Positions 1 to 57,309 of a stretch of 57,309 nucleotides of DNA are shown piece after piece (within the stretch, counting starts at the first letter, position 1; the number at the start of each line of letters is the position of its first letter). The notes beneath the pieces are model-generated. The model did no database searches. It saw only the letters and a program-made list of their open reading frames with translations, and had not been told where the DNA came from. The stretch comes from a virus (Duplodnaviria > Caudoviricetes), in IMG/VR virus record IMGVR_UViG_3300005253_002116, positions 1-57,309 of that record; one strand, given 5' to 3'. The position numbers and the translations under genes were made by a program.

Positions 1-8
1 CATTTTGT

Positions 9-596
9 ATGAATACTTTAGGTCTTTCCTACGAAGCCTGTTATGGTAGTGATGAAGAAAAAAATCAACCTACTCAATATCAATGGGAAGATGCTTCGGC
101 TTATCTTAGATGGAAATTGGGTAGTCGTGAAATAGAATATACAGGTGGGTCTGTATTAAAATGTGAATATCAAGATGAAGCGAACCTAACTGCCGCTTAT
201 TTTAATCCAAGTCATCAGCCGTTAGGACATAAATCAGGCTCAATGAGTGGTAGAGATATTATGCAAATATTCGGTACTGATTTAATACGTTATACTTTTG
301 GTAATGTTTGGGCAGCAGCAACAATTCGCCTAATTAAAAGAACTGGTAAACCCTTAAATCTAATTACTGACAATAGATTTCCAAATGAGATTGAAACTGT
401 CCTTAAGGAAGACTATAGTTATATAGTGAGACTAACTCGTAGTCCACATGGACATAAAGATATGCATCCTAGCGAAGCTTCATTAGATGATTATGACTGG
501 AATCATGAGCGATGTTTTATTTTAGATAATGCTAAAATGACTATTGATGAACAAAACGAGGCACTAGTGCCAATTCTAAAAAAGATTTTTCTTTAA
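9..596 (+). CDS. deoxynucleoside monophosphate kinase-like protein (probably 5'-truncated by window edge)
   Basis: Motifs GRDIMQIFGTDLIR, LITDNRFPNE, IVRLTR, HPSE and ILDN match phage dNMP kinases (T4 gp1/T5 type); P-loop not in window. Confidence 0.7.
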   Translation: MNTLGLSYEACYGSDEEKNQPTQYQWEDASAYLRWKLGSREIEYTGGSVLKCEYQDEANLTAAYFNPSHQPLGHKSGSMSGRDIMQIFGTDLIRYTFGNVWAAATIRLIKRTGKPLNLITDNRFPNEIETVLKEDYSYIVRLTRSPHGHKDMHPSEASLDDYDWNHERCFILDNAKMTIDEQNEALVPILKKIFL

Positions 597-614
597 ATCC
601 TGGAGAAATTAATA

Positions 615-3600
615 ATGAATTTTATTGAAAAGCTGCAATCTGCAAGCAAAGAAGCAGTCAAGATAGAGAAGTGGACAGGGACGTTCCGTGAATTCTTGGA
701 GCTTTATGAATCAGGGAAATATCCTCATCTAGGTGTATTAACTCATCAACGAGTTTATAATATGGTTTTGGCGGCAGGCAAAGAACCTCAAAAGTTCTTT
801 GGCAACGACCGTATTAGGTTCAACTTTTTTGAAGATTCGCTTTTTGGTATAGAACGTAGCGTTGATGAAATTATGACCTACATTGCTTCTGCTGCTCAGA
901 AGACAGAAACATCACGTCGTATGCTTTTACTTTTCGGGCCTGTTAGCACGGGCAAGAGTCAAATTGTAGCTTTACTTAAAAGAGGTTTGGAAGAATACTC
1001 TAAGACAGATGAGGGAGCAGTCTTTGCTCTCGCCGGTAGTAAAATGCATGAAAATCCTTTTTTATTAGTACCTAATCGTCTGCGAGATGAATTTACTGAA
1101 AAATATGGTTTACAAATTGAAGGAAGAATAAGTCCCCACACTGCGTGGCGACTAGAAGAAAAATTCAAAGGGGATTTTATGCAGTTTCCTGTGGAAAGAA
1201 TTTTTCTTTCCGAGAGTAAACGTGTAGGCATAGGTACGTGGCTCCCGAGCGATACGAAGACAGTTAGTACAGATTCCACAAGGATCTTTTGCGAAGATGG
1301 CATTGTTCGTCTTTCAGATTTATACTCGCAGAACGTAAAAGAGAATAACAAAGAAGATTTCACTTCTCTGAAAGAATTTAAAGCAGCAGCTTTTGAAGAA
1401 GATGAAGGCATTAAGGGTTTATTCGATCATGGCTTTTTGCCTATGTACAGAGTTAATGCGGGTGGTGTTTGGTTTGACTGTACACTTAACCATAGAATTA
1501 TGACTCTTAATGAGGATGGAGAATTTGTATGGAAAGAATTATCCGCTATTGATGATAAAACTCCTATTATCATTAAAACAGGTATGCGAAAATTCGGGAA
1601 AAATATTGAAACTTCCAATCTGGAATTAAAAGATAGAGAAATATCTATATCATCTCAGCGACATCATTGTTGGGGTACCTTATTGCAGAGGGAGCTTGTA
1701 CTCAATTTAATATAGAATTTACCATTACAGATAATATGATACAAAAAGATTATGTAGAGAATGTACGACAAGCTTTTGGTGGAGACGTGGTCGTTTCTGA
1801 GCGACTCCAATCTATGGATGGAAGGAAGGATGTTTATAGGTGCCATCTTCCTGCCTGCGTTAGTAGATGGTTAGTTTATAACTTTAATATTGATGATACA
1901 TCGTGTAATAAAAGAGTTCCAAGTAAAATATTGACTTCTCCTGAAGAATGTCATATAACTTTTCTTCAATCTGCATTTTTGGGTGATGGATGTATCAGAT
2001 ATAGGCTAGACACAACTCCAAGTTTTATCTATGGAACTTGCTCCGAAGAGTTAGCAATGGATATTCAAGCGATGTTATTAAATTTAGGGATATTAACCTA
2101 CATCGTTCCCCAGATTAACAAGAGATTTCCTAAAAATACTCAATACAGAGTAACATGTGAAGGCAACGACGTTTATCAAATCGCTGAAATGTTTCCTAAG
2201 TTTGCTCAACATCGTGGGTTTACCTGTCCAAACAACCTGCCTATACATAAGAATCAGTTAGAGTATTTTGGTTCACTTTCAGGTTTTATTCGTGAAATCA
2301 GACGATATACTAAACATACGAGAAATTTGATAGATCGACGATATTGCATTGATACTGAAAACAGTAGGACCCCCAGACGCAAGACTTTACTCAAGTGGCA
2401 TAAAGCACTATCTGAAGATATTGAATGGACTAATTCGCGGAAGAAAGATGAAATCTTAGCTAAATTAAGTAAAATATTGTATTATCGTCCAGTCAGATTG
2501 TCATCTAAAAAACCTATCGGCATTAAACATGGCATAGATTTATCATGTAACTCAGATATGTTCTCCTATGTAGCCAATGGTGTTATTAGTCATAATAGCC
2601 AGGATATTAGCGAACTAATTGGTGGCATTGATTATGCCAAAATTCAAGAGTATGGAGACGAAACACATCCTGACGCTTATAACTTTGATGGAGAATTATT
2701 TGTTGCTAATCGTGGTATTATGGAATTTATAGAGGGCCTTCGCAGCGACGAAAAATTTCTACGAGCTTGTTTAACAGCTACACAAGAGAAGTCAGTTAAA
2801 GCTCCTAGGTTCGGTTTAATTTATGTAGACGATTTAATTTTAATGCACTGCAATGAGACCGAATTCAATGAATTCATGCAAGAAAAGAAATACGAAGCTT
2901 ACCACGATCGTATGTATATTGTTAGAGTACCTTATAACTTAAGCGTGGATAATGAAGTGGCAATTTACGAGAAGCTACTTAAAGGAACTGATGCAGTAAT
3001 CAATATGCACATTGCACCAAAATCACTTGAGGCAGCATCTATTTTCTCTATCTTGACTAGATTAGAAGAACCCGCAGGCAAAGATTTGACATTGATCAAA
3101 AAAATGCAACTTTATAACGGGCAACATGTTAAAGGGTTTAAGTTAGAGCAAGTAAGCGATTTGAAAAAGAAATCTCCTCGTGAAGGTATGTATGGAGTTT
3201 CACCTAGGTTTATCATCGATCAAATCTCTGCTGCTATTTCTAAGGCTAAGTCAGAGGAGAGAGATTTTATTACTCCTTTAGATATATTACGAACTCTTAA
3301 TTCTGGAGTACAAAATAGAGACTCGTATACTTCTGAACAAAAAACTGAATGGCTGAAACATATTGATACAGCCCGAGCCGAATGGAATGATTTACTCAGG
3401 AATGATATTCAGAAAGCCTTTTTCTTGTCATTTGAGGCCGAAGCAACTAATTTGTGTGAAAACTATTTAGATATGATTGAAGCGTCTTGTGCTGGGGAAA
3501 AACCCAGAGACCCGATAACAGGCGATGAGGTTGAGCTTGATGAAAAGTTAATGAGTGCAGTGGAAGATCAGATCGAGATTTCTGATAGCGGGAAAGAAGA

Positions 3601-3880
3601 TTTTCGTAATGAAATTCTTCGAGCGGTTGGACAAGCTGCACGCAAAAAGATAAAATTTGATTACACTAAACACGCTCAGTTGATGGAAGGCATTCAAAAG
3701 GCAATGTTTGAGGAGCGTAAAGGTGCTATTAGAATGACTGTTTCAACTCGTAACCCAGATCCCGAAGCAGTCAAAAGACTTAATGCAGTCATCGATCGGA
3801 TGGTTGAACAGCAAGGATATAGTGCTGCCGCTGCTAACGAGTTGCTGAAATATGCTTCCAGTCATTTGTTTGATAAATAG
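615..3880 (+). CDS. prkA: PrkA/YeaG-family AAA+ serine protein kinase, intein-containing, frameshifted near 1637-1667
   Basis: Walker A GPVSTGKS, MHENPF, SQDISELIGGID, FDGELFVANRGIMEFIE, VPYNL, EGMYGVSPRF; spans ORFs 615..1715 and 1667..3880. Confidence 0.9.
1260..2596 (+). mobile_element. intein with LAGLIDADG endonuclease domain inside prkA
   Basis: Splits conserved PSDTK|SQDI; N-terminus TVSTDSTRIF, block B CTLNH, LAGLIDADG motifs LLGYLIAEG and FLQSAFLGDG, C-terminus YVANGVISHN followed by Ser. Confidence 0.9.
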
Positions 3881-3888
3881 GGAATATC

Positions 3889-5061
3889 ATGTCTAATACT
3901 ATTATTGATCAAGATTATCCATATGATATTCTTCATAGAGGATCTAAGGATGCATCCCGTCATAATAAGCGGGTACAAGAGGCTGTTCGTAAACAGTTAA
4001 AAGATATTATTGGACAACAAGATATTATTACCGGGGATGGTAATAAAAAAGTCAAAGTTCGTCTTAAACATTTAAATCAATATCGCTTTGTTCATAGTCG
4101 AGATTATGTAGATGTAGTTGGCCGTGATGAGTTTGATGAATTAGAAGAAGGAGAAGTCTTACAAAGACCTGGTAGTGGTGGTGGAGATCCTCTTACGGCA
4201 GGTGATGCAATTGGTGATGCAGTCTATGAAGCAGAATATACCATTGAAGAATTGACTGATATTATGATGTCAGAACTCCAACTTCCAGATTTAGATGAAC
4301 GTAAGAAAAATGAAATAGTATCAGAGATTGTTGAATGGACTGATATACGTAAAGAGTCTGGTATACAATCTCTTATTGATAAAAAACGTACCCTGCTGGC
4401 TAACATTAAACGTAAATCTAAAATAAAGAAACTTGATCGAAAAAAACCTTTACCTATTATTAATGATGATTTGCGTTTTCGTACTTATAACATTATACAA
4501 GAAAAACACTCCAATGCTGTAGTTTTATTATGTATGGATCGTTCATCGAGCATGTGGCGAGATAAAATCTATGCTGTCAAGGCACTTTATTTCTGGATAG
4601 TACAATTCTTAAAGAGACGATATAATAAAGTCGAAATTCGATTCATTGCTCATGATTACGATGCTAGAGAACTCACTGAAAAAGAATTCTTTACAATTAG
4701 TGATAGTGGGGGAACAAGAGTTTCTGCTGCTTATGAAATGTGTGAAGGTCTGATTAAGCAAGAATACCCTGCCTCTAAATGGAATATATACGCTTTTCAT
4801 TCTTCTGATGGTGATACTTGGAGCGATGAAGAGTTATGTATGGAGATTGTAGATAGAATTACTAATAAACTAGGGGCTAATCTCTTTGCATATACTGAGA
4901 TTAATATAGATAGTTATAGACAGGGAAGTAGTTTGTTGCTGGATTGTTTTGAAGATAAAATGAGAAATAACAGTAAAATATTAGTCTCCGTTATTAACGA
5001 AATATCTGATGTAATGGATGCAATACGAACATTCTTAAGGCATTCAGTAAAGGAAGCATAG
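3889..5061 (+). CDS. yeaH: YeaH/YhbH (DUF444) vWA-domain protein
   Basis: DASRH, IDKKRT, DDLRF, MDRSSSM, FIAH, SGGT, YAFHSSDGD motifs; follows prkA. Confidence 0.9.
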   Translation: MSNTIIDQDYPYDILHRGSKDASRHNKRVQEAVRKQLKDIIGQQDIITGDGNKKVKVRLKHLNQYRFVHSRDYVDVVGRDEFDELEEGEVLQRPGSGGGDPLTAGDAIGDAVYEAEYTIEELTDIMMSELQLPDLDERKKNEIVSEIVEWTDIRKESGIQSLIDKKRTLLANIKRKSKIKKLDRKKPLPIINDDLRFRTYNIIQEKHSNAVVLLCMDRSSSMWRDKIYAVKALYFWIVQFLKRRYNKVEIRFIAHDYDARELTEKEFFTISDSGGTRVSAAYEMCEGLIKQEYPASKWNIYAFHSSDGDTWSDEELCMEIVDRITNKLGANLFAYTEINIDSYRQGSSLLLDCFEDKMRNNSKILVSVINEISDVMDAIRTFLRHSVKEA

Positions 5062-5261
5062 TGATATCCGATAATATGCAAACTCGGTTTAATGAAATTG
5101 AAAGGCTTGCAAGAGCTGCTGGCTTGCGACCTTATGATACTCATTTTTTTCAAGTTCCTTCTAGTGTAATTACAGAAGTTGCTAGTTATGGATTGCCCAC
5201 TCGCTACTCGCACTGGTCTTTCGGAAGAGTGTTCGATGACCAAAAACGTGCCGAAGAAATG
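5061..5261 (+). pseudogene. spoVR: SpoVR/YcgB N-terminal fragment, truncated at the junction with the phage genome
   Basis: YGLPTRYSHWSFG is the SpoVR N-terminal signature; the expected IYELVIN motif and the rest of the protein are absent. Confidence 0.85.
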
Positions 5262-5397
5262 CAAGAGGCTTGTGCCTCCGCAGATGTTGATCTGGACGAA
5301 TTCCTTTCCTGGTTTGACAAGTGATCTCCAGCCCGCAGGCAGCTTAATCTCTGCTTGCCGCCGGAAACCACTATCACATCCTTCGGAGTACACGACA

Positions 5398-5604
5398 ATG
5401 AGCGACAAACAAACAACCGAAACTGCCCCATCACTAGAAACACTGATCCAAGAAGCTCTTCTCCTTGCCATAAAGGCTTCTGATTCATCAACCGATGCCA
5501 AGAGAGTCGCAGAGGAAGCCTCTGCTTTTGCCTACAACGCCTACTGCGCAATCTCGAAGGTCAGCGGAAGAATCAGCGGCGGTGTCCTAAAGAATAAAAA
5601 CTGA
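5398..5604 (+). CDS. small early protein (68 aa)
   Basis: GGAG RBS in repeat module; ORF MSDKQTTE... Confidence 0.7.
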   Translation: MSDKQTTETAPSLETLIQEALLLAIKASDSSTDAKRVAEEASAFAYNAYCAISKVSGRISGGVLKNKN

Positions 5605-5681
5605 TCTCCGTCACCGGGCCTTGCCTTGTAGGGCCCGGATGCGGTTACCACTACCACACCCTTTTAGAGGAAGGAGTAACC

Positions 5682-5843
5682 CTGAAAAACACCCCGAAAA
5701 AAGAAACGACGATCGAACACGAGAATGCAACCAAAAAGGCTAAGCAAGCAAAGGCCGACTTAATCAACGTCCGCACGGACATTGTAGACACCCCAGCTTG
5801 CACGGCTTGGAAAGCGTGGATGAAAAAGAATAACCTGTCGTAA
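5682..5843 (+). CDS. small early protein, CTG start (53 aa)
   Basis: AGGAG upstream of CTG at the usual module spacing; open to TAA at 5841-5843. Confidence 0.45.
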   Translation: MKNTPKKETTIEHENATKKAKQAKADLINVRTDIVDTPACTAWKAWMKKNNLS

Positions 5844-5873
5844 CGTCAACCACCACCACCGGAGAACTAGACT

Positions 5874-5990
5874 ATGAAAAAACCAGTAACTCTTCACGAT
5901 CTTATTAAAATGATAGAGGATGAAACCATTGACGATTATCCTTTTGGAAGCTTTTGGCGATGGATATTTAATTTTCTGGTAGCTGAGTAA
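5874..5990 (+). CDS. small early protein (38 aa) between 35-bp direct repeats
   Basis: GGAG RBS; MKKPVTLHDLIK...FLVAE. Confidence 0.6.
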   Translation: MKKPVTLHDLIKMIEDETIDDYPFGSFWRWIFNFLVAE

Positions 5991-6036
5991 TTCTCACCTG
6001 TCGTAACGTCAACCACCACCACCGGAGAACGTAACT

Positions 6037-6348
6037 ATGCATCCCGAATTAAACTACTCCGCGAGTTGTTCAAAAAAAGCCCTCGAAATTAAGGCAGCTG
6101 AAGCCTGCCGGCAGCGAGCACTTAAAAAAGAACAGCAAGAGCATAATAAACAACTGTCTGAAATTACTATCGTCATTGAAACTACAAACTCTGCTTTTTT
6201 TACTTTCGATGGAAAACCTAATGCCACATCCGAAATATGCCGCATTTTGCATGATTTAACAATGGCAATTAGCAGAGGAACAGTTTTGAATAAAGTGCAA
6301 TTGCGTGACTACAACGGAAACCCAGTTGGACACGTTACATTTCGCTGA
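6037..6348 (+). CDS. hypothetical early protein
   Basis: GGAG RBS; C-terminal pattern NSAF..EICRIL..LRDYNGNPVG recurrent in phage early proteins. Confidence 0.7.
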   Translation: MHPELNYSASCSKKALEIKAAEACRQRALKKEQQEHNKQLSEITIVIETTNSAFFTFDGKPNATSEICRILHDLTMAISRGTVLNKVQLRDYNGNPVGHVTFR

Positions 6349-6387
6349 TCTACCACCACTTCACCGCTACCACAGGAGAGTAAGACC

Positions 6388-6573
6388 ATGACCGATGCTG
6401 AGCTAAACTGCTACGCTCAACAGATCGTAGACGCCGTACAAGACCCAGACATCTACATTAAGGCTAATGTGGCCATCGCCAGAGAACGAGCCGCACGGAA
6501 CCGCGACAGGCTGCTAGGTGGCATTGGGCGACCAGACACAGCCTACCTCCGATCGGTAGGTTGGCCCCGCTGA
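6388..6573 (+). CDS. small early protein
   Basis: AGGAG RBS in a degenerate module. Confidence 0.65.
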   Translation: MTDAELNCYAQQIVDAVQDPDIYIKANVAIARERAARNRDRLLGGIGRPDTAYLRSVGWPR

Positions 6574-6653
6574 TTGATTCCCGTTACCGGGCTATCCGAT
6601 GGAGGGGTAGCCTGGACCCGGTAACCACTCGCTTCACCCTGGAGAACGCGATA

Positions 6654-6845
6654 ATGAGAACATTTTATGTTAAAACAAATGAAAACGGGGATCATTACAT
6701 ATTTAATAAAAAGAAAACAAAGTTTCTAGCGGGACCATTTGAGTCTCTAAATCAAGTTGACTCTTGGATTAGATGGAACACCGTTGATACTAATAAGTAC
6801 AAAGTGATCCGTATTAAGTACATCCTAAATAAGAGAACGCAATAA
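6654..6845 (+). CDS. small early protein
   Basis: GGAG RBS after hairpin module; MRTFYVK... Confidence 0.65.
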   Translation: MRTFYVKTNENGDHYIFNKKKTKFLAGPFESLNQVDSWIRWNTVDTNKYKVIRIKYILNKRTQ

Positions 6846-7009
6846 TGATGAGACGCAGAGAACTTGTAATTGCCCTAGAAAAAGAGGGAATACAGTGTTG
6901 TTTCAAAGATCCTCTTTGGAGATTACGTCTCTTGTTTAGGACGCTGCCAATCAAAACACAAGAAAAATATATCACCATTCAACAACCTCCAGAGGAGCAA
7001 AAAAAATGA
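6845..7009 (+). CDS. small hypothetical protein
   Basis: TAATG coupling with the upstream gene. Confidence 0.5.
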   Translation: MMRRRELVIALEKEGIQCCFKDPLWRLRLLFRTLPIKTQEKYITIQQPPEEQKK

Positions 7010-7173
7010 ACGAAAACGAACTGGCAAAAAGAATTGTAGATGAATTGACTTTCGATGAGATTCTCAAATTTGCTGTTCAGAAACTAGCTGAGCAATTTAG
7101 AGCAAATCGAGCACATTTTGAATTTGCACATCTTGACACAATTGGAGATTTTCCTCCGCCGCCGACCGACTGA
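7006..7173 (+). CDS. small hypothetical protein (55 aa)
   Basis: GAGGAG RBS, ATGA overlap. Confidence 0.55.
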   Translation: MNENELAKRIVDELTFDEILKFAVQKLAEQFRANRAHFEFAHLDTIGDFPPPPTD

Positions 7174-7254
7174 AACCTTATACCCCCCAATCTGGTTCTT
7201 AGAGGCCCTTTTCTGACTATTAAACACAATAAACCATGCGACAAGACCCTAAAC

Positions 7255-7615
<361 letters not shown>

Positions 7616-7681
7616 TCAAGTGCTAGAACGGGGGGACTACTGGATTATCAATAGTGGTACTCCCTTTACCGAGGAGATTCA

Positions 7682-7936
7682 ATGAAAGAAGAACCTGAAA
7701 TGGCCACCTGCCCCGATTGTGGGGAGAGACAGCCCGTAACATACATCTGGCTTGTTTGGACACATTGCCGGGAGTGTGGGTGCCCTTTAGACCATGGTGC
7801 TGATGAAAGTGTACTTGCTCGCGTCGATTGGATAGCTATTGATCCCGAACAAGTCGTAGCACGGGAAGCACTTTCTCAAACAATTACATTTTCTAACATA
7901 GGAGTGTTAATAAAGGAAAACCAAAAAAGCAATTGA
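7682..7936 (+). CDS. small zinc-ribbon protein
   Basis: CPDC...CREC; GAGGAG RBS. Confidence 0.6.
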   Translation: MKEEPEMATCPDCGERQPVTYIWLVWTHCRECGCPLDHGADESVLARVDWIAIDPEQVVAREALSQTITFSNIGVLIKENQKSN

Positions 7937-7961
7937 CTTGCCGATTCAGCGTGATATAATT
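7934..7961 (+). promoter_or_regulatory. sigma70-type promoter
   Basis: TTGACT-16 nt-TATAAT with extended -10 TG. Confidence 0.65.
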
Positions 7962-8003
7962 GAGTATGGTTCACAGAAACACGATCCACAGGAGAAAGAA
8001 ACT

Positions 8004-8471
8004 ATGAAGAAAACCACACTGGAGATTTGGCCGGCAAAAGATTGTCCTGTCAGTATTCAAGTGAGGAGTAACGTAGGGGGTGCCGTATACGTCAATGGAG
8101 TTTTGTGTGATGCCGAAACAGACGTTCCCATTGAAGAGGAAAAGCCGCAAACGAAAACCCTTCGCCGTTACGAGATCATTCTCCCGCTCTTTTTCAATGA
8201 TAACACTGAAATTTCTGGAACACTAATGGATTTGACACTGGATGAGCTAGAAAGGGAATTCGGGGGAGTTTCCCACGAACTAAACAGAATCATTGGTTTT
8301 TGGAAGGATGAAGTGGGATTTCGTTATCAGGAACAAAATACGAGAATCTTTTGTGATGTGCCAAATGAACCTGACTCGAAGGACTTCTTTAGAGAATACA
8401 AAGAAACCCTCAAGACTCGCTTCAAGCAGCAAGACATTTGGATGGTGTCTTATCTGATAGACATGGTGTAG
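8004..8471 (+). CDS. conserved hypothetical protein (C-terminal RRYEIILPLFFND...FKQQDIW domain)
   Basis: AGGAG RBS before ATG 8004; C-terminal domain resembles a widespread small bacterial family. Confidence 0.6.
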   Translation: MKKTTLEIWPAKDCPVSIQVRSNVGGAVYVNGVLCDAETDVPIEEEKPQTKTLRRYEIILPLFFNDNTEISGTLMDLTLDELEREFGGVSHELNRIIGFWKDEVGFRYQEQNTRIFCDVPNEPDSKDFFREYKETLKTRFKQQDIWMVSYLIDMV

Positions 8472-8478
8472 TGGTGAC

Positions 8479-9284
8479 CCCTGTTGACGTGCCGTCTTAT
8501 GAGAGGAAAGGGAAATCCCGCTGATTGGATTCAGAGGCGGCACGGCGGCGGGGATTTTAAGAGTGTATCTGTTTGCGTGTTGTTTCTAAGGAATGGAAAC
8601 ACTTAATAAGGGGAAACAACACGCTAACGGTTACACTTTCACGTTTCTTTTCTGGAGGTTGTTTCTATGTCTGATGTTAATGAGATTAAACCCGTCACTC
8701 GTATCGAAGCCGTGAATTCGGCAATTGCCGCAATCCAATATGGTGGCAACAATTGCATTCGCGCTGTCGATTTGTGTGAACAAGCAGAGAACGCCGTTGT
8801 GGATTCCGGAGGAAAGCCTAATCCTGACGCAACGGTGAAACTCTTAAAGAAGACCCTAAAGGTTGCCGTGGGATTAGGAGTGCTGAAGCTTGATACTACA
8901 GTCATCGTGGAGCGTATTACGTAGCAGTTAGTGTCTCTGCCGGCGTGCCGTTCCTGTTCTTACTGCCAATCGGAAAGCTAGCATATCCTTATGGCTTACG
9001 CGGACGGCACGCTAACGGACACACTTATAGAAGCAAGAGACGTAAGGCCGCTTTTTGACTAAGAGTGCCCCCGTCGATATACCGTCTGCAACTTAATTAG
9101 TCATTAAGGGACGGTATATTAACGGGAACATTTTAAGTGTCTCCGCCGGCGTGCCGTCATTAAAGGTTTCCCACTGAAAAAAACTGGGGCCTTTACAGAT
9201 CTGCGACTGGAACCTTTTGAATACCTGAAACTTCCGCAGAAAGAATCGGTGGCGATTGGTTTTTGACGGCACGCTAACGGACAC
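8479..9284 (+). ncRNA. cluster of five related long stem-loops (8479-8553, 8562-8637, 8931-9022, 9065-9131, 9137-9284); putative structured ncRNA(s)
   Basis: Shared stem GCGTGCCGT/ACGGCACGC with compensatory variants; TAACGG on the 3' arm of four copies; G-U pairs mostly favour the + strand. Confidence 0.65.
8667..8924 (+). CDS. hypothetical protein embedded in the stem-loop cluster
   Basis: Strong GGAGG RBS; 85 aa ORF. Confidence 0.7.
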   Translation: MSDVNEIKPVTRIEAVNSAIAAIQYGGNNCIRAVDLCEQAENAVVDSGGKPNPDATVKLLKKTLKVAVGLGVLKLDTTVIVERIT

Positions 9285-9308
9285 ATTCACTACTTAGGAG
9301 AAAAGTCA

Positions 9309-9635
9309 ATGACAATCTACTATGAAGCCTGGTCGGGCCCTCCGGGATTACCTTTTCCTGAAATGCCACACATCCGCACAAAGCGGGTTTCAACTCCTAT
9401 TGGACAACTTTTCAAGGCCAGACGCGAGGAGTTGGGCCTCAGCAAGGAGGATCTCGCCTCACAAGCCAATACGGGGTTCTTGAACGTTGTAGCGTGGGAA
9501 ACTGGGCCATTGGCCTTGAACTCTCTACAAGACATTCTGAGGATTCTGGGGGCATATTTGATTGTGACGCCAGATGGGGGGAATGAGTTGATAACTGATA
9601 CAATAATGCAAGGGGTTATCAATGCTGGAATTTGA
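9309..9635 (+). CDS. XRE-family helix-turn-helix protein
   Basis: GQLFKARREELGLSKEDLA...VVAWETG pattern; AGGAG RBS. Confidence 0.75.
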   Translation: MTIYYEAWSGPPGLPFPEMPHIRTKRVSTPIGQLFKARREELGLSKEDLASQANTGFLNVVAWETGPLALNSLQDILRILGAYLIVTPDGGNELITDTIMQGVINAGI

Positions 9636-10944
9636 AGAACTTACCCCAAAAATAGCCGGCTCATCTGCTCTTGCACTTCAAATATCCAAGGAAATTATTC
9701 GGCAGCCTGCAATGAAGTCACTTCGTTACGAATTTTCAGAACATAGTAATCTCTGGGTATTTTGTGGCCATCTCGCAAGAGAAGTGATTGATCCTTTGTT
9801 GGTCAAAGAACGCAATTGTCAACCTCTTAAATAGGAATAAAATGGAACTAGCTCATAGAATTATTGTAGAAACACATTTAGATGCCGGTTTTGCTCTTGG
9901 TTCTTTCATTCTAAAAGAACCACTTACAATCAAGGAAATCTATGATAAATATAAGGCATTAGGTTGGGATTGCATGGTAACTCTCTCAAAGGGAATCGCC
10001 AGAGTAAACTACGTCAAGAGGGATATATGTCAGATGCAATAAAAATTGAGGGATATATTCCGACTGCGATAACGGTCGATAATAGAACTTTTTGGCTTTT
10101 TCCGGAGCCGTGGCCGAAAATAGGATTTGCAATTTGGTGGCAAGACCCGCCCTCTGGGGGAAACCCCGTGATGCTGGGTATTGCTGACTCGCCGGCTCAC
10201 CGGGATTTTCTCATTGCAAACTACTTTAGATTTTCTTTTTGTTTGTTGATAGATCAAGAAGGAGTGCATCTTTCTACAATTGGAGACAGGCAACCTTGGC
10301 ATATCAGACCCCTCGTTAATGGGCAGCGATTCTTCCATCCTAACACTATCAACACAGAATCAATTTGTAAACAAGTAAGAGAGAAAAATGGAATCGACAT
10401 AATTGCACCTGTCAATCTCGACCATAACAACATTTGCGAGGATTGCATTCAAGCTTATGCTTCTCAATAAGCTTGCATTTTGCTAGATGAAATTGTGTAA
10501 ATAGATTCCTAAGAAGGGAAATATAAATGATTCTCAAATGCGATTGTTCTACCGGGGGGAGATTTAACAATAAGAATGGAGCAGAGTTTCAGAACGAGGA
10601 GTACGGATACGGAATGCGTGTTCATACTCCAATGAAACAAGCAGCTAGTAAGGGAATGGCAAGATGCACAATTTGTGAAAACGAAAGGCTTCGAAGTGGT
10701 CAGACCAGCACATAATAGCCGAGAGGCAGCACGACGAAAAGCTCAAAAGCGTCTTGAAGGATTGAATTATACTCCGCAGACTGCGAAATTATTGTCAGAG
10801 TTATTGATAATCCTTTCTGAGGAAAATCACAGCGTAAGAAGTTACGTCCTTGGAGCTTTCTCAGAAATTGTATGCCAAAAACCAACTTGGGAAGTGATAG
10901 ATTGCGGATATAGAATCATGAAACAAAAGGTGGTAGAAAGATGA
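9622..10944 (+). CDS. run of small hypothetical genes (9622-9834, 9842-10042, 10027-10470, 10527-10715, 10675-10944)
   Basis: Closely spaced or overlapping ORFs, several with RBS; no recognisable domains. Confidence 0.55.
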
Positions 10945-11467
10945 TTTATCGACTAAAGCATTGGATTTTAGCTTGGGCTTGTTTAGGAGAATGCATTGCG
11001 GTTCTTTGTACGTTTACCTTTTTTTGGCCCCCGTTGATTATTTTCTTTGAAAAGAAATTGTTTCCAAGAGATGAAAGGTAGTCAGATGACACGTTTCGAA
11101 AATTGGATTCTAGGTTGGTTAATAATTGCAGAAAAAATTGTGCTCTTTTTTTCATTTGCACGTATTCGACCTCGATGGGGGTTCAGATACTTTGAAAAAA
11201 AAATCGAAGAAAGCCGATGGAAAATTTTTGTTTTTATTGAAGAAAGAGAAAGAAATTTGAATAATGACACGTTTTGAAAACTGGATTCAAGGTTGGTTGA
11301 AAATTGCAGAAGGAATTGCTACTATTTGTTCTTATGTGTATTTTCGGCCTACATGGGCGTACAAATACCTTATGTATAAAATCCTTCAGAACCTACCCCC
11401 TAAAAGGGTGCAGATCGTAGAAGCTAGCGAATCCGAGCCCCCTGGGGCCCTGTGGGGCAATGATTAA
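10941..11467 (+). CDS. three tandem paralogous small hydrophobic proteins (10941-11081, 11086-11277, 11264-11467)
   Basis: Shared pattern: RLKHWILAW, RFENWILGW and RFENWIQGW. Confidence 0.7.
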
Positions 11468-11576
11468 GGTTGATGGATATAAGTAGTTTCCCGGCCTTGG
11501 GACGCACTACTGGGCATCTGGAGGGCTTGCCAGAGGAGGGGAGAACTGAAACCGTAACTTAAAAGAGAGGTCCACA

Positions 11577-11986
11577 ATGAAACACAAGAGATTAAGGCAT
11601 GTCCTGTCACTTCTCACTAATGGAAAGAGCTTTTGGATACTTAATAGTTGTACTTCAGAAAAAATGAAAACGGTTCTAATGCGACAAATTCAAAACGAGA
11701 TAGAAAAACTGAAAGGTTTGCAATGAAACACAAAAAACTTAGGCATATTCTTGGACTTCTTACTAATAATGGCAGTTATTGGATAAACCATGATTGTTTT
11801 GTGGAGAAAACGAATACAATTCTATTGCGTCGAATTGAAAATGAGATAAAAAAACTGAAAGAATACAATAAAGTGCTCAAAGAATATGAGGAGAAAGTTC
11901 TTCATGAACCCAACGGAAGGAAAGACTTCTCGTTTGACCATGCAGATGCGTATGATGATGATTCTTTTGCTGATTGGAATTGCTAA
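11577..11986 (+). CDS. two tandem paralogous basic proteins (11577-11726, 11723-11986)
   Basis: MKHKRLRHVLSLLTN vs MKHKKLRHILGLLTN; ATGA coupling. Confidence 0.7.
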
Positions 11987-12366
11987 AAGTCAAACTCCCG
12001 TTGTCCAGGAAGAGGGCCCTCTGCCCTCTTTTTCTTTTGGGCACGGCCAAAGTTCCACAGAAGGAACGTACGATAGATTTTTGACTGGGCCATGCCGTGC
12101 TCCCCGCTATGATCTTCCTTTTCTGACTCAAATCCAAACCATGTCACGACGTGAGCATATTCGTGAATAATGGTATCTATTTTACTTGTAAGAGATTGAC
12201 TTTTCCTAACACGTATCTTAAAACTCTTGGAGCTTTCTGAATACGTTGTATCCCCGCAGTCCTTAATTTGAATTGAGGATTGAACTTCGACACAATACTC
12301 AACGGGGAAGTTTCGACGTAGCCATCGCAATGTGGCTTGCCACTTCTGTTCTTTTGCAAGTCTCAT
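11983..12366 (-). CDS. HExxH metallopeptidase-like protein
   Basis: DTIIHEYAH...DHSGEHG. Confidence 0.65.
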   Translation of the reverse strand: MRLAKEQKWQATLRWLRRNFPVEYCVEVQSSIQIKDCGDTTYSESSKSFKIRVRKSQSLTSKIDTIIHEYAHVVTWFGFESEKEDHSGEHGMAQSKIYRTFLLWNFGRAQKKKRAEGPLPGQREFDF

Positions 12367-12980
12367 TTCAGCAACTTCCTAATTTCCTCGTTGATGTAAT
12401 GCTTCGGACCGATAGGTAGATACTTTACAAACTCACGTGCAGTGTTCCATGGCCTGGGCATTAGAATAGCCATACCGCCGACCTCCCGGAAGTCGTTTAC
12501 ATTCTCTTCTGAATCATCAATCAAGAGAGTATCCGGAGAAGCACAAAATTTCTTAATGGGGCTGAAAGAAAATGAGCGATGCAACCAAGATGGGAGATTC
12601 TTTTTTATCCAGCGATACTTCCCTATTAAGCATTCCGTCGTGGAAAAATCATTTACCTCCGGGCCGCAAATTGGATTTGTTAAGATCAGGACATTCTCTT
12701 GCCCTACTAAGCTAATAGATGTTTCGAGTAGAAAATCAAACTCTTTTGATTTCGGGAAATCAGTCCAATCTTTCCAATAAAAACGCTCCCAAAAGCTTTT
12801 TTTCGTGAAGTTCATAAAAGGAAGCAACTCATTTGCTGCCCTTATGATGTCGAAACCCCATTCGGGCTTATAGGCACTAAAGTCATTAACGTCGATATCG
12901 CAACCAACGTGCTTAAGTGCTTGCAACGTAAAGGCGTTACAGACATCGTCAAGGTCTAAGCAAATCTTCTTAATTCTCAT
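12363..12980 (-). CDS. HAD-family 5'(3')-deoxyribonucleotidase
   Basis: LDLDDV motif I, K..WI, LLIDD, PRPWN. Confidence 0.8.
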   Translation of the reverse strand: MRIKKICLDLDDVCNAFTLQALKHVGCDIDVNDFSAYKPEWGFDIIRAANELLPFMNFTKKSFWERFYWKDWTDFPKSKEFDFLLETSISLVGQENVLILTNPICGPEVNDFSTTECLIGKYRWIKKNLPSWLHRSFSFSPIKKFCASPDTLLIDDSEENVNDFREVGGMAILMPRPWNTAREFVKYLPIGPKHYINEEIRKLLK

Positions 12981-13329
12981 TTCTTTCCTCTTGGGCTTTT
13001 TTGATTTCGTGTAGGTAACCAAAGGCATTGAAAATTACAGCACAAAGAGCCTCTTCCTGGGATAATTCATCCATTTCATCAAAAAAAGGTATTGACTTCC
13101 TATGCAGAGTCCAAACCTCAATGAGATGACGCCAAAGAGACTTTACATAGGCGTCGAGCGGAATGCCTTTCTGCCAATTGTCGCTGTCACGAATTTTTCC
13201 ATTGGATTGCACACGGTGCTTGTGCATGTATTCAGCGTAACGCTGAAATGCTAGCGGGCTTAGGTAGCCTTCATAGTCCAATTTTGAATCTTCGTCGTCT
13301 CGTGTCGCACCGGAGTCAAAAGTTCTCAT
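12970..13329 (-). CDS. dATP/dGTP diphosphohydrolase-domain (DUF5664-like) protein
   Basis: FDSGATRD..KLDYEG, DNWQKGIP, SLWRH, AVIFNA. Confidence 0.75.
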   Translation of the reverse strand: MRTFDSGATRDDEDSKLDYEGYLSPLAFQRYAEYMHKHRVQSNGKIRDSDNWQKGIPLDAYVKSLWRHLIEVWTLHRKSIPFFDEMDELSQEEALCAVIFNAFGYLHEIKKAQEERNEN

Positions 13330-13948
13330 TTTTTTCCCTTTCTGATAGGTTAAAATCTTTAATGCCGCTGTCTAGTAAACGAAAAGCACGTTGTGCTTGC
13401 TTTCTTTTCTGTGTTGACAAATATGGCCATAATAACTGTAATACAATTTCGACATTCTTTCTTTTACAGATTGTATATTGATGTTGATTTTTTTCTTTTC
13501 CTTTCGCTGTTTTTCGGTATATTTTTCCTACCCCAACAGCATTCAGAAATCTTTGTAATGTTTCAGCCGGTTGACCATTTGGGTCATTTTTTTGTCCAAT
13601 TGATAATTGCACTCGCGTAAAAGGATTTCCGTTATTTGTAGTACAGGAAATAGAACCTTCTCCGTCATAAAATCCAGCAGACCATGCTAGTTCTATACCT
13701 AAGTCAAGCTTACCGTCCTCGGAGTCTCGTGTTGCACCAGAGGTAAATTCTCTCATTTGTTTTTTTATTTCTTCTTTTCTTTTCTCGTGCTTCTTAAGTT
13801 CTTTGTTTGATTCTAATATATAATTAGGTATAAATTCATTTTCTCTTTCTTTTTCTTTTTGGTAAAGGGGGAAAATCCTATCGCACCATTCTCGAATTTC
13901 TTCTCCGAAAAATTTGGGATATTTGTCAAAGATACTTACAGAAGACAT
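13316..13948 (-). CDS. LAGLIDADG homing endonuclease fused behind a duplicated DUF5664 N-terminus (internal start possible at 13756)
   Basis: MREFTSGATRDSEDGKLD followed by ELAWSAGFYDGEGSI, GVGKIY and LWPYLSTQKRKQA. Confidence 0.8.
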   Translation of the reverse strand: MSSVSIFDKYPKFFGEEIREWCDRIFPLYQKEKERENEFIPNYILESNKELKKHEKRKEEIKKQMREFTSGATRDSEDGKLDLGIELAWSAGFYDGEGSISCTTNNGNPFTRVQLSIGQKNDPNGQPAETLQRFLNAVGVGKIYRKTAKGKEKNQHQYTICKRKNVEIVLQLLWPYLSTQKRKQAQRAFRLLDSGIKDFNLSEREKNENF

Positions 13949-14724
13949 TAGCTTAAATCCTCTACTTCAAAGTGACCTGTTGGTGATAACCGCTTACGAC
14001 CGTATACTTTTCCATGATAGCAATATCGACCTTTTATCACAGCGATTTGCTCCACATGAAAATAATCCCTTTGGGACCACACAACAGACCAACCGTGTTG
14101 CCAATCTGGAGCTGTTACGTAGTCGGGATTCAATCCGCAGAGGCAACCGTTCTCCCATGCGGCATATGTATCTCCGATGTCTTTACGATAACAAGAGCCA
14201 AGCCTGTGGCTATGTCCGTGGATAACACAGCCCCCATACTTTTCCAGGTGAGCACGAGCGGTGTAGCCGGACCATTTTCTGATTAGCTGTCCATGGGTGA
14301 AGAGGAGGGGCCCTACCCTGTATGGCTTATCATGCGGCTGGAGGCGGATTTTCAATGCTTCGAGATTTAGCAGCTTCTCTATTTGCAAGTCTCTTAGCAT
14401 AGCAAGGGCTTTTGCCTCAGAGGCAAGGTAGCGTTTTAGTCTAAATTCATGGTTGCCCTCGCTGTAAATAATCCTTGCATCCACGGCTGCTTCACGTATT
14501 TGACATAATAAAAAATGAGTATCATCAAGTTCTTCTTGGAGATCCTCTTTGCGGGATGGGTCTTTTGAGAAGCGACTGATTGAGTAAAAGTCTACGATGT
14601 CTCCGAGCAAATGCACCGTACTAGGCTTATGCTCGCGTATGAAAGCAAGTGCCATTTTAATGACCACCTTCTCCCGAAAGTGACCATGTATATCCGAAAG
14701 AACTATTCCCATTTTTGATTTCAT
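13948..14724 (-). CDS. calcineurin-like metallophosphoesterase
   Basis: SDIH, GDIVD, EGNHE, THG and HGHSHR motifs. Confidence 0.85.
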   Translation of the reverse strand: MKSKMGIVLSDIHGHFREKVVIKMALAFIREHKPSTVHLLGDIVDFYSISRFSKDPSRKEDLQEELDDTHFLLCQIREAAVDARIIYSEGNHEFRLKRYLASEAKALAMLRDLQIEKLLNLEALKIRLQPHDKPYRVGPLLFTHGQLIRKWSGYTARAHLEKYGGCVIHGHSHRLGSCYRKDIGDTYAAWENGCLCGLNPDYVTAPDWQHGWSVVWSQRDYFHVEQIAVIKGRYCYHGKVYGRKRLSPTGHFEVEDLS

Positions 14725-14933
14725 CTTAATCCTCCTTTATCTTCATTTATTATATAACTAATACGAAAATCAGCAATAAGCAAATTAAAAATTATAGTAT
14801 TTCCTCCAGCTTGAAATCCTAATTGCCAATTCCACCCACCGCCAAAACGTCCCAAGAAACACCTTTTACTCCTAAAGGAAAATGCTAAATCAAACTTCCA
14901 AAAACTCCACTTTCGATAAAATTTTGTTATCAT
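14721..14933 (-). CDS. small aromatic-rich hypothetical protein
   Basis: ORF MITKFYRKWSFWK...; overlaps the downstream gene start. Confidence 0.55.
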   Translation of the reverse strand: MITKFYRKWSFWKFDLAFSFRSKRCFLGRFGGGWNWQLGFQAGGNTIIFNLLIADFRISYIINEDKGGLR

Positions 14934-14953
14934 CGTCACTTCTTTCTTTCTGG

Positions 14954-15051
14954 GATATTGCTTTGCAAGAGGGCTCGGAAATATAGTGCGTAGTTGGTCG
15001 ACACTATGGAACTTGTTATAGTTCTTCCGAGCCCTCTTGCAAAGCAATATC
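14954..15051. repeat. perfect 27-bp inverted repeat with a 44-nt structured spacer
   Basis: GATATTGCTTTGCAAGAGGGCTCGGAA (14954-14980) is the reverse complement of 15025-15051. Confidence 0.9.
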
Positions 15052-15546
15052 TAAGCTGCATAAAATACATGGTGAAACTACTATTAAACCGCCGCACATT
15101 AAGCACCTGCTGGAGGGCTTCTCCACTTTATACTTTTCGGTACTTCTGCCGAATGTTCCATAGCAAACTGCATTCCTTCCTTCGTCACGAGGAGTTTTAT
15201 GGGAGTGCTTGGACGCAAAACGCTTAATGTTGACGGGAGATTTCCTTTCTCTGAGCTCCGGAAGCTTCTTTATTTTCCTAATTGTGTCTCTCTTAGTATG
15301 AAGAATTCTTGAAATATGGGAAATAGTAAAACCTTTTTCGAGTAACTCTCTGATCTTCTTCTCTTTACCTATTGAAATCATTTCTCCGCAATCGGGTCTG
15401 CAACGTGTCCGATCCATCATTCCCGAAGTTGCTTTGACTCTATAAACTGTTCTTCGGCATACGCCCGCTCTAATACATATTTCTCTTGGGGTTACCCCTT
15501 CACGTAAAAGCTTCTTAATGAATTTTTCCACTTCAACTGAAATCAT
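15016..15546 (-). CDS. double-HTH DNA-binding protein with C-terminal Cys cluster
   Basis: Two HTH-like segments (GVTPREIC..GVCRRTVYR; GFTISHISR..RDTIRKI); CLMCG..PCILC. Confidence 0.65.
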   Translation of the reverse strand: MISVEVEKFIKKLLREGVTPREICIRAGVCRRTVYRVKATSGMMDRTRCRPDCGEMISIGKEKKIRELLEKGFTISHISRILHTKRDTIRKIKKLPELRERKSPVNIKRFASKHSHKTPRDEGRNAVCYGTFGRSTEKYKVEKPSSRCLMCGGLIVVSPCILCSLDIALQEGSEEL

Positions 15547-15938
15547 GCTAGTCTCTCAATAGTAAGTTCCACTCGCGGGTGTTTCTTATCTATCTCAAAG
15601 ACAGGTGACCCTTCTTGAACATGCTTATGATCGTCATCGGGAATAAGACCAGAGTCCACTATGCCGTCGTATGCTGATTTCAGAGACCCCAACGCATTTC
15701 TTGAATCTCTATGACGATTCTGTGCGAAATAAAAAGTTGATGTTATAATGACTTTGTTCCAAGGTGCGGTATCTATTTGTTCGGCTTCCACTGCTTCCCG
15801 CGTCAAGCGACGGTATTTCTTAATGGCTCCAGCCTTAGCGAATCTACCGCCCATCGAACCAACTGTATGGTTTGGGGACAATAGCCCGCTCGGAAGCGGA
15901 AGAACTATGCGAAGTGATTCAGGTTTAACATTTTCCAT
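15543..15938 (-). CDS. RusA-like Holliday junction resolvase
   Basis: LPLP..LSPN, RDSRNA..LKSAYDGIVDSGLIPDD, PRVELTI. Confidence 0.75.
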   Translation of the reverse strand: MENVKPESLRIVLPLPSGLLSPNHTVGSMGGRFAKAGAIKKYRRLTREAVEAEQIDTAPWNKVIITSTFYFAQNRHRDSRNALGSLKSAYDGIVDSGLIPDDDHKHVQEGSPVFEIDKKHPRVELTIERLA

Positions 15939-18207
15939 TTTTCAAAAACTTCTGGTAGTTCTCCGCTGTCCAAAAGTAAAAAGCCTTATCGTCACTCTTC
16001 TGTGCTGAAACAACCTCTTCGCCCTCAATAAGATCATAGAGAAGTTCTTTGCGTTGTCTTGCGTTAGACCATCTTGCTTTCCTGGTGATAGTTCGCGCCT
16101 TACAACCTTTAGTTCCTGTATCCTCAATAATTTTCAAGATTTTCTGTTTATTATGATCGGTCTGCGACGAAACAATACAAGGAATAGTATTGTCTATAAA
16201 TTGTACAAGCAGATATTCTACCAACCGGCAAGAGTAATTTGCTATTGAGCTAGTGATAAAGGGACGTTCAAAGTCAACACCGGCCGCGAGAATAAGGGAA
16301 ATCTTTCTGGCATTTTCTTCTGCTTTCGCCCAAAGACAAGCTACATTTGGATCCTTCTTTCCAATCTTCAATGACTTATCATCAAGTTCAATGAATATTT
16401 TTTCTGCTCCCTTGCTTGTTTCGACGAGTATCTGCTCCGGTGGTTTTCCTAATATTGATCCCGTCCTTGATTGGAAAGCAGTGAAGGATTCTATATTTCC
16501 ACACGATTTACCGATCTCGCGTGAATACCAAAGATTTACAGTATCAGAAATATCCGGTGGTATTGGTATTTCGAGATTATTTCGTGTTTTCGGCGGATTT
16601 TCTGAAGCTGAAAAAATAAGAGTCCGGCTCAACCAACCATCTTGAAGTTCATCGTGAGTAATCCCCTCTTGGAATCTTTCAGGAGTAGAAAATCCATAGA
16701 TGCAACAACACGGTTGTACGATGGTCCGCTGCTTGTCTTGCTCCGCATATTCACGACCTTTATAGATTGTGCCTGCTGCTGAGTACAGTTTCATTAAAAG
16801 AAAAACGATTCGGGACACGTGTGGATTACTACCCGACTGTATATAGGAAAGAAATAATCCGATTTCATCCCAAAGAAACAATGTACTAGGATTTCGCTCA
16901 AGCCTACACTCGATAGCTGCATCAGAAGCAGCTTCATCCCCACCAAGGAGATCGAGGCATCCAGCGTGCTCACAAAGTTTACGTATTTGATTTGGTGCAT
17001 GTGCTTTTCCTGCTGATGATAGGGCGACACCCATACAATAGAGATTTGTTCGACTCCCTAAAGAATCTTTCACCTTCCTCCCGAAGAGACTGCCACAAAA
17101 GGTAAGGGTGCAAGCCAGGGTTAAGAAAGGTTGCTTCTTTAGTGCTGTTCTGTTTATCCATTCGCAAATATCTCCCACTAATCCAGGTGGCTTTTGTAAG
17201 TATTCAAGTTCCGATTCAGAGATAGGTGGGATTTCCCTGAACTTCCGAATCATAAAATCTGCACCTGCCGAAACCTCCGCAGGTATACTCATTGTCATTT
17301 GATACGAGTCGTCATTCAGCAACCAACCAGGTGGGTTCTTAGGTTTAAGTTTTCTGGCTTCGGGAATCTTTCTCTGAAAGTCCTTTCTGTCTTGTGATTC
17401 GCTTAAATCCCACGGAGGCACACAACGAGGATTGTACTCTTCTTCCAGCAAAGCGAGGGCCTCTTCATTGGATAGCTGGAATCCATGGACCATCGCGACA
17501 GAGGCCCATAGAAGCCGGTCGTGCCCGCCGCATCCTTGAATAGCGGGATCGCATTCGTTCAAGTACAGGCTGGCCCTTTTAAGCTTATTATTCCGAAAAC
17601 ATCTCTGAACAGAGGTGACAGGGTTCGTTCCAGGAAGGGAGCTTTCCAAATTGTGTGCTGAAGAAGCTCCCCAGGGGATTCGTCCTGGAGGCCGCATCCA
17701 ATTAGGATACTCTGCGAGTTTAATATCCCGTGGAGCTTGTCTAGCGGTCCAAGTGTATGTTCCTCCGTTGGGGTGGATTGATGGAGCAAGAAGTATGTAA
17801 TAACCTCCTCCTCTAATGTCAATTCCGGGATGCCAATTGTTTTTGTTAGTTGGCGGGTTGTTGGTTTTGTAAAAGGCATGGAAACCTCCTCTGGGAGTAT
17901 CTTGGCGGACGGTTTTAGGAAGGGCCGAAACATCTGAACCGAAAATTTCTTTATAAGTTTTGTATCCGTCTATTCCCTTTTCTTTGTCAAGGTCAATATC
18001 AATCACATAAACGCCACTTTTCTCCCCGCAAGCCAAACCGATATTAGCCTTGGGCCACTTCTCCCACCATGCTTTGATAACATCAGGATGGTTAGAAGCA
18101 TCCTTCACGCCGTGCTTAGTGAGAGGATTCTTTTGACCTGGAACTATCGGAAAGACATACCAGCCTAAGTTGGCATACTTCAACGCGAATTCCAGTAGTT
18201 CATTCAC
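15925..18207 (-). CDS. bifunctional primase-polymerase with C-terminal DUF3987-like P-loop helicase domain
   Basis: GWYVFP..KNP, ANIGL, VIDID, TPRGGFH, DIRGGGYYI..PS; C-terminal SSAGKA and WDEIG. Confidence 0.85.
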   Translation of the reverse strand: MNELLEFALKYANLGWYVFPIVPGQKNPLTKHGVKDASNHPDVIKAWWEKWPKANIGLACGEKSGVYVIDIDLDKEKGIDGYKTYKEIFGSDVSALPKTVRQDTPRGGFHAFYKTNNPPTNKNNWHPGIDIRGGGYYILLAPSIHPNGGTYTWTARQAPRDIKLAEYPNWMRPPGRIPWGASSAHNLESSLPGTNPVTSVQRCFRNNKLKRASLYLNECDPAIQGCGGHDRLLWASVAMVHGFQLSNEEALALLEEEYNPRCVPPWDLSESQDRKDFQRKIPEARKLKPKNPPGWLLNDDSYQMTMSIPAEVSAGADFMIRKFREIPPISESELEYLQKPPGLVGDICEWINRTALKKQPFLTLACTLTFCGSLFGRKVKDSLGSRTNLYCMGVALSSAGKAHAPNQIRKLCEHAGCLDLLGGDEAASDAAIECRLERNPSTLFLWDEIGLFLSYIQSGSNPHVSRIVFLLMKLYSAAGTIYKGREYAEQDKQRTIVQPCCCIYGFSTPERFQEGITHDELQDGWLSRTLIFSASENPPKTRNNLEIPIPPDISDTVNLWYSREIGKSCGNIESFTAFQSRTGSILGKPPEQILVETSKGAEKIFIELDDKSLKIGKKDPNVACLWAKAEENARKISLILAAGVDFERPFITSSIANYSCRLVEYLLVQFIDNTIPCIVSSQTDHNKQKILKIIEDTGTKGCKARTITRKARWSNARQRKELLYDLIEGEEVVSAQKSDDKAFYFWTAENYQKFLKNGKC

Positions 18208-18373
18208 CGGGAAGTCCGAATCGTAAATTCAAGTGAATAAAAGAAGAAAAAAAAGAAAACTGTGTAAGAGACAACACCATATTTGACACTGAAATAACAA
18301 GAGTTTTCCCAGAAAAAACCGAAACCTTTATGTGTATTTTCACCACGTTCTAAAGAAAAACGCCTTATCTTAC

Positions 18374-19987
18374 TCATTTTACAATCTCCTGATTCCAGTC
18401 AACTATACTAACAAATTTTCCATTACGTCGAATGGTTACTGTCTTGATTGATTCCTTGATTTTTTGCTTCGCGAATAAATCTTGCAAGACGCTATCAACA
18501 GTATGTCCATCGAAGAGGAATCTCTTCCACCACTGCCGAGCAATCTGCCCAGTTTCTCCGGGGTGATCGAGACAAACCCAGTAGCAAAAAGTTGCAATAC
18601 CGCATCTGAATTGAATCCGAATACTATCTGGTCTTCCGGCCTTTTTGTGTCGGTTGATCTTTACATCATCAACCGCAAACGTCTCAGGTTCATCTGACAA
18701 AATTGCTCGTTTAGAAGCCTTTTGCCCGTGCATTCGTCTTTCCTTTTCAACCTCCTCAATCCTTTCTATCTCTTGCAAAGGAATCTCCCAGCCGCACGCG
18801 GGACAAACCCTAACCGCACGGCTGAAGGACTCACGACACAGACCGCATACTGCCATAGCAGTATATTGGTTTCCGATGCCGACGAGGTCTATTGGGCCGT
18901 GCTCGTCGATGCAACCAGCGAAATCCAAGATTAAGCAGTCTTTTTTGTTGGCATGTATTCGGAGTCCACGACCGACCATTTGTGCGAAGAGACCTGCTGA
19001 TAGTGTAGGCCGAAGTAAGACAATGGCATCAATGCATGGTGCATCAAAACCCTCCGTAAGAACCCCGACGTTGCATATCGCTCGAATTTGTCCATCACGT
19101 AATCCACTAAGGGCTCGCGAGCGAGCGTTAGGATCTGTTTTGCTTGTAATTGCGGGAGCATAAATTCCATTCCTTAAAAGTTCAGCGGAAACACGTTGAC
19201 AATGATCTACTGAAAGGCAGAAGAAGAGAATAGACCGACGTTCTTCTCTGTTAAGAATTAAAACAGCTTCTTGAACGGCATCCCGGACTATCTTATCTGT
19301 GTTTATAACGGCGTCAAGAGATTTTTTAGTGTAATCGCTATTAAGTGGTCTCTTGACCTCGCTTAAATCATACTCAGCCTCTCTGACTTTCGACCTGAGT
19401 TGGCAAAGATACCCTTGATCTATGAGATCAGTAATCTGTGCCTCATAACAAATCTCATTTAAGATGTGGTCCTTATGACAGATAGCACCGCAATTCATGC
19501 GGAAGGGTGTGGCGGTCCAACCAGCAACCCTTAGGTTTGGATTGAATCTCAGACATCCTTTAATAAAAGTTCTGTACTTTCCTTCACCAGCCGGAGGGAT
19601 TCTGTGAGCTTCGTCTATGAAGAGAAAATCAAATGCAGCAAAGCTCCCAGAATGACGGAAAATAGAATCAATAGAAGCAAAAGTGATAGAATCATTGTAA
19701 TCTTTCATTCCTAGACCTGCACAAAAGAGGCCAATTTTCTCGCGGTATTCCGCTTGATCGAAGAATATCTGGAGCTTTTCGGCATTCTGTACTACAAGTT
19801 CTTGGCGATGTGCCAAGATGCACCCACGAACACAAGGAGTTTCCTCTTTCCAATCAAGTATCTGCGAAGCCATGACGACACTCTTACCCGATCCAGTAGG
19901 CAATACGATGCATGAATTATCTTTCCTTGTGCGAAAGAAGTTGTTCAATGCAGCTTTAGCTTCAACTTGATACGGCCGGAGGATCAT
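18374..19987 (-). CDS. superfamily 2 DEAH helicase (RadD/YejH-like)
   Basis: LRPYQ, PTGSGKS, DEAH, TATP, LTEGFD, QMVGRGLR, C-terminal Zn finger. Confidence 0.9.
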   Translation of the reverse strand: MILRPYQVEAKAALNNFFRTRKDNSCIVLPTGSGKSVVMASQILDWKEETPCVRGCILAHRQELVVQNAEKLQIFFDQAEYREKIGLFCAGLGMKDYNDSITFASIDSIFRHSGSFAAFDFLFIDEAHRIPPAGEGKYRTFIKGCLRFNPNLRVAGWTATPFRMNCGAICHKDHILNEICYEAQITDLIDQGYLCQLRSKVREAEYDLSEVKRPLNSDYTKKSLDAVINTDKIVRDAVQEAVLILNREERRSILFFCLSVDHCQRVSAELLRNGIYAPAITSKTDPNARSRALSGLRDGQIRAICNVGVLTEGFDAPCIDAIVLLRPTLSAGLFAQMVGRGLRIHANKKDCLILDFAGCIDEHGPIDLVGIGNQYTAMAVCGLCRESFSRAVRVCPACGWEIPLQEIERIEEVEKERRMHGQKASKRAILSDEPETFAVDDVKINRHKKAGRPDSIRIQFRCGIATFCYWVCLDHPGETGQIARQWWKRFLFDGHTVDSVLQDLFAKQKIKESIKTVTIRRNGKFVSIVDWNQEIVK

Positions 19988-20258
19988 CTTTCCTTAAAAC
20001 CTAAAAGCCACCAAAAAGGACCAATTTGAATACTTATACCTCGGAAGAAAGGAAACCACTCAAAAGAAATTCCTAAACCCCAATCACACCATTCAACACG
20101 AATATTAAACCATTGCCACTTCATGCTTTCCCCTTATAAAAACTTAAACAAAAATGAATAGGACCAATATCAAAGCCTACACCATGATAGTAACTAAACC
20201 ACAATAGGAAAATTCCGAAAGACCAATCTCTCCAGTCGACATTAAGATACCACTTCAT
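19984..20258 (-). CDS. two tandem paralogous Trp/Phe-rich microproteins (20121-20258, 19984-20124)
   Basis: MKWYLNVDWRDWSFGI..IGPI vs MKWQWFNIRVEWCDWGLGI..IGPF; ATGA coupling on all sides. Confidence 0.65.
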
Positions 20259-20545
20259 TCTTTCTCCTTTAAGGATCTGTCAAATCGTTCAATTTCGGCA
20301 ACTAGTAAAGCAGCAGCAATTACAAGCTGACGACGACGATCATGTTTTCCGCGTTTATCAGATTGTCTATCCCAGGGCCAAGGGAGATTTTCAACTTGAG
20401 TATAAGCATAACAAGCAGCAGCTTCAGCTAATTCACCTTCGCTGTGTTCAAAATAATCATGGTCTTCATCCCATCCTTCAGAAGTTTTTTGATATTGTCG
20501 TTCCGAAAGTATCTCAAAGGTTATTTCTTCAGATTTTGTTTTCAT
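20255..20545 (-). CDS. conserved phage hypothetical protein
   Basis: ER..Q...EGW...HD, GELA.AAACYA, WPW, LV.AAALLVAEIER. Confidence 0.7.
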   Translation of the reverse strand: MKTKSEEITFEILSERQYQKTSEGWDEDHDYFEHSEGELAEAAACYAYTQVENLPWPWDRQSDKRGKHDRRRQLVIAAALLVAEIERFDRSLKEKE

Positions 20546-20850
20546 TCTTGCTCCTCTTTTTCTCTACGTTCTTCGTTCAGAAGGAATTTGTTTGCTTCTA
20601 TTAAAAGTTTTGCAAGCTGATAATCTCTAGCTGAAACAGGCATTGAACAAGGCATTCCCATTGTATGAAAAGTTGCCACCACTTCGTGTCCAAACCCCTC
20701 TTCTTCTGTGAGATCCCTAGCCACCCGGACGCACCCTGCTGGTTCACTACCGGATAAAAGATAAAGATATCCGATATCTTCCCAATCTATTCCGTCCTTC
20801 AGGATTTTAGCATAGTCTTTCAAAAAAGACAATAGTTTCTCGTTTTTCAT
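20542..20850 (-). CDS. hypothetical protein
   Basis: Coupled ORF within the operon. Confidence 0.6.
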   Translation of the reverse strand: MKNEKLLSFLKDYAKILKDGIDWEDIGYLYLLSGSEPAGCVRVARDLTEEEGFGHEVVATFHTMGMPCSMPVSARDYQLAKLLIEANKFLLNEERREKEEQE

Positions 20851-22199
20851 TCTTTTCCCTTTCGTATTTCAGCCCTGCCACTGCACCAAACAATGGCAAC
20901 TCGTCCACCTGGAAGTTCCGCTACTTTATAATCAGGGAAACTTGAACTGTTAATCATTTCAAGTGACATTAGGTCTTCATTGAAAGCCGCCCTCCAGGCT
21001 TCAGAAAGATTTTTTTCCCGACCTTCCCATACAGTCTCGCAATCTTCCTTTGGATAGCAAGAGAGGATATCCTCTCCACATTGTGTGATTTCAGCGTCGA
21101 AGAGTTCTTTCGTTTTTGCTACGATACCCCCAGTTAAATCCTTCACACGGAGCTTCATTAACTCTTCGCTGCTGTAGCAATTAAATCCCTCACCATGCTC
21201 CCAGGTTGCACCATCTTCGTTTTTGAAGACAATGTATTCTCCTCTTTCGTCATTCCGGAAGTCGTCTGGTGATGCAAAGGAAAACAAGCCAGGGAGACAG
21301 AGATGATGTTCACAAGGCTCTAAGTCTTTGACAGGAACTCCAAGCTTTTCACAATGCCAATTAGCACCTTCTGAATGAATATCAGGCGTAGCATGACAAC
21401 ACTGCCGGCATGAGAGGGTCTTAATCGGCAAGGCCGGCTCAGATGACTCAGGGCCCCAGCAGATTGATTGAGCATCGCACCACTTGCATTCGTAATAATC
21501 ACGTCTGCTGAAGGCACGCTTGGGTGGCTCGTTAGAGGTAATGATTCTCTCGGCTTTAGACATTAGAGTCTCACAGGCTCCACTATCATACTTGATTCGC
21601 TCGGAATAAAGATCATCTGTATCTTTGTTTTCGGCGAGATACAATGCACGTGTCATTTTGGTTAAGTGCATGTAAATTTGCATCTGAGAGAAGTGTTGAG
21701 GTTTTGACTTCTGAACACCTTCCTTTTCAAGTTTTTTGAATGACTTAGCTTTGTGTGTCTTGAACTCCAGCACGTGCCAAGTTTTGGGAGCTTCGGGGAT
21801 GCCAAGAGCACAACCGTCCATGTGTCCCGAGAAATGTCCGCCAAGAGCCGAGACTTCAAACTGCTTTTCTATTCTAATGAGTCCCCTCGGATAACCTCCA
21901 GAGTAATCCTCAGGTGATGGTACAAAATCGTGTACTTCGCAACCTATTGATCGAAGGTTTGCTGCCATTCGCCCCTCTTCTCGATCCCCTGTCTCAAAGA
22001 GGCGGTACATGCGACCACTGAAGTCCGGAGAACAACATTGTCGGAAACAGTACCAGAGATAGCGTTCGCACGGATGTCCTATGATCGAAGCTCCGAGGTA
22101 GCCGCGAGTGGGCTCTGCATCACCAGCTTTCTTATACTCCTCGAAAATCTGCTTAACAGTTAGAGATTCTTTCGGGATGTACTTAGAGATATCACTCAC
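20847..22199 (-). CDS. PD-(D/E)XK exonuclease (Cas4/YqaJ-like)
   Basis: YLGASIIGHPCER, GHMDG, LEFKT, QMQIYM, Cys clusters. Confidence 0.85.
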   Translation of the reverse strand: MSDISKYIPKESLTVKQIFEEYKKAGDAEPTRGYLGASIIGHPCERYLWYCFRQCCSPDFSGRMYRLFETGDREEGRMAANLRSIGCEVHDFVPSPEDYSGGYPRGLIRIEKQFEVSALGGHFSGHMDGCALGIPEAPKTWHVLEFKTHKAKSFKKLEKEGVQKSKPQHFSQMQIYMHLTKMTRALYLAENKDTDDLYSERIKYDSGACETLMSKAERIITSNEPPKRAFSRRDYYECKWCDAQSICWGPESSEPALPIKTLSCRQCCHATPDIHSEGANWHCEKLGVPVKDLEPCEHHLCLPGLFSFASPDDFRNDERGEYIVFKNEDGATWEHGEGFNCYSSEELMKLRVKDLTGGIVAKTKELFDAEITQCGEDILSCYPKEDCETVWEGREKNLSEAWRAAFNEDLMSLEMINSSSFPDYKVAELPGGRVAIVWCSGRAEIRKGKE

Positions 22200-22587
22200 T
22201 CTTTGGCTCCTGCAAAGATACGGCGATCTTCTTTGGTGTCACGGTGACATAAGAAGATATTGCGGAAAATACTTCTACATTCATTTCTCTATACCATTCG
22301 TATCCTTTAACATCTAAAGTGTGTTTAATCTCGGTTTTAATTGGAGCTGGAAAACCAATTTGTTCAAAAGCGGTACGCATTCCGTCTATGTTTGTCCTGT
22401 AGTTGAACCCCCGCTTTACCGTGACTTTCCAACCATCTTCCAATTCAATAGTCTTTTGTCCTGAATCTTTCGTTGGAATAAGATTTGCTATTTGCTTCTC
22501 GATTTTAATACGTGCCTCTCTGGCAATACTTTCAGAAATCTTAAATTCCAAAAGTTCCCTAACAAGCATTCCTAAAACTGTACTCAT
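22192..22587 (-). CDS. conserved phage replication-module protein
   Basis: Typical position between SSB and exonuclease. Confidence 0.55.
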   Translation of the reverse strand: MSTVLGMLVRELLEFKISESIAREARIKIEKQIANLIPTKDSGQKTIELEDGWKVTVKRGFNYRTNIDGMRTAFEQIGFPAPIKTEIKHTLDVKGYEWYREMNVEVFSAISSYVTVTPKKIAVSLQEPKSE

Positions 22588-22856
22588 TTAGTTTTCCTTT
22601 TCCAATAAAGCATCTGGCATACCCATACCACGTTAATAATGGCTATGGGTATGCAGCAGATGAAAGAGAACGGAGAATTCATTTGGAGGTAAAAGTACAG
22701 TCCGTACAGACCCCAAGCTGCCATGAATGCAGAAGGGACCATGCTTACTCCTTTAAGTTGCTTGTCCTGATGCAACTTAACCACATTCAAGATCAAGACA
22801 AGACCGGCCCCAAGCTCAAAGAAACCGTTGATGAGATCAGGGGTCACTTCTGCCAA
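22584..22856 (-). CDS. PQ-loop/SemiSWEET-like three-TM membrane protein
   Basis: Three hydrophobic helices; K..KGVS....WG pattern. Confidence 0.6.
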   Translation of the reverse strand: MAEVTPDLINGFFELGAGLVLILNVVKLHQDKQLKGVSMVPSAFMAAWGLYGLYFYLQMNSPFSFICCIPIAIINVVWVCQMLYWKRKTK

Positions 22857-23353
22857 GGCAGTCTAGGGGTTGTAGCCCCCGGAGCAACCATGAAGGTCTG
22901 AGGGCCAGAGGGAGCTGCGGGACCCGGAGTGAGTACGGCAGGATCAATGGTAGTAGGCTGACAAGTACCAGGAGCAGAATACGTCCTCACTTCGTTCTGA
23001 CCTTCCTTGACCGTAACATGTGCGATGACGATTTGATTGAGAAGTTGATCTGTATCAGTAATGACAAAACCAACTGCATCGCGTAAGGCAGCCATGCACC
23101 GCATAGCTATTTCCTTACAAATCTGACTGGGATTGTCGATATTGATTCGATCAATGATCTTTTTGCCTTTGAATTGTCCGTCGAGAATCAACTCTTCAAG
23201 GTAAATAAAATGACCATTTTTCTTCTTGTTTTGTTGAACTTCTACCTTTTCAATTCTAACAGGATACTTACCAGTCGGATAAACCGGAAATTCTGTTTGG
23301 GCTTTCGTGGAAGCAAGTTCTTCTGGACTAAAAAATTTTGCAAGGTCGCTCAT
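22844..23353 (-). CDS. DUF669-like single-stranded DNA-binding protein
   Basis: P.GKY.V.I, ILDGQFKGKKI.DRINI, NEVRTY; directly after Sak4. Confidence 0.75.
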   Translation of the reverse strand: MSDLAKFFSPEELASTKAQTEFPVYPTGKYPVRIEKVEVQQNKKKNGHFIYLEELILDGQFKGKKIIDRINIDNPSQICKEIAMRCMAALRDAVGFVITDTDQLLNQIVIAHVTVKEGQNEVRTYSAPGTCQPTTIDPAVLTPGPAAPSGPQTFMVAPGATTPRLPWQK

Positions 23354-23385
23354 TGAAAAACTCCGTGGGTCTAAGGGGTAATTTA

Positions 23386-24198
23386 CTACGAAACTTGTGC
23401 TACAGCTGCCATCCAAGCCCCGAAGGGATTGTCCTTTGGCATTGGTAACTCATAGGGAAGTTGTCCGAACGGACCTCGACCACCTCCGGGGTGAGCGGGT
23501 CGGTTTTTCGTGTAGAGAAATCGCTGATCTCCAGCTATATCATCAGCACGTCCTATTTCTTTCTTGTAACCAACATCTTCTTTTGTTACAGCAGTTTTTG
23601 TGTTGCAAAAGAGAATTGCATCAGCCCAGCGATAGAAATGAGCGGCGGCGTGCTTGTCGAGATCAAATTCGTATGAATCATAGCTCCCTGCAATTGGATC
23701 GTCAAAACGCTTAATTCTAACATGACCAATAATAATAGAGGATATATTCCTCTCTTCTCTAAAGAGATCAAGAGTATCAGTTATTGACTGCCAGGTATTC
23801 AAAGCGATATTTTGTCCTTTATTATATCCTTTTAGCACTTTATCAATATGCTTAACTCCATGATCTTTACATACTTCTTCAAAAACAAGAGGCTGTAAAG
23901 CACTAGCAGAATCAATTACAATTGTTTGATAACTATGTGTTTCCTCCCAAAGTGTAGAGAAACACGATCGTAGATCATCCATTGTATTGCACGCCGGGAA
24001 TTGCGGAACAGTTTGACCAGATTTGAATTTCGGAAGGAGGACATTGTCGGCACCCTTTTCACTTTTAATCGGACAAAAAATCGGCTCATTGGAATCGGCT
24101 GCAAAGGTTGTCTTGCCAATTTTCTCCACGCCGAGCACGAGAATTCGTGGTGCCTTAAGACAAGTTTCTGAACTAATTGATGCTAGATCGAAAGCCAT
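23386..24198 (-). CDS. Sak4-like AAA ATPase (single-strand annealing)
   Basis: GVEKIGKTTFA, TIVIDS, IIGH, WADAILF. Confidence 0.85.
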   Translation of the reverse strand: MAFDLASISSETCLKAPRILVLGVEKIGKTTFAADSNEPIFCPIKSEKGADNVLLPKFKSGQTVPQFPACNTMDDLRSCFSTLWEETHSYQTIVIDSASALQPLVFEEVCKDHGVKHIDKVLKGYNKGQNIALNTWQSITDTLDLFREERNISSIIIGHVRIKRFDDPIAGSYDSYEFDLDKHAAAHFYRWADAILFCNTKTAVTKEDVGYKKEIGRADDIAGDQRFLYTKNRPAHPGGGRGPFGQLPYELPMPKDNPFGAWMAAVAQVS

Positions 24199-24201
24199 TT
24201 T

Positions 24202-24444
24202 TTAAGCTCCAATAGGTTGACGAAGTTCAATTTTAAGAGGCATCGAGAAACCACCAGCTTGCTGACTGGCAATAGTGCTAACGATATCAATAAGAATTAC
24301 TTGCAACTCGTTCTTAACCTCATTAAGATTACTTGGAATGGCATGTGTAATTTCCTGAACAGTTCCGAGGAATAGTTCTCCGATTTCAGATACCAGAAAG
24401 ACTTCCATATCGTTCATGTCAATATCCACTGGTGCTCTTATCAC
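24202..24444 (-). CDS. hypothetical protein
   Basis: Coupled ORF. Confidence 0.5.
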   Translation of the reverse strand: MIRAPVDIDMNDMEVFLVSEIGELFLGTVQEITHAIPSNLNEVKNELQVILIDIVSTIASQQAGGFSMPLKIELRQPIGA

Positions 24445-24686
24445 TTCTTATCTTTTTTGACGGATTCACGCTCATCGCGTAAGGCTTGCAGAAAGTCTTT
24501 CCGTTGGTCCTTCAGGGCTTGAGCGTGGGCCGGGAAGGACTTAGCCAGGATATACCATACAACCCACGCTAAGACGCCCAGGGCCCCAGCCTGAAGCGTC
24601 TGGGACACATTGGGAACCTGCGCGGTGACATCGGCGGCCAAGAGCATCGACACACCGACAAGAGGGGCAAAAGCTAAGAATCTCAT
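24441..24686 (-). CDS. holin-like small membrane protein
   Basis: Two hydrophobic segments and a charged C-terminus; in the lysis-like cluster. Confidence 0.5.
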   Translation of the reverse strand: MRFLAFAPLVGVSMLLAADVTAQVPNVSQTLQAGALGVLAWVVWYILAKSFPAHAQALKDQRKDFLQALRDERESVKKDKK

Positions 24687-25003
24687 ACCTTCAGATTCCG
24701 TTCTTTAGTCCACCAATCTATTACTAACCGCACAATGATAGGCACAATTACATTGATAAGAAACCAAATGACAATTGGATTTCCATATCTATGTCGAATG
24801 TCTTCCCGCAAGAGATTGCTATTCTTCTCAAACATTCGCTCGTAAGTTCGCTCAGAAACATTCCAAGACGAAAAAGGAAGTCTCGTAACAACCCTACGGA
24901 TCATCCAAAGAACTTCCCTTTTTGGTAGTCTTCTGAGGAGGAACGATTGCAATCTGATTCGTTTTTCAATATTGGAAAAATATTGAAGAGTATAGTTTAC
25001 CAT
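24683..25003 (-). CDS. membrane-anchored hypothetical protein
   Basis: C-terminal TM segment (IVIWFLINVIVPIIVRLVIDWW). Confidence 0.55.
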   Translation of the reverse strand: MVNYTLQYFSNIEKRIRLQSFLLRRLPKREVLWMIRRVVTRLPFSSWNVSERTYERMFEKNSNLLREDIRHRYGNPIVIWFLINVIVPIIVRLVIDWWTKERNLKV

Positions 25004-25080
25004 CTTCGCCTCCAACTTGATTTGGGACTTTTATACTTGAAACTTTTATTGCTACTCACGGTAGCCGGCTTTTTGATGTT

Positions 25081-25560
25081 TCAGGTGCTTCCAACCGGAC
25101 AATCGTCTACTGGGGATGCTAATACCCCTTCAGGGCTGGGCATGATGCTTGGCGACTCGCCGGCCTCGAAAGGCAATAAGATGTCTACTGATATCTTACC
25201 ATCTCTTTGAACAGCGTCCAAGAGCTTTTTCCCACGATCTGCCAGTTTATTCCCCTTGTGTATCAATTCCTTCGCTTGCTTAAAGATATCCAGCGGTCCA
25301 CCAGGGAGATTCGCAAGGTCGCAGTTGGGGCACTTTGTCTTGTTTCCGTCACCGTGGACAATCCAACCAGTATCCTTACAAGTTAGGCAATTAAACGCTG
25401 GTCCTTCATCCTTCACCATAGTCGCAATTGCCAGATCAACGGCTACTTCGTCGGGCGGAGCGGCAAAACAATATGAGACTGCAAGCAAGAAGACCAAAAA
25501 TATAATAATCAGAAAGAAAAAACCAATAAGAAATTCTGCATCTTTTTTACCCGAGCACAT
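25081..25560 (-). CDS. exported protein with CxxC..GDG..CxxC motif
   Basis: N-terminal signal/TM; CLTCKDTGWIVHGDGNKTKCPNC. Confidence 0.6.
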   Translation of the reverse strand: MCSGKKDAEFLIGFFFLIIIFLVFLLAVSYCFAAPPDEVAVDLAIATMVKDEGPAFNCLTCKDTGWIVHGDGNKTKCPNCDLANLPGGPLDIFKQAKELIHKGNKLADRGKKLLDAVQRDGKISVDILLPFEAGESPSIMPSPEGVLASPVDDCPVGST

Positions 25561-26506
25561 TTGTCAAGTCTCCATAGTCTGGAAGTTTCTTCTGCGGCAC
25601 GCCTTTAACATCACAGTATGCAAAGATTGAATGACTGCCGACAAAGTATTTCGCGTATAATTCCTCACGAACCCAGAACGACCCGACAGGCCATTCTCCA
25701 TAACGATCTACAGGCCAGACACTTGGCTGTACATTCCATGGACCCCAACTATTTGCTACCAGGAACACACAATCAGGATAGACCTCTTGCGTGTCATCAT
25801 AGCCCACAGTGGCCATATCGTGATTCCAGTTACTTCCCTGAACAGCAATGCCATCCCTGTCGGACTTGTTCTTGACGCCAAACCGCTGTCCACTGTGAAG
25901 GGCATATCCGGAGTACAAAAGATCCTTAACTTCATCTACGCTTCTAGGTGCAATCCATTTGCCAATATCATGCTTTTTGCATTCTTCCTTGACGTCTGCC
26001 GGAACTCCGTTACGTCCCCAATCAGTTCCGATTTTGGAGTTGTATTTCGACAAGTCAACAGAAGCGTATTTCTGTCGAAACATCATACCAAAGTCATGAG
26101 TGAATCGAGTGGCTTTTGCAGGGTCCATTCCTTGCCCGCTGTGCCCCCTTGCTCCATAAGGAGGTTCTGTTGCGGTTCGCAAAAAGAAAGTTTCTGGTTC
26201 TTTCTTAATATGTATCTCTACGCAACGAACCGTATCAAAACAACCTCGACTTCCGTGCGAGACACAATCGCCAGTGGTTTGTTGCTCGTGTCCGAAGGCC
26301 CCCGGATCAAAGAGCTCACGTGATCGCCAAAGAAAAGCTTTTTTACCGGCACCAACTTTAAGAATATGTGGGGCTTCTCCACTAACAGTTTTGACAACTC
26401 TATCCATCCAAAGATCATCCATTGTCTCTTGATTAAATTGCCATCCAGGAAGGCCAGCAGCGTAAGCCGCTTCAATTTGACGTGGTGTTTGGTAGAGTTT
26501 AGTCAT
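25547..26506 (-). CDS. papain-like (C1) cysteine peptidase, candidate lysis enzyme
   Basis: Q..GDCVSH (Cys), WNHDM (His), ANSWG (Asn). Confidence 0.8.
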   Translation of the reverse strand: MTKLYQTPRQIEAAYAAGLPGWQFNQETMDDLWMDRVVKTVSGEAPHILKVGAGKKAFLWRSRELFDPGAFGHEQQTTGDCVSHGSRGCFDTVRCVEIHIKKEPETFFLRTATEPPYGARGHSGQGMDPAKATRFTHDFGMMFRQKYASVDLSKYNSKIGTDWGRNGVPADVKEECKKHDIGKWIAPRSVDEVKDLLYSGYALHSGQRFGVKNKSDRDGIAVQGSNWNHDMATVGYDDTQEVYPDCVFLVANSWGPWNVQPSVWPVDRYGEWPVGSFWVREELYAKYFVGSHSIFAYCDVKGVPQKKLPDYGDLTNVLG

Positions 26507-26732
26507 CTATAATATCCTTTTCCCACTTTTCCCACAATCTCTTTTTGATGGTCCCGAGGAATTCATTTATTGCCTCATTAGCCGAAAGGATCTTGAGATC
26601 ATTCTTATGAGCCCGATTTCCCCGGCAATATGGACAAGATCCACCGGGTCGACACGTGGCATCGAATCGTGCAGATTTTCTATATGGTTCACGATGTTCT
26701 TTCCCGTGAAGTATGGCGGCGTCAAAGGTCAT
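26499..26732 (-). CDS. small Cys-rich conserved phage protein
   Basis: HGKEHR.PY..S..FD.TCR.GGSCPYC..NR. Confidence 0.6.
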   Translation of the reverse strand: MTFDAAILHGKEHREPYRKSARFDATCRPGGSCPYCRGNRAHKNDLKILSANEAINEFLGTIKKRLWEKWEKDIIDD

Positions 26733-27190
26733 CACTTCGCTTCCTGACACGCCCATGCGACTGCATAGAACGCATCCGCTGTTTTTTCGTGATCTAGTGG
26801 CCCCGGATCGAGCCCGAGGACTTGTGACAAGGCCCCAGACTTCCCATGGATAGCCTTGGAGAGCCCAGGCACCTTTTGGAAAATCTCTTGAAAACGTAAC
26901 GTGACGGCCCGATCTCCGAATGTTCGCAAGTGATTCTTACTCCTAATAATCTTGGCATTCCTGCCATCACGACGAATAGTTTTCGACGCTTCGAGGTAAA
27001 ACGATGAGAGAACAGAAGCTTGTTTTGGATAGCCATTAAGAACCTCCGTAATCGGCTTAACGATTACTTGCAACTCTGCACTTGGTGCATCAAGAGCAGG
27101 TACTTGATCCGGCTTTGCTTGCCCTGACCTTAGGATTGAAAACACGCCAAAGGTAACAAGGACAATCGCGGTGATGGTTGTTGGTTTCAT
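26732..27190 (-). CDS. exported hypothetical protein
   Basis: N-terminal signal-like segment. Confidence 0.6.
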   Translation of the reverse strand: MKPTTITAIVLVTFGVFSILRSGQAKPDQVPALDAPSAELQVIVKPITEVLNGYPKQASVLSSFYLEASKTIRRDGRNAKIIRSKNHLRTFGDRAVTLRFQEIFQKVPGLSKAIHGKSGALSQVLGLDPGPLDHEKTADAFYAVAWACQEAK

Positions 27191-27474
27191 TAGTCTGGTA
27201 CCGGAGGATCAATTACAAGTGTCGGAAGAACCTTTTCGTCCAAGGCTTTGACTGCTTCTTGAAATTCATCATAAGAGCAGCAATCACACCATGTTCGGAG
27301 TGCGTAGAATGTTTCAAAACGCTTCGTCGGTGTCATGCTCTTGCTCTTTTTAATAGTGGGCCAAAGTTTAGCGACGAAGCTAGTGATCTTACTGCGTTGG
27401 CTCCAGATAAAAAGGAGAGCCCCAACTGCGAGTGCTACAAGCGGAAGATTTTCGGTGAGTGTAGATAGATTCAT
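27190..27474 (-). CDS. single-TM membrane protein
   Basis: TM LPLVALAVGALLFIW; GGAG RBS. Confidence 0.65.
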   Translation of the reverse strand: MNLSTLTENLPLVALAVGALLFIWSQRSKITSFVAKLWPTIKKSKSMTPTKRFETFYALRTWCDCCSYDEFQEAVKALDEKVLPTLVIDPPVPD

Positions 27475-27484
27475 GGATTATCTC

Positions 27485-28019
27485 CTAACGGGGTAAAAGA
27501 ATATTTCTCAAGAAAAGTTCCTTCATTTTTGAATCACGTTTTATTCTATCTACAAGATCCATTAAGTCAGAAACTTGAAGTTTCAAGGATTTTATTTCCT
27601 TGGTTATATGCTTTTCCATGTCATCAATTGATATGTTATCAATTGAAACCCTAGTTCCTCTGGGCCACCCTCCAATAAGTTCTGCCAGGCGAACGATTCT
27701 TTTGTTTTTCATTCTACTCTTTCTCCGTTTCAGGGTCTAAGTGCGGAAAGTTGACAATGGGAGTTCCGCGGAAAGTTACTTCTTCCCCCTCTATGATCCT
27801 GCGGAGAACTTCATCGAAAATCCGCCCGACCAATGGACGAATTGCAGAACGCAAGATGGGATCAATGATAGCGTCTGGTCCCGGAAGATTAATAGGCTGG
27901 AAATACTCATCAAACAATTCTTCGCAGCGAAGAATTAAATATTCTCGCTTGCTGTAGTCTGTATCGATAAAACTTTCAATCTCTGCTGTCACAATCTTCA
28001 GAAAATCTGCTACTGTCAT
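27485..28019 (-). CDS. two hypothetical proteins (27714-28019, 27485-27712)
   Basis: RBS-preceded ORFs. Confidence 0.55.
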
Positions 28020-28078
28020 TTTGTCACCTTTCTATGTTTTTAATGTATCGGAACCGCCCTTGCGGCCATGCAACTTGC

Positions 28079-28106
28079 ATTCTACCATGCCCCTGTTGAA
28101 AAACAA
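28079..28106 (-). promoter_or_regulatory. sigma70-type promoter for the lysis/replication block
   Basis: TTGTTT-16 nt-TAGAAT with extended TG. Confidence 0.5.
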
Positions 28107-28120
28107 GCCCTATTTTGGAA

Positions 28121-31100
28121 TTATCTCGAAGGAAGCTTCCTCTCTCCCTTCTCAACGCGTTTGTTATATTCCGCACGCACCTGTCTAGCCTTGGCAAAGT
28201 CTTCTCTGTCGATGAAATTCCTCATTCTCCTCAAAGCTGCTGAATAGCTATCGCGATACGTCGTGACGCTGATTCCGCCTAACTCTGAGGCTGCCACCGC
28301 CCCAATAATTCCCCAGTCTTCATCGGAAGCGTCTTCAATTCCTTGAATTATTAGTGGAGTTATGACGTGTCTGAGTGTTGTTAGTCTCGGTATTTCTTCA
28401 CCAACAATTGTTTTTCCCCTGTAGATTTCAACCGGAAAGGTTACAGCAGGGGAAAATTTGTAAGTAAGGAAACGAAGAAAAGCTTCAATTGGGTCAATGT
28501 CAGATCCTTCTTCTGTAAACTGTTTCACACCCCCTATTATTATTCTGGCAACAAGTCGCAATGGCGAAAGGGAACCACCGAAAATCTTCCATCTTGTATT
28601 GCCAATTCGTATTGTCGCCCAATCTGCACTTTCAGTATCCCACCATTCAACCTCTGCACCAGCAAGCTGAGCCAGAAAAAGTATCAATCCTCCAGTTCCA
28701 GATACGCGAACCATATCAGCCGCAATTTGATTACGAACAGTTGGTGTCTTCCAATACTTTGCTAACGCCAGCGGAGTTTGAACACGGCTAATTGCAAATC
28801 TAGGAGAAAAGAAAGTCTCTCCAAGTGCCTCGGAATACTTAGAGTCTATTACGCCTAGCCCAGTTGATTTGTTAATATAATCTGCTATCGCTATCATTTC
28901 GGCCTTCGTGGCTTCTGGATTTTTTTCTATCCAATAATCAAAAGCACTTGTACGCATTAAATTGCCAATGGCTACACTTTGCCTTGAAGATGCAGACATT
29001 ATGACACCAAGAAGAGTTTGCCTACCGCCTATTTTCGGGAGGAATTTAGGAAACTTCAGATTCTCAATAAAATGACCTCGGAAAACTTCGGAAGTGTTTT
29101 GATCTGCCTGTGAACCGGGGTCCATAATTACCAATCCCGCGATCTCATGAAGCTCTGCATTCTCGGAATTCCTAATTCCATTGATGATTTGTTCAGAACT
29201 ATACTTGGTGAATAATGTCTTCATTGATTTGGCAATGATTTTTATAGTACCAACTGTCCTCCGTGGATTTGCAAGACCAGAGAAAACAGGCCAAAGGTTT
29301 TGCCTTAACGTAAAAGAGACATCTGCCGTAGCCGCAATTGCCTTCATTTCAGCGGTAACTGCCTTAATTTTCCTCTTAGTATCCCACGGCCGAGCATCCT
29401 CAATAATTTGACGCATCTTTGCCCGTTGCTTTGAGAGTTCGATCTGGGCCTTTTCGAGACTCTGAGAAATTAGCCTCTTGGCCTTCGGCAGTTTACTCCG
29501 ATATTCCCCAGTGAGCAGTTGGTTTTCTACATCAGCCAACTCTTCTCTGACTCTCAATTCGCTACGAAGGTCTCTGGCCTTCTGGTGATATTCTTGTAGT
29601 TTTTCAGAAACTTCTCTTGGCTTCTTTTTGATGTCTTTTTTGCCAGTATCAAGTAGATCCTGGAGGCGGTTAATTGTATCTATTGCACGTTCTTTCTTGG
29701 CAACTTCTAATCCCGGTCTGAGAATTTCTTTCCTGAGTTCAGTATAGAGCTTCTGGAGGTCTTTGATTTCTTTGCTGGTTGGGGTACGCTTTTTAGCTTC
29801 AGGCAGAATACCTTTTTGGGCATTATCTATTTTAACGAGAAGACTGGAAATTGTCTTCAAATGGCGAACATTTTTCTTTGCATCATTCTCAGCAATCTTC
29901 TTACGTTTCGGATCTTGCGTAATAATGGCCCGAGCAACATCTATATCAGTTAAATCGAAATCAGGAAAATCTTTCCGAAGAGATTCCACAACTTCAACAA
30001 ACTCGCCAATACCCTCTTTTGCATAAGTAAGACCAACGCGACCAATCAAGAAGAACATTTCAGGTGAGAAGCTCCCGCTTTCTTCCCTGAGAAAGCCAAT
30101 GTTATTCTCCCCGGCCTCTTGAAGTTTTCTGATTTTCTCAAAAAGACCGGCCCTTTCTATTCTGGCCTTTTCTTTGATTGTTTTGCCAGCACCAGAAGTC
30201 CTTCTTTTCTCGGCAGCTAGAATTTTTCTGGCCTGGGCGAGATCCATCCTTTTATTCCGAATTTCATCCTTCTGAAATTCCTCTTGGACATCTTTTTCAA
30301 AGCCGGTATGTTTCTTCGTTTCGTTGGCAACTGTTTCGCGGTCGTCAGAATCGAGTTCTTCGTTCTTTGCGTTCCGCAAATCAGCAGTGAATCCACTTAC
30401 TTCAAATTTATTCCTGTTGATAGCAAAGCGGCGAATAGCCATTGACTGAGCAGCCGCCCTTCCACCAAAATTGTCAGCAATCAGAATTTGCTCAATTTCT
30501 TTTACTCTACGCAATTCTCGTATTCTTGCCCTATTATAAGCCTTCGTGTTACCTGCATTTTCTGCTACATTTTGCTGTTCCTGAAATTCTTTGATTTCTA
30601 TTTCACGTTCATATTTTGCAACAGCAAAGGTTATGTGGTCATAATCACTTATCAATCGTCCTTCTTTTACAACTTCGTCCGCCAATTCCATGACGTCTTT
30701 GGTCGCATTTTCGCGGAGAACTGCTCCAGTAACCTCATTCCAGTGTCTGGGATTTTTATCCTTTATTGGAGATAAGTCCCTCTCTTGTAGCCATTTCTCA
30801 CCAACCGCGTTGTTGAGATCGAGGTTTTGAGCCTGAGTCTCTATCTGAGGTGCCTCTTGGACTGCCCCAGGAGCCTCAGGAGCGGCTTCAGGCTGTTGTG
30901 GGACTTCTGGGGCCTGGGGCTGTTCGGCAGGCTCCTGGACTGGCGCAGGAGACTCAGGAGCCTGCGGAGCTTGCTGTTGAATTTTCTCCTTCTCTTGATC
31001 CTCAAGTTTTTGACCCTCTGACTCATTTACATCAAGAAATGCAGCACGTTCTTCTTGCGTTTTTCTATCTTTAGGAAGATTCCATCTTTTCCACATTCCA

Positions 31101-32491
31101 TCTGTAATTTCGTCTCCTTCTCGAATCTCCGCTTGTTCATCGAGATTCATTTCATTGACGATTTCTTTTGCGAGCTTTAAGCGATCTTCATCTTTATATT
31201 TTCTTGGAAAACCAATCTTCTCCCACTGTTTAGCTGTACCTCTGGAGGGAATTTTGTTTTCCCTGGCATGTTTACGCATATCCCCCTCTGCGCTATAATC
31301 TTTGTCAATTTTAATGCCCTTCGAGATAGGACCAGCACCGCCAATAATAGCAACCGGAAGTGCGGAAGATTTTATATCATCAACAAAAGATTGCCAAATG
31401 TTCTTCGGATCTCGGGGGTCCATGTTGTCGCTTAGAACAGATGCCGCTTGCTTGACAGCTTCATCCCATGCTCCCTGGGCACCTTCCTCTAAGGTTTCAC
31501 CGACTACATTAAATAGATATTCAGAAGCACCCTTGAGGGTTGCTTTTGTTTTAGGTAATTTTGCAAGAGCCGAAGCACCTTTCTTAATAGTAGGACCGGC
31601 TAGCTTTTGGGCCCACTCAATGACTGCTAAGCGTGCAGCCTTTCCGAGCGGTCCAAGTGCCTTCTTGGTCACTCCTGTGGGATCTCGGACACCTAACACT
31701 TCAATAGCTGCTGTTCCTATTCCAGCGGCTCCCCCGGCAAGTGCAGCCGGAAGAGGATCAAGACCGAGCAATTGCATTTCTTCGACTGATCTTGGAGATG
31801 TACGCATTGCCTCGTAGGCAAACAATGCTGGACCGCCACCAAGTCCTGCCGTAGCTACTCCAAATGCAACGCCGGGGGTCATCCTTAGTGCAGTAGAAAT
31901 TCCCTTTGCAAGCGTGCTGGAATCCTTTGACATAAAGGGATTTTCGGAAAGTTTCGCTGCTTCCAGAGCTCGCATAAAGCGAACATCCTCTAAGTTTTTT
32001 CTTTTACCACCCAATGCCTCTATTCCACCAAAAATTCTTCCCGGACCAACAAAACTACGACCCAAGTCAGTGGCACCTTCTAAAAGGGAACCAGTACCCT
32101 CAAGGGTTTTTCCAGCAAACCATTGCCAGTAATTGGCGTCTTTTTGCTGTTGCCGACGATACAGTTCCTGTTTCTTGGAAACATCTTGTACTTGCTCAGC
32201 CAAAAAAGCACGTTCTTCCGTATCAGTAATATCCTCGGCGGCTTTTTCGGCAAATCTCCTGCGATATTCAGTGAATGTGTGAGTAAGACCCCGGACATAT
32301 TGTTTGAAGATTTTGTCCTTGCGTTCCTTAGAGATCAACTCCTTCTGCTGCTCAACGGGAGCAAAGAATTCTTGACCTGGAAATGTTTGGGACGATTCAA
32401 CCGGAGCAAAGAATTCTTGACCAGGGAACGCAGTCGCAACTGGCGGAGACTGCTCTTCGGACATTTGTAGAAATGGATCTAGTTCAGGCAT
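28121..32491 (-). CDS. large internal virion/DNA-ejection protein
   Basis: 1456 aa, helical, Gly/Ala hydrophobic stretches; last of three ORFs after the tail genes, as in podoviruses. Confidence 0.65.
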   Translation of the reverse strand: MPELDPFLQMSEEQSPPVATAFPGQEFFAPVESSQTFPGQEFFAPVEQQKELISKERKDKIFKQYVRGLTHTFTEYRRRFAEKAAEDITDTEERAFLAEQVQDVSKKQELYRRQQQKDANYWQWFAGKTLEGTGSLLEGATDLGRSFVGPGRIFGGIEALGGKRKNLEDVRFMRALEAAKLSENPFMSKDSSTLAKGISTALRMTPGVAFGVATAGLGGGPALFAYEAMRTSPRSVEEMQLLGLDPLPAALAGGAAGIGTAAIEVLGVRDPTGVTKKALGPLGKAARLAVIEWAQKLAGPTIKKGASALAKLPKTKATLKGASEYLFNVVGETLEEGAQGAWDEAVKQAASVLSDNMDPRDPKNIWQSFVDDIKSSALPVAIIGGAGPISKGIKIDKDYSAEGDMRKHARENKIPSRGTAKQWEKIGFPRKYKDEDRLKLAKEIVNEMNLDEQAEIREGDEITDGMWKRWNLPKDRKTQEERAAFLDVNESEGQKLEDQEKEKIQQQAPQAPESPAPVQEPAEQPQAPEVPQQPEAAPEAPGAVQEAPQIETQAQNLDLNNAVGEKWLQERDLSPIKDKNPRHWNEVTGAVLRENATKDVMELADEVVKEGRLISDYDHITFAVAKYEREIEIKEFQEQQNVAENAGNTKAYNRARIRELRRVKEIEQILIADNFGGRAAAQSMAIRRFAINRNKFEVSGFTADLRNAKNEELDSDDRETVANETKKHTGFEKDVQEEFQKDEIRNKRMDLAQARKILAAEKRRTSGAGKTIKEKARIERAGLFEKIRKLQEAGENNIGFLREESGSFSPEMFFLIGRVGLTYAKEGIGEFVEVVESLRKDFPDFDLTDIDVARAIITQDPKRKKIAENDAKKNVRHLKTISSLLVKIDNAQKGILPEAKKRTPTSKEIKDLQKLYTELRKEILRPGLEVAKKERAIDTINRLQDLLDTGKKDIKKKPREVSEKLQEYHQKARDLRSELRVREELADVENQLLTGEYRSKLPKAKRLISQSLEKAQIELSKQRAKMRQIIEDARPWDTKRKIKAVTAEMKAIAATADVSFTLRQNLWPVFSGLANPRRTVGTIKIIAKSMKTLFTKYSSEQIINGIRNSENAELHEIAGLVIMDPGSQADQNTSEVFRGHFIENLKFPKFLPKIGGRQTLLGVIMSASSRQSVAIGNLMRTSAFDYWIEKNPEATKAEMIAIADYINKSTGLGVIDSKYSEALGETFFSPRFAISRVQTPLALAKYWKTPTVRNQIAADMVRVSGTGGLILFLAQLAGAEVEWWDTESADWATIRIGNTRWKIFGGSLSPLRLVARIIIGGVKQFTEEGSDIDPIEAFLRFLTYKFSPAVTFPVEIYRGKTIVGEEIPRLTTLRHVITPLIIQGIEDASDEDWGIIGAVAASELGGISVTTYRDSYSAALRRMRNFIDREDFAKARQVRAEYNKRVEKGERKLPSR

Positions 32492-32492
32492 A

Positions 32493-33701
32493 TTATTGTC
32501 CTGAAAGTTCTGAAACTGATGGATTCTGTTCTCTAAAACGCCTTAGGATTTCTTCTGCTTTTGCAACTTCTAGTTTCAATTTCGGACTCCATTGACTCTT
32601 GTCTTTGTACTCTCTTTTCCAAAATCTTAAACTAACCATAGCAATGCCAACTTCATCTGGCAATCTCTTATCCGATTCACGAATTGGCATGTTCTTCATC
32701 AAAGGATTTTCATACCATGGACCCTCGAAAGCCGCTCCAGTAGCCGCTTGCTGAGGTGGAGCTTCTTGAGCTACAGGAGCCTCTTGAGGCGGAGTTTCAA
32801 GTCCACCATGAAGTAACTCCATTGCTTGCTTTGCTTTTTTATAAGCACCAAGAGGAGATTGAACACGAAATTCTTCTTTTCCGGTAACTGGATCTTCACC
32901 AGAGGGAATTTTTTCACTCAGGAAGTGCTTATAGAAATCCTTGAATTGCGTCTCTTGTTTTTCGCGTTGTTCCTGTTGTGCCTTGAGTTGCTCCTGTTGT
33001 GCTTTGAATTGCACACCTTCCCTGGTATACTCAAAGCGAATATGTTTTCCGTCAATGAATATCTCGTCTCCAACTTTTCCGGCAGTTCCAGGTTGAAGAC
33101 CTGGAGGAAGTTCTGGTTTAGTTTCAGGAATACTAACAGTTCTAACACCAGCTGCCATGGCTTGTCCTCTCTGAAGTGCTTGTCTTCGCATTTCAGGTGA
33201 CGCATCATTTGTCATGTCATTGGCCCATTCAATCAACCTATTTCCCTGAGTTATGGTTCTTTTTCCCTCTTCGGAATATATCTGCTTTCTTTGGCTCGCC
33301 TTCTGCTTCGCCTGCTCTTCTAACATCTGGATTTGACGATCATAAGCCTGTTCCCCTAATTCTTGCTGAAGCCCCGCTTGAACAGCCATGCGTTTGAAAG
33401 CCTGCTCGGAAGCTTGCATTTCCCGCTGTGCTCGACCTCTGATTTGCTGCTGAGTACTGGAACGCTGTGCAGAAAGTGCAGCGGCCTGTCGGTTGCTGGC
33501 AGCACGTTGAGCATTGGCAGAGATTGCGGCCTGAGCCTGGGACCGCATGGCAATGCCCTTTTGCTGCCCGGCAATTTGCTGAGCAAGCAATCTGGCCTTT
33601 GCTGCTTCGGCCCTATCGGTTACGGCCTGACGACCCTGCCCGCCAAGCAACCCGGCGAGGCCAGCCAAGCCGGGGGACGCATATTCTACTCTAATAGGCA
33701 T
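32493..33701 (-). CDS. internal virion/ejection protein
   Basis: Gln/Ala-rich coiled coil; synteny. Confidence 0.6.
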   Translation of the reverse strand: MPIRVEYASPGLAGLAGLLGGQGRQAVTDRAEAAKARLLAQQIAGQQKGIAMRSQAQAAISANAQRAASNRQAAALSAQRSSTQQQIRGRAQREMQASEQAFKRMAVQAGLQQELGEQAYDRQIQMLEEQAKQKASQRKQIYSEEGKRTITQGNRLIEWANDMTNDASPEMRRQALQRGQAMAAGVRTVSIPETKPELPPGLQPGTAGKVGDEIFIDGKHIRFEYTREGVQFKAQQEQLKAQQEQREKQETQFKDFYKHFLSEKIPSGEDPVTGKEEFRVQSPLGAYKKAKQAMELLHGGLETPPQEAPVAQEAPPQQAATGAAFEGPWYENPLMKNMPIRESDKRLPDEVGIAMVSLRFWKREYKDKSQWSPKLKLEVAKAEEILRRFREQNPSVSELSGQ

Positions 33702-33711
33702 TTTCTAAATC

Positions 33712-34968
33712 CTAAAGAATTCCAAATTGACCACCAGTTTTACGCTGTGCTGGAGGCTTCGGACCATAAGCACCAGTTTGCTCATTGAAGCCACCGCCAC
33801 CAAAGCCTAGAGACGGGCTTGAATTAACACCTAAAGTCCCGCCAGGAGCCACCCCCGCCAACGGTTGAACGGCTTGCGGATTAGGCTGAAACGCAGAAGC
33901 TGAACTTTGGTCAATATTCGCCAGAGAATTAAAGAGAGCTTCCATGCCTTTGCTGCCATAACCCTCACCTAGACTTCCAAGTGCTGATCGCAATGCTGCA
34001 GGATCAGGGAAAGCATCCGTTCTTCGTTCAATGATACCAAGTTTCGTACCTTGCATTGTATCCGCAAGACGATTTAGGGCTTCACTTTCCCTTCGTTTAG
34101 AGCCGACAGTTAGGGTGGGAGAAACTGTCGTGTTGGACAACCCGGTTCTCGCAAGGCCCTGTTCAAGATCAGACCGTTCCTCTATGCCACGCGATCTAAT
34201 GTCGGCCGCCCGTTGCCCTGTGGTCTCGTCAGTAATCCCCAATAGTTGTTGATAGCGTGCCTCATTGGCACCCCTTGCTTCACCAAAAGCCTTATTGTAA
34301 GATTCAACGAGCCGGCCGATTCCGGACTGCATACCGGGCGTTATTGGCGGTGAGGTTCTGGTAGTGCCCCCTCCCCCAGTTTCTTGTCCCCCGCCAAGAG
34401 GGTAACTACTCCCTCCACCGCTACTAACGTCGTCCCAATCATCGTCCGGAGGTAAACCCTGGAAACCACCACCGCCACCACTACCCCCGCCGCTGCCACC
34501 GCCGCCGCCTCTGGCACCCCCGCCGCCGAGACCACCAGAGTCTCCGTAGAGGCCCCGACCAGGGGCTCCACCTGGAGCATCTGGGTTAAAAGCGGGTCCA
34601 CCATATCCGCTACTTTTTCCAGGGCCGTAATCCGAACCTTCACCAGAAGCGGGTTCACCATCTGCCATGGTACCTGCAGGTGGCGGCCCCTTCATTCCAT
34701 TTTCTTTCCATTCTTGAAAAGCCTCATTCTCTGCTTCCCATTGTTCTATACTTTTCGATGTACCGTCAGGATTTATAGTTGAAGGTGCACTAACGCGAGT
34801 TCCTGCTTCAAGTGAACCTTCCTTTCTAGCATCTTGAGGATCAAGTGCCTCTTCTACATCTCCTGGATAAGGATCAGCTCCAAGATCGCCTGGAAGAGGA
34901 CCTCTACCACCGCCCTCAGTAACGAAAGGATTCTTAATCCTTTTCCCGCCACTTGGAATACGTGCCAT
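33712..34968 (-). CDS. Gly/Pro-rich internal virion protein
   Basis: Low-complexity N-half, helical core; synteny. Confidence 0.55.
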   Translation of the reverse strand: MARIPSGGKRIKNPFVTEGGGRGPLPGDLGADPYPGDVEEALDPQDARKEGSLEAGTRVSAPSTINPDGTSKSIEQWEAENEAFQEWKENGMKGPPPAGTMADGEPASGEGSDYGPGKSSGYGGPAFNPDAPGGAPGRGLYGDSGGLGGGGARGGGGGSGGGSGGGGGFQGLPPDDDWDDVSSGGGSSYPLGGGQETGGGGTTRTSPPITPGMQSGIGRLVESYNKAFGEARGANEARYQQLLGITDETTGQRAADIRSRGIEERSDLEQGLARTGLSNTTVSPTLTVGSKRRESEALNRLADTMQGTKLGIIERRTDAFPDPAALRSALGSLGEGYGSKGMEALFNSLANIDQSSASAFQPNPQAVQPLAGVAPGGTLGVNSSPSLGFGGGGFNEQTGAYGPKPPAQRKTGGQFGIL

Positions 34969-34982
34969 TTCTTATTCTCCTA

Positions 34983-36260
34983 TTAAAGTTGCCAGATTAC
35001 GCGAGTAATTGTAGTTTCTTGTATTTTAAGTTGCCCTACGGCGGATGTTTGTACGTAAGTGCCAGTTTGCGTATCAGTTGCCAATTCGGTTCCTTCAACG
35101 ATATCCGTAACAGTCCCCGTATGCGTTACATCATTAGTACCAGTAGATGTCCTTGCTAAGATAATTTCTCCTCTGAACTCGTAATACATCAAGGGATCTT
35201 GTGCATCAACCTTCATATTGAGAGTACCAGTTACGGCGTCAATATAATAGTTAGGTCCACCACCAATTGCAGTAGAAGAAGAACTCAGAGTAAAAGTTAT
35301 GTCGCTCGGATCATTCTCTGGATTTGTTTCAGTAATAACACCCTGTTCAACTGTTTCAACTTGACGAAGTTGCCGTATGTACTTCCTGAAGAAATAATGG
35401 ACTGAATCATCCGATCTTTTTCTGATCGTCATGTCGCAGCGAAATTCCCACTGATAATCTCCACTTCCCCACCAAACATCATCAAGATCAATATCATATT
35501 GATACTCTGCACTCGGCCATCCTGGAATGGTGATATTCGCAGTGTCGTTGACTGCCAGACCCTCAATGGTTCCTGCCCCGGTAACAACCATCGTGCGGTT
35601 TGAACCAGTTGTCGAGAGGTCAAATTCAAGCGAAGACGACGCTTGCCAATACGTCCCGCTATTAGCCGCGTCATCCGTGGCAGTGGCTGTGTATCCTCCA
35701 CTACTACCCACCCGTAGGTTCACTGGGTTCCCGCCAATGGTCGCACTCCAGGTGATCGTCTTATTGGACGGCTCCGCAGTCTTGTCTGTTCCATCTGCCC
35801 GGAACGACGCCACACAAGCCGCCGCAGCATTCGTGAGCACTTGAGCCGGCCCCGTGACCACGAGCGAGTAATCCGGAACGGTTGTCGTTCTGTAGTCCGT
35901 GACGGTAATACCACCAATTGTCGCTGAGCAAACCACGGTTAAGGTCTGATCGGCTGCCGCCCCAATGTCCTCGAACTCAAGAGCTACTGACGATTGCCAA
36001 TATGCTCCACTGTCAGCCGCCTCCGACGTAACGCTAGCTCCATAGCTGCCAACCCCGTCGATACGCAAGTTGACAGCTGAGCCGGCAATGGAAGCTGTCC
36101 AGGTAAGAGTGGTATCGGCCGGCTCAACTGTTCTGCTTGTGCCATTTAGTCTAAAGGAACCGATAACCGCTACGGCGTCACCCGCGAGAAGCGAAGTTCC
36201 CGTCAGAGTTAAAACGAGCGAGTAGTTAAGACCCGCTTTTGCTACGTATGCACCTGCCAT
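34983..36260 (-). CDS. virion protein with two tandem beta-rich repeats
   Basis: SFR..GT..T.EP....TW.A.I.G..VNLR..SG.YWQ..LEF occurs twice. Confidence 0.6.
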   Translation of the reverse strand: MAGAYVAKAGLNYSLVLTLTGTSLLAGDAVAVIGSFRLNGTSRTVEPADTTLTWTASIAGSAVNLRIDGVGSYGASVTSEAADSGAYWQSSVALEFEDIGAAADQTLTVVCSATIGGITVTDYRTTTVPDYSLVVTGPAQVLTNAAAACVASFRADGTDKTAEPSNKTITWSATIGGNPVNLRVGSSGGYTATATDDAANSGTYWQASSSLEFDLSTTGSNRTMVVTGAGTIEGLAVNDTANITIPGWPSAEYQYDIDLDDVWWGSGDYQWEFRCDMTIRKRSDDSVHYFFRKYIRQLRQVETVEQGVITETNPENDPSDITFTLSSSSTAIGGGPNYYIDAVTGTLNMKVDAQDPLMYYEFRGEIILARTSTGTNDVTHTGTVTDIVEGTELATDTQTGTYVQTSAVGQLKIQETTITRVIWQL

Positions 36261-38407
36261 TAGTCACCAATCCTAAAAGCATCAAGACTGATAGCAGCAA
36301 CAGTCAGATTAGTTATTCCAACAAGATTTGCTACGTATACTGCAATTTTTTCGCTATCTAAAACGTCATGGATACCAGTTGCGGAAATGGCACCGATTGA
36401 GGCACCCCTAACTTCCCTATGAACAATCATGTTGCCGGGATATTTAATTGTCACGTCCCCAGTGGGGGAACCAGCATCATAATCACCATTCCCCGTTGTT
36501 GCTGAACCGTCAAGAGCTACAATTACAAAAGTGTTGTCAGCTTTGCTGTCGACGATAAAAGAGCCATTGGCGGCGGTGTTACCTAGCACATCAACGATCT
36601 CTACCATATCGCCATTTTCTAAGCCGTGGGCAGTGCTCGTTATGACAATTGGAGTTATGGTGTTATCTGTGACATCTGTTATATCTAATGCAGTGGCAAG
36701 AGTAATTCCCATACAAACAATCATTTCCTTATCTGCTCCGCCAGTGGCAGTTATGGAAGCATGAAATGAAATTTCATATTCTCCTCCAGCATTAGACGAA
36801 AGAGTTAAATTATTTGTAGAAACAGATCCAATTACATGAGATAAATCGTCTTCTTTGCCTACCACCGTAAAAGAATCAATGATTGTTAGGGCGTTCTGTG
36901 TTGAGATTGTTACTTCAACTGTGCTTGCACCATGGAACCATATATTCGAGAAAGCATCACCGTGAAGCAGATGCTCCGCACCGGCACCATCCTGAAAATA
37001 TATGGTATTTGTGTTTTTGGTATAGATTGCAGCAGAACCAGTTATCGCAGAGGGAGTTGTCGTCTCAGTTAAGTATAAAACCCCCCTCGTCAAGTGAACA
37101 TGATCGGCAAAATCAAACCTGTCTTCATCCTCCATCCAAGTGATAACGCCGTTGCTGTTTTCTCCGTCAAAGGTAAGAGTGTAGTCCACGCCGGCAGTAC
37201 CGAGTCCAATGGTGACACTACCGGCAGTAATCATGTTGCCATTATGTTCCAAGGTAAGAGGAGTTAAAGTTGCAGCCCCAGCATCATTGACTGTCCTGAT
37301 GAGGAATTCGGTTCCAGTTGTTATAACAAGCCATAATTTTTTGTCATTTGCAACATTGTAGGAATTAAACCAGAGTCCAGGAGAATCAGTACGGAGAATC
37401 ATTGGACCAATTGTAGAATAAGTTGTAGGATTTATCCCAGATGCCGTAGTAGAATAAAAAAGAACAGTCCCACTTGACCTTATTGACATTCTTTTTTTTA
37501 TGTTGTCATCCGTATCAGGACTTGTGGAAAAATCTATTCGCATCGGGACAACATCAGTGCTTACGGTGCCATCTACGAATGCTTGAACTTTTGCTGTGTG
37601 CCCCCTAACGGCAGTTCCATCGTGTGCCTGGAAAAAGAAGCCACCAACTATATCATCATCTACACAAGTACTAGGAGATTCAATTGTCCCCCTGGCTTTC
37701 CGAAAAATAACACCCGCTGCTCTAGTGGTAGGTTGAGAAGTTCTAGCAACAGCTAAAGAAACAACAAAAGCATCATCCCCTGTCATTGTGAAGGCATCTT
37801 CCAAGCCGTAGGGATTTGCCATTTCCGAATTAAATGTGCCAGTGTCAAGGGCAATGTGTAAAACCGCTTGCGGACCAGAGGCTCCGACATTGATACCAAC
37901 TTTTCCAGTGGCATCAATAGCCAGACTCGCATCTGGAGTTCCGTCGCTGGCTGATAACTCTGAGTGACGGTGCAGTGTATTAACTATGCTATTGTCAGTG
38001 AGCGAAGTAAGATTTGCTCCTGTAGCTGTTGTATCATGTGAAACGATCGTCCCAGCTATGAGGTTGTCATGCGTCAGGGCAGCTTCAAAGTTCGCGAAAG
38101 TTGTTTTCTTATTCGTGGCTGTCGCAGTAATATCCCAGAAAGGAACAAAGTCGCCAGCGACAATAGTGGCAACTGAAAGACTATTGATATCGAGATCAAA
38201 GGTGCGGTCCGCAGAGATATCCCCGCCACCGGCCAACCCGCTGCCAGCCGTCAACGTAACAGGGTCGATCCACACCGGATATAAGTTTGCCCCTTGTCCT
38301 ATGAGATATTGCCCAAGAGTCCCATCTGTAAGGATACCGACACTGGCTTCCAACCGTTGAAAGGCGAATCGAACTTCAGTCGAACTGTGAGGTATCCTGT
38401 TTCCCAT
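36260..38407 (-). CDS. tail fibre/spike protein
   Basis: LTAGSGLAGGG.ISADRT, TLHRHS, GKVGIN fibre motifs; C-terminal ITSTAHGLENGD.V.I beta domain. Confidence 0.75.
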   Translation of the reverse strand: MGNRIPHSSTEVRFAFQRLEASVGILTDGTLGQYLIGQGANLYPVWIDPVTLTAGSGLAGGGDISADRTFDLDINSLSVATIVAGDFVPFWDITATATNKKTTFANFEAALTHDNLIAGTIVSHDTTATGANLTSLTDNSIVNTLHRHSELSASDGTPDASLAIDATGKVGINVGASGPQAVLHIALDTGTFNSEMANPYGLEDAFTMTGDDAFVVSLAVARTSQPTTRAAGVIFRKARGTIESPSTCVDDDIVGGFFFQAHDGTAVRGHTAKVQAFVDGTVSTDVVPMRIDFSTSPDTDDNIKKRMSIRSSGTVLFYSTTASGINPTTYSTIGPMILRTDSPGLWFNSYNVANDKKLWLVITTGTEFLIRTVNDAGAATLTPLTLEHNGNMITAGSVTIGLGTAGVDYTLTFDGENSNGVITWMEDEDRFDFADHVHLTRGVLYLTETTTPSAITGSAAIYTKNTNTIYFQDGAGAEHLLHGDAFSNIWFHGASTVEVTISTQNALTIIDSFTVVGKEDDLSHVIGSVSTNNLTLSSNAGGEYEISFHASITATGGADKEMIVCMGITLATALDITDVTDNTITPIVITSTAHGLENGDMVEIVDVLGNTAANGSFIVDSKADNTFVIVALDGSATTGNGDYDAGSPTGDVTIKYPGNMIVHREVRGASIGAISATGIHDVLDSEKIAVYVANLVGITNLTVAAISLDAFRIGD

Positions 38408-40758
38408 TACGCTATACGCCTCTTGCCGGAGTCCCTCATGTTCACGATGATCTGCTCCATCGACCACCTACGCCCGGAAGTCCCCGTAAGCTTCAGCATA
38501 AATGCTTGGCCGCGACCACCAGGCCTTACTGTTCCATTGAGTCCAGCCACCCAAGTTCCAGTTGCCACGGAAGACGCACTCGTAGCTGCCTCAAAAGTGT
38601 TTCCAGGATGCACGGCCCAAGTTACGTCGCCAACATTCTCGGCAATTTCTGCATCTATGCTGACAATGGTTCCAAATTGACCATCCTTCGCCAACGCTAT
38701 CGGCCCTATGAAGATGTAAGATGCTGGGGTGTTTCCAATGTCATCCTCAGATAAGAAGCTGAAACGACGTAAAATCCCATCGCGACCACCGCAGATGATG
38801 CCGGAATCTTCTATGGCAGTTGCCTGAAGATTGCACGTTGCTGTAGGTTCGTGATCGCCAGTCATCTGGAGGGGCCAAAACGTCTTCCGCTCCCAATTCA
38901 TCCACCAATGTGTGCGAGCATTCGTAGAAGTTTCGGTCAAAAAGATGTGAATTCCGCGATCTTGGACATCATATTCAAGGTTGACTATTGTGTTGTCAGG
39001 ATCGAAATTTAGCATTTCACGCGGGAGCACCTCACGTGAAAGTGAGATCGGAGTGGAGTCTGCACCTGGGGCAAGAACGTAGAGGCCATCCAAAGAGAGA
39101 AAGATCATTTCCCCTTCTGGACCATAAGTCCAAGCGTGCATACCAATGATGCCAATGTTACTGCTGAGATTATCAAGACTGCCGCCAAAGGCCGGATCGC
39201 CACGCATTCTCCATAGTGATTCCCGACAAGCAATAATCAAGTAGTCATCGCTGTGCGGTGCAAGTGCAGTGATTGCCCTGGCTGGTATACCTGCATCCGA
39301 GGCTGGTCCAGCAACAGCACGCTTGCTATCGGTTTGTGAGTAATCCCAATCAAGCTCGTCACCTACTCGTGCCATGTACCAGATACCGGGAGAAATCTCT
39401 GCACCAGCTAGTACGAGGCGATCCAAGTAGCGGGCAACTAGCGGGCAACCAGTTGGGGATCCGCCTGCTCCGTCTGTAGCCGTCAAGATGGACAGCGTGT
39501 CGGCAGCTGGATCGTAGATTTTCGGGGCTCGTTCAATTCGGAAGGTCGCCGTACCGTTGCCGGGGGATGAAGCAAGCGTCACTGTCCCAGAGGCCACAGA
39601 TGATATCTTATACGTCCCGGCAACGGTAGATCCTCCGACGCCTGAAAGAACACAAACGTCATCGTCTGTGAGAATTCCCAGTGTAGTCCAATCAGTATAC
39701 GTTGGTGAATCCAGAGCAGTCCCAGTAATTGTGCCATCCGTTGCTGTCGCCCTGAGGTCACCGTAATCTGCAATGTAGAGTTTCTGCCCGCTCTGGGCCG
39801 TTCCAAGCGGAACATCATTTCGAAGCGTCAGTGAAGATGAGGTCACTGTCATTCGGCCGTAACGAGGTTCCTTCCAGATATTGCCGCCGGCAGATCCTAT
39901 TAAGGTGGACCGCAGCGGAGTAACTGTCCCGGCTGAAGTGTATTGTATCCTAAAGGCATTCACTAGGTTGATGCCGCCGGCTTCGGTTGTTTCAAGCCCG
40001 AAACCCACCCTCAAGCCACTTTGAGCGTCCATAGCTGTCGAAGACAGGATCTCTACGCCGTCCAAGTAGACGACCACATTGTCATTTGTGACCTGGGCTA
40101 TAAGCCATACTGCTCTGGTAGCCCCCCCGACGATGGTGCCGGCAGTCAACGCAGTGGTGGTCCCGGAAGATGACAAATATGAGATCAGATCGCCTGCGTA
40201 GCCGCCGCTGGTCCCGGTCATGGTTAATTCAATGAAAAGGCCATCGGTCGTGTACAAGGGCGTTGTGTCGTCCATGCGTAGGTACATGCGGTATTTACCA
40301 TGGAACGCCCCGTTCCATGGTACGATCATCATTTCAACGGTGTAAACCGTAGACGCCGTGATCGCCGGAGAGACGGTGTCCCGGACGACGGCCCCGTCAG
40401 ACACTGAGGTATCCACGGAGGCCATCTGAGTGAGGATAGACATGCCGTTAGAGGCCCAAGAGGCTGTAGACCATATATCGGCCATGCTAGTGCCACCGAA
40501 CGTATCAGACCACGAGGTGAGCCCTGTGCCAGGGGCCAGCACCATCGGGTGAAGAAAGCGGACTGCGGATCCGAGGCTGTCGATATGGGATCTCAATAAG
40601 CCAGGGCGTGAGCCCCCCCTTTCTCTGCTCTCAAGTTGCCCGATAGGACGGACATTCATGCAATCGAAAGTGGTGTAAGGGGACTGTTGCCGGTAGCCTC
40701 GCTTTCTGTCGAGACCACCGAGAGGGAATACCACACGTTTCGAGACCTTTTTTCCCAT
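38407..40758 (-). CDS. tail nozzle/stabilisation protein (P22 gp10/T7 gp12-like)
   Basis: FPLGG, NVRP..RGGSRPGL N-terminus, propeller-like body; synteny. Confidence 0.7.
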   Translation of the reverse strand: MGKKVSKRVVFPLGGLDRKRGYRQQSPYTTFDCMNVRPIGQLESRERGGSRPGLLRSHIDSLGSAVRFLHPMVLAPGTGLTSWSDTFGGTSMADIWSTASWASNGMSILTQMASVDTSVSDGAVVRDTVSPAITASTVYTVEMMIVPWNGAFHGKYRMYLRMDDTTPLYTTDGLFIELTMTGTSGGYAGDLISYLSSSGTTTALTAGTIVGGATRAVWLIAQVTNDNVVVYLDGVEILSSTAMDAQSGLRVGFGLETTEAGGINLVNAFRIQYTSAGTVTPLRSTLIGSAGGNIWKEPRYGRMTVTSSSLTLRNDVPLGTAQSGQKLYIADYGDLRATATDGTITGTALDSPTYTDWTTLGILTDDDVCVLSGVGGSTVAGTYKISSVASGTVTLASSPGNGTATFRIERAPKIYDPAADTLSILTATDGAGGSPTGCPLVARYLDRLVLAGAEISPGIWYMARVGDELDWDYSQTDSKRAVAGPASDAGIPARAITALAPHSDDYLIIACRESLWRMRGDPAFGGSLDNLSSNIGIIGMHAWTYGPEGEMIFLSLDGLYVLAPGADSTPISLSREVLPREMLNFDPDNTIVNLEYDVQDRGIHIFLTETSTNARTHWWMNWERKTFWPLQMTGDHEPTATCNLQATAIEDSGIICGGRDGILRRFSFLSEDDIGNTPASYIFIGPIALAKDGQFGTIVSIDAEIAENVGDVTWAVHPGNTFEAATSASSVATGTWVAGLNGTVRPGGRGQAFMLKLTGTSGRRWSMEQIIVNMRDSGKRRIA

Positions 40759-40764
40759 GATATG

Positions 40765-40798
40765 AAAACTGGCGACCGAGTTCGACCCGACCGCCAGT
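40765..40798 (-). terminator. intrinsic terminator
   Basis: CTGGCGGTCGGG-TCGAA-CTCGGTCGCCAG-TTTT on the minus strand. Confidence 0.7.
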
Positions 40799-40819
40799 GT
40801 GCCTTTTAATCAGGTTTAG

Positions 40820-41281
40820 TTACTTGTAACTACCATCAGCGAGACAGTCCTCCGGAAAACCATCCTTTTCAACCGGCACGACATTGTCACAATCGCAATC
40901 ATCGGGACAACACTTGAAGAACGGTTCAAGTGCAGAGAGGTCTGCAATTGTAAGAGATTCATCTTTCTTGTCAACTGCATTCACGACTTCCTCAAAATCA
41001 AGATCAAGGGGCTTGAGATCAGATTCAACGAGAAGAATCTCTTGTAGACCAACGATGTACTTCTTAAATTCATCGGTATCCGGTTCAATCTTCACTTCCT
41101 CGCCGGGTTTAGTACCCATGATCTCGTGTACCAAAGCAATACGTTGCTTCTCAACAGCTTCGTGCTCAGCAGCAACTTTCTTTGTGTACATTAAAATCTT
41201 GAAAGCCAACTTCGGCTTCATGCTGACGCCGGATAGCTTTTGCCACGCGGCAATACTCTGAAAGACTTGGGAACACAACAT
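40820..41281 (-). CDS. putative fibre-associated chaperone
   Basis: KLAFKI...R..LV helical protein directly after a fibre-like gene. Confidence 0.5.
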   Translation of the reverse strand: MLCSQVFQSIAAWQKLSGVSMKPKLAFKILMYTKKVAAEHEAVEKQRIALVHEIMGTKPGEEVKIEPDTDEFKKYIVGLQEILLVESDLKPLDLDFEEVVNAVDKKDESLTIADLSALEPFFKCCPDDCDCDNVVPVEKDGFPEDCLADGSYK

Positions 41282-41329
41282 TTCAATACTCCAGGGGTTG
41301 GTGGGTAACAAGCAAAACGAAACAAAAGT

Positions 41330-43210
41330 TTAAGAAAATGTCGGAACTGTACTCGCAAGCAACCAATATTCAACAGTGTTGATCTCAATTCTAATTTTTA
41401 GAGTTGCAGTTCCGTGAGTACCAACGACACCGCCAGCCGCAACAGGATTAGTACCGGAAGCAGGAAGTTGAAAGAGTTGTGCAGCAAGTGTAACATCAAT
41501 TGCACTATCCCAAGCTCCTGCTAGATTCAAACCAGTTGCAGTGCCGGTCGTAATAGCACCGCCAGTAATCAGAATACCATTCGAGGTGGTAGTACCAGCA
41601 GTTTGAGTAATAGCGGGAGTCGCAATTTTAATGCCATTGAATGTGCTGACTCCGGCACCGCTATTATCCATCGCACCCGTAACTGCCACTTCAAGTCCAT
41701 TTAGCGTGATAGTAGCAGTAGTATTCGTATTTTGCGGCAAAGTGATCTTGTAACCAGTAACATTTTGCTCAGAAGTTGCAACAATGTTAGCACCGAAGTC
41801 GAAATTACAACCAATAACTGCACTAGTAAAAGTCGTACCCGAACCAAAGTCGGCCCGAATGAGAGTTCCACTGACCCACTCGGTTTCAAGCTCGAAATCC
41901 AAGAGAGTACCGACAGCGTCCGGTGTAACAGTAATCACATCGAGACAAGTGATAGAAGAACCTGCACAAGCTCCAATCGCGATACCAGTGGTAATAGTTC
42001 CGCTAATGTTGATTGCATCGGTCCAAGTGCCGCTGGTAATATTAATTCCCCTGGCAGTTCCACCAGTGGTAATTGTTCCACCAGTAATCAAGAGAGCAGT
42101 ATTAGTTGCGGTACCACTTGTCTCCGTCATATTACCAAGTGTAATCGACGCACCAACCGAAACAATGGTATCTAGGGTGCAAATGATAGCAGGAGTGATA
42201 ATTTCGATACCAGTAAACGTCGGATCTCCGCTGGTTATGGATGTCATGGTTCCGGTGGAACCATCAACAATAACACCCTTTATGGCCGGGCTGGCTATGC
42301 TATTGTTCGACTCGGGAAGCGTGATGCTTATTCCGGTTACACTCTGCTCAGAACCGGCAGCAATGTTAGTACCGAAATCAAGTTCAAAACCAATCGCTGT
42401 TCCCGTGAATGTAGTGGAGGTGCCAAAATCAGCACGGATAAGAGTTCCGCTGACCCACTGAGTCTCAAGTTCAAAGTCCAAGAGAGTGCCGGCTGCGTCC
42501 GGGGAGATCGTAATCACATCAAGGCACGTGATAGCTGATCCCGTGCAGGTATTGATGATAAGACCAGTGGTCCACGCACCCGCGAGTTCACAGCCTACAG
42601 CAGTCCCAGAGGTAATCGTACCGCCTGTAACGTAGACACCATGCGTGTTGACAGTACCGGCAGTCTGTGTAATTGCCGGAGTTGCAATATCAACACCACG
42701 GAAAGTCGTAGTGCCACTGGTTGTTTGAGCAATAGCACCAGTAACGGCAACCTGAAGACCCTTGAGATCCGCACTTGCGGTATCAATGGTCATTTGCGGC
42801 AAAGTAACGCTTACACCTGTAACGCTTTGCTCTGAACCAACAGCGACGTTGGTGCCGAAATCAAGTTCCATTCCAATGACGGAACCAGTGAAGGTAGTGG
42901 AGGTAGCAAAGTCAGCACGAATCATCGTACCACTTATCCACTCGGTCTCTAAAACGAAATCAAGCAATGTACCAGCGGCAGCCGCAGTAATAGTTGTACC
43001 AAAACCAGGAACGACAAAATTACTCGACGTAACGGAACCTTCATTCACATAAAAGGCGCTTCCGGAACCGCCGTCAGTTTTTTGGAAAATACAACCAGTT
43101 TGGTAGCCATCAGCACTACTCGGTAAGGTTCTGCCGGAAGCAGACAAAAGACCCCTATGAGCAGTAATCGGTGGTAACATTCGGATAAGATCAGCAATTC
43201 GCGGTAGCAT
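41330..43210 (-). CDS. Thr/Gly-rich virion fibre or decoration protein with three internal repeats
   Basis: GTLLDF.LET.W.SGT.IRADF...TTFT occurs three times. Confidence 0.7.
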   Translation of the reverse strand: MLPRIADLIRMLPPITAHRGLLSASGRTLPSSADGYQTGCIFQKTDGGSGSAFYVNEGSVTSSNFVVPGFGTTITAAAAGTLLDFVLETEWISGTMIRADFATSTTFTGSVIGMELDFGTNVAVGSEQSVTGVSVTLPQMTIDTASADLKGLQVAVTGAIAQTTSGTTTFRGVDIATPAITQTAGTVNTHGVYVTGGTITSGTAVGCELAGAWTTGLIINTCTGSAITCLDVITISPDAAGTLLDFELETQWVSGTLIRADFGTSTTFTGTAIGFELDFGTNIAAGSEQSVTGISITLPESNNSIASPAIKGVIVDGSTGTMTSITSGDPTFTGIEIITPAIICTLDTIVSVGASITLGNMTETSGTATNTALLITGGTITTGGTARGINITSGTWTDAINISGTITTGIAIGACAGSSITCLDVITVTPDAVGTLLDFELETEWVSGTLIRADFGSGTTFTSAVIGCNFDFGANIVATSEQNVTGYKITLPQNTNTTATITLNGLEVAVTGAMDNSGAGVSTFNGIKIATPAITQTAGTTTSNGILITGGAITTGTATGLNLAGAWDSAIDVTLAAQLFQLPASGTNPVAAGGVVGTHGTATLKIRIEINTVEYWLLASTVPTFS

Positions 43211-43281
43211 CAGAAAACCCTCTCAATGAAAAAAAGAAAAAAGTCCATCATGGATATAAAACGCCCGAAACCCTCCGTAAG

Positions 43282-43979
43282 TTATGAAGTAGGCATTAGA
43301 GTCGGAGAAGTTCCGATTTTAATGCCCTCAAAAGTTTCCCAACCAAACACTGGGGTATCAGTAGTGTAACCGTTTACGGCCAAGCGTGCCTTAGCTCCCC
43401 TAACTTCGACCCAGTCACCAATTTTATTCAAAAGAATTCCAGTAACATTAACAGCAGCTTCGCCGAATGCAAGATAAGTAGTTGCTTCAGTTTGCATCTG
43501 AAGAACGTAATAGTCGCGATTGGCGTCAGCGGCAATAATTTCCTCTGATGCCGCTCCACTTGTTAATGTTATCGTTCCGGCTGACATTATCGTCGTCTCC
43601 CATTTTTCTTAGGTTTAGGTGGTTTAGGAGTAAGAGCACCAATCAATCCGCCTAAGCCAAAGCCCTCTCTGATTGATTCGCCTACACCTCCGCTCGGAGG
43701 TGGCTTAACCGTAGTAGGTGGTTGTTGTGGTTGTGCAGGCTGCTTGGGCTTTGCTCTTTTGGGGGCTCTGCCGGTAATGGCAGCATTTACAGCAGCACGC
43801 TTTGCCAACCTAAGTTGTTCGGCGGGAGGAGTAGTTCGAGGCATGAACTTTCCCTTGGCAATTGCCGATCTGTATTGACTGTCATTAACGCCGGGTACTT
43901 TCTTACTTCCAGCAACCTCTTTTTGAATCCGCCTCTTTTCCGACTGCGTGTAATTCTTTTTCCCGCTACTGTGTGGCAT
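43282..43979 (-). CDS. two hypothetical structural-region proteins (43587-43979, 43282-43587)
   Basis: TAATG-coupled ORFs. Confidence 0.6.
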
Positions 43980-45016
43980 TATAAGATCCTTGTCCCGTTA
44001 TATGAGTATGAATATGATTCGCCAGTTAAACCACGTCTGAATTCACGCAAGTCCGAAACTTCTCCTTGGCCCATAGGGCCATAATTCTGAGCACTTTGCT
44101 TACGATCTCTTGCAATTGCATCTGCCAATAAAGTCGGAAACAGTTGCGTGTTGATACCGTTTTCGTCATTTGCACGTTGCTCAGCAACCGCAAGGCAACT
44201 TACCGTGTAAAGTTCCGATAACTTCATGCCGCCCTGGGGATACGGAGCACCGTCAGTTAAGATATTCTGGTAGACCTCATACTGATACGTCAGAACCTTA
44301 TAGGCATCTGGTCTTGGATAGAAGAGAATCTCTTGTCGCGTTCCAGTTGTCTGGTCGGATGACTTAGCGTGGATAGCTGCATACTTTGCATAGTCGGTTC
44401 TATCACGAGACGCCCGCATAAGAAGCAACTGTCCAATTGAAACAATCTGAATGCCTGTGCGGTACTCTGCCGTAGCATAGTGCAGGTCTCCAACGATTCG
44501 GCTTGCGTCATCAGGAAGATCGTAATCAGCAGGCGATCGCGTAAGGCGAAAAGTTAAGCTTGTTCCATTCGCTGGAACGGTAGCTCCAGTTCTTGTAGAT
44601 GGGTTATCGAGAGTAATAGCTCCAACCGCAACAGATGCAATTGAATATTCTGCAACCTCAGTGCTTCCAGCACCGACTGTTGAGATGTCGAGATAGTCAT
44701 CGGTTGTAATTCCCTGAGTAACCCAATCCGTAAAAGTAGCCGAGTCAAAGCTCGTCGTGCTGGTTATAACTCCGTCTGTTCCACCAGCACCAAGGTTCAA
44801 AGTTGTAGACGGACGTAGCCACGACCATTCATAGCCAGCTTCTACACCGGGAACTGCCGGCGGAAAGTAAACACGTCGAATACCAGCCTTAACAATGATT
44901 TCAATTTCAGCAAGAACTACAGCACTCCAGCTAGCTTCAGTACGACCATTTCCCAAGTAGTACCCGACCTCGCTTTGGAAATCCGTCCAACCTAGGGCGT
45001 AGGTGGATTCACTCAA
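43979..45016 (-). CDS. head-tail adaptor (tail tubular protein A-like)
   Basis: YEWSWL, DYDLPDD, ILFYPRPD..Y.L.Y.Y pattern; synteny. Confidence 0.7.
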   Translation of the reverse strand: MSESTYALGWTDFQSEVGYYLGNGRTEASWSAVVLAEIEIIVKAGIRRVYFPPAVPGVEAGYEWSWLRPSTTLNLGAGGTDGVITSTTSFDSATFTDWVTQGITTDDYLDISTVGAGSTEVAEYSIASVAVGAITLDNPSTRTGATVPANGTSLTFRLTRSPADYDLPDDASRIVGDLHYATAEYRTGIQIVSIGQLLLMRASRDRTDYAKYAAIHAKSSDQTTGTRQEILFYPRPDAYKVLTYQYEVYQNILTDGAPYPQGGMKLSELYTVSCLAVAEQRANDENGINTQLFPTLLADAIARDRKQSAQNYGPMGQGEVSDLREFRRGLTGESYSYSYNGTRIL

Positions 45017-45033
45017 TGTTCAATCCCTTAAAG

Positions 45034-45079
45034 GGTTGGCAGTCGCAGTAGGGGGAAAACCCTACCACGACTACCCACC
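45034..45079 (-). terminator. long GC-rich hairpin after the head genes (terminator or processing site)
   Basis: GGTAGTCGTGGTAGGG/CCCTACTGCGACTGCC stem with G-U pairs on the minus strand; weak U tail. Confidence 0.55.
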
Positions 45080-45086
45080 AAAAAGT

Positions 45087-45908
45087 CTACGAAGATAAGG
45101 CAGCACCAGTGGTGAAGTCAACAACCCACTGGCCATTAGTATCAAGACCATGCCAGGTGAGAGTCATTTCTTCTAAGTTGGCATTAAACTTAACTGCCGC
45201 GAGGTTGGTTGAACCATCAGCGAGAATACCGCTTGTGACAGTAACTGCAACCTCGTATGACGAATACGTTCCTTCGCAAGCATATCCCTTCCGTTGACCG
45301 GGATAAGTTCCATCAGCTAAAGTATTTGAATGGTCCTGAGAGGCAATAGTAACAGTGCCGATCAGCCACGTCACACCTCCGACCATTAGTACGATAGCAG
45401 TAGGAGCCCCGGCAGTGGGGGTAATAACCTCGATACCACCAGACTGCGGTCCGTCATGAAGGTATGCCAAGCACGGACCAGGCGTGCTGCGGTCAATAGT
45501 CTGGAGCGGAGTCGCAGAACCACGCCCTGGGAAGCCGGCCCGACCGAATGTGCCAGCGGCATCACCACCGGAACCAACCTCAAAAGTCGTGACGCCGACG
45601 CCAATGACATTATTGAAGGAAGAGTGAACATTACAGACACTTCCAGGAAGATTGATCGTAATGAACTGTCCAGCGGTAGAGGCGGCATAAGCCTGATCGG
45701 CTACACCCGCAAAGTGCGGAGCATTCAGGAGAGCAGGAAGCTCAACCCGATTATAGCGAGAAGGTTCACGAGTTGCGGCAGTCCCGTAATCCCAGTTGTA
45801 ACACAATCCTTGCCCTTCATCGAGGGCACCCGTGCCCGCAAACCAGACGCGTTCCTGAAAAGTTTTATCTAGGTCCAGTGGACCGTTGATTGAAAAAGAT
45901 CGTCCCAT
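45087..45908 (-). CDS. capsid decoration/minor head protein
   Basis: Follows the major capsid gene; beta-rich, FAGVA motif. Confidence 0.55.
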   Translation of the reverse strand: MGRSFSINGPLDLDKTFQERVWFAGTGALDEGQGLCYNWDYGTAATREPSRYNRVELPALLNAPHFAGVADQAYAASTAGQFITINLPGSVCNVHSSFNNVIGVGVTTFEVGSGGDAAGTFGRAGFPGRGSATPLQTIDRSTPGPCLAYLHDGPQSGGIEVITPTAGAPTAIVLMVGGVTWLIGTVTIASQDHSNTLADGTYPGQRKGYACEGTYSSYEVAVTVTSGILADGSTNLAAVKFNANLEEMTLTWHGLDTNGQWVVDFTTGAALSS

Positions 45909-45933
45909 TTTTATCTCTCTTTTTTAGTTGAAG

Positions 45934-46098
45934 TTAGTAAGTTTTTGAAGGATTTATCGCCACGTTATCTGAATAAAACTTGCGACGGTAATCTTGCCGG
46001 CACTTCTTGCACATTGCATAAAGTCCTTTTTTTGCACTTTTGCGTTTATAGAATTCATTCTCGGATTTTTCTTCAAGGCATTTAGCACATTGCTTCAT
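45934..46098 (-). pseudogene. zinc-finger remnant typical of HNH/EndoVII homing endonuclease N-termini (54 aa)
   Basis: MKQCAKCLEEK...EFYK......GL...CKKC with no nuclease domain. Confidence 0.55.
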
Positions 46099-46112
46099 GG
46101 TTTTTTCCTTGA

Positions 46113-47156
46113 CTAACCAGCGGTGTTAATAACTGCTTGGTTCCGGAGATTCGTACAAAGCATGTTAAACGAAACATCGAGATCGACTCTTCGCACGTTG
46201 TGCATGTCCGCAACTCTATATGGCGGAGTGAGATTACTTTCCCAACCAGCCATAATTCCAACGACGAGATGCTTCCAATTAAGCATGTAAACAGGAGCAT
46301 CGGTAACAGCGGCACGATCAAGATACGGAACCCAAGTAATCGGAGTACCACGGAAGACAGTTTTACCGTCCTTGCTGGCCATGTCGTTACCGAGATTCAT
46401 ATTCTGTTTTTCGAGTTCCTCTTCCATGATTCCTAAGACGCTGTAAGGGGCGTAAATGCCCCTGCCAGATCCGACAATCGGAGTAGCATGATCTACAATC
46501 GCTCGGAAGTTGGTCTTCGTGTGAGCTTCACGCATTCTACGAATGAGATCAGATTTCGTGATCGCAACATAACGACCCGTCCAGTTGGCCCAACGAGCAT
46601 AGGTACCTTGACTAATGCCGGCTTTTCCAGCTGAGAAACCACTCGGATTTCCACCATTAAAGCCATCAGAAGAACCACTCTTCGTGACCCAATATTCAAT
46701 ACCGAAAGGAGTGATGAGATCGGTAGAAGTAGTCGGAGTTCCCCAGAGGTATTCCTCCATCTTCTCGTAGAAAGAAACCATCATCTCGACATATTTTGCT
46801 TTAACCAGATCCACAATCTTGGTTCCACCACGCTGAAAATCGGGCAACCTGAGATCGTAGATATAGTGAGCATTGACGTGCTTTGCACGAATGCTACCGG
46901 TAACGAGATTGTCCGTATCGGCAGAATTATCAGTCTGATAAAGAGCAACTGCCTTGGCAGAATGATTGTGGTCCATTTGTGCTTGAAAATCCCACGTATC
47001 CCCTCCCTCAAACTTTTTTTGACGTTGCTTCCACATATTGCGAACAGCAACGTGATCTTGATAATCAGTTTGCAAATCTACAAACGCACCACGCTTAACG
47101 AGCTTCTCCTGAGTTACCAGGACTGCGTCAGCGATGCTTTCAAAAGCAATTCCCAT
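46113..47156 (-). CDS. major capsid protein
   Basis: 347 aa after the scaffold; PFGIEYW, FRGTPITWVP, NMLCTN.R.Q motifs. Confidence 0.8.
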   Translation of the reverse strand: MGIAFESIADAVLVTQEKLVKRGAFVDLQTDYQDHVAVRNMWKQRQKKFEGGDTWDFQAQMDHNHSAKAVALYQTDNSADTDNLVTGSIRAKHVNAHYIYDLRLPDFQRGGTKIVDLVKAKYVEMMVSFYEKMEEYLWGTPTTSTDLITPFGIEYWVTKSGSSDGFNGGNPSGFSAGKAGISQGTYARWANWTGRYVAITKSDLIRRMREAHTKTNFRAIVDHATPIVGSGRGIYAPYSVLGIMEEELEKQNMNLGNDMASKDGKTVFRGTPITWVPYLDRAAVTDAPVYMLNWKHLVVGIMAGWESNLTPPYRVADMHNVRRVDLDVSFNMLCTNLRNQAVINTAG

Positions 47157-47252
47157 AGCGTTTTCTCCGTGAAAAAGTATTAGTTGAAAAAAAGAAACCT
47201 AATACAATTACGGACTTCTCTCGCAATTAAAAAACACGGATTTCTCTCGTGT

Positions 47253-48260
47253 CTACTTACCAAGAATAAGGTCAATTTCGCTGGCAAGTTCTACATCTAG
47301 TTCTTCTTCTGTCTGCTTGACAGAAGCCTTTGTTCTATTTACTCTTTGGATATGCTGGGTGGATTGTTGTTTGAGTTGCTTTGACAGCGTTTCGTCTTTG
47401 ACTGATGTGAACTTCTCAGGAAACATCTGTTGCGAAGCCATTTTGAAAACATCAGAGCGATTTGGAGCTTGCATACCTTGAGCTTCGTAACCGGAGATCA
47501 ATACACTCATTTGGCTTGCAATCTTATCTCTGTTGGCGAATTCAACGCTTCCTTGGTTAAGGCCGTTGTAATCACCTTCCCCGAAAACATCTTTGAAGTC
47601 ATCGCCGAGTCCAGTGAACTCGCTATCAAACCATTGTGTAATTTCGTTCCTATCTGTTTCTTGATTTACGGTTTGAATGTGCTCTTGATTCGCCTGAAGT
47701 TGCTGAAGCTGCTCGTGTTGATTTTTGGCGATATTCGTCATGTAATCAAACTTCGCAACTACCTCGGGGTCAAAGTCATCAGGATTGAGTTTTGGCAAGT
47801 TCGCAAACGGATCAGCGGGCTCTTTGGTATCTGGATGAATTGCAGATTGCTGTGCTTGAAATTCATATTGTCTCTGCTGTTGTTTTTGAATCTCCAGTTT
47901 ATAAGAGAAGTCATTAAGAGACTCTTCGGTCCCGAACGATTGTGCCTCAGAGAACGTAAGTCCGTTTCCCATTGCTCTGATAATAGATTGGTTGCTGATG
48001 GATTGTTCAGCAGGATCTTCTTCAACACTATATTTTCCAAGAGTATCCTCATCGGAATCTTCAGGAGTATCCTCTGATTCTAGTGTTTCAACACCGTCTT
48101 GAGTATCCTCTTGAGCTTCTTCTTGAGTATCCTCTTGCTTTTTTTCTATCTCTACTTCGGCTGGAACTTCAACCTCTTCAACAGCACCTTCTGAAACCAC
48201 GGTGGTTTCATCAATGGCGGCATCAATTTCTTTTTCAAGTTGTTCAGAAATTTCGGGCAT
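47253..48260 (-). CDS. capsid scaffolding protein
   Basis: Highly acidic N-terminus and coiled coil; immediately upstream of the capsid gene. Confidence 0.7.
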   Translation of the reverse strand: MPEISEQLEKEIDAAIDETTVVSEGAVEEVEVPAEVEIEKKQEDTQEEAQEDTQDGVETLESEDTPEDSDEDTLGKYSVEEDPAEQSISNQSIIRAMGNGLTFSEAQSFGTEESLNDFSYKLEIQKQQQRQYEFQAQQSAIHPDTKEPADPFANLPKLNPDDFDPEVVAKFDYMTNIAKNQHEQLQQLQANQEHIQTVNQETDRNEITQWFDSEFTGLGDDFKDVFGEGDYNGLNQGSVEFANRDKIASQMSVLISGYEAQGMQAPNRSDVFKMASQQMFPEKFTSVKDETLSKQLKQQSTQHIQRVNRTKASVKQTEEELDVELASEIDLILGK

Positions 48261-48275
48261 TTTCTTTCCTGCGGG

Positions 48276-48671
48276 TTAGGAGAATGAGTTACGATCATAC
48301 ATTCCGCGACATTTCAGAGCTTTCTTCCTGTGGGCTGCTGACGTGTAAATGGGTTCTCCATCTTCCGATACCTCGGTAGGACAACCGCGAGCTTTTAGAT
48401 GGTCTCTAAGCTCTTGGGCTTGAGTGGGATGCACCCCACTTCCTACACACGGCTCCATGGGCCACGGGTTCTGACGTCGCCGCTGTTGAGTCCGGTTCTC
48501 GCTACCTCTCACTGAGAGGTGCATTCCGGTTACCTCAGCTTGACGATTTCTGAAAACCTGCAAGCTATATCCATTTTCTTCGACAAATATTTTATCTGGA
48601 GCTTCTCCGGCTGGAAATTCTCTATCAAAAATTTTTGAACTTTCCGGTGCTGTGTAGCAATAAGTGGGCAT
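48276..48671 (-). CDS. conserved portal-scaffold intergenic protein (FmdB-like MPTY start)
   Basis: MPTYCY start; GVHP.Q, G.PIYTS..HRKK. Confidence 0.65.
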   Translation of the reverse strand: MPTYCYTAPESSKIFDREFPAGEAPDKIFVEENGYSLQVFRNRQAEVTGMHLSVRGSENRTQQRRRQNPWPMEPCVGSGVHPTQAQELRDHLKARGCPTEVSEDGEPIYTSAAHRKKALKCRGMYDRNSFS

Positions 48672-48673
48672 TA

Positions 48674-49199
48674 TTATAATTCGCGTTGTTCCTGATCGAT
48701 TTCTCTTTCTCTTTCTCTATCCCGAAGAAGTAATACTCCGCTACAAATATAAATTGTATCCGGAGCCTCTCCAATTTGGAAATCACGGTAAAGAATAGCA
48801 CCATGCGAATATCTATAACAATAAGTAAGAGTGGGCATCTTTTGCTAGCCTTTTTCTTCAGGCTCTAATTCGGGAAGAGATTTGAGAATATGTTCAATTC
48901 CATCCTTCATATCATGCAATAATTCCCCTGCATTTCTCTTTGCTAATTTAAGAATCAATTCAACTGAATAGTGCAATTCTTGATTGAGAGTTCCCATTGC
49001 TTCATTATACCATACTTTTCTGTTTTTTCAAAGCAAAAAATAGGCATATTTAGAAATCACTCTTGTTGACAGGAGTGAAATCTTCATCTAAAAATAAGGC
49101 ACCAGTTTTATAAGTAACAATCTGATCAGGAGCCTCTCCTTCTGGAAATTCCAAGAAGTAGCGATCCCCAAAAACTGTAGTGTACCCGTGGACTTTCAT
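48674..49199 (-). CDS. three microproteins (49050-49199, 48845-48997, 48674-48838); two are paralogues of the 48276-48671 N-terminus
   Basis: F..GEAPD.I motif in 48674-48838 and 49050-49199. Confidence 0.6.
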
Positions 49200-49243
49200 T
49201 TCTACCATTATACCATACTTTTCTGTTTTTTTAAAGCGAAAAA
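49003..49243 (-). promoter_or_regulatory. two near-identical extended -10 promoters (49003-49040, 49206-49243), probably leaderless
   Basis: AAAAAACAGAAAAGTATGGTATAAT duplicated; ATG 6 and 7 nt after TATAAT. Confidence 0.65.
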
Positions 49244-49248
49244 TGAAA

Positions 49249-51003
49249 TTAACTGGTCGACCGACCCAATGAAGCGAATTCACTGGCTTGTGGGTTCCCA
49301 CCTGTTAACGCCTGCTGAAGGATTTGCGACTTCCCGCTCTCGGTTGCACCAGGGCGATTCACACGCTCAGATGTATGGGTGGTATTCTGGGGTCGCGACT
49401 TCGTAACTGGCTTATTCCCCACTTCATCTGTGGAAAAACCATCCGCAAATGATATCATTTCGGCAATCTCCGGCATGTTGGAATACTTCGCAATTGTCTC
49501 CAGAACACTTTTGACATTCAAGGAACCTCCAGATGCTTCAATCATCGGTAACATCGGAATAATATATTGTTGCCAAATAGCTGCAAACTTTTGAAGTTTA
49601 GCTGACGGTGAATCGTCTTGAAAACTGTAAACATCAATCTTGAGATCGTACAAATCAAAAGTGCCTTGACGTGTTTCTCTATTCCAAGGAACAACAATTT
49701 TTACATCAGTCCCCGGAATCGGCCTTTCAAGTTCACGTGTCCTAACAAGATCATTCCATTCGTAATAAGCCAATGAACCGAAAATATCTTTCGAGAAATC
49801 AGTTACCTGAGACGCCATATCCCGGAGTTGAGCACTTGATGCGGCACTGATAAGTTTATCCTGTCCAACTGTTTCGCTTTGAACACTAATCCCGCCAAGC
49901 GACTCGAAGTTGTTTCCGAAGTAATTAAAGAGATCCTTTGTCTGGAGGAAGAAAGCAAGGGTAACTTGATCGACGCCACCAGACACCAACCTCTCTGGCT
50001 TTGGCCCTGTATAGGTGATTCCATCCCCATCGTTAGCTGCCTTAAAGCTCTTCACACTCTCATCGTTACCACCAGAGAAGCCAAGCACACTTTTAGCAGA
50101 GTCGGCCTGCTGTCCAAGCTTACGAAAGAGTCTATTGGCAAGCTCGTGCAAGTCACGCCAGATTGCAACCGGCGGAACAGGCAGTAGGTTTCCCGGCACC
50201 TTATCAAACCCTAAAATGTGATATGGTCCGAGTTCTGGTCCCTTCCAATCTACATCACTTAGTAACCTATTATCTTTTGAGGCATAAGTCAAGAAGATTC
50301 CCTCTTCCGGCAACCAAATATCTCTGATCAACTTTTTATCCTTGAAAAGCTCAGCTTGCTCATTCTGACCAATTTCTTCGGCACGTCCCTCACCACCTTC
50401 TCCAATCGTAGTGTAGACATCTGATGTCAAACCATTTATTCTCTTCTTCGAGAAAAGACCACCTTCCATTAATTCCTCATAATTCATCCAATATTCGTTA
50501 CCAATATATTGGAGCTGCCACCAGTTTTTTGCTGACATATCAATAATGAGATCATCCAAGGTGACAACATCAACAAAGGGCGTTCCAATACGATGCCCCA
50601 TGAGTTCTCCGCTGTCAGCAAGTCCAACCTTCGCTATACCGAATGAAAAGAGTGCCTCAAGAACTAAGTCCTTAAAGGTTGATTGCAACTTAATTTCTTC
50701 TGGAATTTCATTTACAGCAATCTCAAGATTAGCAGCCGTTGACTTTAGTGCATCCTTCTTAGTGGTAATAAGAACCTTAGGTGCTTTCGCCGCAAGAAGC
50801 CTAATATAGATTCCCACTGCAAGTTTCAGAAACGGCACAATCACCCTGCGGTCTGCTGACCTCTCGGCGTAATGGTAACCGGCAAACTCACGAATTGCTT
50901 GAATTCGCTTTTTCTTAGGATATTCAAGTTGGAGGTTGCTCCACTTGATTGAAGTCCTGAGCTTGTCGAAACGTCTTTCACCTAGGACACTATTTTCAGC
51001 CAT
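49249..51003 (-). CDS. portal protein
   Basis: ~585 aa directly after TerL; SETVGQDKL motif. Confidence 0.8.
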   Translation of the reverse strand: MAENSVLGERRFDKLRTSIKWSNLQLEYPKKKRIQAIREFAGYHYAERSADRRVIVPFLKLAVGIYIRLLAAKAPKVLITTKKDALKSTAANLEIAVNEIPEEIKLQSTFKDLVLEALFSFGIAKVGLADSGELMGHRIGTPFVDVVTLDDLIIDMSAKNWWQLQYIGNEYWMNYEELMEGGLFSKKRINGLTSDVYTTIGEGGEGRAEEIGQNEQAELFKDKKLIRDIWLPEEGIFLTYASKDNRLLSDVDWKGPELGPYHILGFDKVPGNLLPVPPVAIWRDLHELANRLFRKLGQQADSAKSVLGFSGGNDESVKSFKAANDGDGITYTGPKPERLVSGGVDQVTLAFFLQTKDLFNYFGNNFESLGGISVQSETVGQDKLISAASSAQLRDMASQVTDFSKDIFGSLAYYEWNDLVRTRELERPIPGTDVKIVVPWNRETRQGTFDLYDLKIDVYSFQDDSPSAKLQKFAAIWQQYIIPMLPMIEASGGSLNVKSVLETIAKYSNMPEIAEMISFADGFSTDEVGNKPVTKSRPQNTTHTSERVNRPGATESGKSQILQQALTGGNPQASEFASLGRSTS

Positions 51004-51005
51004 CA

Positions 51006-52823
51006 CTACCAACCTTCACTTCTAGGGAGTTGCAAATTTGATTCTCTTGGTTTCTTGTTCTTCGCTTTACGCCATGCCAGAGACCCTATCGGAATTTCAG
51101 GTTTACTCTGCTCTGGTATATATGTTCTCTCTGTCATGCCTCGCAACGCGAGTGCATCGGCAATCACGCGATCTCCGTGGTTATGCTTTGCACCAGAAGG
51201 ATCTTCTTTGTTATTTTCGCGAGAGTGTTCCGGAAGACCTTGAATATTATAGACATATTCCAAACACTCTTCAAGGGCAATCTTTGACGTGTTGATAATC
51301 TTAGATCCCTGTACAGCTTCTCGATAACTACCGATCAGCAGACCCTTAGTTTCTTTTGCTGAGTGCCATCCGGGTTTAAGAGTTTGTTTCTTGCTAATTG
51401 CCTCCTCCATTTTACGGAAGTAGATATTTCCGTACCTGCATTCTTGTACCCTCGAAGAGAATTGCAATCCTGGTCCATTACTCTCCCAAATAAGATAGGC
51501 ATTATGCAGCCATCTTGCGATAGCAACCATTTGTTTTGCAAATTCCTCTGGCAGTATATACGGATTAGCGTATTCAAGTACCTTTTCGTAAGTCGTAATG
51601 TCATAACCGCAACCTGTTGAATTTGAGTTGCCTGTACCAGCCGACACATCACAACCAAGCACATACTTACGTTCTCGTGGTAGTATACCCTCTCTGTCAG
51701 GGGCAACCCACAGCTTCAAGTGACCCTTCTCTCGTTCTTGGAATCCAACTGGTTCCGAGGTTAAAGAATCATATTCTAAATCTCCTATTAAGAGATAATT
51801 ACGTGCATTTTTACGAATTGACTCTTGAACAAGATCCTGTATGAAGTATTGATGACCGCTACCAAGGTAGTCGATCATTACCTCTTGGTAGATTTCTTGA
51901 TCCGTTGCAGCACGCTCGTCTTCAATATCTAGCCACGGAGAACGCGGGTCCCACTTGCCATCTAGAACCGGCTCGTATCCTTTTGGGTATCCCTTTTTAT
52001 CAAGTATTTCGAGATTCCCATTACTATCGGCACGGTATAAACCCTTGATTTTTTCAGGGTGTTCGGTCCAGAAAAACCTGAGTTTTTTGATATTTGTTTC
52101 TTTAACTGTGAAATAGGCATTATTAATTCCCTGAGGCGTTGAATTAAAAAGTCGACTGCGTGTAGCGTGACTTGTTGAGGATAACACTTTGTGGCCTTCT
52201 GTAACTGCTGCAAACTCGTCAAGCAAAATTGCAGTACGTCTATCTCCTCTTGCAATGTCTCCTGTTGTTGCTTCACCATCAATAACACTCTTAGTAACAG
52301 GATTTTTGAGATGGTATTTTAGGCGATGTTCTTTTTTAATAAATCCCGCTGGCATAAGCCAAGCCGGCAAATTATCATGCAAAAAGTCTATTTTCCAAAA
52401 AAGGGATTTTGGGTTATCAGAAGCATCTACATACCTAGAATCCCTTGATACTATTAAAAAAGACATAAGCTTCCGAAAATGCCACAACCACTCAAATGCA
52501 ACTAAATTTAACCAACTCGCTCCCATATCGCGAGTTTTTTCAATCAGAAGATCGTGATTACCTATTGCCTTAAAGATTTCAAGCAATCCGTCACGCTGAA
52601 AATCATATAAGATAAAAGGAATCCTTTTATTTCCTTCAAGCCTAGGATCAAAAGTGTAAACAAAACCATTTATATAAAAAATAGGATCTTTTGCACAGGC
52701 ACCTTGTATCACTTTTATAAAAGACGGATCTTCTAAAACTCGCTGAAAGACCTTTTTACGCCATTTGAGATTTTCCTTGATTTCCTTCGGAACATAACGC
52801 TCAAATGGAGTCCTAACTTTCAT
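51006..52823 (-). CDS. terL: terminase large subunit
   Basis: EKTRDMGASW, ARGDR, LLDEFA, NSTPQG, LGCDVSAG, HGDRVIADAL. Confidence 0.9.
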   Translation of the reverse strand: MKVRTPFERYVPKEIKENLKWRKKVFQRVLEDPSFIKVIQGACAKDPIFYINGFVYTFDPRLEGNKRIPFILYDFQRDGLLEIFKAIGNHDLLIEKTRDMGASWLNLVAFEWLWHFRKLMSFLIVSRDSRYVDASDNPKSLFWKIDFLHDNLPAWLMPAGFIKKEHRLKYHLKNPVTKSVIDGEATTGDIARGDRRTAILLDEFAAVTEGHKVLSSTSHATRSRLFNSTPQGINNAYFTVKETNIKKLRFFWTEHPEKIKGLYRADSNGNLEILDKKGYPKGYEPVLDGKWDPRSPWLDIEDERAATDQEIYQEVMIDYLGSGHQYFIQDLVQESIRKNARNYLLIGDLEYDSLTSEPVGFQEREKGHLKLWVAPDREGILPRERKYVLGCDVSAGTGNSNSTGCGYDITTYEKVLEYANPYILPEEFAKQMVAIARWLHNAYLIWESNGPGLQFSSRVQECRYGNIYFRKMEEAISKKQTLKPGWHSAKETKGLLIGSYREAVQGSKIINTSKIALEECLEYVYNIQGLPEHSRENNKEDPSGAKHNHGDRVIADALALRGMTERTYIPEQSKPEIPIGSLAWRKAKNKKPRESNLQLPRSEGW

Positions 52824-53431
52824 CCGCAATCATGTCCACCACGAGGACGAACTGCCTTTTTCTCAGGGGTTACATCTGTTACAACGAAAGGACATTCACA
52901 GGAATGAAAAACAGATGTCATATACGATTCTACTAAATCCCTAGTAACGTAATGCTCTCCGTAGCTCTCCGGCCAATCAATCTCAAACAGGCGTTTCATT
53001 GTCTTCGTCCTTAGGGGTTATATCTGTTATGTTAATTTCAAGGAAAATATCACCTAAAACACTCCGAAGTTTTTTTTGGTCAATATAATTCTCTCCATAG
53101 TAATCGTCCCATTCAATCTCAAACAGTTTCTTCATTTTTCTCGTCCTTGGGAGTTACATCTACAATACCTAATGAAACATCCCTGCCGATATGTTCCTTG
53201 GTTCTAATGCACGTACGAAGATTATCTACATTCATCCACATTGGACCACTATCATCATCCCATTCAATCTCAAACAAGCGTTTCATTGTCTTCGTCCTTG
53301 GGGGTTACATCTAGAACAGTTACTTCTTCTCTACAGATCATCTTCTCAAGGAAATCCCAGAAAATTTCATCAGTTATATAATCTTTTCCGAGACTATCAG
53401 GCCAACTAATTTCAAAACATTTTGCTACCAT
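52820..53431 (-). CDS. four tandem overlapping paralogous microproteins (53270-53431, 53119-53286, 52983-53135, 52820-52999)
   Basis: FEI.W near the start and D(V/I)TP near the end of all four; ~50-bp junction repeated in DNA. Confidence 0.8.
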
Positions 53432-53637
53432 CACTTAGTCTTTTTCTTCGTTAGTATCCTGACCAGCCATTATAGATAAGTTTTTGTGCATTTATCTTCC
53501 TTTTCCAAGAGTGAATAAATGGTGTCTGAAAGAATTGCAAGACCATCATTCTTTGAATTTTCCGTGAACAGTTTTAAGATTCTTTTTAACAGTTCAAGGT
53601 CATCTCTTGTTATACCTGTAGTTTCAAATACTGCCAT

Positions 53638-53913
53638 TTAGTCTCCTAGACTTTTCAATTCCCAAAAGAAAGAATCTTTAGGATACTCAATAAATATAGT
53701 TACAAGAAAAACTTGATTTGACATGAAGTTTAGTTGAATAAAGAGAGAATAAGCATTACTGTATTCTTTTTTTTGCTCTTGAATAATCTGAGCATCCCAA
53801 AAATTCACAGCATCCCAAAAACCCACTACCTGAGGGTTAGGACTTATATTGCCGGCAAAGGTAACCGTGCAGAAACAACACAACATTACAATAGTTAACG
53901 CTATTTTCTTCAT
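53638..53913 (-). CDS. small exported protein
   Basis: MKKIALTIVMLCCFCTVTFA signal peptide. Confidence 0.55.
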   Translation of the reverse strand: MKKIALTIVMLCCFCTVTFAGNISPNPQVVGFWDAVNFWDAQIIQEQKKEYSNAYSLFIQLNFMSNQVFLVTIFIEYPKDSFFWELKSLGD

Positions 53914-54611
53914 TTCTCAGTCTCCTTGGAAAATACTATTGCGGCAGGTAGTGCCTCTTCGCTGTCCAATAGAGAATCATCAGGTTCTTCATCTTCCTCT
54001 GCGAGCATCTTGAGTTGCTCGTCAATATCCATAAGAGCCATTTTGGTTTGCTTTTTAAGTTCCTTTTCAGCAGAGTCATCTAAGACCTTATTGAGAACCT
54101 GAGTAAACTTCCCCATAAAGTCCTTAGGTTGGCTTGTGGCTTGGATGTACAGAAAGTACGCTTGATCATTTGGGCAAGAACGTGGCTCTTCTCCGGTACG
54201 GAGCTTCAAGCCGGCTGATTGGATAGCCCAAAGGAGGTTATCCTTTAATGAGAGCTTCTGTCCTTCATTTAGAATAGAATCCCCAGATAAAAGAGGAGTT
54301 TCCGCAGATTGAGCTTGTTTCCGGGTAGGAATCGGGTTGACTAAGCCAATAGGCGGTATAGGGCCGGCTTTTGACATCTTGTTTGGTGAAGTCCGCCCCA
54401 TTCCCGGTTTTGGGATTAGATTGGCTTTCTGAAGGTAATTTCTTACTGTCTGCGGGCAGACCTTGTATTTCAGTCCAAGTTTTGATTGTGTCTCTCCTCC
54501 CTTATATTCTTCCCTTAGTTCCGAAATCTGTTTATCGGTGAGTACATTTCTTCCGCTGTAACCTGCTTCGAGTCGTTCCTCTTCGGTCATAACACTAATC
54601 ATTTGGTTCAT
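53910..54611 (-). CDS. putative terminase small subunit (N-terminal HTH)
   Basis: LTDKQISELRE..GETQSKLG.KY.V..TVRNY HTH; acidic C-terminus; upstream of terL. Confidence 0.55.
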   Translation of the reverse strand: MNQMISVMTEEERLEAGYSGRNVLTDKQISELREEYKGGETQSKLGLKYKVCPQTVRNYLQKANLIPKPGMGRTSPNKMSKAGPIPPIGLVNPIPTRKQAQSAETPLLSGDSILNEGQKLSLKDNLLWAIQSAGLKLRTGEEPRSCPNDQAYFLYIQATSQPKDFMGKFTQVLNKVLDDSAEKELKKQTKMALMDIDEQLKMLAEEDEEPDDSLLDSEEALPAAIVFSKETEK

Positions 54612-55178
54612 TAAGACATATCCTCACTTCCTTCTATACAATATAGAACATAATTGAGACCTTCAGAAAATAAGACTCCTCTTTTTTCATCTTTACATTT
54701 GCACGTTTCAACACCACATACGCAAAAGAAAGTGTTTATTCTTTTACATTTTGGACAACCATGTATTTCATTTTTTCTAACTGATCCGTTCCAGAGCCAA
54801 TTTTGTTCCTTTGGTAAGAAGGGATTCTTCGCCTTGAGTCTCTCTTCTACTGTACCCTTCCAACCACATTCAACACAAGTGAGAATATTATCTGGGTTCA
54901 TGTTTTCTGCACCAAAGAAGAAGTTCCCCATTTTCTAATTGTTTTCCACCGATTTCAGCATTTTCGCATCCTTTTTTGTCACATTTCCAATAGAACTGAT
55001 TTGTTGATTTACATTCCGGGCAACCGTAAACGAGATGTTTGTCGGGGTGCATAAATTCCACAGGCATAAAGGGATTGTCAGCGGTGAGTTGTTCGCTTGA
55101 TTTCCCTTCCCATCCACATACTATACAGTTCCAATTTCGGGGGTTATCTACAAAGGTTTGGGTCCATGCCTGGATCAT
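54611..55178 (-). CDS. two tandem paralogous multi-Cys zinc-finger proteins (54888-55178, 54611-54901)
   Basis: CxxCGW.G....L.A.NPF...GCP.CK..N.F...C....C in both. Confidence 0.75.
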
Positions 55179-55184
55179 TCCCTC

Positions 55185-55213
55185 ATTATATCATGGATCT
55201 CTGAAATTCCTAG
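55185..55213 (-). promoter_or_regulatory. extended -10 promoter for the leftward operon, probably leaderless
   Basis: TGATATAAT with ATG 55178 six nt downstream. Confidence 0.6.
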
Positions 55214-55524
55214 TATTTTTTTCATTTTTTTAATTAGGCATGGATGGGGGCTACCGCCCCCCTAACTCCCCACAACGCCGGGGGGTTTGGTTCGGCCTGA
55301 GCTTATTGTGTAACAGTCTGTTACAATGTGTAACGCTGCCGGCTCACCCTTGTGAGGGGGTGGGCGTGAGGTGGGCAGCCCCACGACCCACCATTACCCA
55401 CGCTTATGGCAGTATTAGGTTTACTCATAGACACGTGCAGGTAACACTGCACAACGACCTTACGGGTTACAATGATCAGTGTACGCACTATGCGGATACT
55501 TCGAGATTATCCATGGATAGCCAT

Positions 55525-55552
55525 TTGACTTCCACCGCAGGTGTGCTATCGT
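55525..55552 (+). promoter_or_regulatory. promoter at the head of the early-gene array
   Basis: TTGACT-16 nt-TATCGT with extended TG. Confidence 0.5.
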
Positions 55553-55602
55553 TGTCGTAGAGGGCAGACCACTACCACTACATCCTTTCGGAGGCACTCG
55601 TC

Positions 55603-57309
55603 ATGAAGTTTAGACAGGTAGTCACATTTACGCTGGATACCGAAATTGACCCGAAAACCTATCAGGGGCAATCTGCGGAAGAGATTCTCCAAATCTACAA
55701 AAGGAACATAGGAAATGTCCACAGTTTGGTTGTGCAACACCCGCATAGCAGAATTAAGACAACCATCGAAGTAATCTCCAAGTGATCCCCACCCACCGGC
55801 TCCAGCCTCCCTTGGAGCCGCGAGGCGGTTACCACCACTACACTCTTGGAGGATGCGACAATGAACGTTGAAAGAGCTATCTCTGACCTGAAACACAACC
55901 TAACGTACCTGAAAAGCATCAGGGATTGCATCCAATGGGTTCCTGATACAGGGCACGTAGGAATTCACGAATGGATAGAAAGCCTGCCACAACCGCAGAT
56001 CATCTTCGAGCCTGTCAACGCAGACAATGAGTGATCACTGGCTCACGGGCAGCCTGACCTCTGCCCGTCGCCGGTTACCACACCACTACACCACTAGAGA
56101 CGAGACAATGACCAACCTTGACATTCTACTGGGCCACTCCCCTTCCTTAGAGCAATTGCAAGACAGTTCCGACGCCTTAGAAAATAGGATTATTGTCCTA
56201 GAAGAGGAACGAATTCTAATAAGGGTTCGATTGATTGACGCCCGCCGGGAGCGGTTGGATATTCAACGGGCTATAGTGGCTCACCCATGTTACCAGCGGT
56301 AACCGTCACCGGGCCGTCCAAGGGAGGTCGGCCCGTCGACGGTTACCACTACCACACCACTGGAGATGCGACCATGACCTTAAACGAAGCACAGAAAGCG
56401 TACGAGCAAGCTATCCAAGAGGTCGAGACAACCCAAGCTAAACTCCACTCCGCCCGAACGAACCTTCTTCAGACCTCGCCGCAAAACGTGCACAGGGTCT
56501 CCAGTTTCCGATCCATTGCGATTCTGTATGGATTGAATTACGAGCAAGCTGTTCTAAAGGTCGAGACAGCCAAAGCTAACCTCCACTCCGCCCGAACGAA
56601 CCTTCTCGCAATCGAAAAGGCAGATTATGAGGCAACTAAGGCGGAATGTACCCGCCGAAAGGCCGCTAAGTGATCTCCACCCACCGGCTCCAACCTCCCT
56701 TGGAGCCGCGAGGCGGTTACCACTATCACACCCTTTGGAGTACACGACAATGACCACAGCAGACGCAGTAGACAGGGCCGTCATTCGACACGAGAAGGCT
56801 TGCCAAGTCTTTGAAAATGCCCAAGAGAAGGAACATGCGACGTACGAAGAATTGAAAAACGCAATTGAGTACGAGACGAAAGAAAGACTCGACATCTACA
56901 GACCGCACGGTTGTCTGTGATCTCTGGCCAACGGGCCACGTCCCAGCGTGGCCCGCTGCCGGAAACCACTACTACACTCTTGGAGGCGATGCGATGACCG
57001 ACGAACAATTGAGAATAATTGCGAACCCTGACAGCGAGAGATTGACAGATGAAGAACTAAAGAGCATGGCGTGGATACTTAATGAGCTAGCAAAGGATAA
57101 GGCCCCTGAGTGATCTCCACCCACCGGCTCCAGCCTCCCTTGGAGCCGCGAGGCGGAAACCACTATCACACCCTTTGGAGTACACGACAATGAGTACACA
57201 ATACATCGGCGGATCTGCCCTATCAAAGGGGGAAAAGACCAAAGAAACTCTACCCAAAGCGATAAAGGCCTCCGGGAAAACAACCAAGGCCATGTGGGTC
57301 GTTGAGAAA
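55603..57309 (+). CDS. early microgenes: 55603-55785, 55861-56034, 56108-56302, 56374-56673, 56750-56920, 56994-57113, 57190->57309
   Basis: Each starts after the GGAG/GAG RBS of a repeat module and ends at the stop codon that opens the next module. Confidence 0.75.
55783..57192 (+). repeat. early-gene intergenic modules, right part of array (55783, 56032, 56300, 56671, 56918, 57111)
   Basis: Copies at 56671 and 57111 nearly identical and 55783 close; the others keep the hairpin and ACCAC tract with changed stem sequence. Confidence 0.9.

Follow-up and report, generated by a model that had tools for sequence, protein, structure and literature searches.

The RNase III processing signals of phage T7 (R0.3, R0.5, R1, R1.1 and R1.3) are hairpins of about two helical turns, often with an internal loop, between the cistrons of a long polycistronic early mRNA that host polymerase makes. 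A published account places five RNase III signals in an early T7 precursor of ~7000 nt; mismatches or internal loops lead there to single-strand cuts by RNase III, and stabilising 3' hairpins remain (PMC3867540). The hairpins of the window (the whole stretch of DNA that was analysed, 57,309 nucleotides) resemble these signals in being related hairpins between cistrons, with stems of 17–25 pairs interrupted by internal loops and with co-oriented ORFs. They differ in sequence, which is unrelated, and in the stop codon within the stem, the CA-rich leader, gene-less tandem copies and loops of up to 106 nt; cleavage of the present hairpins would be an extension of the T7 case by analogy.

The PeSL cassettes of T4-like phages were reportedly treated by Comeau et al. 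in 2014. According to an earlier paper, a PeSL (promoter-early stem-loop) of T4-like phages is a strong sigma-70 promoter joined to a stem-loop, and recombination between such units results in gene gain and loss among close strains (Arbiol et al. 2010, PMC2839356). Common to PeSLs and the present units are the repeated order of stop codon, stem-loop, Shine–Dalgarno (SD) site and start codon before small ORFans, and close strains that differ by genes gained or lost through recombination between units, which here means one unit, at a 31-nt repeat, between the window and strain L133. Unlike PeSLs, none of the 14 units here bears a sigma-70-like site (promoter consensus scans).

The start-associated sequence (SAS) of Cluster K mycobacteriophages sits 3–8 bp before the start codon. 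SAS is a 13-bp sequence, GGGATAGGAGCCC; just upstream of it lie the ESAS, inverted repeats of 17 bp that are imperfect and separated by a variable spacer, and these are confined to non-structural genes, and the authors say that the role of the sites is not clear (Pope et al. 2011, PMC3203893). The present arrangement is similar: an SD-bearing repeat before starts, imperfect inverted repeats with a variable spacer upstream, and confinement to the half of the genome without structural genes, in one orientation. The conserved leader with its SD site is here (C)CACTAYCACAYCC...GGAG, not GGGATAGGAGCCC; and, unlike the ESAS (half-site conserved, spacer mostly 4–13 bp), the present hairpins have covarying inner stems, arms of 20–25 nt, spacers of 3–106 nt and an unrelated sequence.

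Integron attC sites (R''/R' core RYYYAAC ... GTTRRRY, integron integrase) are imperfect hairpins that follow co-oriented cassette ORFs. The likeness to them, as they are commonly known, lies in the imperfect hairpin, whose ends are conserved and whose centre varies greatly in length, directly after co-oriented ORFs; the differences lie in the flanks (AGTGATC ... GG(TT/AA)ACCACT), in the lack of an integrase match in the phage and in a crossover situated in the leader.

A family of hairpins with fixed placement and orientation relative to the genes, whose stems are kept up by compensatory change, was found in the phage. The hairpins probably act in cis, as intercistronic cassettes of an early polycistronic mRNA, and not as an RNA system for the display of payloads. 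The sequence family is new; the kind of phage signal, an intercistronic cassette, is already familiar and occurs here in a promoter-less form.

Phage genome and the five-hairpin cluster

The virus record (57,309 bases) is a complete phage with a CheckV rating of 100%. Small, presumably early, ORFs occupy the + strand at 55,600–57,309 and from 1 to ~12,000; the region of 12–55 kb reads on the − strand, and this block (43 kb) codes for a primase-polymerase, a helicase, a Cas4-like exonuclease, the large terminase and many family-less proteins. Only two good promoter-like sites for ~30 small genes were obtained by a consensus scan (Table 1); one of them is the strong promoter that the first-pass annotation had placed near 7934, an 11/12 consensus match.

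The stretch is contained in four DNA sequencing runs of marine sediment (two studies) and in 0 RNA runs. Contigs of these runs break within the hairpin cluster; one links 9023 to 9308, with a side of 30 letters at 80% likeness, too weak to be used. Because relatives of the primase occur in planctomycete assemblies (47–52% identity, in Planctomycetaceae and Thermoguttaceae assemblies, one within a 1.79-Mb contig), a planctomycete host is a reasonable guess and no more.

Table 1. Hairpins, leader-only junction and promoter-like sites of the window
Feature	Position	Strand	Surroundings and remarks
m1	55781–55838	+	begins at stop TGA 55783–55785; next ATG 55861; R1 84.9 bits
m2	56030–56086	+	stop TGA 56032–56034; next ATG 56108
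m3	56293–56352	+	contains stop TAA 56300–56302; next ATG 56374; closest of the m-type to the hp subfamily
m4	56669–56724	+	stop TGA 56671–56673; next ATG 56750
m5	56916–56973	+	stop TGA 56918–56920; next ATG 56994
m6	57109–57164	+	stop TGA 57111–57113; next ATG 57190
m7	5320–5375	+	stop TGA 5322–5324; next ATG 5398
m8	5600–5653	+	stop TGA 5602–5604; then leader, GAAGGAG; next ORF without nearby ATG/GTG/TTG start
m9	6570–6631	+	stop TGA 6571–6573; next ATG 6654
h0 (possible member)	7356–7460	+	outer stem AAGTGTCC...GGACACTT as in family; 57-nt loop; missed by both models
hp1	8479–8553	+	8 nt past stop TAG 8469–8471 of 155-aa gene; 39-nt loop; R2 61.3 bits
hp2	8562–8637	+	26-nt loop; then leader ACACTTTCAC...GGAGG, ATG 8667 of 85-aa ORF
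hp3	8930–9025	+	5 nt past stop TAG 8922–8924 of 85-aa ORF; 52-nt loop
hp4	9062–9133	+	23-nt loop; AT-rich inner stem with 4 compensatory pairs
hp5	9136–9285	+	106-nt loop; then leader TTCACTACTTAGGAG, ATG 9309 of HTH gene
Leader-only junction, hairpin absent	5835–5877	+	CCACCACCACCGGAG, SD, ATG
Sigma-70-like promoter match	7933–7960	+	TTGACT, 16 nt, TG, TATAAT; 11/12 consensus; upstream of hp cluster
Second sigma-70-like match	55525–55552	+	TTGACT, 16 nt, TG; layout like 7933–7960; upstream of m1

Five long stem-loops (hp1–hp5) had been proposed in this block; all were found within ~3 nt of the proposed positions as inverted repeats, and they fold far beyond shuffled sequences. Folding of + strand RNA, kcal/mol: −38.6 (hp1), −34.4 (hp2), −40.0 (hp3), −32.2 (hp4), −54.8 (hp5); z-scores in the same order (200 dinucleotide shuffles, 0 to 1 as good): −4.2, −7.4, −3.8, −6.3, −4.2. 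The order of the cluster is 155-aa gene, hp1, hp2, leader, 85-aa gene (with an SD site), hp3, dead leader, hp4, hp5, leader, HTH gene; the dead leader on the 3' side of hp3 is a decayed AGAGACG without a start codon. The last gene had been called an XRE HTH gene; resemblance to HTH families was recovered for 9309–9635 (HTH_3, E 0.0055; HTH_31, E 0.008), at scores that are both below the Pfam cut-offs.

One common set of 25 pairs was placed on a MAFFT alignment of the five copies. In this register 86.8% of the cells are paired (30–45% in slid registers); both sides are changed in 12 of the 25 pairs, none of 500 shuffles attained the covariation score, and the compensatory core variants quoted in the first-pass annotation are present. 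TAACGG is indeed kept in four copies, TAACGGNHACA occurring four times, in the cluster only, against 0.2 expected. The base stems of hp2–hp5 are near-continuous double helices of 24–25 positions. Two paralogue pairs were recognised, hp1/hp4 and hp2/hp5, and ATTTTAAG joins hp1 to hp2 and likewise hp4 to hp5; the arms of hp3 and hp5 are almost identical, their loops unrelated. A view of hp1 as a short-loop hairpin (see below) in inverted orientation was given up, hp1 being a same-orientation paralogue of hp4. The loops are variable and differ from each other over the range first given (~23 to ~105 nt; measured lengths in Table 1). Loops of 39–106 nt and gene-less tandem copies would be superfluous for a processing signal.

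Short-loop copies, leader and strand

A genome-wide inverted-repeat scan gave more hairpins that open with AGTG and close with CACT. Inspection of the + strand gene block revealed nine copies with loops of 3–8 nt (m1–m9); the family thus comprises 14 copies in the window and one possible member (h0), ~15 together. The plan of the m-type is: stop codon, three-tier stem-loop, flank CGG(TT/AA/TA)ACCACT, CA-rich leader (e.g., ATCACACCCTTTGGAG), start codon. A stop codon stands at the base of the 5' arm or inside it in 9/9 short-loop copies, in eight of them as TGA inside (G)TGATC. The distance from the hairpin end to the next ATG is 20–25 nt in the eight m copies with a clear ATG; 29 nt in hp2; 23 nt in hp5. 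At least 12 distinct inner-stem sequences are present, each self-complementary. Since the nine short-loop relatives are situated between a stop codon and a ribosome-binding site, what is conserved appears to be an intercistronic signal and not a display scaffold.

Besides the leader-only junction of Table 1, two further ones were seen at 5990–6039 and 6345–6390 (weak R1 matches: 6340–6390, E 0.83; 5952–6039, E 2.3). The possible member h0 is surrounded by a 500-nt non-coding region with many GGGACAC boxes.

Covariance models were built from the nine short-loop copies (R1) and from the five cluster hairpins (R2). For the short-loop copies, the consensus from MAFFT and RNAalifold contained 11 pairs only, owing to misregister, and was replaced by a hand-set structure and model-based realignment; the output of a home-made hairpin finder (88 mostly spurious matches) was discarded. 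After realignment with two strain-contig copies, both sides are changed in 8 of 21 m-type pairs; none of 500 shuffles has as high a covariation score. R1 gave 63–88 bits for m1–m9 on the + strand, and its − strand matches never exceeded 47 bits; nothing convincing was found with it on the 43-kb − strand block.

The cluster hairpins have the 5' start AGTG(T/A)TC(T/C)C and the 3' flank in common with the m-type (hp2, CGGTTACACTTTCAC; m4, CGGTTACCACTATCAC), and their positions are alike, hp1 and hp3 standing after stop codons, hp2 and hp5 before SD and ATG. With R1 on the cluster, hp2 (E 0.25) and hp1 (E 0.88) were obtained and hp3–hp5 were missed; with R2 on the m-type, m3 was obtained (E 9e-4). 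The link is clear by eye and weak by model; because the model scores that connect them are marginal, hp1–hp5 are referred to as a probable divergent subfamily of the m-type. The claim of a new structured ncRNA system stands in part: a covarying stem-loop family with conserved base and variable tops, absent from Rfam, does exist, and its nine short-looped relatives argue against a separate system.

A + strand RNA had been deduced from G–U pairs of hp1. This holds for hp1 itself (−38.6 vs −25.3 kcal/mol) and does not generalise, since seven other copies favour the − strand: + strand folding is better by 13 and 6 kcal/mol for hp1 and hp2 and slightly better for m8 and m9, about equal on both strands for hp3–hp5, and − strand folding is better by 5–14 kcal/mol for m1, m3, m4, m5, m6, m7 and h0. 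Counts of wobble cells were 13 G·U vs 22 A·C in 11 distinct + strand m-type rows, most A·C falling in a few inherited columns, and 15 G·U vs 9 A·C in the five cluster copies (our own count). Wobble pairs, whose counts conflict, do not decide the acting strand; a role as RNA is argued from where the hairpins stand and from the one direction that they share with the genes. Every copy has the gene orientation (R1 and R2: 48–88 bits on the + strand vs 24–47 bits for the same sites on the − strand).

Strains, wider relatives and known families

Metagenome contigs, scanned under the guidance of a protein, yielded two loci (L133 and L134). Over 8117–9139 the identity of L134 is 97.8%, and its changes in the modelled stems keep or improve pairing: hp1, U·G to U–A; hp2, U·U to A–U; hp3, U·G to C–G and A–U to G·U, with a few additional changes at the extreme foot of hp3. 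The stems are thus conserved in close strains.

L133 is ~99% identical over 5241–9659 and contains an extra unit directly after the m9 leader: a 111-aa cysteine-rich ORF, a new, similarly built hairpin and a second leader copy. The strain variant differs by exactly this one unit of ORF, hairpin and leader, with the crossover in the 31-nt leader repeat CACTCGCTTCACCCTGGAGAACGCGATAATGA, and the window appears to have arisen by the crossover inside that repeat. In the part of L133 that lies upstream of position 5241 of the window, the ORF is a different one and is followed by a further hairpin whose inner stem is new; loose ends of the run contigs display the same variant as L133.

For wider relatives, an alignment of 20 primase sequences (that of the window and 19 homologues chosen among the at least 120 listed) was used, which led to 79 IMG/VR loci and 4 genome loci, each spanning ~10 kb on each side of the primase. 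Within these loci R1 found the family in L133 only, L160 giving a single weak hairpin; around the 78 more distant IMG/VR primase relatives (30–57% identity) and the 4 genome loci it was, L160 aside, not found, and because only ~10 kb beside the primase are covered this does not amount to absence. 10-mers present at least four times per locus gave tandem coding repeats only in the relatives, and when four loci among the 79 (L179, L139, L184 and L198) were scanned for folds on one strand, each showed one strong hairpin. Two degenerate DNA patterns searched in IMG/VR gave single matches per contig (at least 117 stretches and 12 stretches), taken as chance. No match was obtained by blastn of 7900–9700 against a phage collection, and no relatives by IMG/VR locus searches with the 155-aa, HTH and DUF444 proteins.

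No Rfam 15 family reached its gathering threshold anywhere in the window; with the limit relaxed to E 10 for 7800–9900, only chance hairpin look-alikes were listed, the best being a plant miRNA hairpin (34 bits vs a threshold of 180). Neither tRNA nor tmRNA was found by ARAGORN.

Proposed function of the cassettes

A typical unit leads from the stop of one small gene, by way of a three-tier stem-loop of 17–25 pairs and a conserved CA-rich leader, to the SD site and start of the next gene. In the reading that we prefer, long early mRNAs would be made from the two promoter-like sites by host RNA polymerase, the hairpins would form on them and would work in cis, in the processing, stability or insulation of messages; we infer one transcript across the + strand block from the presence of just two such sites.

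Processing by host RNase III is the likeliest specific version and is put forward tentatively, by analogy with T7: the enzyme would cleave the base stem, as in the five T7 early signals, so that the upstream message would end in a protective 3' hairpin and the downstream message would begin with a free leader. RNase III was not found in six frames of the phage; it is encoded in 3/3 planctomycete assemblies with primase relatives, so that the enzyme would be available in principle. Against RNase III, the short-loop copies as + strand RNA are interrupted helices of 15–21 pairs, weaker than the classic substrate.

Because the units repeat, they may also serve as recombination seams at which ORFan genes are added or removed, as by PeSLs in T4-like phages, a role to which one event, that of L133, testifies. 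The ORF-less tandem hairpins hp1, hp3 and hp4 are most readily understood as units left over or duplicated by such recombination.

Unlikely, in our estimate, are attenuators or terminators between early genes that meter read-through, U-tract-free or factor-dependent and comparable to the stem-loop half of a PeSL. Their position directly past stop codons, the possible summation of effects in the tandems hp1–hp2 and hp3–hp4–hp5, and the supply of ~30 small genes by just two promoter-like sites would suit such a function; none of the 14 copies is terminator-like or was called as an intrinsic terminator (no T-run, conserved 3' flank CA-rich), and if each terminated efficiently, the promoter-less downstream genes would be silent.

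A translational role, in which hairpin and leader prepare or shield the translation start of the following gene, as was proposed for SAS/ESAS, is quite unlikely. In a variant of it, a ribosome terminating in the 5' arm would melt the stem and expose the downstream site. The stop codon in or at the 5' arm in 9/9 copies, the next start 20–29 nt away and the conserved leader with GGAG agree with such a role, as does the sequence TCTCC, complementary to the SD, which the 5' arm often bears. This sequence is paired with the SD in some full-unit folds, inconsistently across copies; moreover, hp1, hp3 and hp4 have no following gene, and three junctions have a leader but no hairpin.

The idea of the first-pass annotation was a common scaffold for RNA payloads or a kissing-loop assembly. 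In its strongest form, the base stem would be cut on both strands to free tops of 39–106 nt as decoys, sponges or guides, which must be considered improbable. The near-continuous base stems of hp2–hp5 and the almost identical arms of hp3 and hp5 with unrelated loops are what such a system could show, and over 140 nt the loops of hp1–hp4 are identical in the window and in L134, the two flanking ORFs having 16 changes in 613 nt (2.6%); ~3.7 loop changes would be expected (P ~0.03, by our own arithmetic on a single pairwise comparison), a hint that the loops are under some constraint. The proposed complementarity between loops did not withstand comparison with shuffles: the longest Watson–Crick run, 7 nt, was equalled in 179 of 300 shuffles, and the longest run with wobble allowed, 9 nt, in 222 of 300, that is, by chance. 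The isolated loops are not structured beyond shuffles (z −0.79 to +0.65), have no mismatch-free match above 12 nt elsewhere in the phage and none in Rfam, and the nine relatives with loops of 3–8 nt have nothing to display.

The long-looped, ORF-less tandem copies are the sole part of the family that could conceal something new. There is a small chance that the hp base stem is a pri-miRNA-like module of RNase III type which releases the 39–106-nt tops as phage small RNAs; if so, an intercistronic hairpin family would have been co-opted as a launcher of new small RNAs, and the loop conservation would be its first trace.

REP and IS200/IS605-type hairpins are short palindromes that a Y1 (HUH) transposase or a RAYT recognises and that lie scattered in both orientations. 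A role at the DNA level (REP/MITE-like palindromes, attC-like folded single-strand sites, cruciform or template-strand signals) is very unlikely: the better folding of seven copies as the − (template) strand, cassette-like gain and loss between strains, and conserved ends with variable centres, as is commonly said of attC, are set against the lack of PF00589 (tyrosine recombinase/integrase; matches in 14/14 control genomes) and of PF01797 (Y1 transposase) in six frames of the phage, the one orientation throughout, by which with the absence of PF01797 REP and IS200/IS605-type hairpins were rejected, the preference of four copies for the + strand, a 3' flank of GGTTACC or GGAAACC and not the usual GTTRRRY, and the L133 crossover, which lies in the 31-nt leader repeat, outside the hairpin, and so fits ordinary homologous recombination.

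Taken as intercistronic cassettes, the hairpins extend a recurring, poorly documented device, stem-loop cassettes between early genes of phages, to an uncultured marine-sediment lineage with relatives in planctomycete assemblies. The case is unusually clear, with ~15 copies, at least 12 inner stems and a strain pair one cassette apart, and it offers concrete sequences for the study of early-message processing or insulation and of ORFan gene swapping. Before neighbouring 'novel structured RNAs' are called a separate system, they should be compared with the whole genome.

Region upstream of the promoter-like site and contig ends

The non-coding region upstream of the sigma-70-like promoter match at 7933 (see table) is rich in the box GGGACAC, 6 of the 10 matches in the genome being located there, at 7278–7611, on both strands; none of 100 shuffles of the entire window reached ten matches. 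On its sequence, the region looks like an operator cluster for some regulator. It also contains a (GA)n microsatellite (approximately 7470–7500), at which the contigs of the sequencing runs break. Further downstream, contigs of the marine-sediment DNA runs X1, X2 and X3 end at differing points inside the stretch of the long-looped hairpins hp3–hp5 (window 9000–9308). One X1 contig links 9023 to 9308 (weak; the side is only 30 letters long, with 80% likeness); a variant without hp4–hp5 is possible in the population, the evidence being too weak to count.

Coordinates of the features (R1, covariance model of the short-loop hairpins m1–m9)
Feature	Location	Strand	Remarks
Non-coding region, ~500 nt	window 7174–7681		upstream of promoter-like site at 7933
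Perfect inverted repeat, 27 nt, spacer 44 nt	window 14954–15051		strongest in genome
Single hairpin of similar plan	L160:17870–17976	−	R1 E 7e-4
Tandem arrays	L151:379–800; L149:1–330; L201:1900–2300; L173:80–440; L209:2600–3100
Extra cassette gene of variant strain	L133:1718–2053		product 111 aa, cysteine-rich
LAGLIDADG homing-endonuclease-like ORF	window 13316–13948	−	Pfam E 2.7e-07
Low-GC block	window 1–5324, compared with L133:1–388		GC 0.365–0.372 across first 4 kb

Further hairpins, repeats and genes

The 27-nt inverted repeat spans the 3' end of an HTH_23/HTH_7 ORF (15016–15546, − strand) and was matched weakly by both hairpin models (E 0.5–1.1 and 0.002), those of the short-loop and of the long-looped hairpins. 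The L160 hairpin belongs to a phage of 48% primase identity, with one copy within the portion of sequence covered; the order is stop codon in the 5' arm, leader, SD, ATG. Near the primase region, several primase-related phage contigs contain long tandem arrays, with a unit length of 15, 21 or 24 nt; these are putative repeat-protein genes and are unrelated to the hairpins. The 111-aa protein of the variant strain L133 carries CxxC-type motifs, and no counterpart was found in the window. The LAGLIDADG-like ORF is placed amid replication genes.

Record ends and the PrkA/DUF444 block

The ORF starting after the short-loop hairpin m6 (window 57190–57309) continues past the record end; across a joined end it would terminate at TGA 10–12, in an ATGA overlap with the ATG of the next gene at 9–11. 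This overlap across the junction suggests a closed or circularly permuted genome, though the record is linear in the IMG/VR listing. The low-GC block codes for a dNMP kinase-like protein (under the Pfam cut-off), a PrkA AAA protein, a 737-aa protein and DUF444, as well as a SpoVR-like N-terminus (read by eye, without a tool match) joined in the window to the final ~29 residues of a small ORF. Because L133 has the C-terminus of this fusion in an ORF of 49 aa, with a hairpin of the family ahead of it, the PrkA/DUF444 block has the appearance of a moron whose recent insertion cut a small gene short.

Follow-up and report, generated by a model that had tools for sequence, protein, structure and literature searches.

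A repeated intercistronic module that probably standardises expression and marks sites of gene exchange in the early array of an uncultured phage

A module composed of a hairpin and a G-poor leader is found at 13 consecutive gene junctions in the early region of an uncultured phage from sediment. This reused piece probably standardises the expression of the small genes around it and marks the sites at which they are swapped, because relatives carry the same piece around different genes. Our best explanation, which we hold with about even confidence, is that the modules are intercistronic RNA punctuation of one early transcript combined with a standard translation leader, and that the repeats double as patches of recombination homology.

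According to this explanation, the 13 microgenes would share one early transcript, initiated at a single host-type promoter (55525-55552), and each junction would be a standard punctuation module in two parts, the hairpin and then the leader. The hairpin might be a processing site for a double-strand RNase of the RNase III type, a hairpin that protects 3' ends and insulates, or both, and it is likened to the sites in T7 early genes. The G-free leader, GGAG, spacer and ATG would provide an unstructured and uniform translation start, so each small gene would have the same expression context regardless of its neighbours. As direct repeats of the same 40-100 nt, the modules might also act as patches for homologous or annealing-based recombination, by which genes are added, removed and reordered. 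The phage's own Sak4-like annealase, SSB and Cas4-like exonuclease are candidates for the exchange machinery. We infer action at the RNA level, by cleavage or stabilisation, the effect on translation, and the recombination pathway involved.

Early regions hold most of the unknown phage genes, including genes for host takeover and counter-defence. Little is understood of how such regions can keep their genes expressible when the content is replaced so rapidly, and here a single compact element seems to deal with both problems. Its architecture is conserved across a diverged lineage of uncultured phages, and in natural variants its borders are places of exchange. Should the proposed RNA function be real, the module would be a natural insulator part, comprising a processing hairpin and a standard leader, that is akin to the hand-built parts of synthetic biology. 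It would also offer a simple rule by which cassettes of accessory genes could be spotted in phages from metagenomes.

Layout of the array

The window, which is the whole virus record of 57,309 bases, carries the early array on its + strand in two parts (55560-57309 and 5322-6654; Table 1). Between the two halves lies an AT-rich block (1-5225), perhaps an insertion specific to this strain, perhaps the product of a chimeric contig end. Nine modules are full and four are short, and none is found elsewhere in the 57.3-kb record. Each is laid out as stop codon, hairpin, CGGWWACCAC, G-poor leader, GGAG and ATG. An earlier note on this DNA had described about 13 related modules, and all 13 were located. 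The distance of 74-83 nt from stop to start that it gave for the nine full copies is exact. Its usual stop sequence, TGATCTCC, is exact in four of these nine copies, and seven have TGATC. The short copies, which precede 55603, 5874, 6037 and 6388, have no hairpin, and these four junctions count against our hairpin-based reading.

The ORFs between modules had been called mostly unrelated, and they proved to be mostly unrelated ORFans: Pfam matches are found for 0 of 22 microgenes, and a PHROG family for only one of the 13 array ORFs (microgene 11). With no annotated relatives for these ORFs, the host-takeover or anti-defence roles that the earlier note proposed for them are hypothetical.

Exact matches to the conserved CGGWWACCAC number nine, and every one is on the + strand inside the array. 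Allowing up to one mismatch yields 23 matches, versus 7.1 +/- 2.5 in shuffled sequences. The sequence GGWWACCACYAYYACAC has seven matches versus 0.08 expected, a count reached in 0 of 100 shuffles. A covariance model built from the modules recovers the nine full copies at 63-73 bits in a search of all 57,309 bases. The other matches consist of five weaker ones, on the reverse strand over the palindromic modules, and the two short copies at 5827-5876 and 5986-6039.

No Rfam family comes near its gathering score (the best within a module is VA RNA, with 24 bits versus 62), and the DNA of 55200-57309 has no match among 50,697 phage records. In IMG/VR, an exact-pattern scan for the module core returned 0 loci, an alignment scan with the gene-6 protein revealed no relative, and a scan with the DUF444 protein revealed none. 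A pattern of GGAG, spacer and ATG gave 20 single IMG/VR matches in unrelated phages with no modules there, and was rejected.

Table 1. Positions of the array features and recombination genes in the window
Feature	Positions	Strand	First base of stop to first base of start	Remarks
Sigma-70-like promoter candidate	55525..55552	+		TTGACT, 16 nt, TG-extended TATCGT; sole credible one upstream of array
Short module A	55560..55602	+		ACCAC-rich G-free leader, GGAG, 9-nt spacer, no hairpin; leads first gene
Microgene 1	55603..55785	+		60 aa; ORFan (Pfam/PHROG scans)
Full module B	55783..55860	+	55783-55861	Hairpin type 1, TT core; 65.9 bits in covariance-model search
Microgene 2	55861..56034	+		57 aa; ORFan (Pfam/PHROG scans)
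Full module C	56032..56107	+	56032-56108	Hairpin 56030-56081 found between other flanks in 3 runs, 2 studies
Microgene 3	56108..56302	+		64 aa; behind a different hairpin in run X2 (loose end at 56085)
Full module D	56300..56373	+	56300-56374	5' box swapped for GGTAACCGTC, which pairs perfectly with GACGGTTACC; fold z -4.84
Microgene 4	56374..56673	+		99 aa; 68-nt direct repeat inside
Full module E	56671..56749	+	56671-56750	Hairpin type 1, TT core; leader identical to that of module G
Microgene 5	56750..56920	+		56 aa; two L025 homologues
Full module F	56918..56993	+	56918-56994	Fold and covariance-model match
Microgene 6	56994..57113	+		39 aa; homologue is first gene of L025 array
Full module G	57111..57189	+	57111-57190	Hairpin type 1, AA core
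Microgene 7	57190..57309	+		Record end cuts ORF after 40 codons
Full module H	5322..5397	+	5322-5398	Own hairpin; leader shares 93% identity with those of E and G
Microgene 8	5398..5604	+		68 aa; ORF list
Full module I	5602..5681	+	5602-5682	Downstream start uncertain: CTG at 5682 or ATG at 5716
Microgene 9	5682..5843	+		Up to 53 aa; ORF list
Short module J	5841..5873	+		ACCACCACCACC GGAG, no hairpin; 10.7 bits
Microgene 10	5874..5990	+		38 aa; ORF list
Short module K	5988..6036	+		82% identity to J over 61 nt; 14.5 bits
Microgene 11	6037..6348	+		103 aa; L025 homologue; phrog_9027, no function annotated
Short module L	6346..6387	+		TGATCT fused directly to ACCACCAC, as if hairpin deleted
Microgene 12	6388..6573	+		61 aa; ORF list
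Full module M	6571..6653	+	6571-6654	Last copy; GGTAACCAC core; fold z -0.58
Microgene 13	6654..6845	+		63 aa; junctions beyond are a 2-nt gap and a 4-nt overlap
Recombination genes	20847..24198	-		Candidate machinery for exchange between short repeats

Pairing in the hairpin

The sequence from the stop codon through ACCAC folds as a three-tier hairpin of roughly 23-25 bp, with its 5' strand starting at the stop codon. The basal stem consists of two conserved boxes, in which (A)GUGAUCUCC after the stop pairs with GGWWACCAC(U) of the CGGWWACCAC box. Above it are a small internal loop and then an upper stem of 8-11 bp that is free to vary. The GC-rich inner hairpin noticed previously is present, but it belongs to this larger helix, which includes both boxes. 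In 9 of 13 hairpins the arms are ungapped and 23-25 nt long. Module D has an entirely different 5' arm that still pairs with the conserved 3' box. The minimum-free-energy (MFE) folds of the nine full modules have z scores of -1.9 to -4.8 in eight cases. Module M folds no better than its own shuffles, which weighs against reading the element as an RNA hairpin.

Pairing in the upper stem is under selection, and its sequence changes while pairing is kept, as the earlier note had claimed from inner stems that do pair as quoted. The 10 distinct upper stems comprise 87 cells, of which 83 are paired, versus 40 of 87 after the partner is shifted by one position, and upper-stem positions 5-8 each exhibit three Watson-Crick pair types. 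In a MAFFT alignment, 74.7% of cells are paired, versus 68.0 +/- 1.5 in shuffles (0 of 500 reach the observed value) and at most 50.4% in slid controls. The covariation score is attained by 2 of 500 shuffles. RNAalifold predicted no structure from this alignment because the variable stems are misaligned, and single-sequence folds were projected onto the columns instead. Duplex energies average -18.1 kcal/mol for a module's own arms and -12.6 kcal/mol for cross arms, with the own arm the best partner in 5 of 11, although this test is weak because the stems share a CCGGG/CCCGG core. Hairpin loops resembling an anti-Shine-Dalgarno (anti-SD) sequence, CCUCCC in modules B, E and G, were also considered. 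This idea was dropped because agreement with the downstream SD varies from module to module.

Perhaps the element acts as DNA or on the antisense strand, either as a site for a phage DNA-binding protein or as a single-stranded DNA hairpin for replication or recombination, although we consider this improbable. In 11 of the 13 hairpins from the window and L025, as well as in both L065 and L091, the reverse strand has the more stable fold, owing to several A.C mismatches on the sense strand (15, versus 9 G.U). The window, L025 and L091 all have such A.C mismatches at a basal position that is conserved. Greater stability of the reverse strand is not predicted by pure selection on a sense RNA. Across phages the sequence of the basal boxes is itself conserved, beyond what pairing entails, which hints at a sequence-specific reader, and DNA binding was argued for the ESAS of Cluster K mycobacteriophages by Pope et al. 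2011 (PMC3203893). However, every copy has the same orientation and a constant register with respect to the stop and start codons, and the nine G.U pairs in independent upper stems would be C.A on the other strand. Moreover, for modules I and M the sense strand gives the better fold, the cores GGTTACC, GGAAACC and GGCAACC form no conserved palindrome, and no candidate regulator was found.

The preferred reading, RNA punctuation, has a possible counterpart in phage T7, whose early genes have RNase III processing sites between the small genes of a polycistronic unit transcribed by host polymerase. The predicted module hairpins resemble these sites in being intercistronic and about two turns long, with an internal loop, a related basal sequence and no terminator tail. 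Unlike the T7 sites, they have the stop codon as their anchor and are invariably succeeded by a G-free leader built to one design, they also mark recombination breakpoints, and their cleavage is putative.

Leader and transcription signals

The leader comprises 12-22 nt nearly without G, followed by GGAG, a spacer of 8-9 nt and ATG. The leaders (238 nt) contain 3% G, versus 23% in the coding sequence of the array. The spacing of SD to ATG is 8-9 nt in 11 of 13 modules. The window and L025 share the spacer sequence (T)ACACGACA, and CACGAC is seen again in L030 and L065, which is more conservation than SD pairing requires.

The element could be a translational device, a reading to which we assign only a small chance. 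Either the hairpin juxtaposes the stop and the next leader, thereby passing terminating ribosomes on and coupling translation across 75 nt, or ACCAC..GGAG..ACACGACAAUG in leader and spacer is an operator for a repressor of the T4 RegA kind that shuts off the early genes jointly. In each of the four phages with the architecture, the base of the hairpin begins at the stop codon or inside it, and the MFE fold of module E pairs UCUCC with UGGAG. However, removing the 5' box from the nine window modules barely shifts computed SD accessibility (for instance, 0.32 to 0.37 and 0.40 to 0.37), and only B and M change by about 0.2. Four junctions dispense with the hairpin, and no repressor gene was found. 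The earlier suggestion that CTCC after the stop pairs with the GGAG site found no support in ensemble folding, and masking of the SD by this CUCC was rejected, with ensemble accessibility almost unchanged in the nine window modules.

A single promoter-like site on the array strand was found in the right place in a scan of 54900-57309, upstream of gene 1, and L025 has TTGACT-17-TAGACT at the equivalent place, ahead of its first array gene. No promoter-like or terminator-like site lies inside the modules of 54900-57309, and no hairpin there is followed by a T-rich tail. As to hairpin promoters of the N4 type, Pfam and PHROGs revealed no phage RNA polymerase in any large ORF.

The modules might also be compared with the PeSLs of T4-type phages, which have a sigma-70 promoter and a terminating stem-loop as described by Arbiol et al. 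2010 (PMC2839356). Both are repeated intergenic cassettes that run from stop codon to SD and start in a hyperplastic ORFan region, and recombination between copies shuffles genes. Inter-copy recombination giving insertions, deletions or replacements among related phages, a criterion for PeSLs in the same text, is also found for the modules. Despite the similar order of stop, stem-loop, SD and start, it is very improbable that each module is a PeSL-like unit, equipped with an early promoter of its own and with a stem-loop that terminates or attenuates transcription. The modules in 54900-57309 have neither a sigma-70-like hexamer pair nor, in contrast to the terminating stem-loops described for PeSLs, a T-tail terminator after their hairpins, and they seemingly lie inside one transcript.

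Another comparison is with the SAS of Cluster K mycobacteriophages, a 13-bp sequence, GGGATAGGAGCCC, located 3-7 bp before the start according to Pope et al. 2011 (PMC3203893). There, ESAS are 17-bp imperfect inverted repeats whose arms are conserved in sequence and whose departures do not preserve pairing. Like the modules, SAS as described there are asymmetric conserved sequences that include the ribosome-binding site just before ATG, precede non-structural genes of different families, and occur in one orientation, and about half have an upstream imperfect inverted repeat. Unlike ESAS in that description, module arms are 23-25 nt, the upper stems covary and the helix spans the stop codon. 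The SAS consensus GGGATAGGAGCCC has 0 matches at up to two mismatches.

Gene exchange around the modules

The module architecture is also found in three diverged relatives, whose terminases are 52-66% identical, with other stem sequences and another gene order. L065 and L091 match in architecture with other sequences, and in them an outer stem of GACG/CGUC replaces GUG/CAC. L025 has homologues of 4 of 24 window early ORFs, which differ in order and sit between homologous modules. As the earlier note had anticipated, the same module surrounds different genes in relatives and in population variants, and gene content between modules is not identical.

Within the window, the kinships of hairpins and leaders are incongruent. 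The hairpins of B and E are 95% identical and their leaders 72%, whereas B and F have leaders that are 86% and hairpins that are 66% identical, and H and E have leaders that are 93% and hairpins that are 70% identical.

Population variants were read from contigs of four public metagenome runs (X1-X4), none of which is listed as an RNA run. The contigs are short de Bruijn assemblies, which limits this evidence. They gave no back-joints of the kind expected from circular single-gene molecules, although contigs are unable to reveal such circles. A C-type hairpin occurs with foreign flanks, absent from the window, in X2, X3 and X4, which belong to two studies. In an X4 contig, 56986 is joined to 57183, such that microgene 6 and the module G hairpin are lost and the joint lies inside a module. 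Breakpoints occur at three places in the module, namely where the 5' box starts, where ACCAC ends, and within the SD or spacer. This fits homology-driven exchange and not an integron-like site-specific cut. Loose ends at 57154/57194 (X2) and 56358 (X1) were dismissed as cross-mapping because their sequences match window modules H and I. A loose end before 56303 and joints 56977|57154 and 55476|55512, all in X1, are ambiguous and were left unused.

Integron cassettes have an adjacent tyrosine-recombinase integrase and attC sites with the core GTTRRRY. The array resembles them in having promoterless small ORFs downstream of one promoter, an imperfect hairpin after each ORF with conserved ends and a variable centre, and variable gene content. 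It is nevertheless scarcely credible that the modules are site-specific cassettes with attC-like hairpins: no tyrosine or serine recombinase was found among ORFs of at least 90 aa by PHROG and Pfam (an invertase family gives an HTH-only match and nothing more), the core is GTTACCA, GAAACCA or GTAACCA in all nine full modules, and crossovers occupy several positions. The earlier interpretation is partly supported: its view that no integrase is present agrees with these scans, and exchange around the modules stands, but a site-specific cut does not. Of its analogues, T7 RNase III sites, PeSLs and SAS lie in the right neighbourhood, but the integron likeness is functional only.

A broader possibility, doubtful though worth stating, is that the module is a portable "gene socket" used throughout the lineage and kept in phages whose terminases are only 52-66% identical. 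A dedicated factor of the phage or its host would recognise the basal boxes, cut the early transcript into uniform one-gene messages and, through these sequences as DNA, channel annealing-based exchange. The whole would be a recombinase-free counterpart of the integron for accessory genes of phages.

For the exchange proposed in our preferred reading, the candidate genes encode a Cas4-domain exonuclease (20847-22199, E 3e-94), an SSB (22844-23416, E 6e-22) and a Sak4-like annealing protein (23386-24198, E 3e-25). None of the four runs covers 57219-57309. In the X4 contig, the ATG of microgene 7 lies 261 nt (87 codons) away from a D-type hairpin.

Modules of the early gene array

The 57,309-base virus record is linear by classification and complete by estimate, and the majority of genes in the window lie on the minus strand. 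Most structural genes of the window match no Pfam or PHROG family. A plus-strand block begins at 55603, runs to the record end and resumes from position 1 to approximately 12000. It is preceded by a 420-nucleotide noncoding region that contains a single sigma-70-like promoter candidate, TTGACT-16-TGnTATCGT. About 200 nucleotides upstream of this promoter-like site is a perfect 8-1-8 palindrome, TGTAACAG T CTGTTACA, between two copies of TGTGTAAC, and it may function as an operator or an origin element. A noncoding gap within the early block contains a (CT)n tract; (CT)n runs also occur in the early regions of relatives L012/G001, L037 and L073.

Features of the window and their positions
Feature	Position (nt)	Strand	Basis or remark
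Full modules B, C, D, E, F, G, H, I, M	55783, 56032, 56300, 56671, 56918, 57111, 5322, 5602, 6571	+	
Promoter candidate	55525-55552		sigma-70-like
Palindrome	55309-55325		
TGTGTAAC pair	55307-55334		
Microgene with internal direct repeat	56374-56673		repeat at 56401-56606
(CT)n tract	7356-7460		
5'-truncated dNMP kinase	within 1-5225		
PrkA interrupted by LAGLIDADG intein	within 1-5225		
DUF444 protein (DUF444/YeaH)	within 1-5225		
SpoVR, first ~58 residues	within the block 1-5324		in-frame fusion to GC-richer 30-residue tail, which ends at module H
HTH-only match to invertase family	15016-15546		Pfam/PHROG scan
Primase-polymerase	15925-18207	-	Pfam/PHROG scan
Terminase	51006-52829	-	Pfam/PHROG scan
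Helicase, Cas4-like exonuclease, SSB, Sak4-like annealase		-	Pfam/PHROG scan

The earlier note had described about 13 modules between early microgenes, nine of them full copies, and these counts hold. Between 55560 and 6654, 13 gene junctions in a row each have a module, and the nine full copies measure 74 to 83 nucleotides from stop codon to start codon, counted from first base to first base. The four short copies comprise an ACCAC-rich leader, GGAG and ATG, with no hairpin. Past 6654, junctions are ordinary (a 2-nucleotide gap, then a 4-nucleotide overlap). The exact sequence CGGWWACCAC occurs nine times in the record, always on the plus strand and inside the array, and a longer core motif has seven matches versus 0.08 expected. 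When the whole record was searched with a covariance model built from the modules, the nine full copies scored 63 to 73 bits, and the only other matches were the reverse strand over palindromic modules and short copies J and K.

In the short module at 6346-6387, and in one on the minus strand of relative L025 (approximately 700-750), the 5' box abuts the ACCAC box with no hairpin between them. Both look like clean hairpin deletions, consistent with slippage across the inverted repeat. One microgene contains an internal 68-nucleotide direct repeat (90% identity) that corresponds to a duplicated peptide segment.

Predicted fold and selection for pairing

Single-sequence folds and an ungapped comparison of the arms with each other both pair the post-stop box (A)GTGATCTCC with the core box GGWWACCAC(T), and the stop codon through ACCAC is therefore predicted to form one irregular helix. 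The GC-rich inner hairpin proposed from the sequence is indeed seen, but the structure is larger, because the whole stop-to-ACCAC segment folds. The predicted helix has arms of 23 to 25 nucleotides, with a basal stem leading through an internal loop (2x2 or 3x3) to an upper stem of 8 to 11 base pairs, which is capped by a loop of 3 to 9 nucleotides. Module D has GGTAACCGTC in place of the post-stop box, which pairs perfectly with GACGGTTACC. The hairpin is followed by a leader of 12 to 22 nucleotides that is almost free of G (3% of 238 leader nucleotides, versus 23% in array coding sequence), then by GGAG, a spacer (8 or 9 nucleotides long in 11 of the 13 copies) and the start codon, which is uncertain in module I (CTG at 5682). 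The hairpin loops of B, E and G (near 55809, 56698 and 57137) are CCUCCC, which resembles an anti-Shine-Dalgarno sequence, and two loops in L025 are likewise C-rich (ACUCCCC and CACUCCCCC). Complementarity between C-rich loops and the downstream Shine-Dalgarno sequence is not consistent from module to module.

Upper-stem pairing was evaluated in ten distinct stems indexed from their common CGGG/CCCG base; modules B, E and G, which have a common upper stem that the anchor pattern missed, were left out. In these stems, 83 of 87 cells are paired, a number that drops to 40 after a shift of the partner by one; positions 5 to 8 each exhibit three Watson-Crick pair types. A MAFFT alignment of 12 modules, in which some upper stems are misaligned, has 74.7% of cells paired versus 68.0 +/- 1.5% in shuffles (none of 500 as high), and slid controls are at most 50.4% paired. 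Ten pairs in this alignment changed on both sides, a number equaled in 8 of 500 shuffles, and the covariation score was equaled in 2 of 500. The stems are not wholly independent, because most have a common CCGGG/CCCGG core, and in cross-tests of arms a module's own arm was the best partner in only 5 of 11 cases. On this comparative evidence, pairing in the module hairpins is under selection.

Several observations speak against action of the paired form as RNA, or are left unexplained by it. A DNA-level or protein-binding element is an unlikely explanation, and it draws on the antisense strand, which folds more stably in 11 of the 13 hairpins and in the modules of relatives L065 and L091. On the sense strand, A.C mismatches number 15 versus 9 G.U pairs, and of the four phages, three have one such mismatch at a conserved basal position. 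Sequence conservation of the basal boxes also hints at a reader that recognizes a specific sequence. However, the G.U pairs are located in upper stems that are independent, and the sense strand is favored in modules I and M. Translational coupling or a repressor operator is similarly improbable; both this reading and the DNA-level one are retained because of the antisense stability, the A.C mismatches and the basal-box conservation. Simple masking of the Shine-Dalgarno sequence, raised in the earlier note, is unsupported by its computed accessibility.

Proposed function and known systems

Our preferred reading, to which we give about even confidence, is a punctuated early transcript with a standard leader and with repeats that act as recombination homologies. 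Each junction of a single early transcript would contain, as punctuation, a double-stranded RNA element that is about two helical turns long and interrupted by an internal loop; a uniform, unstructured translation leader would come next. Processing or 3'-end protection might then make each microgene a message with identical ends, insulated from its neighbors. The direct repeats could provide short homologies by which the phage annealase, SSB and exonuclease add, drop or reorder genes.

In phage T7, RNase III sites between early genes are double-stranded RNAs of about two turns with an internal loop, and the predicted module is alike in structure and position. Arbiol et al. 2010 (PMC2839356) describe PeSLs of T4-type phages as repeats that serve the addition, loss and reordering of genes. 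The module resembles them in gene shuffling, but lacks the promoter that is one of their defining features; neither a sigma-70 hexamer pair nor a T-tailed terminator was found in any module of the scanned region 54900-57309. SAS/ESAS elements, as presented by Pope et al. 2011 (PMC3203893), also combine a common start region with an inverted repeat that lies upstream of it. In contrast to them, the module lacks the consensus (the Cluster K SAS consensus was not found in the window) and its pairing covaries. Integrons differ in that the module has neither integrase nor core site: Pfam and PHROG scans found no integrase or recombinase beyond an HTH-only match, in agreement with the earlier note, and the module sequence, read directly, does not fit the attC core GTTRRRY. 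Rfam yielded no match. By analogy, the module may be a functional blend of T7 RNase III sites, PeSLs and SAS/ESAS.

Probable exchange of genes and distribution among relatives

A terminase search gave 9 IMG/VR loci and 218 metagenome-contig loci, and the 80 best of the latter were retained. Among the resulting 89 loci (796,881 bases), the covariance model detects the module in three: L025 (terminase 66% identical; seven copies on the early strand, four full and three reduced), L065 (54%; one full copy) and L091 (52%, from a partial match; one full copy). These modules have the same three-tier predicted fold with other upper-stem sequences, and the outer stem is GACG/CGUC in L091 versus GUG/CAC in the window and L025. 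L025 also has a promoter-like TTGACT-17-TAGACT ahead of its first array gene. As anticipated, modules surround different genes in relatives: 4 of 24 early ORFs of the window have homologues in L025, and their order is changed. The first L025 gene is a homologue of the sixth gene of the window, and for genes 56750 and 6037, the homologue of 6037 comes first in L025, whereas 56750 comes first in the window.

Halves of modules have different kinships. B and E are 95% identical in their hairpin halves versus 72% in their leaders; B and F share 86% in leaders versus 66% in hairpins; and H matches E and G at 93% in leaders versus 61-70% in hairpins. Such incongruence is the outcome expected of exchange within the CGGWWACCAC core.

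Contigs from four public runs (X1 to X4) of two studies, labeled marine sediment metagenome, contain parts of the region. Those over 54000-57309 end at modules, and the longest piece within the array is 527 nucleotides. In an X4 contig, 56986 and 57183 are directly joined and share one letter; the joint removes gene 56994 and the module G hairpin, and puts GGAGG seven bases upstream of the gene 57190 ATG. The contig diverges after 23 matching bases, and a D-type hairpin occurs 261 nucleotides (87 codons) past that ATG. The C-type hairpin (56030-56081) is found in X2, X3 and X4 contigs with upstream sequence and a leader that are both absent from the window, where two 13-letter probes from these flanks had only chance-level matches elsewhere. 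An X2 contig has a different hairpin ahead of gene 56108. Breakpoints fall at three places: where the 5' box starts, where ACCAC ends, and within the Shine-Dalgarno sequence or spacer. Other loose contig ends were traced to cross-mapping of the window's own modules H and I and set aside.

The two halves of the array are separated by an AT-rich block (1-5225, 36% GC). Its proteins have no homologues in any fetched relative, and IMG/VR yielded no close relative either. Without the block, the record is 52.1 kb, compared with 49.4-52.8 kb for the relatives, and the reading frame is broken between 57309 and position 1. The block is accordingly a strain-specific insertion in the variable array or else a chimeric contig end.

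In the wider clade, early genes (those of L030, L052 and L056) have a G-poor, CA-rich leader, a Shine-Dalgarno sequence and a CACGAC-like spacer, with hairpins absent. G001, a complete relative of 50,965 bases with terminal repeats, marks ten early starts with a start-associated word of its own, AAGGGAGAARGYYATG. Judged from these sequences, a standard start region characterizes the lineage, and the stop-anchored hairpin belongs to a sub-lineage. The AAGGGAGAARGYYATG copies in G001 are located at approximately 27400-31800 on the minus strand, often within the 3' end of a preceding, overlapping gene, and several are preceded by CACTCACAACRYG. The early block of G001 ends with an ORF that resembles a serine recombinase in its N-terminal sequence.
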